Source of the DNA: a virus
Taxonomy: Duplodnaviria > Caudoviricetes
DNA length: 64,000 bases
IMG/VR virus record: IMGVR_UViG_3300015607_004593
Coordinates: 157,971-221,970 of that record
Strand: one strand, 5' to 3'
This document shows positions 1-64,000 of this stretch, in pieces; the first letter of the stretch is position 1, and every line of letters begins with the position of its first letter. Below the pieces are notes generated by a model. That model did no database searches. It was not told where the DNA came from and saw only the letters and a program-made list of their open reading frames with translations. The translations under genes were made by a program, and so were the position numbers.

Positions 1-357
1 TTTATCTTTATCTTTTAAAGGAACACCAAAGGCATTTTTTGATGTTTCTGCTTTAAATGATTTTCCTTGAATAGAACCTAAGATAAGAGGTTGTTGTTTT
101 GAATCGCCATCAAGAAAAACACCAAAGACCCATGTTCCTGTAGGGATTCCTGAACGGGAAAGACCTTGACCCGCTGAACCAGAATGAGTAGGAGGAATAA
201 GAATAGATGCCCATGGTAAATCATCAGAAGAAAGAACATTTAGATTATCCGTATGAAGTCCAAATATTCTTACTTTTATTCTTCCACATTTCAAAGGGTC
301 ATTTCTTGATTCACAAACACCTGTAAAAAAATGTGATGAAAGAATAGAATTATCCAT
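1..357 (-). CDS. gp5: Baseplate hub subunit gp5, N-terminal OB-fold (runs off window start)
   Basis: Manual translation: MDNSILSSHFFTGVCESRNDPLKCGRIKVRIFGLHT...LPWA...GTWVFGVFLDGDSKQQPLILGSI, the typical gp5 N-terminus. Confidence 0.9.
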   Translation of the reverse strand, partial: MDNSILSSHFFTGVCESRNDPLKCGRIKVRIFGLHTDNLNVLSSDDLPWASILIPPTHSGSAGQGLSRSGIPTGTWVFGVFLDGDSKQQPLILGSIQGKSFKAETSKNAFGVPLKDKDK

Positions 358-381
358 GGTTTAAATTATCTTTTTTTAAAT

Positions 382-1911
382 TTAATCGTATTTGTAAAAT
401 GGTGGTTTTTGTAAAGTTTTTTCTAAGAAAGAATCTTTAGAAAGTTCTACAGAAGTAAAAATTTCATTGTCTGTTTTAACAGAGTGCCTAACTTTCAAAA
501 CAAAATAGGTTCCAGCAAAATGCACATCAGCGGAAAGACCTTCTGCTGTTGCATTTGTGTCTGCTGAATGGAGATATAAATCAAAAAACTTTCCTGCTGT
601 TACTGAAAAATTTCCAGGTATTGTTACTGTAAAGTAATTATTGTTCAATTCCTGAAGTTTCATAGTTCTAAAATTTTTTGTAAACTCAGGAGAAAAATCA
701 TCTTTACCCTTTAAGAATAATTCACTTGCTCTTGGTACAACCTTTATAAAGGCATCTGGATAATCAGGAGATTTATATTCTGTTTTTTTCTGTCTAATGT
801 CATTAGACATTTTATCTTCTTTGGGAAATACATTTAGAGAATTTTCTTTGTTTGCTTCTATTCTAGGAATATCAGCATAATGTTCATCATAATTATAAGT
901 AAATTCTTTGATTCTTTTAGAAGTTATATCAAACGTAATTAACTTAGAAGCATAGACACCTTTCTTTAGATTCTCCATGAAATCAAAATCTTTATCTAAA
1001 GAATATGAAATTGCAGACATGAATGTATCAAGAGGAGGAAATATTTCTTTTGAATCAAGAAAGAAATTAGTAGTATTGAATAGAATTAATTTATTTCTTT
1101 TGTTGTTGCTCTTCTTTTCTAAATCAATCTCTAAATTCATAGGGACTGGTGTATCTTTTGAATGATTGTATTTTTCTAAAATATCAGCCCAACAAATAAA
1201 ATTAAATTTTCTATTCATAGTTTCAAAAAAGAAATAAGGATTTCCTTTTTTGTTGTTTGAAGCTCTTGATGCCAAAAGATAGAAACAATCAAAGGGATTT
1301 AAATTTGGAAAATGAATAGAAAGCTCTTTTTGATTTTTTGAATCAAAAGCAAAGAAATTTTTCTGAGGAGAAAAAGGAACATCTCTCAATTTTTCTTGAG
1401 TGGTTTGAGGTGGTTGAATGACGGAATCCATTTCTTCTGAAAATGCAAGAAAAATTGAATTGTAGATTTCAGAGGGTTTTTGATTTAGATAGGTAGTACA
1501 AATTCTAGTTTGAAGATTCCAAAGAGCTTCTTTTGAACAAAATTTAATACAATAGACTTGATGTTGTTTTAAAGCATGTGCCTTTTTTTCAAGAGAATAA
1601 ACACAGAAATTATATCTTTCTCTTAAGACAAATCCCTCACCGTTTTCATAATCTTTATCATCAATAAAATTCCAAATTTCAATTTTTAAATCTTCACCAC
1701 CTATGATTGGGCCATAAGAAGGAAGATTAAAACTTTCTGAAATAATAATATCTCCAAAGACAACGGGGGAAAATATAGATTCATAAAAATTAAGTTCAAG
1801 ATAATGTAATCTAAGGTCTAATTCTACTTTAGAAGATGTAGTAATCTGAAGAATAGATATTCCTGATGTATTTGCAACAGAAGCATTTACCGCTGAATTA
1901 GTTTCACTCAT
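382..1911 (-). CDS. Baseplate hub protein (gp27-like)
   Basis: Between gp53 and gp5; YESIF..G motif, YFFFET, C-terminal IPGN...AGTYFVLKVRH typical of hub proteins. Confidence 0.65.
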   Translation of the reverse strand: MSETNSAVNASVANTSGISILQITTSSKVELDLRLHYLELNFYESIFSPVVFGDIIISESFNLPSYGPIIGGEDLKIEIWNFIDDKDYENGEGFVLRERYNFCVYSLEKKAHALKQHQVYCIKFCSKEALWNLQTRICTTYLNQKPSEIYNSIFLAFSEEMDSVIQPPQTTQEKLRDVPFSPQKNFFAFDSKNQKELSIHFPNLNPFDCFYLLASRASNNKKGNPYFFFETMNRKFNFICWADILEKYNHSKDTPVPMNLEIDLEKKSNNKRNKLILFNTTNFFLDSKEIFPPLDTFMSAISYSLDKDFDFMENLKKGVYASKLITFDITSKRIKEFTYNYDEHYADIPRIEANKENSLNVFPKEDKMSNDIRQKKTEYKSPDYPDAFIKVVPRASELFLKGKDDFSPEFTKNFRTMKLQELNNNYFTVTIPGNFSVTAGKFFDLYLHSADTNATAEGLSADVHFAGTYFVLKVRHSVKTDNEIFTSVELSKDSFLEKTLQKPPFYKYD

Positions 1912-2423
1912 ACATCAAAAATCTCTTGAATTTCTGAAATGATTTGCGAAAGAAATTCAGGGCGAATGATTCTAATGATTCTTCTTTCTTCATTCAATCT
2001 TCTTTCATAATAATCATTAGTTATCTTTATGACATCTTTATAGAGTAAAGAATATTTTGATTTTTCATAATAAAAAACATCAACATCATCAAGAATAGTT
2101 CCATCAATCTTTTCATAATGATGAACATCAAAAAGGTTTATTCCGTATTTTTCTTTTATAAAATCCGTCATTTCTTGTTCAGATTTATAATTCACAAAAA
2201 AAGGATTTTCAGACCTTGTTGATAAAAGAATTAACCAAGAATATTCTGCTGAGCCATAAATTCTTTCAGCTATAGATTCTATAGTTTCCCCTTGAATGAC
2301 TTCTACTGTAAAAAAATATTTTTCTTGATTTAAAACCTTTTCAAAAAAATCATATCTCTTTGTGATATTTGTTAGAATCATATTATTTTTTATAAAGGTT
2401 GGAAAATATTTAAAATAAAACAT
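1908..2423 (-). CDS. gp53: Baseplate wedge subunit gp53
   Basis: YFKYFP, LysM-like ETIESIAERIYGSAEYSWLILL, VHHYE, YERRLNEERRII. Confidence 0.85.
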   Translation of the reverse strand: MFYFKYFPTFIKNNMILTNITKRYDFFEKVLNQEKYFFTVEVIQGETIESIAERIYGSAEYSWLILLSTRSENPFFVNYKSEQEMTDFIKEKYGINLFDVHHYEKIDGTILDDVDVFYYEKSKYSLLYKDVIKITNDYYERRLNEERRIIRIIRPEFLSQIISEIQEIFDV

Positions 2424-2429
2424 TCTCTT

Positions 2430-3452
2430 TTAATATCCTCTATTGATAGATTCTTTTGTTACATAGGACAATTCAGTAAATTTTAAATCAATGGTATAAA
2501 AGATAGGAGCGCCGGTTGTGTTAATAGAGTTTCTATTAGCTTTTCTAAAATCATCTTCTGCTGATGGGTTGTGATAAGAGATAAAATTAAAAGAAGAATC
2601 TGCATTATAATCAACGCCTACAGACGTACAGACAGAAGGTTGAAATTTGTGTAACCAAGGATTGTCGGATTGTCCTTCTGTTTTTTCAGGTGAGCTAGTG
2701 ATATATTTTATTTGAAACACAGAAGGATAAGTAAATAACTTTGCTCCCATGGATTGCAATTTTCCATCTTGGTCAGTAATCAAACCTGAAAACCCAGGAC
2801 GTGATGCCCATTTGAAGATTTGAACAATATCAATAATACTTTGTAATTCTTTTGCATTTCTAGGTATGAGACGAAAATTAAAATTAAATTTTCTAAAAGA
2901 TACACCTTGAAAAACAGCTTCAACATAGGGAATTGACTGTAATCCGGCTTGAATAGAACCAGCGCCGGAAAGTCTTGAATCTATATTTTTTGCAGCGGCA
3001 ATGAAAGCAGAACCCAAAACCTGTTTTCCTGTTTTTTCTAAATTAAGTTCACCATTCCAAATATCTTTTGCAAAGTCAATTCCTGTTGATACTGCTGATA
3101 AAGCATTGTTTGAGGAATCGGTCAGTGACCATGTTGATTCATAAGAAACTTGTTGTTTTGTTGGTATCGAAAGAGCAATGTCCGCTATTCTTTGTTGATT
3201 AGGGGTTGAAACAAGGTCTTGTGTCCCATCTCCTGAAAGTCTATTGTATCCACCGCCTTTATAAGTAAAGATAGAAAATTTTATAATATTCCCAAGATTA
3301 TCTTTTTTTGAATTACCTAAATTTTCAGGAAATCGAAATAATTTTGTTCCTGATGATGAACCTGCTGAAGCTATTTCTTTTCCTAGATTAGACCCAACGC
3401 CTTTAATAATTGTATTATCATCTGTCGCTTGAATAGTTCCATTATCCGCCAT
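2430..3452 (-). CDS. gp48: Baseplate tail tube cap gp48
   Basis: PYVEAVFQGVSFRKFNFNFRLIPRNAKE...YPSVFQIKY...LKFTEL. Confidence 0.85.
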   Translation of the reverse strand: MADNGTIQATDDNTIIKGVGSNLGKEIASAGSSSGTKLFRFPENLGNSKKDNLGNIIKFSIFTYKGGGYNRLSGDGTQDLVSTPNQQRIADIALSIPTKQQVSYESTWSLTDSSNNALSAVSTGIDFAKDIWNGELNLEKTGKQVLGSAFIAAAKNIDSRLSGAGSIQAGLQSIPYVEAVFQGVSFRKFNFNFRLIPRNAKELQSIIDIVQIFKWASRPGFSGLITDQDGKLQSMGAKLFTYPSVFQIKYITSSPEKTEGQSDNPWLHKFQPSVCTSVGVDYNADSSFNFISYHNPSAEDDFRKANRNSINTTGAPIFYTIDLKFTELSYVTKESINRGY

Positions 3453-3541
3453 TGTAGTATTATTCTTGTTTTAAAAGAGAAGATTTGTAAGTTATTTATT
3501 TTAAAATAAATATTTTCTAAAATAAAAAAGGAATTTGTTTT

Positions 3542-4075
3542 GTGCAGAAAGTATATAAACTAAAGAAGCCGGAAAAATATCTTGGAAATCCTTCTCTAAT
3601 CATTGCTCGTTCGTCTTGGGAATGGAGTTTTCTAAAATTTTTAGAAGAATCTCCAATGATAAAATATTTTTCATCCGAAGAATTAGCCATACCTTATTTT
3701 CTTTTGACAGATAAAAAGTTTCATAGATATTTTCCTGATTTTATTGTTGAATTAATAACAGGTGATAGATTCATTATCGAGATAAAACCTTTTGAACAGC
3801 GTATTTGTAAAAATAAAAGACATCAAATTATTTTTATTAAAAATCAATGTAAATGGCAAGCTGCAACTGAAGTTGCAAAAAACAATAATATTACTTTTAT
3901 TATTCTTGATCAATATGACCTTAGACGAATAGGAGTAAAGATTTCACTTTCATCAAGAAAAATACCTAAAGAAAAAATACTTTTTGAACAAACAGACCCT
4001 TACAGTAAATCCGTAGAAAAATTAACTACTCCTTTACTTCTTTTGGAAAAAGCTAAGAATGGCAAACAATCCTAG
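3542..4075 (+). CDS. gp4: Head completion nuclease gp4 (TnsA-like)
   Basis: PEKYLGNP, RSSWE, SSEELAIPY, HRYFPDF, IEIKP, NQCKWQAA. Confidence 0.9.
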   Translation: MQKVYKLKKPEKYLGNPSLIIARSSWEWSFLKFLEESPMIKYFSSEELAIPYFLLTDKKFHRYFPDFIVELITGDRFIIEIKPFEQRICKNKRHQIIFIKNQCKWQAATEVAKNNNITFIILDQYDLRRIGVKISLSSRKIPKEKILFEQTDPYSKSVEKLTTPLLLLEKAKNGKQS

Positions 4076-4754
4076 ATCAAAAACAGCGAATGATAATATA
4101 TTTGACCATAAAAATATAGATATTAATAGCATATCATCTGCATCATCTATTGTTTCTAAAATGGCAAAATATTCATTTGCTAGACAAAATAGATTTATTA
4201 TTGAATTTTCTTTACCTGTCTATGTTTATGAATATGTAAAATCAAGAGATAGCACATTTTCATCAGGTATTGATTCGGAAAGGTTTAGAGCTTTAAAATT
4301 TAATTGTCATAGGGCATCTACTCCCGATAGAAATATTTCAGTATTAGATATTAGAGATTCTTCACACAATTCTTTAGTAGCATCATTTGGTAGTTTGAAT
4401 AACACGATTTCTCTTTCTTTTATTTGTTTTGCAGATATGAAAGAAAAAGTTTTAATGGATTATTGGTATGAGTACATATTTTCTCAAGAATCAAGAACGA
4501 TGATGTTTTTAGATGACTATTCTACAACTATTACTATGTATCAATTAGATGGTAAAAATAAACCAACTTATGGAATAAAAATGCTTTCTGCTTTTCCTTC
4601 TAATGTCCAAGGTTCACAATACGACTATCAGCCTTCTTCTATGCCTGTTAATTTAGATGTAAGATTTACATTCTCAGAAATAGAAACATTTGATTATATT
4701 AATTCATCAAGAACTTCTGATAGTAAATCTTCTAACAGGTCGAAAATGATATGA
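4059..4754 (+). CDS. Baseplate tail tube initiator gp54-like (gp19 fold)
   Basis: ARQNRF..., ITMYQLD, AFPSNV...LDVRFTF tube-protein signatures; baseplate context. Confidence 0.7.
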   Translation: MANNPRSKTANDNIFDHKNIDINSISSASSIVSKMAKYSFARQNRFIIEFSLPVYVYEYVKSRDSTFSSGIDSERFRALKFNCHRASTPDRNISVLDIRDSSHNSLVASFGSLNNTISLSFICFADMKEKVLMDYWYEYIFSQESRTMMFLDDYSTTITMYQLDGKNKPTYGIKMLSAFPSNVQGSQYDYQPSSMPVNLDVRFTFSEIETFDYINSSRTSDSKSSNRSKMI

Positions 4755-5332
4755 TTAGAAATTATGTATCTTGTTTTCTTCCAGTCCAAGAAAATGAAAG
4801 ATTAAGAGATATTTCTATTCTTTTTACTGATGAAGAAAAAGAATCAACAAAAATTAATGCTTCAAATTACACACCTTCTATTCCATTCATTGAATTCATT
4901 GCTGTTTCTTCTTTCTTCGGAAATATTTCAAGTTTAGAAGGAAGAATTTTTGTTTCTTCAATCTCAGAAGCTAAAGCAGAAGTCATTTCTGCTGAAATCA
5001 TCAACGACCAATTATTTTTAGAACTTTCATTCTTTTCTTCATTGTTTTTCTATAAGAATGAGGATATTGTTTCTTTGATGAAAGAAGGTGAAACATCTTC
5101 TATTACACTAAGAGTTTTAGAACGACATTTTAAAAGACCTGAAAATCTATTAGTATCTTTAGAAGATAGAAATAAAATAGATATATTAAAAAACAACGAT
5201 AGGTTTAAATTAAAGTCTATTAAATCTTCTTCATTCAATCATGAAAACAACCTTATCTTGGTAAAAAATTTATTTACAAAAAAGACAGAGATTATTTTCT
5301 TTCAAGAATCAAATCAAACTTCAATAATATAA
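4751..5332 (+). CDS. Hypothetical protein
   Basis: ORF in co-directional operon. Confidence 0.5.
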   Translation: MIRNYVSCFLPVQENERLRDISILFTDEEKESTKINASNYTPSIPFIEFIAVSSFFGNISSLEGRIFVSSISEAKAEVISAEIINDQLFLELSFFSSLFFYKNEDIVSLMKEGETSSITLRVLERHFKRPENLLVSLEDRNKIDILKNNDRFKLKSIKSSSFNHENNLILVKNLFTKKTEIIFFQESNQTSII

Positions 5333-5367
5333 AAACAAAAATAAAAAAAGGAAACTAAAAATTTATT

Positions 5368-6087
5368 ATGATGAAATTACCCTTGATTTCTTATCCAACT
5401 TATTCTGTTAAATTACCTATTTCTGATACTATTGTTAGATATAGACCTTGGGTTTCTATTGAAAATAAGAAGTTTTTAACAGCTTGTCTCTCAAAGAATA
5501 AAATTATTATCTTTGAAGCAATTATTGAAATCTTAAAAGAAACAACATTCAATGCTATTCCCTTAGATGATTTACCTTCTGCTGATATTGAATATCTTTT
5601 TATAAAAGTTAAGGCCGCTTCTAAAGGTGAAATTATTGAATTAACCTATGCTGCAAATCAAGAAAGAGACGGTATTGATGAACTCATTCCCGTTGAATTA
5701 AATCTTCTTGATGTAGAATTAACTCCCCTAGAAGAGAAAACAATTCATCTTTCAGGTGGAATTGGTGTTGAAATGAAATTTCCATCCTTTACAGATTCTT
5801 TGAAGATTGAAGAATTAGAAGATGAATATGAAAAAATAGCACATCTTGTTGATTTTGTTTTTGATGAAAAGAATGTCTATAAAGTTGAAAACAAGTCTGG
5901 TGAATTCGATGTTTCTTATAAAGAAACTACAGAATGGTTGAAAAAGTTGTTAGATACTGATTTAGAAAAAATTATAAAATTTACTACTTCACTTCCTACT
6001 ATCAGAACAACTATTTCTTTCTTTTTTGGAATTCCACCTATAGAGAAAAAGATTGAATTAGTAGGACTCCATGATTTTTTTCTATAA
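5368..6087 (+). CDS. gp26: Baseplate hub assembly protein gp26-like
   Basis: LP...PTY..KLP, YRPW, DIEYLFIKVKAASKGE, GIGVEMKFP, C-terminal GLHDFF. Confidence 0.85.
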   Translation: MMKLPLISYPTYSVKLPISDTIVRYRPWVSIENKKFLTACLSKNKIIIFEAIIEILKETTFNAIPLDDLPSADIEYLFIKVKAASKGEIIELTYAANQERDGIDELIPVELNLLDVELTPLEEKTIHLSGGIGVEMKFPSFTDSLKIEELEDEYEKIAHLVDFVFDEKNVYKVENKSGEFDVSYKETTEWLKKLLDTDLEKIIKFTTSLPTIRTTISFFFGIPPIEKKIELVGLHDFFL

Positions 6088-6272
6088 TTGATAAGGAGGA
6101 TAATTTATTTTCATTTTACAAAACAGATTTTGAAATGAAACAATACGGTGGTTATCTTCTTTCTGAATTAGATTTAATGTTTCCTTATGAAAAGGAAATT
6201 CATCTTGGGATGTTAGTGGAAAAAATTAAAAGGGAAAATGATGCTATAAAAGCTCAAAGAAAAGGGAAATAA
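6081..6272 (+). CDS. gp51-like small hub assembly protein, probably expressed as a -1 frameshift extension of gp26
   Basis: -1 frame open from the T7 run at 6075-6081: SIIDKEDNLFSFYKTDFEMKQYGGYLLSELDLMFPYEKEIHLGMLVEKIKREN; first ATG only at 6135. Confidence 0.65.
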   Translation, partial: SIIDKEDNLFSFYKTDFEMKQYGGYLLSELDLMFPYEKEIHLGMLVEKIKRENDAIKAQRKGK

Positions 6273-6278
6273 AGAAAA

Positions 6279-8738
6279 ATGATTCATACATTACCGCTAC
6301 CAAGCATAATAACAATTCCTAAAAAAAGGAGAGGTAGAAAGAAAAAAAATGATTCTTTAGAACAACAACCAAAGAAATCATTTATTTCACTCTTTGGTGG
6401 GAAAAATAAACCAAATGAAAATCTTGAAGAATCTATCTCTTCTTCTTTATCTCCTCTTTCTATTCCAAAAAGAGAAAATATTGAAACTTCTTTGGAAAAC
6501 ATAAATTCAAATTCTCTCAATCGAAAAAGTGACCAGTCTTTATTGCTTCTTAAAGAAATTTCTGAAACACTTCATCATTTAGATAAGACTACAAATTCAC
6601 TAGAAAAAAAAATAGAAGCATTCACTAAAGTACCTCTTACAAAGAAAGAAAGTAATGATGATAAAAAGATAGATAATAAAATTTCTAAAACCTTTATCAA
6701 AGAATTAAAAAAAGATATAGTTGTTTCTATTTCATCTGTATTAAAAAAATCTATTCCTTCTTCTTTTTCAAAAATACTTTCAAAAAATATTTTAAATGAA
6801 TTAAAATCTAAAAATGTTCTTTTTCCTGAAAGAGAAACTAAAGGTAAAGAAAATATAAATCTTTTTCCTTCCTTTTCTTCTATGCCTTTATTATCATTAA
6901 AAAATGAAGAAGAAAAGAAATCTTTTCTTTCTTCAAGAAATAATAGGGATGAAAAAGAAGAAGATAAAAAACTTTCATCATCTTCTAAAGATGAAGGTTC
7001 TTCTTCTTTAGTTGAAAAAGCTATAGAATTATTTGTGGGATATAAAGGCTCAAAACTTTTACTTGAGAAAGGAGGTGGATTTATAAAATCTTTTTCAGGA
7101 GTAACAGAAGGTTTAGGAATTGGTGGTGAAGCAAGCAAAGGATTGGGAGTAGTTTCAGACGCTACGAAAGGTTTAAAATTTGCTTCTTTTTCAGCAAAAC
7201 CATTTTTAAAAGCTATTCCAATTTTAGGTGAAGTTGTTATGGCGGTTGAAGGATTTGCAGATAACTATGATGAGATTTCAAAAACTGGAAAGGTTTCTTT
7301 CAATTCTCTTGAAAAAAGAGTAGAAAATAATTCATCAAAATTATTTGATACAAAATCAGATTTACTTTCAATATCTAGGTTGGAAGGAGCATTTGGACTT
7401 TTTCAAAATGCAATCATTGATTTACCCCTTACTCTTTCTACAAACTTAGTTTCATCTTTAGATTCTCTTTCCGGCGGCGCTATAACTTCTTTTGGTGATA
7501 AAATAGTAAATTCCCTTGTTTCCTATTTTCATCCCATAGAAGATTCTACTTCAAAATCAGGTCTTTCTTCTTCAACAAAAGACAAAACCCTCAATACTCA
7601 ATCTGGATTTCCTTCATCAATAACCGTTGTAAAACCTGATTCTGGATTTTCATTTCCTCAGACAACACTTAATACTCAATCCGGGTTTTCTTCACCAAGT
7701 TCTTTTCTTGATACTTCTAAAAAAAGTAGCTTTAGCAGTAATAACAAAAGTAATGCTATAGAAACTTCTTCATTTTCAAGTCTTGAAACAAGCATCAATG
7801 ATATTAATAAAACTTTTGATGAAAATAAGAAAAATATTTCATCTTCTGACCTCCTTTCAAATCTTGAAACAAGAATTAATGAAGTTAATAAAACATTCGT
7901 TGAAAGTAAGAATGATTCTTCAGAAGTAGATACTAAAAATGTAATAGAAAAATTAAGAATAGAAATAGAATCTATAAGTAACACTCTAAAAGAAAATAAT
8001 AAAACTTCCTTATCTCTAAGAAAAATAGAAAGCGATAATACTACTCGTTTAAATGAAAATTTAAAAGACAATCTAATATCATCAACAACAAATGATTCTT
8101 TAATACCTAATAATACTAAAGATTCTTCTTCTAATTCTTCAGATACACAAAATTTAACATCTAAACCATCTTTACCTTGGTATAAAAATTTAAATCCTAT
8201 GAAATGGAATTGGAGTCCGGTTACAAAACCTGTAGATAATTCTATTAATTCAACAGTAAAAGATGTAAAACAATATGTATCATCTCAATTTTCTGAAAAC
8301 AGAGAAGAAGATAATTTAAAAAATTTACAAGCATCACAAAATCAAGGAATCAATAAGATTGAACAACAACAAGAGAATCAAAAAAAATCTGAAAAGGATT
8401 CTTTAAATTCATATCAAAATAAAAATAATCTTTCTGATATAAGTTTGGGGTTAGACACTTCTTCAGAAGAAAATAAAAGAAGAACTGTTAATCAATCAAT
8501 CTATGACATCTTACCTTCTTCAAAAGAATCTTCACTAGAAAAATTGATGAATCAAACTTCAATTGCAATGAATAATAAAATTGAAAGTTCTAATCCTGTA
8601 ATTATTCCTATTCCACCACCAACAGTTGTCGTTCAACAATCAAATTCTGATTCAAAGAAGCCTATTTCTCCTTCTTCTCCAGACCCTTCTTCACTTCGAG
8701 ATTTAATGAGTTCAGGAAACAGATTTGCTTTCTCTTAA
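6279..8738 (+). CDS. Tape-measure / gp29-like baseplate hub protein
   Basis: 819 aa after gp26/gp51; helical low-complexity sequence, GG..FLKAIPILGEV segment, Pro-rich C-terminus. Confidence 0.55.
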   Translation: MIHTLPLPSIITIPKKRRGRKKKNDSLEQQPKKSFISLFGGKNKPNENLEESISSSLSPLSIPKRENIETSLENINSNSLNRKSDQSLLLLKEISETLHHLDKTTNSLEKKIEAFTKVPLTKKESNDDKKIDNKISKTFIKELKKDIVVSISSVLKKSIPSSFSKILSKNILNELKSKNVLFPERETKGKENINLFPSFSSMPLLSLKNEEEKKSFLSSRNNRDEKEEDKKLSSSSKDEGSSSLVEKAIELFVGYKGSKLLLEKGGGFIKSFSGVTEGLGIGGEASKGLGVVSDATKGLKFASFSAKPFLKAIPILGEVVMAVEGFADNYDEISKTGKVSFNSLEKRVENNSSKLFDTKSDLLSISRLEGAFGLFQNAIIDLPLTLSTNLVSSLDSLSGGAITSFGDKIVNSLVSYFHPIEDSTSKSGLSSSTKDKTLNTQSGFPSSITVVKPDSGFSFPQTTLNTQSGFSSPSSFLDTSKKSSFSSNNKSNAIETSSFSSLETSINDINKTFDENKKNISSSDLLSNLETRINEVNKTFVESKNDSSEVDTKNVIEKLRIEIESISNTLKENNKTSLSLRKIESDNTTRLNENLKDNLISSTTNDSLIPNNTKDSSSNSSDTQNLTSKPSLPWYKNLNPMKWNWSPVTKPVDNSINSTVKDVKQYVSSQFSENREEDNLKNLQASQNQGINKIEQQQENQKKSEKDSLNSYQNKNNLSDISLGLDTSSEENKRRTVNQSIYDILPSSKESSLEKLMNQTSIAMNNKIESSNPVIIPIPPPTVVVQQSNSDSKKPISPSSPDPSSLRDLMSSGNRFAFS

Positions 8739-8769
8739 TTAAGGAGAAAGAGAGAAAGCAATAGAAAAT

Positions 8770-8814
8770 AAAAACCCCACATCCTAAACAATCTAGGAAG
8801 TGGGGTTATTTTTT
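8770..8814. terminator. Bidirectional intrinsic terminator
   Basis: AACCCCAC..CCTA / TAGG..GTGGGGTT hairpin with A/T tails between convergent genes. Confidence 0.7.
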
Positions 8815-8839
8815 AGTTTAAGATGATAATGTTCTAAAA

Positions 8840-9763
8840 TTAGAATGGTGAATATTCATCTTCATCAGCAGTATCTTTCTCTTTAATTTTATTTAAAAAG
8901 GCATTAAACTTATCTGCTTGTGAATTAGATGAAGAAGATTGGTCTTTAATGTTATCATCATCATCACTATATGATGATTCTGAACTATAACCTGTATTAG
9001 TACCAGTTAAATTCTTTTCTTCAAGGATTACATCAAAAAACCTCTTTTCTAAGATATTAAAATCTTTGTACATATTTGGAGTAAAAAAGGAATTTAAATC
9101 ATATTGACATTTCCAAATTTTTTCTAAAACTTCATCATCTTGTGAGAGTGCCGATGGTGGGTCAAAAGAAGAAGAATCATAAGACCTTTGTTTTGCAACA
9201 TTACGAATCTTCATTCTAAAATTTGCACCTTCCCAAAAATCGAAAGGTGAAAATTCTTTTGAATCAGGAAAGACAGGATTCGTACAAGCCTTAATCATTT
9301 CTAATATTTTTGTTCCATAAGTAAACAAAAATACCTTTCCTTCATTTTCAGGATTCTTTGGGTCTTGAATAACATAGATATTTGAAACAATTCTCTTCTT
9401 TCGTTTACGTTCACGAACAATAGCTTTATTTGATTCAATACCTGTATTCCAAAGAATATTATTCTTATCACATACAGGACATGGTTTTCCAATTGAAGTT
9501 GGGCAATTCTCAATAAACCACTTTCCCGTTAATTGATTCTTAAAAGCATGTGTATAATAATTAATGAAAGCAGGAGAATCATCAGTAGCTTCTGAAGGAG
9601 GAAGAAATCTAATGATTGCAAATCCATTTCCGTTTGCATCAACTGTTGGTTTCCATTGTCTATCATCTTCGTAGGAACGTGATGAATCTTTTGCAAAATC
9701 TTTCTCAAGCATTGAAATAGAATTTTGTTTCTTTAAAGCAGCAAATGATGATGAAATAGCCAT
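8840..9763 (-). CDS. gp32: Single-stranded DNA-binding protein gp32
   Basis: GNGFAIIRFLP, H..KWFIENCPTSIGKPCPVC, NEGKVFLF, PFDFWEGANF, acidic tail. Confidence 0.95.
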   Translation of the reverse strand: MAISSSFAALKKQNSISMLEKDFAKDSSRSYEDDRQWKPTVDANGNGFAIIRFLPPSEATDDSPAFINYYTHAFKNQLTGKWFIENCPTSIGKPCPVCDKNNILWNTGIESNKAIVRERKRKKRIVSNIYVIQDPKNPENEGKVFLFTYGTKILEMIKACTNPVFPDSKEFSPFDFWEGANFRMKIRNVAKQRSYDSSSFDPPSALSQDDEVLEKIWKCQYDLNSFFTPNMYKDFNILEKRFFDVILEEKNLTGTNTGYSSESSYSDDDDNIKDQSSSSNSQADKFNAFLNKIKEKDTADEDEYSPF

Positions 9764-9880
9764 TTTTTTTATTTCCTCTATGGGATAAATTATTTTATTT
9801 GTGAAACGTGTCTTTAATTGAAATGTGACTAATTATGTTTCTAAATCATTTTATAACGAAATTTATTTATTTCTAAAACT

Positions 9881-10108
9881 TTATACTCCTTTTGCTTTTT
9901 TAACAAGTTTTCTTAATTCATCTGATGAAAATTTTACCTTTTCTTCTTTAGAAAAAGAAAGAGCATGAAGAATTCTTTCTTTTCCTGAATAGGGTTTCAT
10001 AAAAGAAGAAAAGTTTGAAATGTTAATATTATATTCAAAAATATGCCTTGGGCAATGTTTCCAAGAAACAAAAATATTCATTTTTTTAAAATTTTCCTGT
10101 TGTACCAA
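9881..10108 (-). CDS. Hypothetical protein
   Basis: ORF in operon. Confidence 0.4.
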   Translation of the reverse strand: MVQQENFKKMNIFVSWKHCPRHIFEYNINISNFSSFMKPYSGKERILHALSFSKEEKVKFSSDELRKLVKKAKGV

Positions 10109-10598
10109 ACCCTTCAGAATTTCTTTGTGTAATCCTTGTGAATTCGTTTACAACAAATCCTGAATTTACTTGAATCTTTGGTAGAAAAAATGCTTGGGCA
10201 ATACGTTGTCCTGGTTCAATGATTTCATATTCCATGGTTTTGTTAGAGATAGAACAAAGAATTTGACCTTGAAAATCACAATCAACAATACCAAAAGCAT
10301 TAGTAAGACTAAATTTATTAGAAAGAGAAGAACGAATTGCTAAACAAATTCCAAATTCAACATCTTCATTCCATGCTTGAATTGCAATTCCTGAAGGAAT
10401 TCTAACGATTTGATTGCTGGTCAAAGGGCCGATTTCAATAGGTTCTTCTATGACTGCAAACAAATCAAATGCCATAGCCCCTGAAGTTTTATAAGGAAAT
10501 GAATAAAGTCCTGAGTTAATATCAATTATATTCAACTTTTCTTGCAAGGGTTGATTGAACAACTTTACTTCTACAAAAGAAGGAATTAATGACATCAT
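10086..10598 (-). CDS. dut: dUTPase
   Basis: AFDL, RSS, GIVDCDFQG, GQRIAQ, R..EGFGTTG (motifs 1-5). Confidence 0.92.
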   Translation of the reverse strand: MMSLIPSFVEVKLFNQPLQEKLNIIDINSGLYSFPYKTSGAMAFDLFAVIEEPIEIGPLTSNQIVRIPSGIAIQAWNEDVEFGICLAIRSSLSNKFSLTNAFGIVDCDFQGQILCSISNKTMEYEIIEPGQRIAQAFFLPKIQVNSGFVVNEFTRITQRNSEGFGTTGKF

Positions 10599-10651
10599 TT
10601 TATACCTCTTTTTCTGAGATAAAATATAGAATTAAAAAATTTATAAACTTA

Positions 10652-11701
10652 TTACTTTCTAATAATCCCTAAAAGGAATTCTCTAACAAATGGAGTTATT
10701 GCTCCTTTCATATAAGAAACATCACGGTCTATAATATCTTCATTTTCTTTATCCTTAACAAAATCATTGAGTATATCATTAAGATACATACCTAGTATCT
10801 TACCAAAATTTTTCATTTCTACTTCTTCAAGACCAATCTTTGAAACTAAAGAATTATATCTGTTTAAATTAATATATTTTTCTTTTATCTCAGAAATCCA
10901 TTCTGATAGTGTTCCTTTATTTTCTATTTCCTTTGGTTCTTTATAAGAACGACATTTCATATTTTCAGAAAATAATTCATATTTGTTCTTAAGTATAACC
11001 CGTTCTGAATTTCTTGCAAGTATAATTTCTTCTTCAAAGGGTCTAATTACTAATCCTTCTGCAAAATTATTTTCAAAATTATAACCGAAAGATTTTGCTA
11101 CTTCTGATAAAAATTTCGGTGAAAACTTCAAACATTCCCTTAATGTTCCTTTTACTAAGATTGGACAAATAGGTATTTGAACATTAGAAAGATATTCATT
11201 ACAGATAGATAAAGGTAAGAATGTTTGATTGTTGATTAAAATATCAAATCCCATAAATTCAAGGTCTGGTGTGTAAAAAACTCCATCTTGAACCTTAGAG
11301 ATTTTTGATTGAATCAAATTATTTGAAGAACCACCAAATAATTCACCGTAGACTTGAATTTGATTGATTGTTTCATTTAGATGCTCTTTAAGCATTTTAA
11401 AAAGTATAATAACATTATCTTTATACTTTTCAAAAACAATATGAGAAGAAAAAAATGATTCTTCTTTTGAAATAAATCCACTTCTTTTTCCACAAACAAC
11501 ATCAATCCCATTAGTTATAAATGAAAAATTTGCACCGTGAATTTTTTCAGAACCAACCCAAACAAGATTAGGTGAAGTGTTAGATTCAATCTTTATTATA
11601 TTTTTTTCTCTGTATGAATTTTCAATAGAAGAATATTTTGAAAAGATTATATTGTTTGACATATTAATTTCTCTTTTTAATTTCTTGCCAAGCAAGAACA
11701 T
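10652..11701 (-). CDS. rnlB: RNA ligase 2 (Rnl2)
   Basis: YSSIEN, EKIHGANFS, YGELFGG, FDI, AEGLVIRP, LKNK. Confidence 0.92.
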   Translation of the reverse strand: MFLLGKKLKREINMSNNIIFSKYSSIENSYREKNIIKIESNTSPNLVWVGSEKIHGANFSFITNGIDVVCGKRSGFISKEESFFSSHIVFEKYKDNVIILFKMLKEHLNETINQIQVYGELFGGSSNNLIQSKISKVQDGVFYTPDLEFMGFDILINNQTFLPLSICNEYLSNVQIPICPILVKGTLRECLKFSPKFLSEVAKSFGYNFENNFAEGLVIRPFEEEIILARNSERVILKNKYELFSENMKCRSYKEPKEIENKGTLSEWISEIKEKYINLNRYNSLVSKIGLEEVEMKNFGKILGMYLNDILNDFVKDKENEDIIDRDVSYMKGAITPFVREFLLGIIRK

Positions 11702-12095
11702 CTGATGTTAGTGTATAAACTACTCTTTTAATATCAAATTCAGTTATACATCTCAAACAACCAGTACATGGATATGAAAGTCCCCAACCATTTATGATAG
11801 AACCATCTTTTCTTTGAAAAGACCTAACTCTACAAATATAGAGTGTAGATTTTGAAATCTCTTCTAAAGAAGATCTTTTTAGCGCACGGTGAATAGATGA
11901 AACTTCAGAATGAAGATAGATAGTTTCTTCTTTTCTCCTGTATTTTTTTTGAAAAGGATGTGATTTTAAAGTAGCAAATCCAAAGGAAAGAATTTCATTT
12001 TTCAGAACCAACATAGAAGATATTCTTACATGAGATACTTTCGGCAATTCCCATGCTATATCAGACAATATTTCAAATGCTCTTTTATCTTTCAC
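11664..12095 (-). CDS. Cytidine/dCMP deaminase-like Zn protein
   Basis: HSE and PCTGC motifs, IKRVVYT. Confidence 0.75.
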   Translation of the reverse strand: MKDKRAFEILSDIAWELPKVSHVRISSMLVLKNEILSFGFATLKSHPFQKKYRRKEETIYLHSEVSSIHRALKRSSLEEISKSTLYICRVRSFQRKDGSIINGWGLSYPCTGCLRCITEFDIKRVVYTLTSDVLAWQEIKKRN

Positions 12096-12223
12096 ATTTG
12101 CCTACATTTTTTTGTTTAAAAATTTAATTAAATCTTTTATAAAGAATCCCATAACAAAACCGATAAAATAATTTAATATAATCCAAATAAAAAGAATATA
12201 ATAAGATGTCATAGAATTATACT

Positions 12224-12427
12224 TTAAGAAATTATTTTAGAAATAGACAAAGAAGCTAGATATTCTTTTGCTCTTTCAATAGAAACAGAACCAAGAAATA
12301 ATTTGAAAAGTATTTCATATTCTTCTTCAGATAATTCATCTGGAAAATATTTTCTAAGTTCTTCAGGAGAAATAATTCTTTGTTTAACATTGTTAAGTAA
12401 TTGATCAATAATTGTTGCAATTGTCAT
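12224..12427 (-). CDS. Hypothetical protein
   Basis: ORF with upstream GAGAG. Confidence 0.45.
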   Translation of the reverse strand: MTIATIIDQLLNNVKQRIISPEELRKYFPDELSEEEYEILFKLFLGSVSIERAKEYLASLSISKIIS

Positions 12428-12678
12428 TTAAATCTCTCTCTTTTTTAAGAAGAAAAAAAGAAACGCTTTTTTAAAAAAGCGTTTCTTTAAACGAAACAGT
12501 CTTAACTTTTCTATTGTGAATAGTTAGGTTTGTTCCTTGTAAAAAGAAAATCTTTTTAATAACCTTTTAGGAATTCTTAGTGGATAAATCTCATAAAGAT
12601 TAAGGAGAATTCCTAAAAGAATTCCTATACCAAATAATTAAAGTGATAATAAAATAAACAAGATAGATTTCATCGGAA

Positions 12679-12930
12679 TTAAACCTTTAGTATTTTTAAA
12701 AACAGTGATTTAAGGTAAATCATTACCTTACACAAAGGTTCAACAACAAACTTTGAAAATAACTCTTCAAACAACATATAACTCCTCACAAAAAAACTTT
12801 CAGGAAATATCAAAGGTTTAAGTTTAAAATCAGACAATGAAATTATTTTTCTTAAACATTCTATTAATGCTCCTATTTGTTCAAATAGGAGCAATGTTAA
12901 TATGAATATTAATAACATTGATAATAACAT
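12679..12930 (-). CDS. Small membrane protein
   Basis: Hydrophobic N-terminus. Confidence 0.5.
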   Translation of the reverse strand: MLLSMLLIFILTLLLFEQIGALIECLRKIISLSDFKLKPLIFPESFFVRSYMLFEELFSKFVVEPLCKVMIYLKSLFLKILKV

Positions 12931-12937
12931 AAAACTT

Positions 12938-13105
12938 TTATTCTTTCTTTGAAAAAGAAGATTGGCGAGAAATAATTTCCTTCATGATAGGGTCAACAAT
13001 TAATGTTGAAAATAAACCCTTAAACAATAGAGATAATTCTGTAAGGTTTTGTCCAATGACAATTCCAATTACAAAAACTGCAACAAACATTAAGAAATAC
13101 AACAT
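12938..13105 (-). CDS. Small membrane protein (55 aa, not in ORF track)
   Basis: MLYFLMFVAVFVIGIVIGQNLTELSLLFKGLFSTLIVDPIMK..., AGGAG RBS. Confidence 0.55.
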   Translation of the reverse strand: MLYFLMFVAVFVIGIVIGQNLTELSLLFKGLFSTLIVDPIMKEIISRQSSFSKKE

Positions 13106-13111
13106 AGTAAT

Positions 13112-13243
13112 TTACTCCTTTTTTGAAAGATTTTTAAGAACATAATTTTCAATTTCTTTTTCGTTTGAATAAAAGAATTTCAAATATTTAAAAAAACCTG
13201 CAATGACTATAAACAAAATCAAAATTAATAACAACAATTTCAT
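13112..13243 (-). CDS. Small membrane protein (43 aa, not in ORF track)
   Basis: MKLLLLILILFIVIAGFFKY..., GAGGAG RBS, sigma70-like promoter upstream. Confidence 0.55.
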   Translation of the reverse strand: MKLLLLILILFIVIAGFFKYLKFFYSNEKEIENYVLKNLSKKE

Positions 13244-13325
13244 TTTCTTCTTACTCCTCTTTAGAACTTGTTAAAAACAATATAACAGAAAAATAGAAAA
13301 AAGCAAGAATTAGAATATTATTTTT

Positions 13326-13538
13326 TCAGATAATGAATTTAGAAAAAATCCTCTGTATATAACCATCTATATCATTTTCTTCTTCAGGTGGTATATACAT
13401 TAAAAGAATGTCTTTATTTACAAAATAAATTTTACAAATTTTCCAATCTCCTGGATATATCTCCATAGAAACTATATTATCTACATTTATATAATGAATT
13501 TGTTTTCTTGTGTCAAGAACTCTTAGTAATTTAGCCAT
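13326..13538 (-). CDS. Hypothetical protein
   Basis: ORF with GAGG RBS. Confidence 0.5.
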   Translation of the reverse strand: MAKLLRVLDTRKQIHYINVDNIVSMEIYPGDWKICKIYFVNKDILLMYIPPEEENDIDGYIQRIFSKFII

Positions 13539-13573
13539 ATTTAAAATGAACCTCTTTTATAAAAATAAGTAAA

Positions 13574-14161
13574 TTAAAAAAAATTACTGTAGATAGAATT
13601 TTGTTCTAAAAATGTTTCCATTTCAAACATTTTATCTAAACAATCCTGTAAAGAAACAGGGTAATAATTCCAAAAATCAACTCCCACATCTAATCTTCTT
13701 TGTTTGTAATGAGGAAAATAAGTATATTGATTACAATGAACATGTCCATGAAGATGATAGGCTCCTTTTGCTAACCTATTCCATGAAGATTTTGGAAAGT
13801 GAGATAATAGAAATATTTTTTCTTCACAAGATATAGATAATGATTCTTTTACTTGATTCCAATGCTTAGATTTTTTAATTTCACGATTATCATGATTTCC
13901 TTGAATTAAAATTTTTATTCCATTTAATCTTGAAAGAATAGATTCTGATTTTTCTTTCGAGAGATTATCAAAAGAAAAATCTCCAAGGTGATAAACTTCA
14001 TCATTACGTCTAACTTTAGAATTCCAATTTAAAATTAATGATTCATTCATTTCCTCTATAGTTAAGAATGGGCGTGAACAATACTTAATTATGTTTGAAT
14101 GAAAAAAATGTGTATCTGAGACAACAAATGTCTCAGATAATCCTTTTATAGATTTTCTCAT
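13574..14161 (-). CDS. Calcineurin-like metallophosphoesterase
   Basis: SDTHF, HLGDF, GNHD, HGHVH, DVGVD. Confidence 0.9.
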   Translation of the reverse strand: MRKSIKGLSETFVVSDTHFFHSNIIKYCSRPFLTIEEMNESLILNWNSKVRRNDEVYHLGDFSFDNLSKEKSESILSRLNGIKILIQGNHDNREIKKSKHWNQVKESLSISCEEKIFLLSHFPKSSWNRLAKGAYHLHGHVHCNQYTYFPHYKQRRLDVGVDFWNYYPVSLQDCLDKMFEMETFLEQNSIYSNFF

Positions 14162-14460
14162 GACCTAATTAAATCAACTCCTTTATCCAATAATTCTATT
14201 AGAGTTTTTTTTACCATTTCACCTACAAGATTTATAAACTTTTCATCATCTAAGTAAATGATATGATTATCATCTTCAAAAACTATTTCATAGGAAAGAA
14301 ATGAATCTTCATTTTCATCTATCTTTTCTGAGAACTTAAAATCAAAAAGATTGAAATTAATATGACTATATTCATCATCTGATAGATGAATAGAGAATTG
14401 TTCATTAAAACAAATTTCGTTATTAACACACACTTCGTTATCTTCTGAAACAAGATTCAT
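14158..14460 (-). CDS. Hypothetical acidic protein
   Basis: ORF in operon. Confidence 0.5.
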   Translation of the reverse strand: MNLVSEDNEVCVNNEICFNEQFSIHLSDDEYSHINFNLFDFKFSEKIDENEDSFLSYEIVFEDDNHIIYLDDEKFINLVGEMVKKTLIELLDKGVDLIRS

Positions 14461-14475
14461 AGTTTTTATCCTTTT

Positions 14476-14838
14476 TTATTTTAAGTAATAGGCTATTGCT
14501 TTTAATAATGATTCTTTTGTTAATTCTTCTTTTTGATTTTCAAAAATTAATTCCATAATACATCTCATAAAATCACATTCATCTTTATGAACTACTGAAG
14601 AATAACTAGATTTTATAAAATAATCATCAATATCTCTTTCTATCTGTGCTGTTGCAAAATCTAATTGTTGTTTTGTTTTTATTGATTTATTTTTAATTAA
14701 GGCTAAAACTTTAATGAGAGATTGATTTATTTCACAATAGGAAATTTTTTTAGGAAAATTTAAAAAAAATCTTGATATGATTTGAAACATAGGGTCTTTC
14801 TTTACTTCACTTACGAGCATAAAAGGGGTTTGATTCAT
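14476..14838 (-). CDS. Hypothetical protein
   Basis: ORF in operon. Confidence 0.5.
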   Translation of the reverse strand: MNQTPFMLVSEVKKDPMFQIISRFFLNFPKKISYCEINQSLIKVLALIKNKSIKTKQQLDFATAQIERDIDDYFIKSSYSSVVHKDECDFMRCIMELIFENQKEELTKESLLKAIAYYLK

Positions 14839-14897
14839 TTTAAAATTGTTTTCCTTTTTTCCCTTTTTTAAAAAAGGGAGTAATAAGATAAAGAGTT

Positions 14898-15668
14898 TTA
14901 AATTTCATCTAAATCTATAATCAAAGAAAACTTATGATTTTGTTCTTCATCATTTTTAATTTCTCGATGATAACCATAAGGATTACAAACAACATTCATT
15001 CTTTCTTTTAACTTATAAGAAAATTGTTCATGAACATGACCATGAACATAAAGTAAAGGTAGATATTCTACTTCAATTTCATCTAAAACAGGTTGCACAT
15101 AGTAAGGAACTATTTTTGAATCAAGATATTTTTTAGGTATAGAAAGAGAACAAAATGAAAAATGAGAAATAAAAATTACTTTTTTTCCTGAGAAAAATTC
15201 TAAAGAAGATTTTAACCAGTTCTTTGTTTTTAGAAATTCATCATGACATTTTTTCTTAGTAAATTTTTCAATGAATTTAAAATCATTACTATATTTCTGA
15301 ATATCGGGAATATCAAGAGCTGGCGACCAACCTGTTGCACCTAAAAAAACAACATCATCCAACACAATTGATTTTTTTTCCAAGAAAAAAACATTAGATT
15401 TAAACTTATGAAAAAAAGATTCTGTGTCTTTTCTTAAAGACACAAAAGATTGATTGTAGTATTCATGATTACCATAAACAAAAATAACAGCCTTATAAAC
15501 ATCTGCATAGAAAGACAGACAAAATTTTAAGGCTTGGGAATTTCCCACATCTCCAGCAATGATAAGAACAATATCCTTACTATCTTCAGGTATATAAAGA
15601 GGAAAGGTTTTTGTTAAAAACAATTTATTAATATCTAAATGTAAATCTGAAATGATTTGTACTTTCAT
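14898..15668 (-). CDS. Metallophosphoesterase
   Basis: SDLH, AGD, GNHE, HGHVH, CNPYGY. Confidence 0.9.
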   Translation of the reverse strand: MKVQIISDLHLDINKLFLTKTFPLYIPEDSKDIVLIIAGDVGNSQALKFCLSFYADVYKAVIFVYGNHEYYNQSFVSLRKDTESFFHKFKSNVFFLEKKSIVLDDVVFLGATGWSPALDIPDIQKYSNDFKFIEKFTKKKCHDEFLKTKNWLKSSLEFFSGKKVIFISHFSFCSLSIPKKYLDSKIVPYYVQPVLDEIEVEYLPLLYVHGHVHEQFSYKLKERMNVVCNPYGYHREIKNDEEQNHKFSLIIDLDEI

Positions 15669-15736
15669 CTTCTTTTCATCCTCACTTTTATCAAAATTTA
15701 AACTCTAATATATCTTAATATATTTTATTTTATAAA

Positions 15737-15922
15737 TCAACTACTATTTTCAATTTTTGATGAATTTTTTTGAATTGAAGAAAATATATCAATAGGAAAT
15801 CTTAATTCTTTTTCGTGTTCAAATGAATCATTGGCTGATGAAGCTATTGAATTTAATAATTCATGTTTTCTTGAATAAGAGAAATGTCTAATGTGAGGTA
15901 ATCTTTTTCTATGTAATTTCAT
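15737..15922 (-). CDS. Hypothetical protein
   Basis: Short ORF. Confidence 0.3.
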   Translation of the reverse strand: MKLHRKRLPHIRHFSYSRKHELLNSIASSANDSFEHEKELRFPIDIFSSIQKNSSKIENSS

Positions 15923-15937
15923 AAATGTATTGATTTT

Positions 15938-16516
15938 TTAAAGAGAAAGAACATTCTTTACTTTTTCCGATTCAAAAGAAAGAAAAGGAATATATTTTTC
16001 TATAGAGAACTTTAATTCTAAAAAAACAATATCATCACTATTAAGAGGAAACAAAGAATAGATTAAACACAATGATTCTAATGTCAATTTCTTATTATAA
16101 TAAAGATAAAGTAATTCTCTTATATTGTTTTCTTTGAATATATTTACAAGAGGTTTATGATGATTTTCTTCATAAGCAGAACATTGCAATCTAAGTATAT
16201 AATATTTTTCTTCACAACATTGTTTCCATAAATTGAATTCATCTTTTGCAGTCTCAGAAAGAAAAAAAGAACAATGAATTTTTGGAACCCTAGATATTTT
16301 TGAAAGAAATAAACCCAAACATTCATCATAAGAATAAAGTTTTCCTAGTTTTTCATAAATCCAATAATCCTTATGATTATTCTTTAATTTTGTGAAAGTT
16401 CTTCCTTTACTTCTAAAAAAGGAATAGTTTTCTTTTAAAAAATGAAAAGATAATGATTTGAATAAATTATAACATTGTTCAGGTGACATAGAACTTATTC
16501 TATTGTTTAGAAACAA
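15938..16516 (-). CDS. gp59: Helicase loader gp59-like
   Basis: Y..F..L..HF...YSFF...G, D...YEKL.K.Y, LTLESL, KYIPFL; adjacent to gp33. Confidence 0.7.
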   Translation of the reverse strand: MFLNNRISSMSPEQCYNLFKSLSFHFLKENYSFFRSKGRTFTKLKNNHKDYWIYEKLGKLYSYDECLGLFLSKISRVPKIHCSFFLSETAKDEFNLWKQCCEEKYYILRLQCSAYEENHHKPLVNIFKENNIRELLYLYYNKKLTLESLCLIYSLFPLNSDDIVFLELKFSIEKYIPFLSFESEKVKNVLSL

Positions 16517-16815
16517 TCATTAAAATTTGTTTGAGTAAAATGCTCTTTTAATAATCTTAACTTATTTGCCTCAGAAGTAATTTTTAAAAGAAGAGATTTA
16601 GATAACATATCAACAATTTCATCTTCATCTACTTCATTCTCTTCACAAAAATATACAATAGTATCTATATAAGAATCATTATGAGATTTTCTATTCTTTT
16701 CAACATATAATTCAAAAGATTCCTTTGAGAAAAATTTATCATCTTTGATTAAAGTTTCTGCAATAGTAATAGTATTAGACATTTTATTTTCTTTTTTAAG
16801 TTCTAATAGTGTCAT
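16507..16815 (-). CDS. gp33: Late promoter transcription coactivator gp33
   Basis: F...VE.....SYIDTIVYFCEENEVD....LSKSLLLKITSEANKLRLLK. Confidence 0.85.
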   Translation of the reverse strand: MTLLELKKENKMSNTITIAETLIKDDKFFSKESFELYVEKNRKSHNDSYIDTIVYFCEENEVDEDEIVDMLSKSLLLKITSEANKLRLLKEHFTQTNFNDCF

Positions 16816-17059
16816 TAATATTAGGATTGATTCTTTTATAATGTTTCTTCATGGGTTCAAGAATCCCTTCTCGAAAATCAGAAGGAACTTTTGACCTATG
16901 ATTAATACCAGAAACTAGATTCGGTGAAGGCATTTGAATCTTTGCTGCTTTTGAAAAACAAGATGGACACTCTTTCAGAATATCCTTCACATCATCATAA
17001 ACACAAATTTCTTCAAAAACAAAATCACATTCATTACATTTGAAATCATAGATTGCCAT
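16796..17059 (-). CDS. FmdB-family zinc-ribbon protein
   Basis: MAIYDFKCNEC...CPSC, KVPSDFRE. Confidence 0.85.
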   Translation of the reverse strand: MAIYDFKCNECDFVFEEICVYDDVKDILKECPSCFSKAAKIQMPSPNLVSGINHRSKVPSDFREGILEPMKKHYKRINPNINDTIRT

Positions 17060-17064
17060 ATTGT

Positions 17065-17814
17065 TTAATTATCCTCATTTTCTGTTAAAACCTCATCAGT
17101 ATAATTTTGATTCTCTAATCGTTTTTCTTCTCTTAGAATATTTCTAAAGGTTTTTATTCTATTGTGAAGAGTTCCGAAATACTTTTCAGGAGAAAATAAT
17201 ATAGGTTCATGTGTTGTATCACTATAAGAAAATAAAATTAAACCTTTGTTAATTTCTAAAGAAAATAATTCATGAACCATCAAAGAATAGATTAAGATTT
17301 GAAGAGCATAATCTTCACACCACTCTATTCTTTTCTTTTTCTTTGAAGTTTTTAAATCACAAACTATAACATTTCCTTCTTTATCTTTATAAACTAAATC
17401 AACTGAACCTGCTAACTGTAAGGTATGAGAATAAACCATAATCTCAGAACCTAGAAAAACATCTACTTTTTCTTCTAAAAATTCTTTTATAGGAATAAAC
17501 CTTTCTTTGAGATAATCATCGCCATCAAACAAATCTTCAGAGAATTTATTTAAAAGAAATAATTCAAAAATACGATGTAACTTTTTTCCAAATGTTGTTG
17601 CTTCTTTTGATACTTTATCAGCTTCATCTTTTCCAACTCTCTTTCTCCAATCATTTAAGGTTTTTTTATCTTTTTCAGATTTTGTCTTTGAGAGAAATGT
17701 TGTAACAGACGTATATTTTTCTCCTCCTTCCAACTCATAATATCTTCTATTTTCAAGAGTTACTTGATTTATGTTTGCCGATTGTAAAATTGGTGAATTA
17801 AATTCTTTTTTCAT
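17065..17814 (-). CDS. PD-(D/E)XK exonuclease
   Basis: YTSVTT, WRKRVG, G..LH, AGSVDL, DLKTS, YALQ. Confidence 0.85.
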   Translation of the reverse strand: MKKEFNSPILQSANINQVTLENRRYYELEGGEKYTSVTTFLSKTKSEKDKKTLNDWRKRVGKDEADKVSKEATTFGKKLHRIFELFLLNKFSEDLFDGDDYLKERFIPIKEFLEEKVDVFLGSEIMVYSHTLQLAGSVDLVYKDKEGNVIVCDLKTSKKKKRIEWCEDYALQILIYSLMVHELFSLEINKGLILFSYSDTTHEPILFSPEKYFGTLHNRIKTFRNILREEKRLENQNYTDEVLTENEDN

Positions 17815-17912
17815 TTTTTCTTTTTAATTATTTTTATTTGTCTCTATGTATATAGTATAGAGACAAATCAAAAAACAACAATATATTTTTTTATCTTAAA
17901 AACAAGAAAAAC

Positions 17913-18079
17913 AAAAAAGTCTAGGTTTGCCAAAAAATGAATTTTTTTAATTTTTTTCTTGTTTTAATTCAAAGACTTACGAGGGTCATTTTTACGTTTT
18001 TTTAAGGGGTGGTAGTCTAGATACCCCTTTTTTTCAAAATTTTCATTTTTTTAAAAACCTCTTGAAAAACAAAGGGTTA
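17913..18079 (+). repeat. Dispersed intergenic repeat, copy 1
   Basis: AAAAAAGTCTAGGTTTGC...TTCAAAGACTTAC.AGGGTCATTTTTACG...GGTGGTAGTCTAG...TTTTCAAAATTTTCATTTTTTT; near-identical to 37040-37206 (inverted) and 43404-43570. Confidence 0.9.
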
Positions 18080-18206
18080 TTTTTTTAAAAAAAATGAAAA
18101 AAAATCACATAAATATATAGGCAAGTGATTCAAAGAGGAACTTGGAAACTTCAAAGAAAGACCTTTCCTTTTTATGTTTATCTATTATTTTATTTCTAAA
18201 AATAAA

Positions 18207-18225
18207 CTCACTTCATAGTAAGGAG
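18207..18225 (+). promoter_or_regulatory. ROSE-like RBS-sequestering hairpin upstream of hsp20
   Basis: CTC(A)CTT-catagt-AAGGAG pairs the SD with one bulged base. Confidence 0.4.
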
Positions 18226-18233
18226 AAGCTATT

Positions 18234-18743
18234 ATGTTTTATAAAACTCAATCTACTACCTATCCTTCACAATTAACTATTCCTGAATCTTTTTTCAATG
18301 TAGTTAGTAATATGGATACGGCCTTTAAAGAAACTTCAAACAATTATCCTCCTTTTAATCTTATTCAAATCGGAGATAATAATTATAGGATTGAAGTTGG
18401 ATTATCTGGTTTCAAGTTATCTGAATTAGAAGTTATTAAAGAAGGAAATTTACTTTCTTTGAAAGGAAATCCTAAGAAGAAAGAAGAAACTGAAGCTGTA
18501 AAATATCATCATAGAAAACTTTCAAAACGTTCCTTTAAATTAGATTTTACTTTGGGGAGGGATGTTTTTGTTGAAGATGTTTACCTTGAGGATGGAATTC
18601 TTTTTATTAATTTAAAACGAGTCATTCCAGAAGAAATGAAACCTAAGAAGTTTGAAATTTTTCAAAGACCATACTTAGAAGAAAATGATAGTTCTATTAT
18701 CAAAAAAATTGAAGATAAGGTTGAATCTCTTTCTTCTGAATAA
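18234..18743 (+). CDS. hsp20: Small heat-shock protein Hsp20 (IbpA-like)
   Basis: NYPPFNL, YHHRKLSKRSF, LEDGILFINLKRVIPEEMKPKKFEI. Confidence 0.92.
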   Translation: MFYKTQSTTYPSQLTIPESFFNVVSNMDTAFKETSNNYPPFNLIQIGDNNYRIEVGLSGFKLSELEVIKEGNLLSLKGNPKKKEETEAVKYHHRKLSKRSFKLDFTLGRDVFVEDVYLEDGILFINLKRVIPEEMKPKKFEIFQRPYLEENDSSIIKKIEDKVESLSSE

Positions 18744-18760
18744 TCTATAGAAATTGTTTG

Positions 18761-18799
18761 AAAAAAAACTCACATCATTTAAGGTGTGAGTTTTTTTTT
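18761..18799. terminator. Bidirectional intrinsic terminator
   Basis: AAAAAAAACTCACATC/GGTGTGAGTTTTTTTT between convergent genes. Confidence 0.75.
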
Positions 18800-18823
18800 G
18801 GTTAAAATTATTCTTTCTTTAAA

Positions 18824-20011
18824 CTATTTTTTCCATGAGGTTTGATCAATAGTTTCTAAACCTAATTTATTTAAAATGAAAGAAAGTGTTTCCTTGTTTT
18901 TAAAAACAAAATCAGAATGAATAATAAAATCATTTTTTGTTAAAGAATTTATTAGCTCCTTCTTTGAAAGAGAAGGATTGAAAATTTCTTTAACTTCTTT
19001 TTCAGATAATTTTAAAATATCATCCTTTGAAAAAATCTTTTTTTCATGAAAAGAAGATGTTTTAGGAGTTATATTTTCAAATATCTTAAGAAGTATTAAA
19101 GCCTTTGGATTTAACCAAAGAGCTTGTGTTTTAACTTTCTCATGAATTATTCCATATCCGGGATCAATCAATCCTAAAATTTCTAAATCTTTAAAAAGAA
19201 TTGATCTCCACTTTGTTGTATTGATATTACTATGAAGAGATTTTTCTGTGAGATAAAGAGAAAGTATTTGAGTAAATGAAAATAACTTTGAAGCAGGTTT
19301 TTCTTTATTTAATTTATAGGTATCTAAGATAAAAGAAGAAAATTCATCCCAAGATTTAAATTCTTTTTCTCTAAATCCTTTTCCAATGATAAATCCATAA
19401 ACAACATGCTTAAAAGATTTTTCTGAATTTGAACCTTGAGAATCTAAACCTTTCAATAAAATTTCTGTTCTCCATGATTCTTGTTTTAATTTTTTATAAG
19501 CCGGGTCTGAATATGGAGTTTTCTTTAATTTATCTTCTATGAAAGATAGAAAACTTTTAACTCTCGCTTTCTTTTCTTCTCTTTCTTCTTCTCTTTCTTC
19601 TCCATGATTCAATGATTGATTGATAATCATAGATGAATAGATAGATTCTAATCTTTTTAAATCTTCTTTAAAATCATCTTCTGAATAAGAATCAAAATGA
19701 ATAATTCTTTTTGATGTATCTTTTACAATAAAAACACAAATAAACTCTGCTTTGTTTTGAAAAGGAATAGAAGAAAAATCTTTTGTTTTTTTAATAGAAT
19801 CAAAATAATATTGTAAAGGATATGAATAGATTCCAATAGGAGTTTCATAATAACGATTAATAGGATTAATACCTAATTTATGTACATTTGTAAATGTAAA
19901 ATAAGTTGTCTTAGGGTCACAAGATAAAAGATAATCAATAACTGATTTATCCTTTGAAAGAACAAGTTGTTCAGGACTTCTTTCTAAGAGAAATACTTTA
20001 AATGTTTTCAT
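18824..20011 (-). CDS. Hypothetical protein, candidate internal head protein
   Basis: N-terminus MKTFKVFLLE resembles the T4 capsid-targeting sequence. Confidence 0.5.
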   Translation of the reverse strand: MKTFKVFLLERSPEQLVLSKDKSVIDYLLSCDPKTTYFTFTNVHKLGINPINRYYETPIGIYSYPLQYYFDSIKKTKDFSSIPFQNKAEFICVFIVKDTSKRIIHFDSYSEDDFKEDLKRLESIYSSMIINQSLNHGEEREEEREEKKARVKSFLSFIEDKLKKTPYSDPAYKKLKQESWRTEILLKGLDSQGSNSEKSFKHVVYGFIIGKGFREKEFKSWDEFSSFILDTYKLNKEKPASKLFSFTQILSLYLTEKSLHSNINTTKWRSILFKDLEILGLIDPGYGIIHEKVKTQALWLNPKALILLKIFENITPKTSSFHEKKIFSKDDILKLSEKEVKEIFNPSLSKKELINSLTKNDFIIHSDFVFKNKETLSFILNKLGLETIDQTSWKK

Positions 20012-20017
20012 AGTTTA

Positions 20018-20509
20018 TTATTTCTGTGTTCTTATCATTTCTAATAATTCTTTTGTTGAACCCTTAAACATAATATTATTTTGAATATTTGTTTGATTTT
20101 GAGGATTACTATTTTCATTCTTTTGTTTCTTATTGTTTCTTATAGTAGATTTAAATTCATGTAAAGAAAGAAGGTCTTTAGCGGCTGATGAAATAGCAGT
20201 AATGAGTGTAGAAATAGCTTCAAATGCACGGGGAGAATCTGTTTTATTAGAAAGGTCAACAATACTTTTCATTGTTGTTTTAGATGTTTCTAAAACAGAA
20301 GAGATTGAATCTCTAGCTAATTTAAAATCTTCATTCAAAATTTCTTCTTCATCTCCTTCTTCTTTGTCTCCTACAAATTCTTTTTCAATATCCGTCAAAC
20401 AATTTTTATCATTTTGAATGATAATTTCTTTTTTTTCTTCCTCTTGGTATTGCCTAAGAGAAGGGTTAAAAAGTGTAGCAAAGCTTTCATTGCACATCAA
20501 ATCTTTCAT
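20018..20509 (-). CDS. gp16: Terminase small subunit gp16
   Basis: DFKLARDSI, SPRAFEAISTL, NNIMFKGSTKELLEMI; follows gp15; start taken at MKDLM. Confidence 0.85.
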   Translation of the reverse strand: MKDLMCNESFATLFNPSLRQYQEEEKKEIIIQNDKNCLTDIEKEFVGDKEEGDEEEILNEDFKLARDSISSVLETSKTTMKSIVDLSNKTDSPRAFEAISTLITAISSAAKDLLSLHEFKSTIRNNKKQKNENSNPQNQTNIQNNIMFKGSTKELLEMIRTQK

Positions 20510-20526
20510 AGTTCTTTTTCTTCTTT

Positions 20527-21633
20527 TTAAGGTATGCAATCTAACCCAATTATCATTTCTGAGAATTCTTTTACAGGACAAAAAGCAGGAAATTCATCTC
20601 TCTTTACTTTAATAACTGTATTCAATTCAGTTACATCCTTTAATGGTATGAACATATCTAAAGAAGTTTCATACATTGTACTTATGAATGAACTAAATGA
20701 ACTTATTTCTCTTGATGAAATTAAGGATTGAATTTGTTTGTCTGAAGAAATAACATTCAATAAATCTTGAATCATTGCCCATACTTCGTCCATTTTCCCT
20801 TGATCAATATAATCCTTTTGAACAACATTTTTAAAATTTGAAACAAATATATCATAAGTTTCAGAAAGAAATTGAATAGAAGGTGGTTCCATTTCATCAG
20901 TCCAAACATCTTTTATCACATGAACGTCATTAGCATTAGCATTAAAAGGTATAACTTCAGTTGTGAAAGAAAATATATCATTTGTCAATGAATCATCTTG
21001 AAATCCTTCAACAACTATTTTCTTGATAAGTTTTGAATCTATGACTGGATAATAGATAGAACATTCACAAGTAAATGAAATTGTCCAAATAATTAATCTT
21101 CTTTCATCAAAAACTCCATCATAAGAATTCATATCCTGATTAATTGAATCTAACTTATAAACATAATCTGTTTTTAAATTTAATCTAGGATTATCTTCAA
21201 CAGTAATAGTAAAGTCAGGGGAAAAGAAAGGTATAATTTGTTCAACAATCTGAAACATTTCATCAGAATTTTTTGTAATGATAGAAAGAAAGAAGGGGAT
21301 GATATAAGGAATGGAATTGAATGAAGAAGGAGTTTTTTCTTTTGAACCAAGAGGATATAACTTATGAAGTCTATTCAATTGTTTTGATTTATCAACTTGA
21401 GGATCGCCCATCAAAAATCCCATTCTCGGCAATGAGATAGTAATTTCATCCTTATTGTTCAAAGATATGTTTTGTTCATATTTTTGAATTATTTTATCTT
21501 TTGCAGAATAAGCAATAGGAACTAAAATGAAATTATCAGTTTCACCTTTTCTTATTGAGAGATTCGTAAATAACTTTCCAAAAATCTTTATGGCATTTTT
21601 GAATGTACTATGATAGAAATATGTTGAAAACAT
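20527..21633 (-). CDS. gp15: Tail terminator / sheath stabiliser gp15 with C-terminal extension
   Basis: YFYH, FGKLF, VPIAY, LPRMGF, QIVEQIIPFFSPDF, RRLIIWTISF. Confidence 0.92.
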   Translation of the reverse strand: MFSTYFYHSTFKNAIKIFGKLFTNLSIRKGETDNFILVPIAYSAKDKIIQKYEQNISLNNKDEITISLPRMGFLMGDPQVDKSKQLNRLHKLYPLGSKEKTPSSFNSIPYIIPFFLSIITKNSDEMFQIVEQIIPFFSPDFTITVEDNPRLNLKTDYVYKLDSINQDMNSYDGVFDERRLIIWTISFTCECSIYYPVIDSKLIKKIVVEGFQDDSLTNDIFSFTTEVIPFNANANDVHVIKDVWTDEMEPPSIQFLSETYDIFVSNFKNVVQKDYIDQGKMDEVWAMIQDLLNVISSDKQIQSLISSREISSFSSFISTMYETSLDMFIPLKDVTELNTVIKVKRDEFPAFCPVKEFSEMIIGLDCIP

Positions 21634-21650
21634 TTTAAGTTATTTTAGTT

Positions 21651-22265
21651 TTATTTGATTTGAATTCCAAAAATATTTTTCCCTGATACTCTATCATTAG
21701 AAAAATCATTGAAATCTTGATTATCTTCTAATGCAGGTGAAGCAAATGTTTCTTGTTGAATAGCAAAATGATTTAATACACTCTCATGTGTATCTATTTC
21801 TTCATGAGAATAATTCCATGTCTGACATTGCAATTTATAAGTAAAGTTTTCTCCAAATTCTAAGAACGGTGAATTATCCTCAACAAATAAAATTTCAAAG
21901 AAACAGTTTGTTAAAGAAAACCAAATTAAATCTCCCTCTTGAGGTCTTTCTGATTTTGTTTCTTCAAAATACCTTTTCATAGAAATGATAAATGTAATTT
22001 TATTCTTAACTTCTATTCCAAATTTTGAAATTAATTGTCCCTCTCCCCCATAACCATCAATATTTTCTATATACATTTCCATAAGAAACGCATCTTTGAA
22101 AGCCATAAGATTATCTTCACCCAAAATCACATCAATATTTTGAAATGTTTTCTTAACATAGAAACAATTTACTCCAGCAATTTGAATAGTTTCTATAATA
22201 ATATCTTCAACAAGACTTCTATCTTCAGAAGCTCTATTTTCATAAAAGAAAGGATTAGTTGCCAT
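21651..22265 (-). CDS. gp14: Neck protein gp14
   Basis: NPFF, ILGED, EMYIENIDGYGGEG, SKFG, RPQEGDLIWF, FEILFVE. Confidence 0.92.
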   Translation of the reverse strand: MATNPFFYENRASEDRSLVEDIIIETIQIAGVNCFYVKKTFQNIDVILGEDNLMAFKDAFLMEMYIENIDGYGGEGQLISKFGIEVKNKITFIISMKRYFEETKSERPQEGDLIWFSLTNCFFEILFVEDNSPFLEFGENFTYKLQCQTWNYSHEEIDTHESVLNHFAIQQETFASPALEDNQDFNDFSNDRVSGKNIFGIQIK

Positions 22266-22278
22266 TTAAAAAATTATT

Positions 22279-22605
22279 TCATCCTGGTTCTGAAGTTTCA
22301 TCTGACCTTAAGAAGTGTAACCATTTTAAATGATGTTGCCTTCTTTCTTCATCCGCCTTGTCTTTTGCTGCTAAGAATTCTCGAAAAGATTTAATCATAA
22401 AAGAAGGTGTATTACCTTTGTTGTTTTTATTAGTAGAACTATCACTACCATAACTTCTCATTTCAAAATCTGAAATGAAAGGGTTCTTAGAAGAAGAACT
22501 TGAATTCCTTTTTAAAGGAGAAGTAGATATAAAATTTACACCTGAGCTATCTACTAAACTCCCTATATTACCTACGTTATTTGTGATTATACTTTCTTCG
22601 CTCAT
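22279..22605 (-). CDS. Hypothetical protein
   Basis: ORF with AAGG RBS; internal KSFREFL. Confidence 0.45.
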   Translation of the reverse strand: MSEESIITNNVGNIGSLVDSSGVNFISTSPLKRNSSSSSKNPFISDFEMRSYGSDSSTNKNNKGNTPSFMIKSFREFLAAKDKADEERRQHHLKWLHFLRSDETSEPG

Positions 22606-22619
22606 TTTATATTATTCCT

Positions 22620-23054
22620 TTAATTAGAGGACAGTAATATTTTTAATTCAGTTTCAAACCATTTAGAAATAGGTATATCTATCCATTCATCATCTTTCAT
22701 CAATAAAATACTAATAAGACAAGTTTTAATAATAGATTTGAATTCAGGTTCAGTGATAAAATTATAAATTAAAACTTTACCTGATGAAGTATCAAATGAA
22801 TTAAAGAAAAGGATTAAATTATTAAGAAATAATCTTAAATTTATTTTCTTAGACAATCCATATCTAACTAATTGTCTTTTTATTATTTTTAGATGATTAA
22901 TATCTTTCTTAAAAGAAAAAATATTCTTACTTCTAAGATAAGCATTAGAAGCAAGAATGATTTGATCTTCTGGAAGTAATGAAAGATTTATTTCTTCAAA
23001 AAAATTCATTTTTTTATAAAGATAAAAAATTAAAAGGGAATAACTGCTGCACAA
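22620..23054 (-). CDS. Conserved T4-like hypothetical protein
   Basis: F..D...LKIIKRQL.RY...RLFLNNLI.F.NSF pattern seen in T4-like phages. Confidence 0.6.
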   Translation of the reverse strand: MCSSYSLLIFYLYKKMNFFEEINLSLLPEDQIILASNAYLRSKNIFSFKKDINHLKIIKRQLVRYGLSKKINLRLFLNNLILFFNSFDTSSGKVLIYNFITEPEFKSIIKTCLISILLMKDDEWIDIPISKWFETELKILLSSN

Positions 23055-23743
23055 ATATAAAATGAATTATCATCATTTTTTAAAATTTCAAGATGTAGAT
23101 ACCAAGGAATCTCTTTCATATTTTCATCTACTAATTGAACATCATAAATCCATTCATCAACTGAAGGGTCTAATGTAAAATCAGGAACAATGAAACCATA
23201 TCTATAAAGAATATCAGTAATAGAAATAATTGCACCATAAGGATTAATAGTTCCATCAAAACTGATTAAAGTAGAAGAGAGAGTATTATTGATTTCTTCT
23301 GCTTTTTGAAAATCTTCATCCTTTGCCATTAATTCAGAATCTTCAAATTCATCTTCATCTTCATCCATACCATCAAGGAAATTTGATGCAAATTCAGAAT
23401 CAAATTCATCAAAAGATTCAACAACTGTAGTCATTAAACTTTTTTCTCCTGAATTAGTTTCTTTATCCAAAGAAGATGAAGGAACTACTTTGAAATATCC
23501 TATTTTATAATTACCATCATATTTTGTTTCTCCTTCATCATTAGGAAGTTCATCATCTTCAGTTTCATTTTCTTCATCATCATTTTCTTCATTATCTTCT
23601 TCTTCATCATTATCATCCTTCTCACATTCATCATCTTCTTTTTCAGTTTTATCTTCACCTTCATCTTTATCACTATCATCATCAAGAACATCATCAAGAA
23701 CATCACTATCATCATCTTTTACTTCTTTATCATCCTTTTTCAT
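23030..23743 (-). CDS. Highly acidic hypothetical protein
   Basis: D/E-rich N-terminus, NPY motif. Confidence 0.55.
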   Translation of the reverse strand: MKKDDKEVKDDDSDVLDDVLDDDSDKDEGEDKTEKEDDECEKDDNDEEEDNEENDDEENETEDDELPNDEGETKYDGNYKIGYFKVVPSSSLDKETNSGEKSLMTTVVESFDEFDSEFASNFLDGMDEDEDEFEDSELMAKDEDFQKAEEINNTLSSTLISFDGTINPYGAIISITDILYRYGFIVPDFTLDPSVDEWIYDVQLVDENMKEIPWYLHLEILKNDDNSFYICAAVIPF

Positions 23744-23758
23744 AAGTTTAATTATTCC

Positions 23759-24499
23759 TTATTTTTTAGAAAAATTTATAATAATGTTATTTTTTTTACA
23801 AAAATCTGTAACAACAATCTTAAATTTATCACTAATTCTTTCTCTAATTAATTCATCTGAAACTTTCTTATTTTGAACTTTTAGTTTTAAAAGTTTTAGA
23901 AGTTCTTTTGTGTCTCTATCTAACATAGTATTAATAGAAGATACATCAATATCTAAAGAAGCAATAACGGAAGTATTAAATTTAAAATTATTTGTATTGA
24001 TTGTAATTTCTTCAGGTGGTTCTTTTTCCTCTTCTTCAGAATCATCTTCTTTTTCTAAATCTTTATTTTCTGAAGGTACTTCTTCTGTAGAAGAAGATTC
24101 AATATTATCATTGTCATCATTAACATCATTGGTATCTTTAACATCATCAAGTTTAGTATCATCATCTTCTAAATCATTCTTAGAAATGATTTCAGGTGAA
24201 TCCTCTTGAAGAGGAGTTTCATTTAATGTTGTTTGAATAGATGAATTTTTAAAAAAATCTAAAACTTTATTTTTTTCGCAATAAACTAAAATAGGAAATC
24301 TATATTTATCCTTATATAAGGAATTATTCTCAGAAAATTCTGAAACAAAAATAAGATTATCTTCTGTTTTTAGAAACAGGTATTGTGTATATTTTAAGAA
24401 CTCTTTGAAGTCTAAACCAAACCAATACTTATCATTTGATAGGTTATTTTCAAAAAGCATTGAAGGATTTTGTTTAAATAATTTGTATGTGATTAACAT
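23759..24499 (-). CDS. Hypothetical protein with acidic linker
   Basis: Long ORF. Confidence 0.55.
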   Translation of the reverse strand: MLITYKLFKQNPSMLFENNLSNDKYWFGLDFKEFLKYTQYLFLKTEDNLIFVSEFSENNSLYKDKYRFPILVYCEKNKVLDFFKNSSIQTTLNETPLQEDSPEIISKNDLEDDDTKLDDVKDTNDVNDDNDNIESSSTEEVPSENKDLEKEDDSEEEEKEPPEEITINTNNFKFNTSVIASLDIDVSSINTMLDRDTKELLKLLKLKVQNKKVSDELIRERISDKFKIVVTDFCKKNNIIINFSKK

Positions 24500-24618
24500 A
24501 TAGTGATTGTCTTAATGATTTTGCTAAACATTTAAAATATTTAATGTTTTTTAAAATAAATAATTTATTAATTTTTATTAAAATAATCACTTTTTAACAA
24601 GGAAAGAAATAAAATCTG

Positions 24619-25194
24619 ATGGGAAAAGAAAGTCATTTTACTTCTATCAACGATTTCAAAAATAAATTTACATCGGTTCGACCAAATTTATTTAGGATTG
24701 TCCTTCCTTCCTTTGAATCTTTTCCTTTTTTAAAAAATAACTTTATAAAAACAGATAAAGTAAAAGATATTTATCTTTATTGTAAGGTTGCCGCTCTACC
24801 TGAATCTTTACTTGAAGAAATTTCTGTGGCTTATCTAGGTAGATATTTTTATGAAGGAACAGACAGAACGTTTAATAATCTAAATCTAACTTTTTATAAT
24901 TCACAAGATTTCGCTATTAGGAATTTTATAGAATTTTGGATGAATCATATCAATGGAAATGTTTCAAACCATCAAATAGAAAATATACAAGATGATTATA
25001 ATCAATTTCTCGATACTATGACTATTCAACAATTAGATAGAAGAGAAAATGTGATTAAATCTTATGACTTTCATGGGTGTTATCCAATTCGTTGTTCAGA
25101 AATTGAATTAGATTATTCTCAAAATAACACTTTAGAAGAATTTTCAACAGTGTTTAGATACCAATATTTTGATACTCAAGAACTTTTCAAATAA
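24619..25194 (+). CDS. gp19: Tail tube protein gp19, paralog 1
   Basis: RPNLFRI, CKVAALP, GTDRTF, DFAIRNFIEFW, QQLDR, YP, LEEF..FRYQY. Confidence 0.85.
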   Translation: MGKESHFTSINDFKNKFTSVRPNLFRIVLPSFESFPFLKNNFIKTDKVKDIYLYCKVAALPESLLEEISVAYLGRYFYEGTDRTFNNLNLTFYNSQDFAIRNFIEFWMNHINGNVSNHQIENIQDDYNQFLDTMTIQQLDRRENVIKSYDFHGCYPIRCSEIELDYSQNNTLEEFSTVFRYQYFDTQELFK

Positions 25195-25258
25195 GTCTTT
25201 TTGATAAATAAAAAAAATAAATTTAACAAAAGCATATATTAAAAGGAAATTTACTAAG

Positions 25259-25936
25259 ATGGCAAATAATTCATTAAAGGGAGTTACAGGCTTAAATGAA
25301 TTTAAACAAGCTTTTCACTCTGTTCGTCCTACTTTGTTTAGAGTTTCAATTCAAAAAACTCCAACTAACGAATTCTTTTTAAATCAATATTTAAAAGGAA
25401 AGGAAGGCGATATTTATTTTTATGTAAAGGCGGCATCTTTACCAGCATCAACGTTAGGTGAAATTGAAGTTGGATACATGGGAAGAAAGTTTTATGAACA
25501 CGGCGATAGAGAGTTTGACCCATGGGAATTGACTATTTACAATTCTCAAGATTTTGCTATGAGGTCATTTTTTGAATCATGGATGGATTCAATGAATTTA
25601 CATGAGGAGAATCGTCAGACTTACAATGCAAAAGCAGAAGGTGGACATTTTATAGGTGAAGCAAAAACATATTATGAATATATGTTGGATTTAAAAATTC
25701 AACAATTAGATAGAAGAAATAATGTTCTTTATACCTATGATATGATTAATTGTTTTCCAACTAAGGTAGGGGAAATTCAAGTTGATTACACTCAGACAAA
25801 TACTATTGAAGAATTTCCTGTTACTCTAAGATATACTTATTGGACTGCAAGGGATCGCGATGATAAGGCCGTTACTGACCAAGGAAAAACAGAAATGCAA
25901 GATACTGATTTATCTGTTACTGGTCTTGGTGTCTAA
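25259..25936 (+). CDS. gp19: Tail tube protein gp19, paralog 2
   Basis: RPTLFRV, KAASLPASTLG, GDREFDPW, QQLDR, CFPT, IEEFPVTLRYTYW. Confidence 0.9.
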   Translation: MANNSLKGVTGLNEFKQAFHSVRPTLFRVSIQKTPTNEFFLNQYLKGKEGDIYFYVKAASLPASTLGEIEVGYMGRKFYEHGDREFDPWELTIYNSQDFAMRSFFESWMDSMNLHEENRQTYNAKAEGGHFIGEAKTYYEYMLDLKIQQLDRRNNVLYTYDMINCFPTKVGEIQVDYTQTNTIEEFPVTLRYTYWTARDRDDKAVTDQGKTEMQDTDLSVTGLGV

Positions 25937-25954
25937 TCATCTTTTTTCATAATT

Positions 25955-26002
25955 AAAAGAAAATCCCTAGATGGCAAAAACCATTCTAGGGATTTTCTTT
26001 TT
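25955..26002. terminator. Bidirectional intrinsic terminator
   Basis: AAAAGAAAATCCCTAG...CTAGGGATTTTCTTTT. Confidence 0.75.
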
Positions 26003-26018
26003 CTTAAAAAATAAAAAT

Positions 26019-26480
26019 TTAACATTCACCATTTATAAATTTATTATATTCTATTGCCTCTTTGATTTGAAATGTTCGTTGATTGCAGCATTTGAGGGAT
26101 TCTTCAATAAATTTTATATCTACCTTTAAATCTTCTATTTCTTCACAAAGAGAAGAAAGTTCATCATCTGATGAAAGATAGATATGAATATCTGTTTTTA
26201 AAATCTTTAAATTAAAGGGGTTTTCTTTATAAACATCGGGATGAGCCTTTCCCGTGTAATATTCAAATTTTTGTTTATAAACCTTTTCTTTCTTCCTTGT
26301 TAATCTATTTAATTTTTTCCCTAATTCCAAAAGGATTACATTTAAACGGTTATGAATATAAGGAGTATCAAGTGATGCCTGAGCAAGATTATCAGGTATC
26401 TTTAAAAGGTTCTTAATTTCAATTCTCGTGAAGAAAAAAGATTCTTGATTTGAGTTTTCTTCCATCAAAAACTTTCCCAA
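26019..26480 (-). CDS. uvsY: Recombination mediator UvsY
   Basis: P..H, YYTGKA.P.VYKENPF..KILKTD, RTFQIKEAIEY.KF..G. Confidence 0.9.
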   Translation of the reverse strand: MGKFLMEENSNQESFFFTRIEIKNLLKIPDNLAQASLDTPYIHNRLNVILLELGKKLNRLTRKKEKVYKQKFEYYTGKAHPDVYKENPFNLKILKTDIHIYLSSDDELSSLCEEIEDLKVDIKFIEESLKCCNQRTFQIKEAIEYNKFINGEC

Positions 26481-26558
26481 TCTATAAGTATGAGTGATTC
26501 TTCTTTTCTTTTTTTAAAATAAAAAAAGAAAAGAAGAGGTAATTTAGACAAAACTTCT

Positions 26559-27326
26559 TTATTTGCTCTCACATCCACAATGAGTTGGATAATCACTTCT
26601 ACAAAATCTAGTATAAGAATAATACTTTATATTTCCACACTCACAAAGAACTTTCCATCTTTTTACATGATGAACTTGACCATTATGAGATTTAACATTT
26701 AATACTTTATAATCAGATTCAATTATTTTTAATTTTCCAAACGTTCTTAATGAAAATTCAGATAAATTTAATTTATTTTTCTTCCTATTCAATGAATTAA
26801 GGCATCCACAACTTTTTATGATTTGTCTTGAAATATTGTAGATGCTTGTTGAAAAATGAGATAAACAGTAGGGACATTCAACCTCAATTAAATGTTTTGC
26901 TGAAATTTCTTCACCTTTAGGAAAAGAAATAATCTTTAATGAACTCTCTTTTAAATTTTCAAATTTCCAATAATCAGGACATGAACAAGAGTGAATACTT
27001 TTTTTCAACAACGATGTTTTTGATGCTGTTTGTTGTTTTTTACAATAGATACACTCTAAGACATATCTATTTTTATAAATCAAAGAAACTACTAAGAAAG
27101 ATTTTACAACCTCACCTAAAAATGTTGCTTTTGTTTTGTTTTCTTGTTTACACGGGCAAGAAATATTCAATCCAGACACAAGTGTTTCTATAACACTTTT
27201 CTTGAAAGTTCTTTCTTGATTGCAAATCTTACAATGTAAAATTACAGTTTTTGCATCATTGTCAAAACTGATGAATGTAAACTGCCCATAGGTATTTCCA
27301 AGTTTAGATTGTAAATAATTACTCAT
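26559..27326 (-). CDS. Multi-zinc-ribbon protein related to homing-endonuclease DNA-binding repeats
   Basis: Four repeats of FG.L.(V/I)I...CxxC/CxCG...SCGC; no HNH or GIY-YIG motif visible. Confidence 0.6.
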   Translation of the reverse strand: MSNYLQSKLGNTYGQFTFISFDNDAKTVILHCKICNQERTFKKSVIETLVSGLNISCPCKQENKTKATFLGEVVKSFLVVSLIYKNRYVLECIYCKKQQTASKTSLLKKSIHSCSCPDYWKFENLKESSLKIISFPKGEEISAKHLIEVECPYCLSHFSTSIYNISRQIIKSCGCLNSLNRKKNKLNLSEFSLRTFGKLKIIESDYKVLNVKSHNGQVHHVKRWKVLCECGNIKYYSYTRFCRSDYPTHCGCESK

Positions 27327-27366
27327 AGTTCCTTTCTCACTTTGAATTTAAAAAGGATTTTTCATC

Positions 27367-27702
27367 TTAGAAGAAAATCCATGCTGCATTTCTTTTCGTT
27401 GGAAAAGCAATGAAATCATCTTCTTCATGTTTAGAAAGAAGAAGATTTAAAACTTGTTTATTCTTTCTTTTTATTTTTTTATTAAGACCCTTTCCTACTG
27501 AAGATGGTGGATTATATGTACCAGAGTGATTATCCTGATAAAAATATGCTTCTAAAATTTTTTTCAATTGACATGAAGAAGAAAAATTTCTACTTCTAAA
27601 TCTAAAGGGAATTTCTTTTAATGTTCCATCTTTAAAGAAATAATCATCAACGATTGTTTTCTTGAGAAATTTTGCATCTGTTCTTCTAAATGTTCTTGAC
27701 AT
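27367..27702 (-). CDS. Basic hypothetical protein
   Basis: MSRTFRR N-terminus common in T4-like phages. Confidence 0.55.
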   Translation of the reverse strand: MSRTFRRTDAKFLKKTIVDDYFFKDGTLKEIPFRFRSRNFSSSCQLKKILEAYFYQDNHSGTYNPPSSVGKGLNKKIKRKNKQVLNLLLSKHEEDDFIAFPTKRNAAWIFF

Positions 27703-27730
27703 TCTTACCCTTTTTTGTTTATGTTTAAAA

Positions 27731-28333
27731 TTAGGATAAAGATTGAATGATTTCCTGTAAAGTCCAAATATTTAAAATACAATCATCTAAACAATTATGT
27801 TTTTCTACATCATTCCAATTTTTATAATGATTGTTTTGTAAATTATACTGTGCATCTAAAGAACCATTTAAAACATCAATAGCAGTATTAATATCTCTTT
27901 TTTTCCATCTATTAAATGGAAGTTGAATATTTACCTGTTCAAAGGCTGATTCTATTTTTGGAAAATCAAAATCTATCCTTTTAGACCAAATAAAAGAAGT
28001 TTTCCAATCATAAGAAGATGAAGAAATAAAATCTTTCATCTTCTCAAATCCATTCTGAAGAGATAAATCTTGTTTTGATGGAAATAAGATTGACCTTAAA
28101 ACAGAAATAGGTTGTTTGTTCCAAAAACTTAATGTTGATTCTGAGGTTGTTCTTTTGTAGATACTCAATTGTTCATCAATAGAAAACTTTAGAAAAATTG
28201 AATTCTTTTTCAATTTTTCTAAAGATGAAATTTCATCCAACGTAAAAAAAATTGCGGCCATGGTTGCTATGACCGCATCCTCTTTAACTCCAAGAGTCTC
28301 AATATCAAAAATCAAATGTGTCTGAATTGACAT
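27731..28333 (-). CDS. 3'-5' exonuclease (DexA-like, DEDDh)
   Basis: FDIETLG, DFDFP, RDI, HNCLDDC. Confidence 0.85.
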   Translation of the reverse strand: MSIQTHLIFDIETLGVKEDAVIATMAAIFFTLDEISSLEKLKKNSIFLKFSIDEQLSIYKRTTSESTLSFWNKQPISVLRSILFPSKQDLSLQNGFEKMKDFISSSSYDWKTSFIWSKRIDFDFPKIESAFEQVNIQLPFNRWKKRDINTAIDVLNGSLDAQYNLQNNHYKNWNDVEKHNCLDDCILNIWTLQEIIQSLS

Positions 28334-28864
28334 TTAAATTTTTCTTACCTCTTGTATGAGAACTTCTGATAGATTTTCAAAATAATCAAACCAAGGACAC
28401 TTCAAAACAAAAGACTTTCCTAATTCCCTTACAATGATAGGATTCTTATAGTTTCTTCTATCTTTGTAATAAGAAGAATAATTATCTTCAATAATTCTTT
28501 TTGTTTCTTCTGCCTTCTCTCGGCTGATGTAAACATCTATAAATTCTAGGTTCCCTTCAATTGTAGTAAGGGAATCTCCTGAAGAACATACACAAACAAC
28601 AAGATAATAAACCTTATCATCCTCTAAAGGAAAATCAATAACAATATCAAAATATTTTCCTTTCTCAACTTCCTTTATTCCAAGGATATTTGATTGTTTC
28701 TCAACAGTGGTGAATATTGTTCCTTCATCACGGGTTTCTTCTTCATCAACTTCTACAAAGATGTAATTAATCATTTTCATTCTCCTGTTCACTTGTTTCA
28801 GTAAAAAACACTTTATCATATCCATGATTTTCATAAAGTGCATCAATGCACTTAGCCAACTCAC
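28334..28864 (-). CDS. Hypothetical protein (true start probably near 28774)
   Basis: ORF; C-terminal PWFDYFE. Confidence 0.5.
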   Translation of the reverse strand: MSWLSALMHFMKIMDMIKCFLLKQVNRRMKMINYIFVEVDEEETRDEGTIFTTVEKQSNILGIKEVEKGKYFDIVIDFPLEDDKVYYLVVCVCSSGDSLTTIEGNLEFIDVYISREKAEETKRIIEDNYSSYYKDRRNYKNPIIVRELGKSFVLKCPWFDYFENLSEVLIQEVRKI

Positions 28865-29042
28865 TTACATCACTCTCTTCTGAGAGAAGTTTGAATTCTT
28901 CTTTGATTGAAATCAATTCTTTAACCATAGATTCCGGCAAACTAGACCTATTCGCCCAAAGAAATCTAAAGAAATTAAAAAAATCATCTTTATTAATCAC
29001 TTCATTCTCCTTTGTTTGACCTATAAAACCATTATACATCAT
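28767..29042 (-). CDS. Hypothetical protein
   Basis: ORF in operon. Confidence 0.5.
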   Translation of the reverse strand: MMYNGFIGQTKENEVINKDDFFNFFRFLWANRSSLPESMVKELISIKEEFKLLSEESDVSELAKCIDALYENHGYDKVFFTETSEQENEND

Positions 29043-29340
29043 TGGTCTTACATAATGAAGTAAAATAGTTTAAAACTTTTTCAGGTAGGATAGTTGTACA
29101 AGGGATTTCGTAGCATGTCATTCTGAAATCATCCTTCTTAGAAAGTACAAAGAAAGAATAAAAAGCATCTCCTGAAAAAGTAATTGCTATGAAAAAATCA
29201 TCATTACACCACAAATAAACACCATTATGCTTTTCAAGCAATGGTTCAGGAAAAATATAATCCTTATGTGCTTTAAAAAATGTATTTTTATCTCGTTGAA
29301 TTATAGATTTTATCATTTCACTTTCTCCTTTAAACGTCAT
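29032..29340 (-). CDS. Hypothetical protein
   Basis: ORF in operon. Confidence 0.5.
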   Translation of the reverse strand: MTFKGESEMIKSIIQRDKNTFFKAHKDYIFPEPLLEKHNGVYLWCNDDFFIAITFSGDAFYSFFVLSKKDDFRMTCYEIPCTTILPEKVLNYFTSLCKTNDV

Positions 29341-29545
29341 GATTGGTTGAGGTAAAAAAAACTTATTTTCTAAAAAATTTTCCTAGATAATTTTCTCTTA
29401 GAGAAAAGGTTTTCAGAACACACCAATAACAATTAAAAACAATTTTTAAAAGTGAATATAAGGAAAGGATACAAATATAAAAAGAAAAAATTATAAAATA
29501 AATGATTAATACAATAAAAGAAATTAATAATTCCAACATCTTGAT

Positions 29546-29654
29546 AAAATCTCCTATTTTCTTTTTTTGCCCTAAGAAGTTTTCTTAGGGCAAGATTATG
29601 ATTTAAAATCTCCTATTTACCCTAAGAAGAAGTTTTCTTAAGGCAAGATTCTGA
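29546..29654. repeat. Tandem duplication of a ~50-bp hairpin+RBS unit
   Basis: AAAATCTCCTATTT...CCCTAAGAAG-TTTTCTTA(G/A)GGCAAGATT.TGA occurs twice. Confidence 0.7.
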
Positions 29655-29815
29655 GATTACAATCGCCGGGTCATATCCTTCAATATGATTGTCCAATAAA
29701 AACAATGACAAAACTCTCACCATAAAATCCTAGAATTTTTCCTTTTTGTTGATCTAAAACTTCATCATAAACTTTCATGGTTTAACTCCTAAAAAGGAAA
29801 AGGAAAAAGGAAAAA

Positions 29816-30013
29816 TTACTTTTCAAACTGAACCCATTGCACTTTACAAAACAATCTAATCCATCTAGGTAGAGTTAGAAGAACATATTCTTCTAATATA
29901 CCTTTATTATATTTTTTTATTGAATTGTAGAAAAATACTTCATAGATTTTTAATCTAAAGATGCCTAAGAAAAATATCTCTGACCTAAATCTGAAATCAT
30001 TCTCATTTTTCAT
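29816..30013 (-). CDS. Hypothetical protein
   Basis: ORF with AGGAG RBS. Confidence 0.45.
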   Translation of the reverse strand: MKNENDFRFRSEIFFLGIFRLKIYEVFFYNSIKKYNKGILEEYVLLTLPRWIRLFCKVQWVQFEK

Positions 30014-30027
30014 TTATAGCTATCTCC

Positions 30028-30216
30028 TTAAGGTTTTACTTCATAGAGTGAATTAGTTAAAAACAAAAAGGAATAGAACAATGCAGAAAAAAAGGGAAAG
30101 GTGTTTGTTATCCACATGATTAGAAATATTCCTATTGGAATATAAAAAATCATCCACATAGTAATTTTTTTCTTGATTATAGTTTTTTTCATAAGGTTTA
30201 ACTTTCCCTCACACAT
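30028..30216 (-). CDS. Small membrane protein
   Basis: Two hydrophobic stretches. Confidence 0.45.
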   Translation of the reverse strand: MCEGKLNLMKKTIIKKKITMWMIFYIPIGIFLIMWITNTFPFFSALFYSFLFLTNSLYEVKP

Positions 30217-30407
30217 AGGAACTATTTAAAAAATAAACAAATTTCCTACTAGGCTCCCTAGCGAGATATAACTAGGGTAGGTTTTAACATAAGTATAGTG
30301 AATTTTTTTTAAAAAAACAAGCCTTGGTGAAAATTTAAAAAATAAATTATTTAAAAATCAATAAATTAATAAATAAATTTAACTTTTTAAAAAAGAAAAA
30401 TATATAG

Positions 30408-30758
30408 ATGAACAATTTTAATACACTTCAAGATTTTAAAGAGAACAAAAACAAGTTTGAAATTCTCACTCCTCAAGGATTTAAAACATTCAAGGGTTTG
30501 AAGAAAACAAAATCTTCATTTCTCCTATCAATAGAAACATCTTCAGGAAAAGTTTTAAAGGGGTCTTTAGACCATCAAATAAAATTGTATAGAAAAAGGA
30601 AATTTACAAAATTCAAAGATATTAAGGTTGGGGATATGATTTCAAAAGAAGAAAAGGTTTCTTTCATTTCTGTTTCTTCAGGAAAATATGATTTCTTTAC
30701 TGTTCAAAGTGTTGATGGTGAAGAATATTTGATTGAGAATGAATTCATTTCAAAAAAT
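30408..30758 (+). other. Split intein C-terminal half (117 aa, atypical TerL type)
   Basis: EILTPQGFKTFKG, block-B-like SLDH, IKVGD, ends ISKN followed by Cys+1; resembles AceL-TerL/Cat C-inteins. Confidence 0.85.
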
Positions 30759-32978
30759 TGTGCTTTTATTCCTTCAAATATTTTTGATGAATTTTGGTCA
30801 TCTGCAATTCCAACTATTTCATCGGGAACAGAAACAAAAATCATTGTGGTTTCTTGTGTTACAAAAGATACATTTATCTTAGATACCAATCGTGGTCTAT
30901 CTACTATAGAAGATTATATAGATTATACAAAAGAAAATAAGAAACCATATTCTATAGAAGAATATTCTATCCAAGGATTTAATGATTCTCCTTCAAAGGG
31001 AATAACGTTTTTTAATAATGGACTTCACCCTACAATAAAATTAAAGAGTAAGTATTTTGAGTTAGAATGTTCAGAAAATCATCCTCTTTATATTTGTTCT
31101 TCTTCAGGAGAATTTGATTGGAAGAAAGCAAAGGATATTAAAACAGGAGATTATATTTGTGCAAAATATAGGAATAATATTTTTGGAAGTAATGATGTTT
31201 TATCATCTTCAAAAATAACTCTTACTCCTGATATTTGTTATTCATTAGGATTAATAATTTCAGAAGGAATTTTACCTGAAAATAAAGAATATATTCTTCT
31301 TCCTAAAGATATATTAAAAGAATTGAATATTAAGAATGAAGATATTTCTTCAGAACAAAATAAAGAAATCCCAAAGAGATTAATGTCAATTTCTAAAGAA
31401 AATTATTATTCTCTTCTTTATGGTATTTTTGATAGCAAACATTGTCAGATTAAGAATTCAAAGGTTTTTTATTCATCTTATTCAGAAAAAATTATCAATC
31501 AAATAAGAATGATGCTTAATAATTTAGGAGTATTATCTTCAAAATCAAAAGATCAATTTGGTTGTTATACTCTTGAAATTTATCATTGCCTATATCCATT
31601 CATTGTAGAAATAGGGTCAAAATTAAAAAGAAAAGAAGAAGAACTATTTTCTCTTCTTCAAACAAATAAAAAAATAAAGTCAAAAGACGATATAATTCCT
31701 TTTTCTTTTGAACTATTTTACCCTTTCTTTAAAAGAAATAATATAAGAAATTGTCATCCTATCAAAGATAAAAAACATCTTTCAAGATTAGATATTTTAT
31801 TATTCAAAGAACTTTACTATGAAACTATTCCAGAATTGAAAGACTTTTTTGATAAGCATGTTCATAGTAATCTTTTTTGGGATAAGGTTAAAGTCATAAA
31901 AACTTCTTCTTCTGAAACTTTTGATTTTTCTCTTCCTGATAAAGAAAATGATTTTTGGTGTCATTCTGTTCTTTATAACAATATTGTTGGTCATCAGACT
32001 TCAAATGGTTTAAATCATTACTATACACTTTGGAATGATGCTATAGAAAAAAGAAATGGTTTTGCTCCTTTTAAAGTTGATTGGTGGGATGTGCCCGGTA
32101 GGGATGAAGCATGGGCAAAAGAAATGAGGGCAAAGGTAAAGAAATTTGATCAAGAATTTGGAAATGAATTTTTCGGAAGAGAAACATCTGTTATTCCAAC
32201 AGAATTATTAAAGACTTTAACCTACAGGCCACCTATTTCTTCTAATGAAGAAATGAAGATATTTGAATTGCCTCTGAAAAAAAGAAATTACTTAGGGATT
32301 GTTGATGTTGCAGAAGGATTAGGAGGGGATTATTCTGTACTTACTATAATCAAATTACCACAAAAAGAAGATGAACCTTTTGAAGTTGTTTTTACTTTTA
32401 GGTCAAATACTATAGATGTTTTTAAATTTACTGAAGTCATTTTTACATTCTCAAAGAAATACAATGAATGTTATTTGCTTATAGAAATTAATATGATGAA
32501 TGTTGCCGAACCTCTTTATCGAGATTATGAAGTTGAAAATATTATTAAAACAACAACTTCACATCAAAAAATGACAACAACATTTTTTTCGGGTGGGTCA
32601 AAGCTAGGAGTTAAGACTACTGAGATTGTTAAAAAGGTAGGATTAGAGAAATTAAATCAATTGTTTGAAGAAAAGAAATTGATTGTTAATGATTTTACTT
32701 TTATAGAAGAGTTATCAACACTTCAAAAATCAGGAAAAACATTTAAAGCAAGATATGGTTCTTCTGATGATACATCTATGACACTTATTCTTTTTGCATG
32801 GCTCTTGACACAAGAGGGGTTTAAAGAATTATTTGGAATGGAAGAGTTTAAGACAAAGTTAAACAATGAATATCTTGAATCTATCTATTCTACTCTTCCA
32901 TCCTTTTTTATTGAAGATGGTTTAAATGATAATTTAAACCATTTTAAAAATGAAGATAGTATTAACTTGTTTCGTTAG
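30408..32978 (+). CDS. gp17: Terminase large subunit gp17, C-terminal fragment: split-intein C-half, 32-aa extein, cis intein, then ATPase end and nuclease domain
   Basis: CAFIP...FWSSAIPTISSG.ETKIIVVS | TSNGLNHYY, VPGRDE, FDQEF, DVAEGLGGDYS, DD motifs match T4 gp17 from just after Walker B. Confidence 0.93.
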   Translation: MNNFNTLQDFKENKNKFEILTPQGFKTFKGLKKTKSSFLLSIETSSGKVLKGSLDHQIKLYRKRKFTKFKDIKVGDMISKEEKVSFISVSSGKYDFFTVQSVDGEEYLIENEFISKNCAFIPSNIFDEFWSSAIPTISSGTETKIIVVSCVTKDTFILDTNRGLSTIEDYIDYTKENKKPYSIEEYSIQGFNDSPSKGITFFNNGLHPTIKLKSKYFELECSENHPLYICSSSGEFDWKKAKDIKTGDYICAKYRNNIFGSNDVLSSSKITLTPDICYSLGLIISEGILPENKEYILLPKDILKELNIKNEDISSEQNKEIPKRLMSISKENYYSLLYGIFDSKHCQIKNSKVFYSSYSEKIINQIRMMLNNLGVLSSKSKDQFGCYTLEIYHCLYPFIVEIGSKLKRKEEELFSLLQTNKKIKSKDDIIPFSFELFYPFFKRNNIRNCHPIKDKKHLSRLDILLFKELYYETIPELKDFFDKHVHSNLFWDKVKVIKTSSSETFDFSLPDKENDFWCHSVLYNNIVGHQTSNGLNHYYTLWNDAIEKRNGFAPFKVDWWDVPGRDEAWAKEMRAKVKKFDQEFGNEFFGRETSVIPTELLKTLTYRPPISSNEEMKIFELPLKKRNYLGIVDVAEGLGGDYSVLTIIKLPQKEDEPFEVVFTFRSNTIDVFKFTEVIFTFSKKYNECYLLIEINMMNVAEPLYRDYEVENIIKTTTSHQKMTTTFFSGGSKLGVKTTEIVKKVGLEKLNQLFEEKKLIVNDFTFIEELSTLQKSGKTFKARYGSSDDTSMTLILFAWLLTQEGFKELFGMEEFKTKLNNEYLESIYSTLPSFFIEDGLNDNLNHFKNEDSINLFR
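30855..31997 (+). mobile_element. Cis intein (381 aa) with degenerate LAGLIDADG domain, Gln C-terminus
   Basis: Starts CVTKDT, block B CSENHP, LGLIISEG / LYGIFDS, TFDFSL, ends VGHQ before Thr+1; removal restores KIIVVS-TSNG. Confidence 0.9.
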
Positions 32979-33100
32979 AAACGATACCATCTTTCAATGC
33001 TGTTTCTGAAACTTCACGCGCAACATACCGCTTTATTCAAGAGATTTATGATTATTTTTTTAACTCATGATTAGGTTAAGTATGTCGCGCCGTGTTTGAG

Positions 33101-33493
33101 TTAGGAACTAAGTCCGTTCCAATAATTACAAATTTGCCCTGCTCCAAATCTGTAATCTTTACAATCATTACATGCTACACGCCATTCAGGGACGCCTCCA
33201 TCCTCAACCCAATTTGGCGCTCTTGGTAAAAACGTTGTTAAAAGTACATCGGCTATTACATCTTGCCGCGATTGTGCCCATCGTCTAAACGTTTCAACCA
33301 ATAAAATGATTGACCCATCCGATTGTCTCCCAAGTGGTAAACAAGAGTGGGCTAGGGTGGTTCCGCGCCGTCCGCCGATGCTTACTTTAATAGTAAAAAA
33401 TTCTCCACGCAAAACGGCATTTTTGATGGCCGACATTTCAGCCTCGTGGCCTGTAATTAACATCATGTCTCTATCCTTCACTTTGGTTAGCAC
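33101..33493 (-). CDS. Hypothetical protein of foreign composition
   Basis: 130 aa, higher GC than flanks, own promoter. Confidence 0.55.
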   Translation of the reverse strand: MLTKVKDRDMMLITGHEAEMSAIKNAVLRGEFFTIKVSIGGRRGTTLAHSCLPLGRQSDGSIILLVETFRRWAQSRQDVIADVLLTTFLPRAPNWVEDGGVPEWRVACNDCKDYRFGAGQICNYWNGLSS

Positions 33494-33514
33494 CTATCGC
33501 TAACCTTCGTATAT

Positions 33515-33543
33515 ACTATATCAGTATCGTATGTACGATACAA
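33515..33543 (-). promoter_or_regulatory. Sigma70 promoter with overlapping palindromic operator
   Basis: TTGTAT-17-TATAGT; GTATCGTA-TG-TACGATAC at 33524-33541. Confidence 0.65.
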
Positions 33544-33635
33544 GAGGTTTTAAAATATTTTTAGCAAAAGAACATGGTTCTCTATGAAATAATTTCATAA
33601 TTCATAGATTATATATCCTTTTATGATGATTGTAA

Positions 33636-33664
33636 CAAAAAAGCCGCCCTTTACGGACGGCTCA
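33636..33664 (-). terminator. Intrinsic terminator
   Basis: GCCGTCC-GTAAA-GGGCGGC-TTTTTT on the minus strand. Confidence 0.7.
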
Positions 33665-33742
33665 TTATTTCTTCGTGGTTCATCAAGATTTTTCTTGATG
33701 AACAAAAATTCCTCAAAATATTTTTATTCTTACTTTATTTTT

Positions 33743-34774
33743 TCAAAGTAATAAGTTGGAATCCGCGCCTTTTGATGAAGCCGCCCGTTCCCGACGGACG
33801 GCTTCATCAAGTTTTTCGGCCTCGGTTCGCGCTTCAACGGGAGTGCCTAATCGGTGATTAGACAAGTTCATGCTCCCTCCACGCGCAAGCCCCACCTCCC
33901 CGGCGGTTGCAAAGCTCAGGATATTCCGGGCCGCGTTCACGTCGCGGTCATGGCGTGTTCCGCAATCGGGGCACGTCCATTCCCGAACCGAGAGCGGCAT
34001 GGTTTCTCGGTAGCTCCCGCAATGGGAACAGGTCTTACTGGTCGGCGCAAAGCGGTCGGCGATGATGACTTTGCGTCCGTACCACGCCGCTTTGTATTCA
34101 ATCTGCCGCTTGAACTCGCCCATCCCGACATCGGCGATAGCGCCCGCCAAGGCGTGATTCTTCATCATGCCGCACACGTTCAAATCTTCCAGCTCGGCAG
34201 CAATTCGGGCCTGTTCGGCCTCGTGGGCTTGCTGCTCAGCCAGCAAACCCGCCAGCGTTTCAAGTGTTTCGGTTTTCGCGGTTTCAGCGACGGCTAGGAA
34301 CTCCGAGAACTCAACCGCCGTGACGGGAACGGCGCGAACCTTCACCATCAATTCAGCGGTAAAGCTAGGCGGCTTGTTGAACGCCGCCGTCACCGCGCCG
34401 CGCATCGCAGTGATGCGGTTTTGAATCTCCGCAATCCGCGCTTGCTCAGCGCGCTCTTTCGCGGCCCGCTCTTCCGCCTTGCGGGTTTCCTCGGCTTTAA
34501 TCACCGCATCAATCGGTTCCTCAATCGCCAACAGTTCAGCGGTAATCCGTTTCGCTTCCGCATCAATCAAGCGGGTACGCTCCAGCGCCGGGGCTTTGAT
34601 TTCAACTCGAAGTTTCTCCAGTGAAACCCGGTAACTCCGCACTTCGGCGCGGGCCTCGCGGGCCGCGTTCAAACCTTTCGGGGTCGAAACGTCAAACACG
34701 GTGTTGTATTTATTACGAAGCATCGCAATCGCGGCGGCGGTTTCGTTGTATTCGGTAATCTGGTATGCAGTCAT
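33743..34774 (-). CDS. Chimera: prophage-type coiled-coil protein fused in frame to the TnpB C-terminus (RuvC-II, Zn ribbon, RuvC-III)
   Basis: Ala/Glu/Arg-rich helix, then LEDLNVCGMMKNH.LA.AIAD, EYKA.WYG, PTSKTCSHCG, WTCPDCG..HDRDVNAA.NI. Confidence 0.85.
   Translation of the reverse strand: MTAYQITEYNETAAAIAMLRNKYNTVFDVSTPKGLNAAREARAEVRSYRVSLEKLRVEIKAPALERTRLIDAEAKRITAELLAIEEPIDAVIKAEETRKAEERAAKERAEQARIAEIQNRITAMRGAVTAAFNKPPSFTAELMVKVRAVPVTAVEFSEFLAVAETAKTETLETLAGLLAEQQAHEAEQARIAAELEDLNVCGMMKNHALAGAIADVGMGEFKRQIEYKAAWYGRKVIIADRFAPTSKTCSHCGSYRETMPLSVREWTCPDCGTRHDRDVNAARNILSFATAGEVGLARGGSMNLSNHRLGTPVEARTEAEKLDEAVRRERAASSKGADSNLLL
33772..33810 (-). other. Right-end hairpin / omegaRNA 3' stem of the TnpB element
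   Basis: TTGATGAAGCCGTCCGT-CGGGA-ACGGGCGGCTTCATCAA, about 20 nt inside the terminal TTAC. Confidence 0.65.
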
Positions 34775-34817
34775 GGCTCTCTCTCCCAGGTGTGCGCCGT
34801 CCGTGGCGCGGTGTGGG

Positions 34818-35387
34818 TTAATTCACTTGCCGTTCTTCCTGCTCATCGTCGGAATCCTTCTTATCTTTCTTGTGCTCGATAAGCTGGATAACGTCGGCGG
34901 TGCGCGTTAATTGCTTTCGCAATTCAATGATGGCAGGTGCATATTTCCCCTCGTTCGCTACTTCAAACTCGACGGCAAAATACGGCTTGCCTTTCGCCAT
35001 ACTCGTTCGCTTGTTCATCCGTGCCGTAATGACTTTACCGAGTAGGCTTTGCCCTTTCAGCAAATAGGAGCGGCGCAATTCGGCGAAATTGTCCATGCTC
35101 TCGGTTTTGAACAGGATGGAAGATAGAACGCCGTCCGGGTCAATGAACACGATGCCCAGCCAACGCTGCGGCTTGTAGCCGTAGAACTCGCCGTCAAAGA
35201 GGGCGCAACACACCATCTCCATGTCTATCTTGGAACCTCTGAGGATTGTCGAGCCAATCTTGAATTGTCCGACTTGGCAGTCCGGTCGCCATTGCCGCAC
35301 CGAATCCGCGAGAATTTGGCCGGGCTGTAAGGGGGTTACATCCTCAAGGTCTAAATCAACCTCTGGTCTCATGTCTTTTACCCTCAC
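34818..35387 (-). CDS. Cargo hypothetical protein (possible ssDNA-binding/recombination function)
   Basis: GC-rich, translationally coupled; KGKPYFAVEFE and charged tail. Confidence 0.55.
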   Translation of the reverse strand: MRVKDMRPEVDLDLEDVTPLQPGQILADSVRQWRPDCQVGQFKIGSTILRGSKIDMEMVCCALFDGEFYGYKPQRWLGIVFIDPDGVLSSILFKTESMDNFAELRRSYLLKGQSLLGKVITARMNKRTSMAKGKPYFAVEFEVANEGKYAPAIIELRKQLTRTADVIQLIEHKKDKKDSDDEQEERQVN

Positions 35388-35587
35388 GAATTCATTTCAA
35401 CGGCTTCAAAGTCCCACGGCTCCATAGCGTGAAAGCCGTTCCTCATGAAGCGATCCCGTGCGGCTTCTTCGGCAAGCCATTCGGAACCTTCGTGACTGGA
35501 TAGCCACGCATGAAACGCGGCGCGGTCGGCATCCTCGGCAGCCCAAAGGCTCGCGAGAGCTTGCGGTGTTTGCGGTGTTTGTTGCAT
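35384..35587 (-). CDS. Cargo hypothetical protein
   Basis: 67 aa, AGGA RBS, overlaps next start. Confidence 0.5.
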   Translation of the reverse strand: MQQTPQTPQALASLWAAEDADRAAFHAWLSSHEGSEWLAEEAARDRFMRNGFHAMEPWDFEAVEMNS

Positions 35588-35655
35588 GATGTGATTCCTG
35601 TTGATTGGGTTTGCTGGCCGCTCTCGTTGCTAGTAACAACGAGAGCGGTTTTCTT

Positions 35656-35943
35656 TTAGGCGACACGCCGCCAGCGTTCTTTTCTTTCGTCCTCTGCTTT
35701 CGCCCGTTCGTCGGCTCGTATCTCGTTGGCGATGGCATCCATCTGTTCATCGTCCATCATGGAAATCATGTCCAGCTTGATGATTTCGATGTGCGGTTTG
35801 TATTCGCCTTGTGCATTGTAGTAATGCTTGATGCCCCGCGTGATGGAGACGGACTGAATATCTATTTCATCGTCAATCCAATCCCATTCGACGATTGCTT
35901 TATAAAGGGCACCGTAAAACTCCATCTCGGTTTCAAAGGACAT
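35656..35943 (-). CDS. Cargo hypothetical protein
   Basis: 95 aa, AGGAGG RBS. Confidence 0.55.
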   Translation of the reverse strand: MSFETEMEFYGALYKAIVEWDWIDDEIDIQSVSITRGIKHYYNAQGEYKPHIEIIKLDMISMMDDEQMDAIANEIRADERAKAEDERKERWRRVA

Positions 35944-36394
35944 ACTCGCCTCCTAGAAGTGAAAGAACGGTTGATTGCTCCCTGATTGCGCGTCGGTTTC
36001 TCCCTTTTACGCCGCCGCTATAGGTGCTTTTGATATGGCGTTGATCGAGTTGATAGCGAACCGCTTGCTTGTCCCCCTTCGATTTGAAGCGTGGATACTT
36101 GCCGCGCTTTTCAAAGAAGTTTTTGAACGCCTTGTCTTGATCTATCAGGGCTTGGATCAAGCATCCGGCGGTTGCATCGGAAAGCCATGGGAAGTCCGTT
36201 TTCTTCCAAACCGTCACTTGCCGTCCGAGAGAAACGTAGTTGTGCTTCTCTTGGCGTTCTTTCCAAGCCGTGCTTCGCAACTCCAAACAGCGGTTCCAGA
36301 CAAAACGCACACAACCGAATTCCACCGCAAGTTGATGACGCTGTTCGGCGTTGGGGTAGATGCGGAATTTGTAGGATTTCTGTTGAGTGATCAT
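35933..36394 (-). pseudogene. tnpB: TnpB N-terminal fragment (HTH/REC), truncated near 36010
   Basis: KSYKFRIYPNAEQ, FGCVRFVWN, PWL, AFKNFF...YPRFKSK; promoter TTGCAT-17-TAATAT at 36402-36430. Confidence 0.85.
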
Positions 36395-36467
36395 GTGTGC
36401 TATATTAACTAACCCTTCGTTAATATGCAAGCGAAAATTCGCCATGAAAAACCGAGGAGAAGAGACT

Positions 36468-36795
36468 GTAACCCTTTATCAAAAACATCATCTAAAAGAT
36501 GATGTTTTTCCTTTTGTGTTTTCTTTCGTCAAAGAAGAAGAAATGATGTCTACCTCTCCTGAATAAGAGGAAATTTAAATAGTTTCTGTTTTAAACAAAA
36601 GTGTCTTAGATAGAATAGATTGAAGTTTAGAAGAAAACATCATTCCACCTTGAAGGATAGTTACAAACAAAAAATCTTCTTTTTCTCTTTTTTTGTAGCT
36701 AAAGAATAGATTATTTCTTTAACAAGTAATTCTGAAAATAAAACTTGTGAATTTCCATACATTTCTTGAAATTTTAATTGAGATAATTTAGGCAT
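36468..36795 (-). pseudogene. Decayed purine phosphoribosyltransferase (Hpt-like) interrupted by the TnpB element
   Basis: Across frameshifts and a stop: FLFVTILQGGMMFSSKL...ISSYSGEVDII...KGK...LDDVFDKG; continues VTLKK beyond the far element end (~33747). Confidence 0.6.
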
Positions 36796-37036
36796 GGTAA
36801 GGAAGTAGTTTTTGTTGTTCAGGAAAAGAATCAAGTGGGGGAAAGAATTTTTTGAAAGCTACAGAAAACGATGAAAAGAGTTGTATTTTTTCTTTGCAAT
36901 GAAAGCATTGGCATACAGTTTCCATTCTTTCTGATAAGTCATCATTTGTTCTTGTAGTCCTTTGACATGAAGAACATTTGATATGCCACAAAAAACCACC
37001 TTGAATATTTTCTACAGAAATCGTTCCGAATGACAT
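36788..37036 (-). CDS. Small Zn-finger protein
   Basis: CSSC...CQCFHC. Confidence 0.5.
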   Translation of the reverse strand: MSFGTISVENIQGGFLWHIKCSSCQRTTRTNDDLSERMETVCQCFHCKEKIQLFSSFSVAFKKFFPPLDSFPEQQKLLPYHA

Positions 37037-37039
37037 TTT

Positions 37040-37206
37040 TAACCCTTTGTTTTTAAAACGAAAATTAAAAAAATGAAAATTTTGAAAAAAAAGAGTACCT
37101 AGACTACCACCCCTTAAAAAAACGTAAAAATGACCCTTGTAACTCTTTGAATTAAAACAAGAAAAAAATTAAAAAAATTCATTTTTTGGCAAACCTAGAC
37201 TTTTTT
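37040..37206 (-). repeat. Dispersed intergenic repeat, copy 2 (inverted)
   Basis: Reverse complement matches 17913-18079; lies directly downstream of the gp17 N-fragment. Confidence 0.9.
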
Positions 37207-37225
37207 ATTTTTCTCCTCCTTTGTC

Positions 37226-37594
37226 TTAATTTTCAGTTAATGAAAGTAACAATCTCTCATAGAGTTCAGAAATTAAAATTTCTTTTTCAATTCCTTCATC
37301 ATCTTTGATAGTAATTTTAGTTTCACCTGAAACACATTTTCCCGTTTGACGAGAAGAAAGAATAATAGAATGTCTATTATCATTTAAATGATTCAACATT
37401 CTTTTTTGATAATCATAAAGTTCTATAGAAATAAGACCTTTATCGGGATGAACAACCTTTATATAATTCTGAACAAAGTAAGTAACATCATTAGCACATT
37501 TTATATATTCTTGAATTTCCTCTTTAGTATATTCATGATATACATTATGTTTTTTTAAATCTAAATTACCTTTATAGTTTTCATTTATAGGCAT
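37226..37594 (-). CDS. gp17: Terminase large subunit gp17, N-terminal fragment, plus 36-aa split N-intein
   Basis: YKGN..LKK, EYIKC..D..YF..NYIKVV..DKGL, LYDYQ (Q motif), Walker A SRQTGK, then CVSGETKITIKDDEGIEKEILISELYERL*. Confidence 0.93.
   Translation of the reverse strand: MPINENYKGNLDLKKHNVYHEYTKEEIQEYIKCANDVTYFVQNYIKVVHPDKGLISIELYDYQKRMLNHLNDNRHSIILSSRQTGKCVSGETKITIKDDEGIEKEILISELYERLLLSLTEN
37229..37336 (-). other. Split intein N-terminal half (36 aa, atypically short)
   Basis: Cys1 block A CVSGET.I, I.ISELYERL, then stop. Confidence 0.88.
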
Positions 37595-37684
37595 TTTCTA
37601 CATTTTCCTTTTGTTTATTTTTTAAATTTTCTTTAAAAGAAAGGATTGAAAGATTCTTTATTCTTTCAATCCTTTTAAAATACT

Positions 37685-38752
37685 TTAATGAATAATATTT
37701 TGTTGTTCTATATGACCTATTTCTTTAACTTCATAAGAAGAAAAATTATAAATGTATTCTTTTATTTTTTCTTTATAAAAGGGGTCAACAATCAATACTA
37801 ATCCTATACCCATATTAAAAACTCTAAACATTTCTTCTCTTGATATATTTCCTTCTTTCTGAAGAAATGAAAATATTTCAGGAATTTCCCAAGAATTATA
37901 ATCAATAGAAGCATAAAGATTAGAAGGAATAGCTCTAGGTATATTTTCTATAATACCTCCACCAGTTATATGAGAAATGCCATGAATCTTAAATCTTAAG
38001 TTTCCATGGTCTGCTTCAAAGAGTAGATAAGAAATAAGATTTGAATAGATTGTTGTTGGAGTAAGTAAGATTTCACCTAAAGATTTTTCTGAAAAAGAAA
38101 AAGGTTTTGAATTTAAATCTAATCCTTTTTCTTTTATAATGTTTCTAACAAGAGAAAATCCATTAGAATGAATTCCTGAAGAACTTATCCCAAGAATAAT
38201 ATCTCCTTCTTTAACTTCTAAAGAAGGTTGTAAAAGTTTTGATTTTTCTACAATTCCAATTCCAAACCCAACAACATCAAAATAATTGTTTTGAAAAAAT
38301 CCAGGCATTTCAGCCGTTTCTCCACCTATCAGATAACAATCGGCTAATTCACATGCTCTTTGAATTCCTGATAACAAAGTCTTAAGATTTCTTTCTTCTA
38401 AATTTGAAAATGAAATAGTATCTAAAAAGAAACAAGGTTTTGCTCCTGAACAAACAATATCATTAACAACCATTGCAATAAGGTCTTGACCTAATGTTTC
38501 TAAAGAATTCATCTCAACTCCGATGGCAATCTTTGTTCCGATTCCATCTGTAGAAGTAATTAGAAGAGGGTCTTTAAATGTTTTAGGTATAGATGAAACA
38601 GCATTAAATCCACCAATTTCAGAATGAATAAAAGATGGAATTCCTCGTTTCTTTTCTGATTCCTTAATGAAATTTACAATTCCATTTCCAAGGTCAATAG
38701 ATACTCCTGCTTTTTCATAAGCAGAAGAAAGATAGTTTACAATGTTATTCAT
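37685..38752 (-). CDS. purM: Phosphoribosylformylglycinamidine cyclo-ligase
   Basis: YEKAGV, IGGF, STDGIGTK, GGETAEMPG, SSGIHSNGFSL, HITGGG, VFNMGIG. Confidence 0.96.
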   Translation of the reverse strand: MNNIVNYLSSAYEKAGVSIDLGNGIVNFIKESEKKRGIPSFIHSEIGGFNAVSSIPKTFKDPLLITSTDGIGTKIAIGVEMNSLETLGQDLIAMVVNDIVCSGAKPCFFLDTISFSNLEERNLKTLLSGIQRACELADCYLIGGETAEMPGFFQNNYFDVVGFGIGIVEKSKLLQPSLEVKEGDIILGISSSGIHSNGFSLVRNIIKEKGLDLNSKPFSFSEKSLGEILLTPTTIYSNLISYLLFEADHGNLRFKIHGISHITGGGIIENIPRAIPSNLYASIDYNSWEIPEIFSFLQKEGNISREEMFRVFNMGIGLVLIVDPFYKEKIKEYIYNFSSYEVKEIGHIEQQNIIH

Positions 38753-38759
38753 TTTTCAG

Positions 38760-40109
38760 TTACCAACCTTTTTGCATGATTGTTTGTTTACCACGAGCAA
38801 AGAAGAATTCTGATTTTTCTTCATCAATATAATTTTCAATAATTCCATATTTTACTTTTATCTTATCCCAAATAGAATGTATGAGATTTCTAAGAGTAAA
38901 ATGAACAGATTTAGATGACCTTAATTCTAAAATATAAAATAATTGAGGAAGTGTGACAATTAGTTCACAATTAACAAGATTACCTAAAGGATAATAATAT
39001 TGAAGAACATTTATTTTTTCTTGTGAATTTAAATTCTTTCCTAGAAGAAATAATTTCTCATATTGATCAATAACAAAATCTATAATTTTATTTCCTAAGT
39101 CATGAGGAAGAAATGAAAAATATTCTCTTGAAAATGAAGAAAGAAATGAGACTGATGAACATCTATTTGAAAGTGTATTTCTATGACGTTGTAAGTCTCT
39201 CCACGAACCATAATCTAATGAAAATTCAATTGTCATAGTTCCATATGATGAAAGAAAAGAAGGAAGAGGAACATTCTTAGGTCTATTTTTGAAAATAGCA
39301 TATTCTTTATCAAAGACACCTTTATCTATAGAATCTTTAATTGTTAATTCTCTAGCATAAGGAGGAGTATAGACTAAATTAAACTGTTTTTCTGCTACAT
39401 TCTGAACGTAGAGTGAAGAAAGTGGAGAAAATGGTTTGAATGAAGAAGAAAATTGTTTCTCTAATCCTTCAAATGTTTTTGCAGCAATATTTTTTACTTC
39501 ATCAAGAGGATGATTGATTAGATAAAGAAGATGTTCATTGAGAGAGGAGAATGTCATAGACAACCCCATTTGAGTTTTTATTCCACAAGGAAGTAATGAC
39601 CTTGTAATATCAAACGCCTTTGCTTTAATTGCATTTTCATAGATTTCCTCATTTTGATTTTCTTTCCTTTGGTTTTCTTTTCTTAAAAATTCTTTGATAG
39701 GTTCCTGTATCGAATGATAGAAAGAAATCCAAGATTGTAATATGTCTCCTGATAGGACATTAGAAAGAGGGTCTACAACTTCAGCAGAAGAAAAATCAAT
39801 ATATCTTGATGATGTTTCTTGTCCATTGAATAGATTTGATGCTTCAAATGCCTTTGCTGCTAAGATTGAAATTCCTTCAAGAAAAACAACGGCATTTCCA
39901 CAATCTGCTATAGATTTATGCCCATAACCTAGATAATACTTTTTTAAAGATTCTTTGATAGATTGCTCATGTTCCTTTCCATTCTCAATCAATTCATTCA
40001 ATCTTTCTTGAATGGGTTTTGTAGACCTAGAATAAAATGCTAAAAGCATTGCAACAACTTCAGGGTCGGAAAAATGAGAAGGATTTAATATAGTGATATT
40101 TGATGACAT
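38760..40109 (-). CDS. thyX: FAD-dependent thymidylate synthase-like (long ThyX form)
   Basis: YSRS, GYGHKSIAD, ETSSRY, AFDITRSLLP, RDLQRHR, ELRS. Confidence 0.75.
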   Translation of the reverse strand: MSSNITILNPSHFSDPEVVAMLLAFYSRSTKPIQERLNELIENGKEHEQSIKESLKKYYLGYGHKSIADCGNAVVFLEGISILAAKAFEASNLFNGQETSSRYIDFSSAEVVDPLSNVLSGDILQSWISFYHSIQEPIKEFLRKENQRKENQNEEIYENAIKAKAFDITRSLLPCGIKTQMGLSMTFSSLNEHLLYLINHPLDEVKNIAAKTFEGLEKQFSSSFKPFSPLSSLYVQNVAEKQFNLVYTPPYARELTIKDSIDKGVFDKEYAIFKNRPKNVPLPSFLSSYGTMTIEFSLDYGSWRDLQRHRNTLSNRCSSVSFLSSFSREYFSFLPHDLGNKIIDFVIDQYEKLFLLGKNLNSQEKINVLQYYYPLGNLVNCELIVTLPQLFYILELRSSKSVHFTLRNLIHSIWDKIKVKYGIIENYIDEEKSEFFFARGKQTIMQKGW

Positions 40110-40170
40110 TTTGTTCTCTTAAAGGATATGATATATTTTTTTCTTTCTTTCTCTTTTTTATCTATTTTCA

Positions 40171-41268
40171 CTAGCCTGAGAAAGAAGGATTATAAGGGCA
40201 TTGTAATGAATAATTCTTTAGATAATGTTTCTTCCAAAATTCTTTGATATTAGGTTCCCTTCCATTTCTTACTATCATTAACAAAGGGAAAAATATATTT
40301 TCTTTCTCAAGAAAAGCAACTTCTTTATTTGTTAAATCTTTATATTTTTCTACTTTTGATGATACATTTTCATTGATATAATTTAATTCACTTAAAACCT
40401 TTTTTTCTATTCCTTCTAAAACATCAAGAGAATATCCTTTTGTTTTAATCAAAGATTTAAGTTCATCAGAAGTCTGTTCTACAACAGCTTCAGCAAAATC
40501 TCGTTCTCTTAATTCTGTTTTTATCATGTGATTCTTTAAGTACCAAAGAGTCTTAAATTTCACATGAATTTTAGATTGTAAAAAGTAAACAACATATCCT
40601 TCAAAATTAATAGACTCATACATATCCTTTTTTATTTCTTCTATTCCTTTCTTCGGAAAGGAAGTAACTAAAGGAATAGAAAACAAAGAAGCAATTTTTT
40701 CTAATTTTTCCCTTGAAATAAAATTTCCTGTTTCATTTTCTCTAATTGCCAAAAGAGTAAATTTAGGTTTATGTCCATAATCAATAACGATTCCAAAAAA
40801 AGGAGAAGTATATTCAAAGATAGGAGTAAGTAGGTATTCATGACAATAGAAACAAAGTTCATTTAATTTTGGATAACTATTTTTTGAGGCATCTAAAGCT
40901 AAGTCAGATATAAAACTTTTCTTTGATTTATAAAAAACAGAATCTTTAACAACTAAAGGTGTTACAATAGAACCATCAATCTTTTCTGTTATTTCAATTT
41001 CTTCATGCCATGGTAAGTTCTCAAACAATGTTTCTTGAATTTCATTTAAATTAAAGAATTTTGGAAAACTTCTTGAAGTACATTCACCATTATCTTTTCT
41101 ATAAACATTTCCTCTTGTTTCTTTTACTGAAGGAAATTTATTTAATAATTCATTAGGAAAATAAGAATAATTAACAATTAAAAATGTTTCTCCTTTTAAT
41201 GAAATTTCATTAACTTTAATAAGAGGATGATTGATAACTTCTTCAGGAAAGTCTTTAAAGTTTTTCAT
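40171..41268 (-). CDS. rnlA: RNA ligase 1
   Basis: ETRG, FPKFFNLNE, EKIDGS, TPIFEY, LLAIRENETG, EGYV, KFKT.WY. Confidence 0.92.
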   Translation of the reverse strand: MKNFKDFPEEVINHPLIKVNEISLKGETFLIVNYSYFPNELLNKFPSVKETRGNVYRKDNGECTSRSFPKFFNLNEIQETLFENLPWHEEIEITEKIDGSIVTPLVVKDSVFYKSKKSFISDLALDASKNSYPKLNELCFYCHEYLLTPIFEYTSPFFGIVIDYGHKPKFTLLAIRENETGNFISREKLEKIASLFSIPLVTSFPKKGIEEIKKDMYESINFEGYVVYFLQSKIHVKFKTLWYLKNHMIKTELRERDFAEAVVEQTSDELKSLIKTKGYSLDVLEGIEKKVLSELNYINENVSSKVEKYKDLTNKEVAFLEKENIFFPLLMIVRNGREPNIKEFWKKHYLKNYSLQCPYNPSFSG

Positions 41269-41283
41269 CTATATAGAAAATAA

Positions 41284-41565
41284 TTAAGCTGTTCTTGGTG
41301 TAAGAGGGTCAAAATCAAAATCATCATTTTGTCCAATGAGTAAATAAGGGTCTTTAATTTTTATAAAACGATGATTTTGAGCTTTAACTCCACCTATGAA
41401 TGTAAAAGAAAAAGAAGGAAAATTAACATCTTCTTCTTTATTGATTACTCTTTTATTATTATTTTCAATCCTTTTATTCTTTTCTTTCTTTTGAAAAGAA
41501 TGAAAAATAACATTTCTTTTTTTCTCTTCTGTTGCTTCTTCTTTTTCAGGAATGTCTTGATTCAA
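41284..41565 (-). CDS. Hypothetical protein
   Basis: ORF. Confidence 0.35.
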   Translation of the reverse strand: MNQDIPEKEEATEEKKRNVIFHSFQKKEKNKRIENNNKRVINKEEDVNFPSFSFTFIGGVKAQNHRFIKIKDPYLLIGQNDDFDFDPLTPRTA

Positions 41566-41770
41566 GGTTTATCTCTTATATAAAGTTTAATAACAAGAAT
41601 TTGTTTTATTAAAGGTAGAAGAAAGAATCCATCCTTTAGGATTACTTTCTGATAATTGATTTACTCTTTCTTTTAATAATTCAATTTCAGACATAAGATG
41701 TTTAATAGTCTCTGATAATGATAATAAAGAAGTATTAAATTCTACATTTTTTTCTTGATTCATTTCTATT

Positions 41771-42010
41771 TTAATCCTTTTTTTCTTTTTCTTTAAAAAA
41801 TAAATCTACTAAAGAGTTTAATTCATGAATGTTGATAGTGAGAGTAACATTTCTTTTTTTAATCTTAATACATTCTTCTTCTTCACTATTAAATCCTTGA
41901 GTCTTAAAAAATTCAGACAAAGCCCAAAGAAGAGTTTCTAGTTTATCTTTTTTAAAATAATCTAGTTTTTTAATCTTTAACACATGAGTAGAAGAAGAAT
42001 GTTTTTTCAT
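41771..42010 (-). CDS. Hypothetical protein
   Basis: ORF in operon. Confidence 0.45.
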   Translation of the reverse strand: MKKHSSSTHVLKIKKLDYFKKDKLETLLWALSEFFKTQGFNSEEEECIKIKKRNVTLTINIHELNSLVDLFFKEKEKKD

Positions 42011-42030
42011 ATAAACTTTCCTTTCATTTC

Positions 42031-42351
42031 TTAGGAATGAGTTTTCTTAGAAATATGAAGAAGAATCTTATTTCCTAAATCATTTAGAAACTTTATATCT
42101 AATGATTTTAGATATTCTTCTTTCCTAGAAGAATAGAATTTATTCATAAACATATCTCTTAAAGGGACTGGTGTAATAAATCTTCTATCTCTATAAAGAG
42201 ATTCTAAAATGAAATGATAAAGATATTCAGATTCTAATGATATATTAAAAACTTTATTAGCAAAAAAAATACTTTTATGATTGAGAAGAGGAAGAATAAA
42301 CTTTTTTTCTTCTTCAGAGAAATAAGAAGTATATAAAAACGGCATTAACAT
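42031..42351 (-). CDS. Hypothetical protein
   Basis: ORF in operon. Confidence 0.45.
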   Translation of the reverse strand: MLMPFLYTSYFSEEEKKFILPLLNHKSIFFANKVFNISLESEYLYHFILESLYRDRRFITPVPLRDMFMNKFYSSRKEEYLKSLDIKFLNDLGNKILLHISKKTHS

Positions 42352-42365
42352 AGTTTAATTCCTTT

Positions 42366-42650
42366 TTATTTAAAATCATCTCGTGTATAACAATTATTTA
42401 CAAGATAAGACCCTAACCAAGATGGACATGGTTTTAAGACAGATAATGATGTTTTAAATTGAGAAATCTTTAAGGCTCCTTTTTTTCCGAGAAAAAGAAA
42501 AAATGAATATTTCTTATTTTTAGGTTTAATGACAAAACATTTATACTTTTCTTTCATTTCTTCTTCAAGGTCTGTTTCTTCATGACAAAAAAACAATTCA
42601 TGTTCTTCTTTAGAAGAAAGAAAGATAGAAAATTTATCTATTATTTTCAT
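42366..42650 (-). CDS. Hypothetical protein
   Basis: ORF in operon. Confidence 0.45.
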   Translation of the reverse strand: MKIIDKFSIFLSSKEEHELFFCHEETDLEEEMKEKYKCFVIKPKNKKYSFFLFLGKKGALKISQFKTSLSVLKPCPSWLGSYLVNNCYTRDDFK

Positions 42651-42722
42651 TTTAATCTTATTTTTTATTATTTTATCATCAATAATTTAAAATTCAAGAG
42701 CTTATTATAATTATAGTAAAAA

Positions 42723-42730
42723 TATAAATA
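42723..42730 (+). promoter_or_regulatory. T4-type late promoter
   Basis: TATAAATA about 50 bp upstream of 42781; gp33 present. Confidence 0.55.
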
Positions 42731-42780
42731 ATTTATAAAAATAATTTAGGGTATCTCTTAGAGAAGGAAAAATAAACATC

Positions 42781-43404
42781 ATGAGTCTTTATAAGCAATT
42801 TAAAGAATTTTTAAATGAAGCTAGGTCAGATTCTATTGTGTATGTAAGTAAAACTAAAGCGGGAAAGAAAACAGACGACCCTTCAAAAATTGTAAAAGTT
42901 GAAGGAGAATTATATCCCTCAAGAGGAATCGTTGAATATGATGCTCTATCAGAAATAGCAATCTTACTTGAAGAACAAAAATAACTTTCTATAAAACTTG
43001 AGAAAGCGAAAGAAGATGTAAGAGTTTACATGGAAGATTTATTTGATCTTCAAGATAAACTTTATACAAGAGTTTTGAAAATAACAAGAATTCATAATAA
43101 TGTTGTTTCTGAATTGAAAGTTACTATGACTAAAGAAACAGAAAGAACATCTATTGATTACAAGGCATTTATTAATGAATTGAAAGAAACATTTGTTGAA
43201 TTATCTGTAGATATAGATATTCTTTTGAATAAGTATACATCTATTACAAAAATTGCAGCGGGAATAAGAATGGAATTAAATGAATTAAATGAGTCAATTG
43301 TTTCAACTATAAAAGCATCATTCAAAAAATTAATTTCATACTTTGAAGGTAGATTTAAATTGTATGATAAGTTTATCAACAAGTATAAAAAATATGAAAA
43401 ATAA
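42781..43404 (+). pseudogene. Candidate internal head protein gene interrupted by one in-frame TAA (42982-42984)
   Basis: The 67-aa and 124-aa ORFs share a frame and the linker is open (LSIKLEKAKEDVRVY); N-terminus KQFKEFLNE. Confidence 0.65.
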
Positions 43405-43570
43405 AAAAAGTCTAGGTTTGCTAAAAAATGAATTTTTTTAATTTTTTTATTGTTTTAATTCAAAGACTTACAAGGGTCATTTTTACGTTTTTTTACGAGG
43501 TGGTAGTCTAGGTACTCTTTTTTTTCAAAATTTTCATTTTTTTGAAAAGATGTTTAAAAACAAGTATTTA
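43404..43570 (+). repeat. Dispersed intergenic repeat, copy 3
   Basis: Matches 17913-18079 with a few substitutions. Confidence 0.9.
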
Positions 43571-43578
43571 CAAAAAAC

Positions 43579-43604
43579 AAAAAAGCCCGGAAAACCGGGT
43601 TTTT
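43579..43604. terminator. Bidirectional intrinsic terminator
   Basis: AAAAAAGCCCGG-AAAA-CCGGGTTTTT. Confidence 0.75.
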
Positions 43605-43689
43605 GATTCCTGAAAAGGAAGAAAGATGATTATCTTAAATCATAAATGTGAAGTCGAATTGCCTCAAATTTCAGCAGTTCACCAACTGG

Positions 43690-44055
43690 TCAACGATTTG
43701 CATTTTCAAACACACCCACAATAAAGTGAGTAAACAACCGAAGTGCAGCGGCGGGATGAACGACAGCAACCGCTTCAAATTCAATTCCTTTATCATCACT
43801 CTTCAAGTGAACAAATTCAGGTTCTACTCGAAAAGCATCCACATCCCCTATATGATGTAGAATAAATCCTTCTTCTTCAGCCATGGTCATTTGCTCTTGT
43901 GTTGGAGTATGTCGGCTAATAAAAGCCATGTTTAGTTTTACTTCTTCGTTCACGTTCATTTCATTTCCTCTTGGTTGTTTCAAACAAGAAAACCTTTTTT
44001 CGTGTTTCCTTTCACTTCCACAAAACATCATTTGCTTTGTTGATGTCAATTTCAA
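43690..44055 (-). CDS. Hypothetical protein (start probably MNVNEE)
   Basis: AFISRHTPT..., VVHPAAA. Confidence 0.5.
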   Translation of the reverse strand: MKLTSTKQMMFCGSERKHEKRFSCLKQPRGNEMNVNEEVKLNMAFISRHTPTQEQMTMAEEEGFILHHIGDVDAFRVEPEFVHLKSDDKGIEFEAVAVVHPAAALRLFTHFIVGVFENANR

Positions 44056-44398
44056 GAGCTAAAATTGCTCTTGCTCTTTCTGATGACATGAAAAAGCATA
44101 GTTGTGTATTTCCTATACACAATTTTCTTACTGCCCATCCTTTTTCATCATCAATAATTAAAAAATCATTAACGAATATTTCATTTTTCAGGTGAAATAT
44201 ATCTCCATATTGAACAAGTCTTAAGAAAACTTCTTCAGGGGAAATATTTTTTTCTTTGAGAAAAGATTCAGATTCAAAAAACAAAAAACCTAACAATTTA
44301 CAACATTCTTTAAATTTATTCAAGAATGTTTCAACATCAAGAGTAGTATTAATATTCATTAGAACTCTCCTTTTAGATTGTACGATTCTTGGTGACAT
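44012..44398 (-). CDS. Hypothetical protein
   Basis: ORF in operon. Confidence 0.45.
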   Translation of the reverse strand: MSPRIVQSKRRVLMNINTTLDVETFLNKFKECCKLLGFLFFESESFLKEKNISPEEVFLRLVQYGDIFHLKNEIFVNDFLIIDDEKGWAVRKLCIGNTQLCFFMSSERARAILALEIDINKANDVLWK

Positions 44399-44663
44399 TG
44401 AAGAACCCTTCTCTCAATTGAGAAGAAAGAGAAATCATTTCATCTTGAGAAAGCAAAAGAGAAGAATGAGGGTTTTCATACCCGGTTCTAATGAGAAATT
44501 CACCAGAAGGAAGCCTTTCAATTTTTACAGTTCCGAAAGGAATTTCAGGAACAGATAAAATTTCCCTTTCTTTTGTTGTTGGAAAAGGCTTCTGAATTTC
44601 CTTTTTAAGCAAAAGACCGATACGGGACTCAATCATATCAATCAAGAAAGAAAACATAGTCAT
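44373..44663 (-). CDS. Hypothetical protein
   Basis: AGGAG RBS. Confidence 0.45.
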   Translation of the reverse strand: MTMFSFLIDMIESRIGLLLKKEIQKPFPTTKEREILSVPEIPFGTVKIERLPSGEFLIRTGYENPHSSLLLSQDEMISLSSQLREGFFNVTKNRTI

Positions 44664-44715
44664 CTACTCCTATCACTTTGTGGGGTTGGTTGTAAAAATC
44701 AATTCTTTTTTCTTT

Positions 44716-45597
44716 CTAAAGAAAGACATTTTTTCCTACAGAAAGAGTCTGTAGACCTATAGAATTAAACATAATCAATACTTTCTTATTATCATCTAAT
44801 ACGAAAGTAATGTTATAAACCCCTTCAATTTTATTTCTAAAGATTTCTTCTTCAACAACATAAGAAGGTCTATAATCTTTATTCTCTCTTAGGAAAATAG
44901 CATCAAAGGGTATTTTATTTGCAATCAACCATTTTTTAGTATTTTCTCTTGAATACTCTTCTCTTGTTGATAGGATAATTATCTTATGATCAATAGACAT
45001 TCTTCGTACAATTTGAGCAATATTCTCTTTGAGAGAATCTTCACCAACCCTTGAATAATCATATATTGACCTTCCTGAAGTATTTTCAGAAAGAGTCGAA
45101 TCAATATCAACAATGATTGCGTTAGGTGCAAAGGGATGATGTTCAACTTGTTTCTTGAATTGAGAGCAAAATTGAAAATATTGTTTACTAATAACTTCTT
45201 GGCCTACAGGATTTTGACGTTGGCTATCTCTTATCAAAGCATCATAAAGAAATAAATCAAATATCTTTAATTCAACTTCATATCCAAGACTTCTGAGCAT
45301 TTCTTCACGCTCTTCTCTAAAAAATTTATTCAGATTAGTATCTGCAATGATAATATTCCTTCCAAGATTGGAATAATGAGTAATTTGTTCATCACAAATT
45401 TCTGTTATCCTTGGTTCATTCTTCCAATTATAAACTCTCCAAGAAAAAGTAGTTTCATTGGTTTCTTCGTGATAAGATTTTCTAACTTCATCTCTACAGA
45501 CAATGACCCAATTTTTGTTTTCATTAACAAATTTTTCCGCCCAAGTACTTTTACCTGAAGCAGAGATTCCAACAGTAATGATTGCTTTTTTGTTCAT
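44716..45597 (-). CDS. pseT: Polynucleotide 5'-kinase / 3'-phosphatase
   Basis: GISASGKSTWA, RDEVR, DTNL, HAD DIDSTL, LDD. Confidence 0.92.
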   Translation of the reverse strand: MNKKAIITVGISASGKSTWAEKFVNENKNWVIVCRDEVRKSYHEETNETTFSWRVYNWKNEPRITEICDEQITHYSNLGRNIIIADTNLNKFFREEREEMLRSLGYEVELKIFDLFLYDALIRDSQRQNPVGQEVISKQYFQFCSQFKKQVEHHPFAPNAIIVDIDSTLSENTSGRSIYDYSRVGEDSLKENIAQIVRRMSIDHKIIILSTREEYSRENTKKWLIANKIPFDAIFLRENKDYRPSYVVEEEIFRNKIEGVYNITFVLDDNKKVLIMFNSIGLQTLSVGKNVFL

Positions 45598-45680
45598 GAC
45601 TACTTTATCTCTCTTTCATCTTAAGATGATGTTATTATGCTACGATGATTTATCATCGTAGCCTTTGATAGTTTAATCTA

Positions 45681-46304
45681 TCATTTGATTGATGATTTAT
45701 TCATATAGTTTATTGTGGTTATTGTTCCTTTTTTGCAAGTACAAGTTCTGATTTCTCCTCTTTGAACCTTGTTGTGCATTGTTTTCGATATTCTTAATTC
45801 CTTTTCGCAAACAAAACATTTATAGTGAAAAATCGTCATTTTATTTCCCGATACAGAAACATCTAAATTGTGTCTTATATTACTCATTCCTCCTAACTTT
45901 CTATTAACATGTTTGAATTCCGGCCCATGCGCTTGTTTTGCATCAGGGTAAAGTTTGTGAACTACTTTATGAGCTAGTTCATGTTTAATTATATCTATAA
46001 ATTTTTCATCGCTTGTGGCTTCCATGATTTTAACATTGAATCCTACTTTATTTTTATAGACGTAGGCATAACCGGCGGTTCTACCTTTATAAAACCATTC
46101 AACTTCTACATAAAGATCAATGCCCGGCCAAATGACATTAATTTCATCCGTGATTCTTATAACTTCTTCAATACATTTAGACTTTAACATTTTCACTTTC
46201 CTCTCGTTTTGTTTCAAAGGTTGATTGTGTACATTCACACTACAGAGATAGTATACTAAATTTTTCATAAAAAAACAATATCGTATACAAAAAAAAATCC
46301 ACAA
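45681..46304 (-). CDS. SprT-like metalloprotease (start probably MLKSK)
   Basis: TAGYA, HELAH, HGPEFK, YKC..C, CTC. Confidence 0.85.
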   Translation of the reverse strand: MWIFFCIRYCFFMKNLVYYLCSVNVHNQPLKQNERKVKMLKSKCIEEVIRITDEINVIWPGIDLYVEVEWFYKGRTAGYAYVYKNKVGFNVKIMEATSDEKFIDIIKHELAHKVVHKLYPDAKQAHGPEFKHVNRKLGGMSNIRHNLDVSVSGNKMTIFHYKCFVCEKELRISKTMHNKVQRGEIRTCTCKKGTITTINYMNKSSIK

Positions 46305-46342
46305 AATCGTTGAATTTTGTGGATTTTACGAAAAATTATTTT

Positions 46343-46927
46343 TTAGGTGCGGGAGTTTTTGTTGTTTTTTTGTTGCCTTGTTGTGGGGTTTTTTTCTAGC
46401 AGCAACTTGTAAATGGTTGAAGAAATTTTATCCGGTGGGTCTTTAACAATCTTTTCAGGTGAAATCTCAACTTCTTCGTTTGAGATAACTTTAACTGACC
46501 ATACTACATCTTTCCAAACATATTCAGCGAGCTTATATTTGATTGGGTAATAAGTTAAAATAATTATCTTCAAACCTTCACCGGGTTTGAATCCACGTTT
46601 AAAAACCCCTATCGCTGCTAAAGGAATTCCTTTATATCTTTGAAAGATAAAAAATTCATGTCCTTTATAATCAGGATTCAAAGATTCATCAAATAAATCT
46701 CCTAACGATTTAGTGAAAGAAACTATCAAAGTTCTTTCAAGGGTTGCGTTTGTAAAAAGGTTTCTTTTTTCTTGAGTCCAACATAATTCATTTTTATGTC
46801 CTTTACTTCGTTCCTTTGATCTTTCAATTGCATGGGTAGACTCTATATCTTTATCATAAAACTCTTTGAAAGTTTTCATCGTTGGTTTGCTGGGTATAAT
46901 TTGAATGGATATTGACATAACAGACAA
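46343..46927 (-). CDS. Hypothetical protein
   Basis: Internal MKTFKEFY at 46879; THAIER. Confidence 0.5.
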   Translation of the reverse strand: MSVMSISIQIIPSKPTMKTFKEFYDKDIESTHAIERSKERSKGHKNELCWTQEKRNLFTNATLERTLIVSFTKSLGDLFDESLNPDYKGHEFFIFQRYKGIPLAAIGVFKRGFKPGEGLKIIILTYYPIKYKLAEYVWKDVVWSVKVISNEEVEISPEKIVKDPPDKISSTIYKLLLEKNPTTRQQKNNKNSRT

Positions 46928-46947
46928 CTCCTTAAATCAATTTCTCT

Positions 46948-47583
46948 TTAAAAAGTTAAAACATCTGCTTCAATGAAAGGATTTCTCCTGTTATATGATG
47001 AATAATATAAATTAATTAATGATGAAAGACCATTAATTAAAAAATACCTATTATCTTTTTTTATGAATAAAGGATTAGAAGGAATAGAAGCTCTTTTTGA
47101 TGGAGTATAGTTTTCAAAGGAATTAATTATATGCAATAACTTTTGCACAGGTATTGATTCTTTTTTAGTGTGATAAAGGGATTGAAGTTTAAGAAGAACA
47201 TCTATATTATATTTTTCTTTTGGAAAATGAATCCAAAGTGTATTTTCCATAGAAAGAAAATAATTATTAGGCATATCTAACCATGATGATTTCATTTTAT
47301 TAATCGTATATTTTTCTATAGGATATATTTCTCCTCTGTATAAAATTTTTTTCATTTTCTTTTTATCATCTATGATATTTTTTATTTTTTCGGCTAGATG
47401 AAATTTATCTTCTCTAAGGATACCAGATATGATTACTTTAAAGAAGAATTTATATGAAGGGTATTCAAGACAAAGAGCAATAAAATCATCTAAAGGCATT
47501 TTTCCGAAAAAGTAATACACAGAAGAATCAGTCTTTTTCTTCATAAACACCATAAGCTCTAAATTCTTGTTCACTTTTTGCAC
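46948..47583 (-). CDS. Hypothetical protein
   Basis: C-terminal ParB/Srx-like YFLING segment. Confidence 0.45.
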   Translation of the reverse strand: MQKVNKNLELMVFMKKKTDSSVYYFFGKMPLDDFIALCLEYPSYKFFFKVIISGILREDKFHLAEKIKNIIDDKKKMKKILYRGEIYPIEKYTINKMKSSWLDMPNNYFLSMENTLWIHFPKEKYNIDVLLKLQSLYHTKKESIPVQKLLHIINSFENYTPSKRASIPSNPLFIKKDNRYFLINGLSSLINLYYSSYNRRNPFIEADVLTF

Positions 47584-47610
47584 TCTTTTTCAAAGGTTTA
47601 TTTTTTAGAT

Positions 47611-47904
47611 TTAAACATTATTTCTCTTGAAAGGAATGATACCATAAACATCATCATCGTCATCATCAATAATCTTTGACGAAGAAGGTGTAATAGTATT
47701 TCCGATATAAAAATCATAAACATCATCATCTTCATTACTTTCTATTCTTTCAACAGAAACCCTATCTTGTTTTGAAAAAACAAAGAATTGATTTGAATTT
47801 TCTCGTTTGGCCTGCTTATCGCCGGTCTTTCTAAAGAAAGATGTTTTCCATTGAAATTTTTCATGAAGTAAGACTTCTGAAAACCTTAAATCTGTTTTAG
47901 TCAT
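47611..47904 (-). CDS. Hypothetical protein
   Basis: ORF in operon. Confidence 0.45.
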   Translation of the reverse strand: MTKTDLRFSEVLLHEKFQWKTSFFRKTGDKQAKRENSNQFFVFSKQDRVSVERIESNEDDDVYDFYIGNTITPSSSKIIDDDDDDVYGIIPFKRNNV

Positions 47905-48133
47905 AGAATCCTTTTTCCTTTTTTGAGGGGAATGATAATCTTGTCATCTTTACATCCCATTCAGTTGCTGGTCTTGACCAAAGTTTGTGATGTTCATCTT
48001 CATAGACAATAGTTAAAACAAAGTTCTTTTTTGTTGCTTCAATATTAGTTACAAAAATGATTCTATAAATTTTATTTGATTCATTGTGTTTCCAATAAGA
48101 ATATTTTTCATACTGTGTATCATAATTTCTCAT
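47897..48133 (-). CDS. DUF1653-like protein
   Basis: WKH...Y.I, IVYED...LWSRP..EW. Confidence 0.6.
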   Translation of the reverse strand: MRNYDTQYEKYSYWKHNESNKIYRIIFVTNIEATKKNFVLTIVYEDEHHKLWSRPATEWDVKMTRLSFPSKKEKGFYD

Positions 48134-48205
48134 TTTTTAATTTCCTCTTTTTAAGAAAAAGTTGGATGGAAAGAAATAGTTCTTTCCATCCTTTTTATTG
48201 AAACA

Positions 48206-48886
48206 TCATACATTCAAAACTTTCATCGGTATTTCTTTAACTCCATTCGCTATCGCGGCTTTGATGGTTGAAAAACCATCAATAATTTGATAGTAATGTT
48301 CATCATCACTAACCCTTATCCTTAAAACCTTTGGTATAGTGAAAGCAACTTGAAAGAAAGATGTAGAACATTCTTCTATCCTTTTTGGATAGGAGGGTTT
48401 AGTATCCATATTCAAAAATATAGAAAAGAAATTCTTTTCATTTAGAACAACATTTTGGAAATCCTTTATTGTAGCAAAAGTAGAAATAATTTGCTGAAGA
48501 TTATAATAACCAAAAATTTTTTCTACAACATGAACTTGATGATCAGTTCCCGGATTGCGAATAAAAATGCAATTATCAGGAATATCTAAAGAAAATTTAT
48601 TCTGATTTATAGATATGAATTGAGAAGAACAAATAAGAGCTTTATTTCGTTTAAAGAAATAGGTAGACATATCATAATTTTTTTCATGTCTATTTTTTTC
48701 TTCTATGAATTCATCCCTTAATCCTATAAAAACTTCTTCAAGAAATTCCTTTGTGTATGGCATAAACATAAACGAAGGAAATTTATTTTCTAATAAGAAC
48801 GTTTTTACATCCGCTGTTCCGTCAAATAGATTTATAGGATAAACATTATCGAAAGAATTGTTAGTTATAAACAATTTATATTTCAT
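48206..48886 (-). CDS. Hypothetical protein with degenerate ParB/Srx-like C-terminus
   Basis: YQIIDGFSTIKAAIANGVKEIPMKV. Confidence 0.5.
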   Translation of the reverse strand: MKYKLFITNNSFDNVYPINLFDGTADVKTFLLENKFPSFMFMPYTKEFLEEVFIGLRDEFIEEKNRHEKNYDMSTYFFKRNKALICSSQFISINQNKFSLDIPDNCIFIRNPGTDHQVHVVEKIFGYYNLQQIISTFATIKDFQNVVLNEKNFFSIFLNMDTKPSYPKRIEECSTSFFQVAFTIPKVLRIRVSDDEHYYQIIDGFSTIKAAIANGVKEIPMKVLNV

Positions 48887-49015
48887 AGCTCATATTCCTC
48901 TTCAAAACAACATTTTCAAAAAAACCACTTTTCTGAAAAAGTGGTTTTGACGGGTGCCTTTTCGTGAAGGGTGTGAACCATCAAGAATTCACACCATCAT
49001 CTTCATACGCACATT

Positions 49016-49369
49016 TTACATGATTTGAAACTTCATGTGTGGGGAATTTATCGCCAAATCAATAATTTTTTCCGCGTTGGCCGGGGTAAAAACTTCAATA
49101 ATTTTTTCGCCGATTTTAAATTTACCCTTCAATTTCATCAGACGTTGTACAAGGGCTTCTTTTACTTTCAGAAAATCTGAACTCTTAAATTTCGCAGCGG
49201 GTTTGAATGTAATTGTACTTTTATCAGGAGATACAGAATAGTATAAATCAGAGGTTTGAGGTTGAACAGCAGAAGCTGGTTTTTTATCAGGAACTTTCTC
49301 AAAATCCCTTGCCCATTCTAAATCAGACCTATCAGCTTCTAAAATTAAAAATTGTTTAAATGTCATCAT
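49016..49369 (-). CDS. Candidate internal head protein
   Basis: MMTFKQFLILE N-terminus; AATAAATA upstream. Confidence 0.5.
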   Translation of the reverse strand: MMTFKQFLILEADRSDLEWARDFEKVPDKKPASAVQPQTSDLYYSVSPDKSTITFKPAAKFKSSDFLKVKEALVQRLMKLKGKFKIGEKIIEVFTPANAEKIIDLAINSPHMKFQIM

Positions 49370-49991
49370 TGTAGTTTATTTCCTTTTTATAATGATTAAA
49401 AATCCTAATCTTTTTTATTAATGAGAATTGTAATTTATTTATTTTCTTCCAAATTGTAAAAGACAATCCCATGAAAAACATAAATTATTATTTACATAAA
49501 ATAAATTTGAGATAGTAGTGTCTTTTTCAAACATATTATGAAGTAGAATTATCTCAATAAAGATGATGAAAAGAAAAAAAAATCATTCCTATATTTTTTA
49601 TTTTCAAAAAAGAGTCCTTTCTTTTTAAGAAAAAAGAAAAGGGAAATACTAAATTAATAGTATTTCCCTTTTTCATAATCATTCTAAATCATGGTAATTG
49701 ACAATAGTAATTGAATCTTTATCAAGAGAAAAAATATCAATAGATTTAAATATGTCATACCCAATAGATAGGTCTAATATAAAAAATACAAACAATAAAA
49801 CAAACATAGTTTTCTCAAGTTTACTCATAACAACTATCTCCTTTCTTCAGGTTAAAAAGACGGGTTTAAACATTTTTCTCTTCTCTATATTTAAAAAATG
49901 AATAACACAAGAAATATAAACAATAAAACGAACAAAATGATTTTTTCATAGTTAGTCATAACAACTATATCCTTTTTTCTCTTTTATGACA

Positions 49992-52073
49992 TTATTGTAC
50001 AACATCTTCAATATAATCTATTTGTTCTTTAGTCAAAGAGAAATATTCAAATAAATCTTCATTTGACCACATTCTACTCAAATCCATTTTAGGTAAAAAT
50101 CTAAGTTGTAAACCATCTAATGTTCTAGAAGTAAATGTTTTTAAGAAGATAGCTAAGAATAATTTACTTCTAAAAAGACTTTCTAATACTTTACCTTCCA
50201 TTTCATTTTCAACAATCATTGATCTATAAATTTTTCCTGTAGAAACACCCGGCGGACAATACCAAATAGATTTTAAAACATCAGCATTATAACCATGGAG
50301 ATAACGAGCTATAATTTTATGTTTGTCCGTATGTTCTCCTCGAAAATTTCCTTTTTCAATTCTACAATAATGAGGATTTATTAATGTCACCATTTGACAA
50401 TCCTCTTCAACACATTCTTCAGGTTTAAACAAATAATCACTCTTACTAAAATAATCATTTGAGAGTTTAGAAGAAATATTAGAAATGATAGACTTTAATA
50501 TTTCTTCTTTAAAAATAACATCATCAACTTTACAATTATAAGATTTATTTAAATTTACAACAGAAGTATTTTCAATATCTTTTGATGCTTTATCTACAAT
50601 AAAATAAAGTGTAGTTTGTTGAATAGGAAATGTTGATTGTGGAAGAAAAACTACTTTTGATAAACCAAGCCTTATTAATTTTTTTCTTAATTCAGAATAA
50701 CGTTCAGAAACAGCAAATGATTGAGTAACTACCATTGAAAAAATACTATCTTTCTTTAAGAGAGGTAAAGAAATATCTATAAATTTATCCCATATAACAT
50801 TTGCTGCTTTTGAACCATCCGTGTAAGGGGGATTTCCCACAACAACATCAAATTGTTTTGAACCTAGATAAAATGAATCATCTAATGAGTAAGGATTATT
50901 ATCATCCAAAAGAATAACCTCAGAAAAATAATTTAATGATTTAAGAAAAGAAATATAATAAGGATTACTTTCTATTAAAGTAATATTAGAATCAGGATAT
51001 TTAACTTTAAGTAATAAAGGTAATATTCCTGAAAGAGAATTCCATACTAATATATTTTTTCTTGGTTTTCCATCCTTTGATAGAGAATCAACTATTTCTT
51101 GAGCTAAGGTGAAAGGAATATATACTGTTTCTGTTTCTATTTTCCATGAATAATTTATTGAATAACTTTTTACAAATTCTATTATATCAGAAAGAAATAA
51201 AGATTTCATTTCTGAATATTTTTCTTCTAGTTCTCCAAGAAAAATAGAATAAAGGTTTTCATCAGAAAATAAGTAATTAAAATTAATTATTCCTAAGATA
51301 GTAGGAAACAATCTAAATGAATCTAATTTTTCATTTCCTGAACCATTTTCTATAATTTCTTGAAATGATTTTTTATTCATGATTCCGTAATAAAGTAATT
51401 CTCTTAAAAAGATATGAAACCTTATACTATGATTTGAACAATCATCTTTGAATAAGGAACAATCAATTTTTCTTTTTTTATCAAGGTTTAATACATCTTT
51501 AGCAGATTCAATAAAATTTAAACTATCACCATTACTTTTTTGATTATAGAAATGAGTAGAATTATTCAAAAAAATAGAACTTCTTCTCACATTTTCAAGT
51601 TGAAAAAGTTCATTTTCTCTATTTTTTGCATCTTGAGGAAAAAGAAAACATCTATCTATGCCTATAAAATCAGGTGGCCCATCAATATTTCTCTTTTCTT
51701 TAACATCCTTTGAAGAAGTAAAATAACTATTAAACAAATCAGAGGGGTATCTGTTAGTAGTTGATACCCCTATATACTTTATATTATCTTTTTTCCAAAG
51801 AAGTCCATAAGTATAACAAATTCTATCTATCTTATCCCCGAATATTTTTTTTATTTCATTCTTTGAAAGATGAACCATAGCAAAATCATTTTCGTAATCC
51901 ATACCAAGAATTTTAGCAGCTTCTTCTAATGTAGTATCTTCATTAAAAGAATTTAATATAATTCCTTTTTTTAAATGAGAAAGAAATAAATCAGGGTTTT
52001 TGGGAATTTTAATAAGATAACTTGCTCTTGGAAAAATATAAGTGTAAAAACTATTTTCAAATGCAAAAAACAT
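49992..52073 (-). CDS. Amino-DNA methyltransferase (Eco57I-like) with N-terminal GIY-YIG-like domain
   Basis: FDVVVGNPPY, WDKFI; N-terminal YTY.L....KYIGV...YFTSSKDVK. Confidence 0.75.
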   Translation of the reverse strand: MFFAFENSFYTYIFPRASYLIKIPKNPDLFLSHLKKGIILNSFNEDTTLEEAAKILGMDYENDFAMVHLSKNEIKKIFGDKIDRICYTYGLLWKKDNIKYIGVSTTNRYPSDLFNSYFTSSKDVKEKRNIDGPPDFIGIDRCFLFPQDAKNRENELFQLENVRRSSIFLNNSTHFYNQKSNGDSLNFIESAKDVLNLDKKRKIDCSLFKDDCSNHSIRFHIFLRELLYYGIMNKKSFQEIIENGSGNEKLDSFRLFPTILGIINFNYLFSDENLYSIFLGELEEKYSEMKSLFLSDIIEFVKSYSINYSWKIETETVYIPFTLAQEIVDSLSKDGKPRKNILVWNSLSGILPLLLKVKYPDSNITLIESNPYYISFLKSLNYFSEVILLDDNNPYSLDDSFYLGSKQFDVVVGNPPYTDGSKAANVIWDKFIDISLPLLKKDSIFSMVVTQSFAVSERYSELRKKLIRLGLSKVVFLPQSTFPIQQTTLYFIVDKASKDIENTSVVNLNKSYNCKVDDVIFKEEILKSIISNISSKLSNDYFSKSDYLFKPEECVEEDCQMVTLINPHYCRIEKGNFRGEHTDKHKIIARYLHGYNADVLKSIWYCPPGVSTGKIYRSMIVENEMEGKVLESLFRSKLFLAIFLKTFTSRTLDGLQLRFLPKMDLSRMWSNEDLFEYFSLTKEQIDYIEDVVQ

Positions 52074-52106
52074 ATTATTTCTTTCTCTTTTTCTATGTTT
52101 GTTTTT

Positions 52107-52799
52107 TTATAAAAAAACATTTACATTAGTATTAAGATTAACATCATTAATTTCTTCTTTTTTACTTTTTACATGCTTTTGTTGAAAGGATTCTTTTTTA
52201 TTACACCCTTCCATTTGTTTATTTTTTTCAAATTCTTCTTCACCGTCATCATAAAGGAAAGAAAAGGTTGAATTAGGTACAGCACCATTTATTTTGTTTT
52301 GTTTATTTTGTTCTTCTCTCTGTTGTTCAAATTCTAAACATATACGTTTCTTTATCTCATGTTCCTTTGAATTTTCATCAAAACGAAAATCAAAATGAAG
52401 AGCATTTCCATGATAGATATTTTTTTCTACAATATCCTTTAACTTTTGATAGTCATGACCACAAAGAAGCCTTTCTCTACAACGTTTAACATTATCTTCC
52501 ATTAGGTCTATTCCAAAGAGTGTAGAAAGAGCGGTTTCAAAATCTATTCCATTTTCTAATTTACGGATAAGAATTTCAGAAAGAAATTGTCCATCGCCGC
52601 AAGATGGGTCACAAAAAGTTTTAAGAGGGTCTTTAAAGATTCTAGGACAAAGAGATTCTAATTCATCTAATATATTATTAACTACATTTGTTGGTGTAAA
52701 AACTTCTGATGTTTGTCTTATTCTTTCCTTTGACCTATCCACCCCTGACATGAAATCTAATGATCTAATATGATTTTTGCATTGTTCTATAAAGTTCAT
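52107..52799 (-). CDS. SAM-binding methyltransferase fragment-like protein
   Basis: EVFTP, DPSCGDGQFL, GIDL, GNAL; no NPPY. Confidence 0.75.
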   Translation of the reverse strand: MNFIEQCKNHIRSLDFMSGVDRSKERIRQTSEVFTPTNVVNNILDELESLCPRIFKDPLKTFCDPSCGDGQFLSEILIRKLENGIDFETALSTLFGIDLMEDNVKRCRERLLCGHDYQKLKDIVEKNIYHGNALHFDFRFDENSKEHEIKKRICLEFEQQREEQNKQNKINGAVPNSTFSFLYDDGEEEFEKNKQMEGCNKKESFQQKHVKSKKEEINDVNLNTNVNVFL

Positions 52800-52874
52800 T
52801 TTGATGAATACCTTTTTTATTTGGTTAAAGAAACCGAAAAAAGGAGAAAGAAAATTAATTCTTTCTCCTTTTTT

Positions 52875-53072
52875 TTATAAAAACAAAGAAAATTGATGAA
52901 TGAATAATTTTATCCAACAACGGTCTATTGTTTTTATAGTAACTGCTGAACCTTTATCAAAAGTAAAGCAGTCATAAAAATAATAGAAGGCGATATAAAA
53001 CAATATAAATCCCAAAAGAAAAGACAATAGAAATACTGGTATTTTTTTTCGTTTTTTTTCAACTTGATTCAT
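52875..53072 (-). CDS. Small membrane protein
   Basis: Single TM segment. Confidence 0.45.
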   Translation of the reverse strand: MNQVEKKRKKIPVFLLSFLLGFILFYIAFYYFYDCFTFDKGSAVTIKTIDRCWIKLFIHQFSLFL

Positions 53073-53135
53073 TTTGAAAACCCTCTTGAAAATTCACCTC
53101 TCGGATACAATTTTACTACATTTCCCCCTAGAAAA

Positions 53136-53957
53136 TCAATTTTTTACAATTTTCAAAGGTGAGCTTCCAACAACGTTTTTTTCTGAAGGATAACCGAGAG
53201 GGTTGCAGATGATGGTTGTATAATCATACTTATAATAAAGGTTATGATGTGTATGCCCATGTATCCACAAGGAAGGTTTCAAATCTGAGATTTCTTGGTT
53301 TAAATTTGAATAAAAATTTTTATTAAAAATCCTTGATAAAGGATCAATTAGATAAGAAAAATCAATACTATTGATTAAAGGTAGATGATGAGTGATAACA
53401 ATATCTCCTTCTTTAATTTCTCCTTTCAACCAATCTAATGATTTTTTAAATTCTTCATAGATGAAATTAGAATCAATAAAACCATTATAGTTATTTTTAG
53501 AAGAAATTGTTTTAATAACTTTATAGTCCATTAATCCTCTTTCTATTATATTTTTTTCCGTGAGTTTATCTGTTTTAGTATCTGACCAAAGCGTGGTGCC
53601 TAGAAATCTTTTTCCATCAATGATACAAACATCCTTTTCTAAAAAAAGGATGTTCTCAAATTCCTTTAGAGCATCTTTAATGATATTTGGTGTTTCTTCA
53701 AAAATTTGAAAATAATATTCATGATTTCCTGCTATCATAATAACCTTATAGAAATTTTTAGAAATAATTCTAAAAAATCTTTGAAATAACTCAGTCTTAA
53801 AAAATTTACTTTCACCTATATCTCCACTCATTATCAAAATACGATTGTCTTTTCTTTCTTCATCTTCATCTTCTTCAAAGAAAGAAAGAATATATTCACC
53901 ATACCCTTCTTTTTCCCAAATGTCTAAATGAAGGTCAGAAATAATATTCAATTCCAT
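53136..53957 (-). CDS. Metallophosphoesterase
   Basis: SDLH, SGD, GNHE, THHLP, HGHTH, CNPLGY. Confidence 0.9.
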   Translation of the reverse strand: MELNIISDLHLDIWEKEGYGEYILSFFEEDEDEERKDNRILIMSGDIGESKFFKTELFQRFFRIISKNFYKVIMIAGNHEYYFQIFEETPNIIKDALKEFENILFLEKDVCIIDGKRFLGTTLWSDTKTDKLTEKNIIERGLMDYKVIKTISSKNNYNGFIDSNFIYEEFKKSLDWLKGEIKEGDIVITHHLPLINSIDFSYLIDPLSRIFNKNFYSNLNQEISDLKPSLWIHGHTHHNLYYKYDYTTIICNPLGYPSEKNVVGSSPLKIVKN

Positions 53958-54189
53958 AAAAGTCTCTCTCTAAAAAAAATTATAAAAAAATGTAACATTA
54001 TGTTATCATAAATTATTTAATATGTCTAATTTTTAACCAAAAAGAAAACGGCAAAGAGTTTGTTATACCCTTTGCCGTTAAAATAAAATCCCTTAAAAGA
54101 AAACATCCATGTTTATGAGGAAATCCATTCCTCGTTCTTCCTTGCCTTAAACTCATCTCCCTTATAACTTTTATTTATGAAAATAATTT

Positions 54190-54720
54190 TTAAAAATGAC
54201 TAAATCCTGAGAAATTTATTTTTTTCTTTTTAATTTTTTCATCTTTTTTATCTTCTTCAGTTATAGCAACAATTGGATTTATCATTGAACAATCTGTAGA
54301 TAAAGATGATAGCGGAGAAGAAATATTTTTTGAAAGAATAGAGATATTCGGTTTTTCACATTTAGAATTATTAGAATTATTCAAAGAAGAAGGGCATGAA
54401 ACTTGAACTTTAGTTTCTTCAATAAAAATAATAGTATCTTTAAGAGGAACAAAAACTCTTTCATTTAAGATAACTTCTATTGAGAATGGATATTCCTCGC
54501 TTCTTAATAAAATTGTTTTCAATAAATCTTCAGGTAAAAGAACTTCTAAATTTTCTTCATTATTTAATGAACAAGCAAATCTCAATGAAAATCCTTTTGG
54601 AGTGAATAAATTAAAAAATATCTCAACATTCTCAAAATTCTCAGATGTTTCTATCTTTAATTCAAATTGAAGAATTATCATTCCATTGACTGTACAATTA
54701 AATGGGTCTACCTTAATCAT
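54190..54720 (-). CDS. Hypothetical protein
   Basis: ORF at end of structural operon. Confidence 0.5.
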   Translation of the reverse strand: MIKVDPFNCTVNGMIILQFELKIETSENFENVEIFFNLFTPKGFSLRFACSLNNEENLEVLLPEDLLKTILLRSEEYPFSIEVILNERVFVPLKDTIIFIEETKVQVSCPSSLNNSNNSKCEKPNISILSKNISSPLSSLSTDCSMINPIVAITEEDKKDEKIKKKKINFSGFSHF

Positions 54721-54728
54721 AATTTTTT

Positions 54729-55112
54729 TTATATCTCCTTTTTTCTAATTTTAATTGGTAAAGAAATATCTTTTTTCTTATTTCTAAAAAGAACAGAAAA
54801 ATTAATTTTTGGTTTTTTATAAGATAAAAGTGAAGATATAAAAGAAACAATAAAAGAAACCAAAATATTTTCTTTATAAAAGATAAACTCTTTCTTTACA
54901 CTCTTATTATAATAATTTATTTTAAAAATTATTTTCTTTTCTTGTTGTTGAATTGAAGAAAAAGAAGAACCACCTGAAGGTTGAGTTACTTCATTTTCTT
55001 GAATCTCTAAAGAAAATGAGATACCTAGAAGAGCTATTTCTTTAAAAAAAGTTACTTCTGAAGGTAAGACACCTTCAAGAGCAAGAAATAAATGAGTTGG
55101 AACAGACGACAT
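54729..55112 (-). CDS. Hypothetical protein
   Basis: ORF in structural operon. Confidence 0.5.
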   Translation of the reverse strand: MSSVPTHLFLALEGVLPSEVTFFKEIALLGISFSLEIQENEVTQPSGGSSFSSIQQQEKKIIFKINYYNKSVKKEFIFYKENILVSFIVSFISSLLSYKKPKINFSVLFRNKKKDISLPIKIRKKEI

Positions 55113-55119
55113 TTATTTT

Positions 55120-55911
55120 TTATGTTCTTGATATGATTGTTCTTGATTCATTAGAATCAATAGTTTGATTAATATCACCTGCTACTCTTGATGTCTTAGT
55201 TACTACTAAAGGTTTTGTCATATCTAAACCATAGAGATTATAAATTTCTTTTAACATAAGAGCTTGAGGTGAATCTAATCCCATTCCATTTTGAAGAACC
55301 ATGATATGTTTTAATTCAGGTTCTAATTCAAGTCTAATATTTGAAGGTAATTCATCAATTTTATCTTGAATATCAATCAAGCTATTTTCTAAAGTATCTG
55401 TATAATTTTTAATGGTTGTTGTGTCTGTTTTTATAGATGAAACTAATTGACCAAATGTTCCGGGTGAACTATAAGAAGATTGAGAGGCGTTCCAAATTGC
55501 ATCTCTTAATTCAAGAGTTGTATTTCCACTTCCACCTGAAGAAGAACCACTTGTTGTAATTGTGTCTATAAGATTAGAGACAGTAAGCATGATTCTAACA
55601 TTAAAATTTCCTACTGTAGAAATGAAAGGGTCGCTTCCATCTCTTGAATAAAGATTTCCCGAAACAATAAGAGTATGATTTTCTTCTGATGGTCTAATTT
55701 TCCAATCATTTTCTAAGAAATAAGTTGTACCAAGATACCTACCACCTGGTAAAGGGTCGCCCCCTAAGACAGAAATAGCTTCAAGAAATTTTGAATTATT
55801 GTCTGTAAGAGTCCATTCCTTCCATGAAGAATAAAGTTCTTTCATAACTATAGATGTGGTTCCTAAAGAAAGGGAAATAATCTTTGAAGAACCATCAAAA
55901 GAAAAACTCAT
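55120..55911 (-). CDS. Putative virion structural protein
   Basis: S/G/T-rich; N-domain shared with 56209-57621. Confidence 0.55.
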   Translation of the reverse strand: MSFSFDGSSKIISLSLGTTSIVMKELYSSWKEWTLTDNNSKFLEAISVLGGDPLPGGRYLGTTYFLENDWKIRPSEENHTLIVSGNLYSRDGSDPFISTVGNFNVRIMLTVSNLIDTITTSGSSSGGSGNTTLELRDAIWNASQSSYSSPGTFGQLVSSIKTDTTTIKNYTDTLENSLIDIQDKIDELPSNIRLELEPELKHIMVLQNGMGLDSPQALMLKEIYNLYGLDMTKPLVVTKTSRVAGDINQTIDSNESRTIISRT

Positions 55912-56186
55912 TTAAGAGATACTCCGATATTTTTTTCATTTGCAGTAAAAAGAGAGTTTCTTTGAGTTACAACATCAAATCCTTCAACAATTGTTTTTAA
56001 ATCTTTTTGCCCTATATCCCATGTTATTGAAAATTGATTTATAGATAAATTATTTTCATCCATAAGGTCTTTATAAGAATCTAAGATGTCTAAATGTTCT
56101 TTTTCTGCTGTGTTTGATGAACAACGAAAAAGAGCATATCTAATTTTTGATCGGTCTAAATTATTTTGTTTTACTCTATCATTCAT
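55908..56186 (-). CDS. Hypothetical protein
   Basis: Translationally coupled ORF. Confidence 0.5.
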   Translation of the reverse strand: MNDRVKQNNLDRSKIRYALFRCSSNTAEKEHLDILDSYKDLMDENNLSINQFSITWDIGQKDLKTIVEGFDVVTQRNSLFTANEKNIGVSLK

Positions 56187-56208
56187 GTTTATTAAAATTC
56201 CTTATTCT

Positions 56209-57621
56209 TTATGGATTTGAATAATTTCTTTCGAGTGTATTAGAAAGAGAAAGAGAAATAGACGTTGAACGGTTAATAGTTCCTGTAACCTTAGCAAATT
56301 GAGCCGTAGAAAGACCAAGAGCTACTAAAGTTACATCCGCGTCTGTTGCTGCTGTTCTTCCACCTTGTACATTTCCATCATAATTGAATGTTTTTGTAAC
56401 AGATGCAACGCCTGAAACATTTCCTGAAATATCTGCATTTGAATTATCTTTAACAATAATAGCGTTATCCGACCCATAAAGATTTCCGTTTGCATTTGAG
56501 AAAAATAACCAATATTTTGCAAAGGCATCATTTCTTAAATTATCACCAAAATTTATGGTTATAATTGAAACATAAGGAAATGTTCTTTTAACATTATTTT
56601 GATCATAGAATTCTAATCTATTTGTATCAGAAGCATTAAAATTATTGATATAAACACCTTGCGATGTAACTAAAGTATCTCCTACAAATTTAAGGAGTGA
56701 ATCTGCTGTTTTTCCAGTTACAGTTCCGGCTCCAGCATCAATGTCTGAATTTTGTCTTAATTGATATTGTACTTTTTCATAAATTTGTTCAGCCGTTGCT
56801 GAATTTCCTTCAATGATAACTCTAAATGGATATGAAGAACCACCAATGCTTTTTGATTGGTCTGAACCATAATAGGTAATAGTAATTCCCGAATAAGGAG
56901 CGCCGGACATTGAACCATCGGCATGGGATATTTTTAAATCTGTTGTATTACTTAAAGGAAATCTATAAGCTTGATAGGTTAAGAGTGAGACACCAATATC
57001 AGAGATTGAAGATTGAGCATATTGTTTTTGGTATTCACGGACGAATAATTTAAAATATGATCTTCTATCAAAACCATCAGCCGTTGAACCATCTCCATTA
57101 GGATCAGAATAGATTTGAATAGCTTGATTCACATTGTTTGTTAAAAGAATGTTTGAAGAAGCTCCTGATGAAACTTGTTGAAAATAAGCTTGATCTGTAT
57201 TTGCAGCAAATGAACCTAATGTAATGATACCAGCCCACATTTCAGTAGTTACGCCGGATGTATTTACAACAGCCCATCCTGATGTTCTAATCAATTCTAT
57301 TGTTTTTGCAGAAGAAGTGCCTGATGTAAAAGAAGAATCAAAATTCCATCCATTGATCAATTCAAATTGTTCATCAGTAATAGGCCCAATAGGAAAAGGA
57401 TATTTGATAAGAGTTGTATCAGTTCTCCAAATTTCTTTTAATTTTGAATAAAGACATTTTAAGGTTACACCATCGGTTGTAAGATTTCCATAAACTTTTA
57501 AGATAATCTTTTTATTGGTTGTATCCACAATAAGTTCAGAAGTTGCTGAACTTGGAGTAGAAGAAATAACATAAGAAAGAGCATCCGGGTCAATAATAGG
57601 GTTTGAAGAATAAGAAGCCAT
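56209..57621 (-). CDS. Putative virion structural protein
   Basis: 470 aa S/T/G/A-rich beta-type composition; ends ERNYSNP. Confidence 0.6.
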   Translation of the reverse strand: MASYSSNPIIDPDALSYVISSTPSSATSELIVDTTNKKIILKVYGNLTTDGVTLKCLYSKLKEIWRTDTTLIKYPFPIGPITDEQFELINGWNFDSSFTSGTSSAKTIELIRTSGWAVVNTSGVTTEMWAGIITLGSFAANTDQAYFQQVSSGASSNILLTNNVNQAIQIYSDPNGDGSTADGFDRRSYFKLFVREYQKQYAQSSISDIGVSLLTYQAYRFPLSNTTDLKISHADGSMSGAPYSGITITYYGSDQSKSIGGSSYPFRVIIEGNSATAEQIYEKVQYQLRQNSDIDAGAGTVTGKTADSLLKFVGDTLVTSQGVYINNFNASDTNRLEFYDQNNVKRTFPYVSIITINFGDNLRNDAFAKYWLFFSNANGNLYGSDNAIIVKDNSNADISGNVSGVASVTKTFNYDGNVQGGRTAATDADVTLVALGLSTAQFAKVTGTINRSTSISLSLSNTLERNYSNP

Positions 57622-57655
57622 AGATAGAAATTCTCCTTTTTTGTAATTTTATTTT

Positions 57656-60600
57656 TTAAGGATTTTGATATTGACGATCAACTTGTTGTTGAATAGGAAT
57701 GGTTTGATTTGTATTTTGATATGTCCATGGAAGTGTTATATTTTGATAACCTAAAGATGCAATTTGAATATAACCAGCAATTCCTGCTGATGAATGTGTT
57801 AATGTAAATTCGGTTCCTGATGATTCAATTCCACCAATTTCAATAGATGTTGAAGGATCAACCCCTATATAACATCTAACTTCTGAATTTGTTTTTAATC
57901 CTGTTAAAATTAAAGAATAAACTTCAGTAGGATATTTTACGGTTTGATCAACATTTGTGAAAAATTCAAATCCTGAAATATAAGAGGTAACTTGTGGGCC
58001 AATTGCAAAGTTATTAGTTGCAACATTTGTGGCTCTATTGGTAGCTCCTGATTTTATTATTTCCCCCGGAATCCAATTTCCAACAATAGAAGAAATTCTT
58101 ATTGTCGTCCCTACTCCTGAAACATATTCTATGTTATCAACAATTGCTGTTGCAAGTGAAGTTGCACCAGTAATAGTTTCTCCTATAACAAATTCGGATG
58201 TAATACTATTACATTTCATAAACGAAACAGCCGTCAATTTAATTTTCAAATAAAAACCCGATGATGCTGAAAGTGTCTCAGAAGAAAGATTTAAAGGAAT
58301 AATTTCTTTGAATGACCCGAATCCAGAACCAGTATCAACAGAATATTCTGCTTTTATTCCGAAAGAAGATTGAACAAAATTACCAGTATCTAAACCATTA
58401 AATCTTGGTCTAATTCCCCTAAAGCCTGAAACTCCAAATATTTTATGAGGCCATGTGAATGTAATAGAATCTCCGGCATATTTCATATACAATCTTCCCG
58501 TATCATTAAATTTTGGTGAAGATGAATTTACAGAAGATGATATTGAGTAATAGGAAGAAGAAAGTGATGGAGAATTTGTGAACGAAAGAGCTAAAGCACC
58601 TGTTGAAGAAGAGAAACAGAGTTCATTAAAGAATGTATCATAAACGGCAGTATAAGTTGATGTTAAACCATCTATTGCTGAAAATAATGAAAATGCAGAA
58701 GAGGAAAATTGTTGAAGAGATTGGTATCCTGCTGAGATTCCTTTCAAAATCATTCCGTGTACATTAGAAACAATAGGAACAGAATATCTATTTGACCTAA
58801 TATTTTGTAAGATATGGTTTCCACCGGAATTAACAGAAGTTATTAAAGGATAACCTGAAGTTTGTTCTCTTGGATAGACAATATCAAAATCTGAAATTTG
58901 AGTAGAATTTGCTAAAACATAATTAACTAATCTTGAATCTCCACCATTGAATTTAATTGTTCCTGTTTTTAAAGAAATGTTTGTTGGAAGTCCTGAGAAA
59001 TAAAAGAAAGAATTTCCATACCATCCTTCTCTAAATTGAGAGAAATTTTTCAGGGTAATAGTATCTGAAGCATTAGCAATTTCAAAAGCTCCGTTTGCAT
59101 AATGTGAATAAGTATTTCCCCAAAGTGTACTTTGTGAAGGGGTAAAGTTTGGAGTAGTCCCAACATGAATTTCACCAAAAAGAATCCCTACTGGTGCAAC
59201 ATTTGTTTGAAATTCAAGACCATTAAATCCTCTGTGGGGATAAACTCTTGATGTAATAAATTGGTATCTATCGGCATTTGCAGTTACAGCAGCGGTTGTG
59301 GTTGGTATATATGCAGATGTAAGTATAGATGAAGTGTTTTCAACACATGCTCCACCGGCATAGATATATTGTCCTGAAGTATTAATTCGTATTGTAAAAG
59401 TATGGGATGTTGCCGTTGCAGTAAAGACAGCAGAAACAACGATTGGAATATTATCTGTGAGTGTATAATTTGTAGTTGTTGTTCCGAAAGTAATAGAACC
59501 AGAAACTGATGTTTGTGTGAAAGGAATAATATCTGTTGCTAAAGTAACAAATGCAATATAAACAATTCCTATTGTTAATCCTGTAACAGTTTGGACTGTC
59601 GTTGCAGAACCAGCCGTTGCTGTTAATCTATCAGCCGTTGGTGTTAATGTCAGAACGCCATTATAAGGAAAAAATTTTGTGTTTGCTGTTACTGTTGTAT
59701 TTGTCTTAACCCATGAAGCATTTGTAAAATCATCAGATTGAAAACAATAATTAGTCAAAGATTCTTGTAATTTTGGTATACAAGCCATTTCAGCCGTTTC
59801 AGTATAAGCTAAGAAGGTTAAAGTAACAGTTCCAGATGCAGTAGCTTGTCTATCTAGTGTAATAGATGTATTAGAATTAACAGATGAAATATGAGTAAGT
59901 GTTGGAATACCTGTTCCTGTAACAGCCCATCGTACATTAGTAAGATTAAAAGTTAATGTTCTTCCAAAACCATTTTGAGTTACAGTTTTTGAAATAGTAA
60001 TTATTTGACCTAATTCATCAATACCAGTGATTACGGTTCCAGATTGAATTCCTGTTCCATTAATCGTCATTCCTATTTGAAGTGCTGTAAATGCAAATGC
60101 AGTATTTGTAATTTGATTTTCACCAGAATAAAAATAATTTGAAGTAATAGATATAGCTGTATTAAAATTATTAGTTGTTGTAACGTTTGTTGAATTGATT
60201 GTTGTTGTGCATAATGCAACTGTTGTTGAATAATGATATTTTCTTAAAACGTAATAATAAGTTGTTCCTGCTAAGGGAGCGGAAAGAAGTCCGGCTCCAT
60301 TGTCAACAAAAGTAACTGTTATTGCAGTTGCCGTTGTAAAAAGTAAAGTTGTTGAATCTCTTTGTGTAAAATTTTCAGAAGTTGACCTAAAAATATCGAA
60401 TGATCTTGTTGAAGAAACAACCCCTTGAGAGAGCCAACTTAATGTTACTGAATTTGCTACAGTTTGAGTTGGGTAAACTCCAATAAAAGTCAGATGAAAT
60501 TCATTTTGAGCATCATAGGGAGTAAAAGAAATAGGCATAGACTCTAAAATAGATTCAGGTTTATTTCTATCTTTCCACCCTTCTCTAAATGAAACTATCT

Positions 60601-63046
60601 TTAACCAATATTTCACACCATTAGAAAGAACATTTCCTGTTGATGGGTCAATTATAATTCTATTTTTTGTAGTTGCAGCATTAACTCCTGAACCATCATT
60701 CCACATTCCATTAGAATGAGTAATTTCGTCAAAAGTAACATTTACAGAATTACCTATAGCTATTTTTGAAGTTGTACTATAGATTTCTGAAGAAGAAATA
60801 GAAATATTTTTACAAAATAAAATAACAAAACCATAAAGATAAGCTCTCTTGATACCAAGATTAAAGAGTCGTAAAGATGAAGCAGTAACATTTTTAGAAT
60901 ATTCTATAGAAATCATTGCTCCGGTTGTACTTAATGATTCTAGGGTTCTTGTTGGTAAAACAGGAAAATAAGAAGAATAATCTATATTGGTGAGAACTGC
61001 ATTATCAATATATTGAAATGCAAATCTTGCTAAAGAAGCAGAAATAGCCATGCTTTTTCTTGAATAACCATTTGCTGCTGATAATAACATTCTTGAAATA
61101 TTATGAGCAATTCCAACATCGTTCATGGTAAGATTGAAACATTTTACAATAACAGGAGTTGTTCTTGACCCAATGGAAGTTAAAGAAATTAAATCTCCCT
61201 GAGAAAGATTTAGATAAGCTTCGTCAAAAGAACAAATAGATGCTATCAAAGACCCACCGGAATTTAAATTAATAGAACCTGTTAAAGCATCGGAGTTTGT
61301 CATGAGATTTACAGGAGTTAAATCTGTAAACATAATATTTGGTATTCTTACTTTCGCACCTAAAGGAACTTTATTTCCATTGATACCGTCACCAAAAGTT
61401 ATTGTTTTTCCTAATTGAGATTGATAAGGATTATAAATGGTAAAGGTATATCCCGTTCCTGTTGCCGTACAAGTTTGATTGATAAGAAGTTGTGTTGAAT
61501 TTATAACTTTGTCTACAATTGAATTTGTTGGAATATTAGTTCCAATTATTTGAGCGCCGGAAGAAATTCCTGTAGTAGAAGAAACTGAAACAACCCTTGA
61601 ATTGATTGTAGTTGATCCAGAACCTATTTGAAAACCCCATGTGGATAAGTTTGTTTCATTTTGAATGAAAACATTTCCATGGATTCCTGAAGAAACAGCA
61701 TTGAACTTATTATAAAGAGGAGCAAAGTCTGCACCGGAATCAGTCATGAAACCTGTAACATTTAACCATCTTTCATAGATACCTGTTTCAGACCCTGTTT
61801 CTACCCAAAGACATGGGACAAAATCAGAGAAAGGAGATAACATAGTTTGATTAGATGAAAAATTTCCTGTTCCGATTTCAATCCAATTACCTTGAATTGT
61901 TAAGGAACCTAAAGCAGATGAAGGGATGATTGAATTTATAGTTGCTGCTGATGACCTTCCTAATGCAAAAACAAGCGGATTAGATGTAGAAGAATTTGTT
62001 ATATCTAAACGCCCATCAGCAATAGTTATTGTTTTTAAGAATTTTGTTTGATTTGTATTGCAAGTAATAACTGCACCTTCATTGATTGTCAACAAATCTG
62101 CGGATGCCCATTTAATGAAAGTAGGACAAACACATGAAATTGATCTAGCCGTAGTTACTGTTTTTGTTAGCCAAGTATAACCGTCTGCTGACCATCCCCA
62201 TGATGTTGTTGTTGAACCTACAAGGAATACTTTTAAATCAGGATGAAAGCAAATAGATGTACCAACAGCAATATTCAACGTTCCCGTTGTCCAAGAAACT
62301 CCAAGATCATTAGAGATAGCTATTACATTATCTGAATTATTAATAGCAACAAAAACACCATTCCCATAAGCAACAGAAATCCAATTCTTTGTAGCTGGTA
62401 AAGAAGAATAATTCCAAGTAACACCTAAATCAGTTGAATAATAAGCATTTGCAGAATTATGGGAAAGAGTAACAAAGGTTCCTCCTCCAAACGCTAAACT
62501 TCTCCAATCTCCCGATTGAGGTAGATTGGATTGAGTCCAATTTCTTCCATTGTTTGATGAATAAGCTGCTATAGTCGTACCTGAATTTGAAGAACATACA
62601 GCAACAAAATTATTTCCCCCATCAGATGCAATACATTTCCAAGCTCCTGAAGGCATAACTGATGCTTGTTGCCATGTAACACCTCCATCATTTGTATAAG
62701 CGCAATCTGTTGTTGGCCCTGAAGCAACCGCACAAAAATACCCACCCCCATAAGCAATAGATGTCCATCCTAATGCCGATGGCATAGTTGATGCTGTCCA
62801 TGTAACATTATCATAGGAATAAGCAGCGGAAGCAACAGAAGAAACTGCAACAATGATGGGTATTTCATTAACAAATCCTGAAGCGGCTCCATACCAATTT
62901 AAAGAAGAAGGTAAATTTGTTAAATTGGTAAGCGTTCTTCCGTCAATAGAAGTAATTGTTCCATTTGTTCCTAAACCAATACCTAAAAATGCAGACTGAT
63001 AAACATTATCAAGGTTTGTATTAACATAGACGGGAATTGTTGCCAT
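57656..63046 (-). CDS. Large tail fibre / receptor-binding protein
   Basis: N-terminal BNR/Asp-box propeller repeats (S.D.G.TW, W.S(I/V)AYG.G.FVAV), beta-helix-like region, FN3-like segment (YYYVLR), ends DRQYQNP. Confidence 0.75.
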   Translation of the reverse strand: MATIPVYVNTNLDNVYQSAFLGIGLGTNGTITSIDGRTLTNLTNLPSSLNWYGAASGFVNEIPIIVAVSSVASAAYSYDNVTWTASTMPSALGWTSIAYGGGYFCAVASGPTTDCAYTNDGGVTWQQASVMPSGAWKCIASDGGNNFVAVCSSNSGTTIAAYSSNNGRNWTQSNLPQSGDWRSLAFGGGTFVTLSHNSANAYYSTDLGVTWNYSSLPATKNWISVAYGNGVFVAINNSDNVIAISNDLGVSWTTGTLNIAVGTSICFHPDLKVFLVGSTTTSWGWSADGYTWLTKTVTTARSISCVCPTFIKWASADLLTINEGAVITCNTNQTKFLKTITIADGRLDITNSSTSNPLVFALGRSSAATINSIIPSSALGSLTIQGNWIEIGTGNFSSNQTMLSPFSDFVPCLWVETGSETGIYERWLNVTGFMTDSGADFAPLYNKFNAVSSGIHGNVFIQNETNLSTWGFQIGSGSTTINSRVVSVSSTTGISSGAQIIGTNIPTNSIVDKVINSTQLLINQTCTATGTGYTFTIYNPYQSQLGKTITFGDGINGNKVPLGAKVRIPNIMFTDLTPVNLMTNSDALTGSINLNSGGSLIASICSFDEAYLNLSQGDLISLTSIGSRTTPVIVKCFNLTMNDVGIAHNISRMLLSAANGYSRKSMAISASLARFAFQYIDNAVLTNIDYSSYFPVLPTRTLESLSTTGAMISIEYSKNVTASSLRLFNLGIKRAYLYGFVILFCKNISISSSEIYSTTSKIAIGNSVNVTFDEITHSNGMWNDGSGVNAATTKNRIIIDPSTGNVLSNGVKYWLKIVSFREGWKDRNKPESILESMPISFTPYDAQNEFHLTFIGVYPTQTVANSVTLSWLSQGVVSSTRSFDIFRSTSENFTQRDSTTLLFTTATAITVTFVDNGAGLLSAPLAGTTYYYVLRKYHYSTTVALCTTTINSTNVTTTNNFNTAISITSNYFYSGENQITNTAFAFTALQIGMTINGTGIQSGTVITGIDELGQIITISKTVTQNGFGRTLTFNLTNVRWAVTGTGIPTLTHISSVNSNTSITLDRQATASGTVTLTFLAYTETAEMACIPKLQESLTNYCFQSDDFTNASWVKTNTTVTANTKFFPYNGVLTLTPTADRLTATAGSATTVQTVTGLTIGIVYIAFVTLATDIIPFTQTSVSGSITFGTTTTNYTLTDNIPIVVSAVFTATATSHTFTIRINTSGQYIYAGGACVENTSSILTSAYIPTTTAAVTANADRYQFITSRVYPHRGFNGLEFQTNVAPVGILFGEIHVGTTPNFTPSQSTLWGNTYSHYANGAFEIANASDTITLKNFSQFREGWYGNSFFYFSGLPTNISLKTGTIKFNGGDSRLVNYVLANSTQISDFDIVYPREQTSGYPLITSVNSGGNHILQNIRSNRYSVPIVSNVHGMILKGISAGYQSLQQFSSSAFSLFSAIDGLTSTYTAVYDTFFNELCFSSSTGALALSFTNSPSLSSSYYSISSSVNSSSPKFNDTGRLYMKYAGDSITFTWPHKIFGVSGFRGIRPRFNGLDTGNFVQSSFGIKAEYSVDTGSGFGSFKEIIPLNLSSETLSASSGFYLKIKLTAVSFMKCNSITSEFVIGETITGATSLATAIVDNIEYVSGVGTTIRISSIVGNWIPGEIIKSGATNRATNVATNNFAIGPQVTSYISGFEFFTNVDQTVKYPTEVYSLILTGLKTNSEVRCYIGVDPSTSIEIGGIESSGTEFTLTHSSAGIAGYIQIASLGYQNITLPWTYQNTNQTIPIQQQVDRQYQNP

Positions 63047-63072
63047 ATTTTTTTTATTTCTTCCTTTCTTTT

Positions 63073-63768
63073 TTAATAAGCATTAAAATCATAGATTGCT
63101 GAAGAAAAAATAACATCACACTCTTCTTTTGAAGAAGCATTTAAAATTTGTAATTTTGAGGAAAGTCTAATTTTTTCTATAGAAGAAGTAAGATAAGACC
63201 ACGATGTTTTTACTTGAATGATATTATCAACAGTTTCTTCTATACTTTTTCCATAAACAATCATTTCATTATGAATAAGCGGATATTCTTGTTGAATGTC
63301 TACAAAGGAAAAAGAGTTTAATTTAAGTTTTTCTGCTTCTAATAACTTTAGAAGATATGTTTCACCTTGACCTGGGGTTGTAGTGATATACTTTGATCTA
63401 ATTTTTCCAGCGTATTCATCTATCTTAAAAATCATAAAATCTTTATAAGAAATAAATGAATTTTGAAGGATAGAATCATAAAATTCTTTTGATATTTCAT
63501 AGATACCATTAATAGAATTTGTAAAATAAAAATCACTTAAGGCTTCTTCTATGAATATAGAAACAATATCTAATGAATCTAATTTAATAAAATATTTAAT
63601 CTGTCTCATTCTTTTTCTTTGAAAATAACGATGTTCGATTTTAAAATAGTTATTTAGTAAAGGCATAAATTTCTTCTTCTTTTTAAAGAAAATAAGAATA
63701 AAAAGAAAAGGTAGATAGTAAATAAAAGAAAAAAAGATAATTATAATTGTTATTTTTGTTGTCATCAT
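63073..63768 (-). CDS. Tail fibre assembly-like protein (start probably internal)
   Basis: KIDEYAGKIRSKYIT..PGQGETY..K..EA, YPLI, IEKIRL motif typical next to fibre genes. Confidence 0.55.
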   Translation of the reverse strand: MMTTKITIIIIFFSFIYYLPFLFILIFFKKKKKFMPLLNNYFKIEHRYFQRKRMRQIKYFIKLDSLDIVSIFIEEALSDFYFTNSINGIYEISKEFYDSILQNSFISYKDFMIFKIDEYAGKIRSKYITTTPGQGETYLLKLLEAEKLKLNSFSFVDIQQEYPLIHNEMIVYGKSIEETVDNIIQVKTSWSYLTSSIEKIRLSSKLQILNASSKEECDVIFSSAIYDFNAY

Positions 63769-63814
63769 CCTTATATATTCCTTTTCAAAATGATTTTATA
63801 TTTTTATAACCATA

Positions 63815-63848
63815 AAAAAAGGGTTCTTAGGAAAACCTAAGAACCCTA
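63815..63848 (-). terminator. Intrinsic terminator
   Basis: AGGGTTCTTAGG-AAAA-CCTAAGAACCCT with T tail on the minus strand. Confidence 0.7.
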
Positions 63849-63883
63849 ACTTAAAAAAATTTAAATAGTTTTATTGTAACATT

Positions 63884-64000
63884 TTATTGAAAGAGACTTA
63901 ACAATCCCTTCTTTTTATGATGAGAAGGAGTGTACATTATATTCTTAAATCTCCCGTAAGCATCAAGAATGCACCAATTCCATTTTTCCCACCCCTTGAA
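63884..64000 (-). CDS. 3' end of a hypothetical gene (partial)
   Basis: Open frame ...KGWEKWNWCILDAYGRFKN...LFQ* from the window edge. Confidence 0.4.
   Translation of the reverse strand, partial: FKGWEKWNWCILDAYGRFKNIMYTPSHHKKKGLLSLFQ

Follow-up and report, generated by a model that had tools for sequence, protein, structure and literature searches.

The large terminase (TerL, the homologue of T4 gp17) of a T4-like phage from wastewater is very probably encoded by three genes at separate places in the genome, whose polypeptide products are joined after translation by two trans-splicing and two cis-splicing reactions. The phage is represented by a 221,970-bp record with a GC content of 27%, and the 64-kb window analyzed here is the final part of that record. 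A first-pass annotation of the window had described a fractured terminase, which we confirmed to be real, and had interpreted it as three genes, which our analysis supports. The three-piece terminase is evident from the anatomy of the pieces, their colinearity with intact terminases, their conservation, and the fact that the record holds no other terminase gene.

The Terminase Pieces in the Window

The N-piece was found where it had been annotated, at 37226-37594 on the minus strand, as an ORF of 122 aa. Its 86-aa N-extein (37337..37594, minus strand) ends in Walker A (SSRQTGK) and covers T4 gp17 residues 86-166, with residues 6-86 of the N-piece aligned to this segment in the PDB alignment (3ezk numbering). 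The extein continues into IntN-1, the 36-aa N-half of split intein 1 (CVSGET...LTEN; 37229..37336, minus strand), which is inserted at gp17 K166/T167. Directly downstream of the N-piece lies a conserved Cys-rich ORF of 82 aa (36788..37036, minus strand) that shares 58% identity with its positional counterpart in the relative L092 and served as a synteny marker.

The C-piece was likewise present as annotated, at 30408-32978 on the plus strand, and encodes 856 aa. The first 117 aa are IntC-2, the C-half of split intein 2 (30408..30758, plus strand), which ends in FISKN, is followed by CAFIP with Cys at +1, and is inserted at gp17 E256/C257. Asp55-His56 of IntC-2, tested as block B, is invariant in four sequences, as are the terminal Lys-Asn and Cys+1 in the four C-pieces; the penultimate Lys is conserved in four relatives. 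A 32-aa extein (CAFIP...KIIVVS; 30759..30854, plus strand) is then interrupted in motif III, at gp17 T286/T287, by cis intein B, which has 381 aa (30855..31997, plus strand) and LAGLIDADG-type endonuclease remnants. The C-extein that follows, of 326 aa plus stop (31998..32978, plus strand), completes the ATPase and adds the RNase-H-like nuclease domain. In the same PDB alignment the two C-piece exteins align to gp17 257-286 and 287-563. In the relative P0129, which lacks cis intein B, KIIVVS/TSNG is read through without a gap. An IntC without the penultimate His, such as IntC-2, and an intein ending in Gln, such as cis intein B, are less common variants, and both features can slow splicing.

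Since the N-piece covers gp17 86-166 and the C-piece exteins cover 257-286 and 287-563, residues 167-256 are missing from the window, as had been claimed.

The Middle Gene

The third gene predicted on these grounds, an IntC followed by an extein from Ser to Asp-Glu and an IntN, is present in the same record, between the tail sheath and portal genes (G000:C1:11243-12376, minus strand). Its length of 377 aa departs from the predicted ~230-250 aa only because of a 155-aa cis intein; the gene product without this intein has 222 aa, and the versions in relatives have 214-241 aa. A single cis-splicing event had been expected, and there are two instead, one for the 381-aa intein of the C-piece and one for the 155-aa intein of the middle gene.

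The middle gene product starts with IntC-1 (102 aa; G000:C1:12071-12376, minus strand), which lies outside the window and is the partner of IntN-1. It continues with an 84-aa extein starting at the +1 Ser, cis intein A at gp17 A250/M251, the extein segment CLFIDE, and IntN-2 (30 aa; G000:C1:11243-11335, minus strand), the partner of IntC-2. In 16 middle pieces that are 47-63% identical, the block B His (His40 of IntC-1), the block F Asp, the terminal Asn, and the +1 Ser/Thr are all invariant, and so is the Glu-Cys at the IntN-2 junction, including Cys1 of IntN-2.

The Reconstructed Terminase

Conceptual splicing at the four insertion sites gave a chain of 534 aa that is colinear with intact TerLs and with gp17 86-563, and the joined exteins are ungapped at all four junctions against four intact terminases as well as against T4 gp17. 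Walker A, Walker B with the catalytic Glu, motif III, and the C-terminal nuclease domain are colinear in the spliced chain, which matches Terminase_6N and Terminase_6C. Every reading frame in the pieces is open, and no catalytic residue has been lost. An intact second gp17, named in the first-pass annotation as an objection, was searched for in the record with the intact TerL P0051 as query and none was found: the query mapped once and without overlap on the three genes (7-93, 87-193, 178-212, and 211-540). The pieces are found on different strands, separated by 4 kb and by about 38-177 kb, and neither between nor beside them is there an endonuclease gene.

IntN-1, IntN-2, and both cis inteins start with Cys, and the intein ends (IntC-1 ..SHN/S, IntC-2 ..SKN/C, cis intein A ..VHN/C, and cis intein B ..GHQ/T) are in keeping with class 1 inteins.

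Relationship to Known Terminase Inteins

Both halves of both split inteins match CatN or CatC (6DSL; chain B at E 4.1e-5 and 4.8e-5). Residues 87-115 of the N-piece match CatN (6DSL_A, E 0.009) and residues 10-118 of the C-piece match CatC (6DSL_B, E 4.8e-5), so the likeness of the intein halves is not due to chance. With split sizes of 36/102 aa and 30/117 aa, both are split atypically, that is, after the first ~25-40 residues and with an IntC of more than 100 aa. They share with the AceL-TerL, GOS-TerL, and Cat inteins (6DSL; PMC2677866, PMC11766414) a T4-type large terminase as host protein, Cys1, an atypical split (N-half 25-37 aa, C-half 104-122 aa), and direct sequence similarity. Those inteins, however, occupy the later ..QEYN/CEF.. 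site. The first-pass annotation had placed them at this later site, which is consistent with CatC, which ends ..SHA/CESRG, and with an IMG/VR locus reading ..EQEYN/CEFLG, where a GIY-YIG gene lies between the intein halves. In the present terminase the corresponding motif QEFGNEFFG is uninterrupted, as had been stated, and the inteins sit at GK/S and DE/C; they are thus new alleles or insertion sites and not AceL/GOS orthologues. A further difference is that one protein holds two such inteins, which leaves the gene in three pieces, and that IntC-2 ends in KN rather than HN.

The fractured genes described by Dassa in 2009 (PMC2677866) are likewise cases in which a split intein divides an essential phage enzyme between separate ORFs, but there a free-standing homing endonuclease gene lies between two halves that share one strand, whereas here the pieces are dispersed, partly on opposite strands, and without an adjacent endonuclease gene. 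Homologous inteins at the same Walker A and DE/C sites occur in terminases of Ackermannviridae (Serratia phage 3M, Vibrio phage VAP7) and T4-like coliphages; in these cultured phages they are contiguous cis inteins in one gene of ~735-756 aa, in contrast to three genes here. Among 50,697 deposited phage genomes, no record covers at least 80% of the middle piece or of IntC-2 with its extein.

The Record and Its Relatives

The record has an estimated completeness of 100% (CheckV). Runs from wastewater and activated sludge, contributed by several studies between 2015 and 2021, contain the region, from which it follows that the phage persists in nature although the terminase gene is essential; a run search found no RNA runs with the region. 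Between the C-piece and the N-piece lies a foreign island (33750..36450) of 50-65% GC, which contains a TnpB gene in two parts with phage-like ORFs between them and gave no megablast match to E. coli genomes or deposited phages. The island is no part of the terminase system. Its reading as a chimera was dropped, as contigs of other studies run across both of its borders. Misassembly between the pieces, raised at first pass as a possible objection, is unlikely because such contigs cross the junctions and because the convergent C-piece and N-piece, beside purM/thyX, are kept in two relatives (L092 and IMG/VR G001).

A T4 late promoter (TATAAATA) stands upstream of none of the three pieces and has only eight copies genome-wide, and is therefore uninformative on expression timing. 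An AT-rich 18-base word, GAAAATTTAAAAAATAAA, is common to the upstream regions of the N-piece and the C-piece; it was rejected as a promoter candidate because it is too weak, its 13-base core occurring eight times in a genome of 73% AT. The Rfam scan of the window from 29500 to 38000 found no RNA family, and a 145-bp repeat folded no better than shuffled sequence (z -0.34).

The design is no one-off, since many metagenomic phages carry such middle pieces: of the 150 best representatives of 50%-identity clusters, 33 are middle pieces, carrying an IntC at the N-terminus and an IntN at the C-terminus, and at least four different second split sites were seen among those of metagenomic phages. The middle-piece family as a whole gave 5,073 profile hits at E up to 0.001. 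Two relatives share with this phage the solitary position of the middle piece between the sheath and portal genes. One relative's middle piece (P0002) and C-piece (P0128) co-occur in the same two samples. The classic fractured form is kept by the relatives L064, L104, and L092, in the last with a DUF559 gene; in L092 a 161-aa IntC-IntN protein adjoins an endonuclease gene.

Model for Assembly and Alternatives

In the assembly that we propose, the N-piece product would consist of extein residues 1-86 and IntN-1; the middle product of IntC-1, the extein for gp17 167-250, cis intein A, CLFIDE, and IntN-2; and the C-piece product of IntC-2, the extein for gp17 257-286, cis intein B, and the remainder of the protein. 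Cis inteins A and B would excise themselves, while IntN-1 would dock on IntC-1 and IntN-2 on IntC-2. Each docked pair would make up a HINT fold whose break comes after the first ~30-36 residues, like that of the AceL/GOS/Cat inteins, and class-1 splicing (Cys1, Ser+1 or Cys+1, terminal Asn) would then join GK-S and DE-C to give a 534-aa ATPase-nuclease. We infer that splicing takes place and that each N-half picks its own C-half only.

It is very unlikely that the assembly is defective or chimeric and preserves only the decaying remains of a terminase, with the working enzyme missing from the record. The record is linear without end repeats and an island of 54% GC separates two of the pieces, as such a reading would have it, but the intact frames and catalytic residues, the 99% identical copies of each piece in other assemblies, the contigs of independent studies across both island borders, and the same layout in relatives at 45-63% identity speak against it, and the conservation data disfavor it. 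Even less probable is a non-covalent complex in which the intein halves act as docking domains only, without splicing. Tight binding is known between the halves of split inteins, but at both split junctions every relative retains Cys1, the terminal Asn, and the +1 nucleophile, a pattern to be expected only of inteins that use their splicing chemistry. Moreover, one break falls within Walker A and the other immediately behind the catalytic Glu, positions at which a bulky HINT domain would obstruct the ATPase site.

A less easily dismissed alternative, which we still consider rather unlikely, accepts trans-splicing but holds that the two pairs, or three with gp46, are not orthogonal in sequence, and that assembly relies on extein-guided docking, expression times, faster cognate kinetics, or tolerated dead-end products. 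Cross-reaction is possible since IntN-1 and IntN-2 share 55% identity over 29 residues, along with the core ..T.IT[IV]KD....SELY.., and since the GOS-TerL N-fragment is reported to be exchangeable for that of AceL-TerL (PMC11766414). The IntN of gp46, which bears a third related split pair, has the same core; cross-reaction among 24 split pairs occurred mostly with atypically split short fragments (PMC7090010); and the middle piece is located in the late structural module and the N- and C-pieces among nucleotide-metabolism genes. Against this, the C-halves, which account for the larger part of the fold, reach no more than 29-34% identity among related pairs (32% for IntC-1 and IntC-2), and the site-c inteins form their own clade in the IntC tree (100/96), far from the site-a inteins. 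The persistence of the double-split design in many lineages also argues against heavy waste of an essential protein. No clear position separates site-a from site-c N-inteins (about six site-a sequences), and a three-chain competition prediction with IntC-1, IntC-2, and IntN-1 as partner, which scored 0.24 against a mark of 0.34, weighs neither way.

An extension of the proposed assembly may also be considered, tentatively and with somewhat less than even confidence: three related split pairs (TerL Walker A, TerL post-Walker B, and gp46 Walker A) would share each infected cell, kept orthogonal by an evolved recognition code, and L092 would add an ordered four-piece cascade in which an N-intein is itself made by an earlier trans-splicing step, via the 161-aa IntC-IntN protein. 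If true, orthogonal ligation pairs with short tags would be available ready-made, and this would be the first multi-step trans-splicing pathway in nature.

Conclusions

Natural split inteins are known as joiners of two protein halves, and three-segment ligation with intein halves at both ends of the central fragment has been built by protein chemists by hand. In the literature searched, to which access was incomplete, we came across no description of a natural protein that two split inteins assemble from three separate genes; an earlier mention is possible. Engineered tandem trans-splicing (PMC12707363, PMC7090010) has the same three segments, the central one with an N-terminal IntC and a C-terminal IntN, but those are laboratory designs with unrelated inteins, whereas the present case is natural and both inteins belong to the same atypically split family. 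An essential enzyme here would need two trans- and two cis-splicing reactions. Related short-N split inteins that must coexist form a natural set in which the encoding of split-intein specificity is directly testable, and they are candidate orthogonal pairs with N-tags of about 30 residues as tools. A phage can scatter the gene pieces of its packaging motor genome-wide, and annotation pipelines will miss such cases.

Three genes for one large terminase

The IMG/VR virus record (G000:C1) is linear, has 221,970 bp and is 100% complete by CheckV estimate; the window covers its bases 157971-221970. The phage is T4-like, with a GC content of ~27%, and the order of its sheath, portal, prohead protease, scaffold and gp23 genes is the usual T4-like one. 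Both terminase ORFs with intein halves reported in the first-pass annotation are present as described. In the N-piece (122 aa, window 37226-37594, minus strand), the extein aligns to T4 gp17 residues 86-166 with the Walker A SRQTGK at its end, and the gp17 Thr is replaced by 36 aa (CVSGET...LTEN) matching CatN, a chain of the consensus atypical TerL intein PDB 6DSL. The first 117 aa of the C-piece (856 aa, window 30408-32978, plus strand) match CatC, the other chain, and end in SKN; they are followed by CAFIP...KIIVVS (gp17 257-286), a 381-aa LAGLIDADG-type intein (CVTKDT...VGHQ) and a remainder, from TSNGLNHYY to the end, equivalent to gp17 287-563. These alignments therefore leave gp17 167-256, Walker B included, absent from the window, as had been claimed.

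A third gene, of the form IntC-extein-IntN, had been predicted elsewhere. Searching the entire record with Terminase_6N gave one extra match, a 377-aa ORF at G000:C1:11243-12376 (-). This middle piece has the predicted architecture and exceeds the predicted size, only because of an extra cis intein. Its residues 1-102 are IntC-1, ending ILSHN; residues 103-186 are the extein STISAIF...RGMPIS (gp17 167-250); residues 187-341 are cis mini-intein A (CVSIDSF...VNVHN); residues 342-347 are CLFIDE, with Walker B and the catalytic Glu (gp17 251-256); and residues 348-377 are IntN-2 (CLHEET...LYLTL). In gp17 numbering, split intein 1 lies in Walker A (K166/T167), cis intein A just before Walker B (A250/M251), split intein 2 just after the catalytic Glu (E256/C257) and cis intein B, at window 30855-31997, in motif III (T286/T287).

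The joined exteins give 534 aa that align with four intact terminases without gaps at all four junctions. An intact second gp17, raised earlier as an alternative, is not seen, as an intact TerL query matches only the three genes across the record: the homologue P0051 (551 aa) gave four matches, over its residues 7-93, 87-193, 178-212 and 211-540, and none outside them. One terminase thus has four inteins, all inside a 120-residue stretch of its ATPase core. The last residue of cis intein B is Gln (GHQ/T), not Asn, and the penultimate residue of IntC-2 is Lys, not His (SKN/C), a Lys-Asn ending kept in all four of the C-pieces found.

Predicted assembly and specificity of the pairs

The terminase is very probably assembled by trans-splicing. 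Cis inteins A and B would excise themselves, each C-half would have its fold completed by its own short N-half, and GK-S and DE-C would then be joined by class-1 splicing. If IntN-1 paired with IntC-2 instead, Walker B would be lost, and if IntN-2 paired with IntC-1, the middle piece would be cyclised or concatenated. Specificity is therefore expected to be under selection. The two C-halves of this phage, IntC-1 and IntC-2, share 32% identity, a divergence that fits such selection; IntN-1 and IntN-2 are 55% identical and have a common core. GOS-TerL and AceL-TerL are stated in a review to exchange N-fragments (PMC11766414), and in engineered split-intein sets cross-reaction usually comes from short atypical fragments (PMC7090010). 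We lean slightly towards the two pairs being cleanly orthogonal. No report of a natural protein from three genes joined via two split inteins turned up in the literature that could be searched.

Genomic setting of the pieces

Between the C- and N-pieces lies an island (window 33750-36450) of 54% GC (50-65%) vs 27% GC for the phage. It holds the N-terminal part of a TnpB (35933-36445) and, separated from it by three unknown, phage-like ORFs, the C-terminal part fused to a DUF1351-like ORF (33743-34774). The island is a real insertion, because its two borders lie within contigs of independent wastewater studies, at depths like those of the flanks. Relatives have a phosphoribosyltransferase gene and small ORFs in its place.

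A ~145-bp repeat, with at least 9 copies of 86-98% identity, occurs at window 37065-37211, at G000:C1:17246-17386, 58618-58759, 70059-70205 and 118723-118895 and elsewhere; one copy comes immediately downstream of the TerL N-piece and another immediately downstream of the gp46 C-piece. The repeat matches no Rfam family, shows no special fold and reaches very high depth in the source metagenome. The C-piece and the N-piece share an upstream 18-base AT-rich word, GAAAATTTAAAAAATAAA (window 30334-30351 and 37618-37635; G000 188304 and 195596), and the genome contains only 8 occurrences of its 13-base core. The shared word may perhaps be a common promoter of the two genes.

Further split genes

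With HMMs built from the intein halves, the whole genome yielded three N-terminal IntCs and three terminal IntNs, and no more. One pair, the third and of the same atypical family, splits the gp46 (SbcC/Rad50-like) ATPase at Walker A (GFGK/C...; ...SHN/S) into two adjacent genes (G000:C1:17427-19406 and 19474-19716, both minus strand), separated by 67 bp that contain no endonuclease gene. The gp46 N-piece is a 40-aa extein ending GFGK with a 40-aa IntN, and its C-piece counterpart carries an IntC of 123 aa that ends SHN/S. The genome is unusually intein-rich: Intein_splicing matches occur several times in a 2014-aa open frame at G000:C1:26985-33026(-) and once each in a UvsX/RecA-like gene and in two other ORFs (G000:C1:41437-42930(-), 49326-50741(-) and about 3955-4152(-)).

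A further break divides the N-piece in the relative L092, a Logan contig. Three genes follow one another at positions 9061-10907: the first encodes N-extein-IntN (131 aa), the second a DUF559/Vsr-like endonuclease (325 aa), and the third a protein of 161 aa that is only an IntC directly joined to the resident IntN (..ILSHN/CVLSDT..). This arrangement implies a putative four-piece terminase made by nested sequential trans-splicing, in which one N-intein would be delivered by an earlier splicing step.

Relation to known inteins and recurrence in relatives

Known atypical TerL inteins had been placed at a later site, said to be uninterrupted here, and the ..QEYN/CEF-type site is indeed intact in this phage, whereas it is broken in the IMG/VR locus L064. 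There a GIY-YIG gene lies between the halves of the terminase (..EQEYN/CEFLG), as in the classic fractured genes that Dassa et al. described (PMC2677866), in which an endonuclease-type gene separates the halves. CatC, with the terminus ..SHA/CESRG, aligns to the C-half of L064. A tree built from 28 C-halves puts the inteins at the DE/C site in one clade (100/96), grouped with the L064 type (93/93), and the Walker A inteins in two other groups.

Each of the three proteins has near-identical (99%) copies in other assemblies, and the stretch between the pieces is present in wastewater and activated-sludge runs of several studies from 2015-2021. The middle piece stands alone between sheath and portal here and in the relatives with P0006 (a 338-kb contig) and P0002. 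P0002, a middle piece (63% identical), and P0128, a C-piece start (62% identical), come from the same two samples on different contigs. The C- and N-pieces are convergent beside purM/thyX also in L092 and IMG/VR record G001, with no middle piece nearby. Sixteen middle pieces (47-63% identity) have an invariant block B His, block F Asp, terminal Asn, +1 Ser/Thr and Glu-Cys junction; Asp-His, Lys-Asn and Cys+1 are kept in four C-pieces. In another record, G003 (L104), the split is a simple one into two pieces at DE/C, and a 379-aa ORF separates them.

None of 50,697 deposited phage genomes covered at least 80% of the middle piece, or of IntC-2 with its extein; in deposited genomes the same two sites hold contiguous inteins within single terminase genes. 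A middle-piece profile had 5,073 hits among 1.84 billion cluster representatives. Among the best 150, an N-terminal IntC and a C-terminal IntN occur in 33, and the second split follows Walker B in 13; others have it before Walker B, within it or at the later QE../C site. The variants in middle pieces of other phages (P0143-P0288) are RG.S.N/C before Walker B, ..LLY/C inside it and the later QE../C. Three-piece terminases thus recur as a design among uncultured phages.

Follow-up and report, generated by a model that had tools for sequence, protein, structure and literature searches.

The question raised by this locus is how a block of GC-rich DNA carrying two pieces of a transposon gene came to reside in the genome of an AT-rich phage, and whether it is a mobile element. 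The window analysed here (64,000 nt, positions 157,971 to 221,970 of IMG/VR record IMGVR_UViG_3300015607_004593) belongs to the 221,970-bp, 28.6% GC genome of a T4-like phage, a jumbo phage that is presumably lytic, and between positions 33756 and 36468 it contains an island of ~2.7 kb with 54% GC against 27-28% in the flanks. The first-pass annotation, made from the sequence alone, had recognized this contrast and had placed the boundaries only 1-8 nt from the junctions mapped here. The reading favored below, with a probability of roughly 0.5, takes the island for horizontally acquired DNA that persists as an immobile relic and not as an active transposon, left by a one-ended, aberrant capture.

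The island is a genuine part of the phage genome. Its layout recurs at 99.0-100% identity, with the left junction found in at least eight contigs and the right junction in seven (ERZ27282xxx, ERZ27284530, ERZ17988280, SRR68375xx, SRR6846451, JGI 3300008807, and JGI 3300015608). This support comes from assemblies throughout, several of which possibly share one project; MEGAHIT (k141), SPAdes (NODE), Logan, and JGI assemblies are all represented, and the flanks are invariant. Two contigs of separate datasets break off at 36551. Runs containing the phage include SRR6837557, SRR6837571, SRR6837577, SRR6846451, and SRR12022143. All known copies of the island sit in the same phage context, bracketed by hairpin terminators. 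A comparison with 5,426 E. coli genomes, made to detect an insertion sequence from a cloning host, was negative, and DNA relatives among cultured phages and plasmids were limited to short tnpB matches of 67-82%. Rfam returned nothing for positions 32800-37300 at either gathering or relaxed thresholds, and no tRNA genes were found at the island region. Three further candidates were rejected. The 44% GC patch at 33100-33500 and the flank 33755-33500 are not part of the island, as the island-less phage contig L050 has both at 98-100%; the GC-rich segment at 130.2-131.5 kb is not a second island but a repeat, rich in Pro and Thr, within a structural gene; and a suspected second relic of the element in the flank, where a terminator stem and the 12-mer CTTGTATCGTAC look element-like (score 40 for this flank-element comparison, shuffle maximum 27), showed whole-element similarity not above that of shuffled sequences.

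The features of the island and its immediate flanks are as follows, in window positions.

36469 to 36795, minus strand: left flank, phage DNA with a frameshifted phosphoribosyltransferase-like pseudogene (tblastn with the 193-aa Pribosyltran protein of L072)
36444 to 36468, plus strand: remnant of a divergent ribbon-helix-helix-like gene, first 8 codons (MKNRGEET), by alignment with the upstream regions of L008, L009, L012, and L044 and with the 56-57-aa proteins of relatives
36395 to 36443, minus strand: tnpB upstream region with the imperfect palindrome ATTAACGAAGGGTTAGTTAAT (36424 to 36404), 92.7% identical to L009 over 36449 to 36395
36010 to 36394, minus strand: 5' part of tnpB, codons 1-128, HTH/REC (Pfam HTH_OrfB_IS605, E 7e-19; protein alignment)
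36003 to 36010 (approximate), minus strand: left inner junction of the tnpB 5' part with the cargo, a 7-8 nt microhomology, CGGCGGCG (alignment of the window with L044, L008, and L045)
34194 to 36009, minus strand: replacement segment ("cargo") of 1816 bp, assigned to a temperate-phage early operon, 98.5% identical to L007
35943 to 35656, minus strand: c95, cargo gene
35587 to 35384, minus strand: c67, cargo gene
35372 to 34818, minus strand: c184, cargo gene
from 34774, minus strand: first ~197 codons of a 333-aa DUF1351-like gene, at the cargo end
34181 to 34193, minus strand: right inner junction of the cargo with the tnpB 3' part, an imperfect 13-nt microhomology (overlap of the L007 and L008 homologies)
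33756 to 34193, minus strand: 3' part of tnpB with the RuvC-II Glu, zinc finger, RuvC-III Asp, and omega-RNA/right-end region (Pfam Cas12f1-like_TNB, E 3e-26; alignment)
33772 to 33811, minus strand: subterminal right-end hairpin of 16 pairs (RNAalifold, 6 family members)
33756 to 33764, minus strand: element terminus ...GGATTCCAA, the same end in five contexts with divergence beyond
33730 to 33755, minus strand: right flank, phage DNA with the last 8 codons (..SYYFEKIK) and stop of a 172-aa gene that is intact in L050

The transposon-derived portion consists of the 5' 385 nt and the 3' 438 nt of an ISDra2-like tnpB gene, which show 93-95% and 94% nucleotide identity to positions 1831-2215 and 2637-3074 of contig L008, respectively. 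The HTH match is located in the ORF 36445->35933 and the TNB match in a 343-aa ORF, 34774->33743, where the motifs LEDLN (RuvC-II), CxxC...CxxC (zinc finger), and HDRD (RuvC-III) are retained, in agreement with the annotation of an HTH/REC end and a RuvC-II/Zn/RuvC-III end. The loss of the middle of the gene had also been seen correctly: by alignment with intact relatives, 421 nt (codons ~129-268), including the RuvC-I motif GLDLG, are gone, and the 1816 bp of co-oriented genes stand in their place. The island TnpB is thus not intact, with the N-terminal 128 and the C-terminal ~139 codons remaining, and the ancestral stop codon has changed (GTAA to TTCA), so that the ORF extends to 33743. The 222-kb genome contains no second TnpB, and the absence of TnpA holds for all 221,970 bp, with no Y1 TnpA (PF01797) matched at E<=1.

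Membership in the IS200/IS605 family, as an ISDra2-like element, is supported by an intact relative (P0007) that matches the ISDra2 TnpB structures 8H1J and 8EXA over its whole length (E 1e-72). Intact relatives reside in temperate-phage genomes beside lysozyme, terminase, or RecT genes, and between their left end and tnpB they carry a small divergent ribbon-helix-helix gene in place of tnpA. The likeness to ISDra2 of Deinococcus radiodurans, whose target motif is TTGAT, extends to the structured 3' region ending at the element terminus and to the TTGAAG that flanks the relatives on the left; unlike ISDra2, however, the island copy is without codons ~129-268 (RuvC-I), a left end, and any TnpA, and even its intact relatives bear the ribbon-helix-helix gene instead of tnpA. 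A second comparison is with tnpB-only (IS1341-type) elements of phages, such as GipA of Gifsy-1, which like the island's intact relatives occur in temperate phages. Among phage records, 427 contain TnpB homologues, and GipA shares 47% identity. Those phage residents are whole and matched in GC content, whereas the island copy is broken and the phage around it is lower in GC by 25 points.

The two ends of the element have fared differently. Five relatives (L008, L009, L010/11, L012/13, and L062) end at the identical bases ...GGATTCCAA in differing contexts, which fixes the right end at 33756 and the junction between 33756 and 33755. The last 120 nt form a conserved two-hairpin structure (39 pairs, 11 with compensatory changes; RNAalifold, 6 members), and the hairpin annotated at this end (33811->33772) is borne out by 16 pairs that are kept in relatives with compensatory changes. 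The true left end of the family lies ~350 nt upstream of tnpB and is bounded by TTGAAG in four contexts, a pattern that, together with the TTGAT of ISDra2, suggests TTGAAG as the family's target motif. The island keeps only ~75 nt of this ~350-nt region, within which 36395-36443 looks promoter/operator-like and may act as an operator, and the remainder is absent from the whole genome, so that one of the two ends needed by TnpA is gone. The outer boundary on this side is not sharp, since positions 36469-36476 can be assigned to either parent (a microhomology of up to 8 nt). Since the relic has lost its left end and lacks both TnpA and an intact TnpB, it would be unable either to transpose or to home.

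The phage DNA on either side is formed by truncated genes. On the right, the first 164 codons of the 172-aa gene are missing; its C-terminus, HSYYFE(K/R)xK, is common to the three members of the family (3/3). L050, a phage relative with 98.1% identity across 4157 nt, begins its match exactly at 33755 and provides an un-inserted allele, which reads GGAGAACATT before the junction (...GAACATT) and CTTATTAC after it. This allele has neither the putative target motif TTGAAG nor a target duplication at the right junction. Left of 33755, L050 contains tail and tape-measure genes that the island phage lacks, and the ancestral left side was therefore inferred from the more distant L072 (70% protein identity), in which a Pribosyltran gene directly precedes the 172-aa gene. 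With the L072 protein as query, amino acids 13-37, 45-103, and 113-122 were recovered in three frames (E 4e-8), revealing a pseudogene with at least two frameshifts that is cut after the PRPP motif LDDVFDKGL and whose N-terminus had been called as a 44-aa ORF.

The cargo matches L007 at 98.5% identity over 1702 nt (35881->34181), and beyond the matching region L007 encodes a RecE-like exonuclease, an HNH protein, an excisionase, and an integrase. As judged from this near-identity and synteny, the cargo is a fragment of a temperate-phage early (recombination) operon, which bears out the annotated resemblance to temperate-phage early genes; the phage that carries them is T4-like and presumably lytic. 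No family in Pfam, PHROGs, or NCBIfam could be assigned to c95, c67, or c184; the resemblance of c184 to Pam3_Gp34-like clusters is a lead. The left inner junction also occurs in L044, a GC-rich non-phage contig from SRR6837577 that retains the regulator gene and whose 460 nt past the junction match the window at 100%. The right inner junction fuses the N-terminus of the DUF1351-like protein in frame to the TnpB C-terminus, and both this junction and the fusion protein (P0001) were found only on contigs of the T4-like phage, those GC-rich contigs on which the junction might appear being very short. Inner-junction patterns gave no matches in metagenome and genome contig collections in which records close to the window were possibly masked. 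Overall, three of the four island junctions lie on microhomologies of 7-13 nt, while the remaining one lies at the transposon terminus.

Illegitimate recombination, whether homology-facilitated or microhomology-mediated, is known in the plasticity regions of phage genomes, as are 'morons'. The island resembles their products in its microhomology junctions, in the displacement of resident genes, and in its flanking hairpin terminators; plain illegitimate recombination would not, however, predict a junction at a transposon terminus to the nucleotide. The anatomy of the island, its two parents, the positions of its four junctions, and its occurrence in many assemblies are observed directly; the order of events and the chemistry of entry are a reconstruction, as follows. 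The donor, a temperate phage whose host was GC-rich and probably gammaproteobacterial, would have carried an ISDra2-like tnpB-only element with a TTGAAG-adjacent left end, a divergent ribbon-helix-helix gene, tnpB, and a 3' guide-RNA/right-end structure terminating in ...GGATTCCAA. In the GC-rich pool, microhomology may have joined tnpB codons 1-128 to the early operon c95-c67-c184-DUF1351-like. A second microhomology, acting either before the DNA reached the T4-like phage or afterwards, would have linked a point midway through the DUF1351-like gene to codon ~269 of tnpB, destroying RuvC-I and creating the in-frame fusion ORF. On entry, ~0.7 kb of phage DNA would have been displaced by a fragment that starts near codon 8 of the regulator gene and stops precisely at the element's right end; the phage would thereby have lost the 3' third of its phosphoribosyltransferase-like gene along with codons 1-164 of the gene that follows. 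The right outer junction may derive from a DNA end that a transposase-type cut had produced at the element terminus while still in the donor cell, and the left one from ordinary illegitimate joining on up to 8 nt of microhomology.

A different route to the same structure is the canonical insertion of a complete element by TnpA acting in trans, followed by deletion of the left end and adjacent phage DNA and, if needed, by later deletion of DNA beside the right end. The exact right junction is what transposition yields, and the further decay of the flanking phosphoribosyltransferase gene (at least two frameshifts) implies that time was available for secondary deletions. In the un-inserted allele, however, the right junction is not preceded by TTGAAG (the 172-aa family has three members, each with ..CAT TCT TAT TAC.. 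at this site), so that a canonical event requires a second deletion anchored precisely at the end, and a single replacement event covers the same data in fewer steps. Canonical insertion with later losses is accordingly regarded as possible but doubtful.

One-ended capture leaves room for a separate idea about present function, which concerns retention of the island rather than its origin and is compatible with a relic: c95, c67, and c184, or the DUF1351-TnpB fusion, could form a selected moron-like module that benefits the phage, for example in recombination or superinfection conflicts, with the transposon parts incidental. The island is fixed across datasets, the three small genes are intact in all copies (their variants being allelic in-frame blocks only), and the native operon is a recombination module containing a RecE-like exonuclease and a possible Pam3_Gp34-like protein. 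Against such selection stand the lack of family assignments noted for these genes and the fact that neither the exonuclease nor the full DUF1351-like protein was transferred. A selected module is considered rather improbable; under the relic reading, the island has become fixed in the lineage of this phage, where c95, c67, and c184, all intact, may be passengers that are still expressed.

The first-pass annotation had instead proposed an IS608-type shell with both ends intact that inserts 3' of TTAC and carries prophage genes when mobilised in trans. Both tnpB halves and the right-end hairpin are indeed present, and the two TTAC tetranucleotides exist where they were reported, in a sequence where this word occurs once per 218 nt on the minus strand. 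The right TTAC (33751-33748), however, lies 4-7 nt outside the true terminus at 33756 and represents phage codons (TAT TAC, Tyr-Tyr), and the left one (36471-36468), which does adjoin the junction and whose TTA is a Leu codon of the phosphoribosyltransferase motif LDDVFDKGL, was rejected as an insertion-site mark as the adjoining element edge differs from the family's left end. The parental ends thus map away from the TTAC sites, the right at 33756 and the left ~350 nt upstream of tnpB with its TTGAAG flank, missing here, and the IS608-type identity falls with them. Nor can the island be described as a non-autonomous derivative or a cargo carrier, as no second copy with these ends appeared in any collection searched, and the tnpB DNA was replaced through two microhomology junctions inside the gene, one of which also exists in non-phage DNA, rather than loaded between functional ends. 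Flank patterns indicating empty sites or extra copies gave no matches in viral contigs, where records close to the window were possibly masked, and relatives of the TerL N-fragment in IMG/VR reached ~50% identity at most, with no comparable locus. The IS608-type shell is therefore viewed as very improbable, and the island provides no example of an IS200/IS605 transposon with passengers, a tempting but mistaken reading that is hereby removed. An assembly chimera, in which GC-rich bacterial or prophage reads were misjoined into an AT-rich phage contig, might be suspected from the extreme GC contrast, from the repetition of tnpB in these metagenomes with short contigs breaking within it, and from clustered variant patches that could be assembler path switches, but it is hardly credible given 7-8 contigs per junction from different datasets and assemblers with unchanging flanks and junctions located within recognisable truncated phage genes.

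The first-pass annotation expected the cargo to identify the host, and the relatives of the island do point to a donor lineage, those with names belonging to Candidatus Competibacter/Competibacteraceae; from these names an activated-sludge-type community can be inferred as the habitat. Phage strains differ in blocks of c95 and c67 whose alleles recur unchanged in GC-rich non-phage contigs, and such variant patches hint at a shared host. The island may tentatively be taken as the record of a 28.6% GC jumbo phage that shares cells with Competibacteraceae-like temperate phages of ~54% GC and has recombined with prophages since the capture. If true, the host of the jumbo phage would be a GC-rich bacterium, with an unusually large GC gap between phage and host, and a transposase-cut insertion sequence end would be able to admit prophage genes into a lytic phage by one-ended capture. 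The acquisition by a lytic T4-like phage of DNA from an unrelated temperate phage, at the cost of two destroyed phage genes, is documented here base by base. The main value of the finding is ecological, as the island and its allele patches give a lead, open to testing, on the host of a jumbo phage that is uncultured.

The island (~33756-36470, 54% GC versus 27-28% in its flanks) lies within the window, the 64-kb end of a 221,970-bp virus record (CheckV completeness 100%; genome-wide GC 28.6%) and is surrounded by T4-like phage genes (UvsY, gp19-type tail tube, Rnl1-type RNA ligase, ThyX, PurM, and an intein-broken gp17-type terminase). Evidence at the level of assembled contigs demonstrates that it is genuine and not an artefact: the island and the same AT-rich flanks are recovered in many independent contigs at 99.0-100% identity, with eight contigs spanning the left junction and seven the right in ENA, Logan, and JGI assemblies produced by different assemblers. 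The sole other GC-rich stretch of the genome (G000:C1:130201-131551, outside the window) was rejected as foreign DNA, being a long Pro/Thr-rich repeat within a structural gene. The island is composed of the following parts, in which L008 is a contig carrying an intact relative of the element and L007 a GC-rich contig related to the cargo.

36445 to 35933, minus strand: ORF with a domain match to HTH_OrfB_IS605
36394 to 36010, minus strand: tnpB 5' part, equivalent to L008 1831-2215 (93-95% DNA identity)
36009 to 34194, minus strand: 1816-bp replacement segment, matching L007 at 98.5% up to the end of L007 coverage
34774 to 33743, minus strand: ORF with a domain match to the TnpB zinc finger (TNB) at residues 219-285, following a DUF1351/PHROG-16469-like N-terminus
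34193 to 33756, minus strand: tnpB 3' part, equivalent to L008 2637-3074 (94% DNA identity)

In protein searches, the C-terminal part of the 34774 to 33743 ORF is 82-94% identical to intact TnpBs of 406-452 aa, and its N-terminal part is 99% identical to a 333-aa protein (P0002). The island's tnpB is 421 nt short of that in L008; an intact relative matches ISDra2 TnpB structures (E 1e-72), and protein alignment demonstrates that the island TnpB has lost the RuvC-I motif GLDLG while keeping LEDLN, the zinc finger, and HDRD. Downstream, L007 continues through the remainder of the 333-aa gene into a RecE-like exonuclease (DUF3799), an HNH protein, an excisionase, and an integrase, a gene order that bears out the first-pass annotation's guess of a temperate-phage early operon as the origin of the cargo.

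Both inner junctions are microhomology joints, the left (tnpB 5' part to cargo) on CGGCGGCG and the right (cargo to tnpB 3' part) on gcNGGAAGANTTG; at the latter, homology to L007 and homology to L008 overlap by 13 nt. The left inner junction also exists outside this phage, in the GC-rich contig L044, at the identical tnpB position and with the upstream regulator gene retained; L044 is 100% identical to the window across 460 nt of cargo and 72-95% identical in tnpB. A further contig (L045) contains the cargo's native upstream context, free of tnpB. The right inner junction, encoded in the fusion protein P0001, is seen on contigs of this phage only.

The outer right junction is, on sequence comparison, the exact terminus of the element. 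Relatives in five contexts (L008, L009, L010/11, L012/13, and L062, the last from Candidatus Competibacter denitrificans) have the common terminus ...GGCGCGGATTCCAA and diverge beyond it, and this terminus falls at 33756 in the window. The element's last 120 nt fold into two hairpins, a conserved structure in which 11 of 39 pairs show compensatory changes. The match to the related phage contig L050 (98.1% identity over 4157 nt) begins precisely at 33755. There, the L050 bases CT TAT TAC TTT GAA AAA ATA AAG TAA supply the closing codons of a 172-aa gene, AT-rich and intact, whose HSYYFE(K/R)xK C-terminus is kept in all three family members. The right-hand TTAC, which had been taken for an element junction, therefore belongs to the coding sequence of a phage gene and lies 4-7 nt beyond the element. 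Without the insertion, the allele reads ...GAACATT| up to the junction. At 33641-33663 on the minus strand lies a phage terminator, GAGCCGTCCGTAAAGGGCGGCTTTTTT, whose 7-bp stem, G-T pair included, is shared with the right-end hairpin of the element, 100 nt upstream (local alignment score 40; shuffle maximum 27). The terminator is also found in L050 and so is older than the island; the shared stem may reflect coincidence or a site preference.

In contrast to its right counterpart, the outer left junction is not the left end of the element. Four contigs (L008, L009, L012, and L062) share ~350 nt upstream of tnpB, comprising a divergent gene for a 56-57-aa ribbon-helix-helix-like protein and a terminal segment with TTGAAG at its boundary in 4/4 contexts. 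Of this stretch, the window retains only the ~50 nt next to tnpB and roughly 8 codons of the small gene; a search of the whole genome did not find the remainder. On the phage side, the junction falls in a decayed phosphoribosyltransferase-like gene: a 193-aa Pribosyltran protein from the phage relative L072 matches 36771 to 36469 across three frames (E 4e-8). The match runs to the end of the PRPP motif LDDVFDKGL, of which TTA at 36471-36469 is the final codon. Bases 36476-36469 can also be read as the TVTL codons of the ribbon-helix-helix-like gene, so this junction may lie on up to 8 nt of microhomology. The phosphoribosyltransferase gene of L072 is directly upstream of the 172-aa gene, and by analogy the island would have replaced ~0.7 kb of phage DNA. 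Two contigs from different datasets and assemblers (ERZ27282887 and ERZ17987011) both stop precisely at 36551, which is 83 nt beyond the edge of the island. The break is not accounted for by any genomic repeat at that point and may mark a fork towards a co-existing haplotype. In L009 (2300-2662), the intact element interrupts a further tnpB (69% identical and in the opposite orientation) in its 3' part, and the TTGAAG flanking the element in L009 is apparently part of this older tnpB.

The first-pass annotation described an IS608-type, TTAC-targeting cargo carrier mobilised in trans, and had named the mapping of the parent's ends as a point of refutation; these ends lie elsewhere than the TTAC sites. 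The genome contains neither a Y1 TnpA nor a second TnpB, no copy of the island unit in another context was found among protein relatives or by inner-junction patterns in metagenome and genome contigs, and TTAC occurs once per 218 nt on the island strand; the model is therefore unsupported. That the right terminus is exact points to a DNA end produced by the element's transposition chemistry, the chance of an illegitimate joint within 1 nt of the terminus being roughly estimated at <~1%. Two observations speak against a simple canonical insertion: the target lacks the family flank motif, and the left end is missing. One-ended capture is favoured (probability about 0.45-0.5), in which a fragment would have been cut at the element's right end and joined on its other side by microhomology; canonical insertion with subsequent deletions is the less likely alternative.

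Other features of the genome were observed near the island, including a large terminase split into two convergent pieces 4.2 kb apart, between which the island lies, and an intergenic repeat of ~150-180 bp.

37226-37594, minus strand: terminase N-piece, ending in a ~36-aa intein start
30408-32978, plus strand: terminase C-piece, beginning with an intein end and containing another, complete intein that carries a LAGLIDADG domain
37030-37213, 43396-43543, and 17905-18079: copies of the intergenic repeat, with five more places outside the window

No N-piece follows the C-piece in L050, so the terminase halves are not positionally linked. The repeat (at least 8 genome copies, 88-96% identity) brings to mind the mobile promoter/stem-loop cassettes found in T4-type phages. 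A 44% GC patch at 33100-33500 contains an orphan 121/130-aa ORF (no homologue but itself among 5.8 billion proteins), has no Rfam match, and has folding z of about -2 on both strands; it is nearly invariant in L050, where the island is absent (two differences, both synonymous), and belongs to the phage. Left of the junction, L050:1-3072 (35-44% GC) encodes the intact 172-aa gene, a 258-aa tail protein, an 85-aa virion protein, and a tape-measure fragment, for which no homologues were found in this genome; the contig is either chimeric or a case of strong local mosaicism.

Within the island, phage strains differ by clustered blocks only, and the flanks are invariant. One block in the cargo gene c95 contains 13 differences (L006) and another in the cargo gene c67 contains 24 (L040 and L041, each from its own dataset and assembler); the c67 block is the allele of L044, and two c95 variants are the L007 allele. 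These blocks look like gene conversion with a GC-rich phage pool, with assembler path switching as a caveat, and would hence suggest repeated co-residence in one host. The only named relatives (65-78% protein identity) are from Candidatus Competibacter/Competibacteraceae; in culture, temperate phages of Pseudomonas come closest (45-49%). For the host, this is a lead only. Elements with tnpB are common in phages, and the island is of an already known kind (a decayed insertion-sequence fragment together with a horizontally acquired island); it is unusual in its base-composition contrast and chimeric content.
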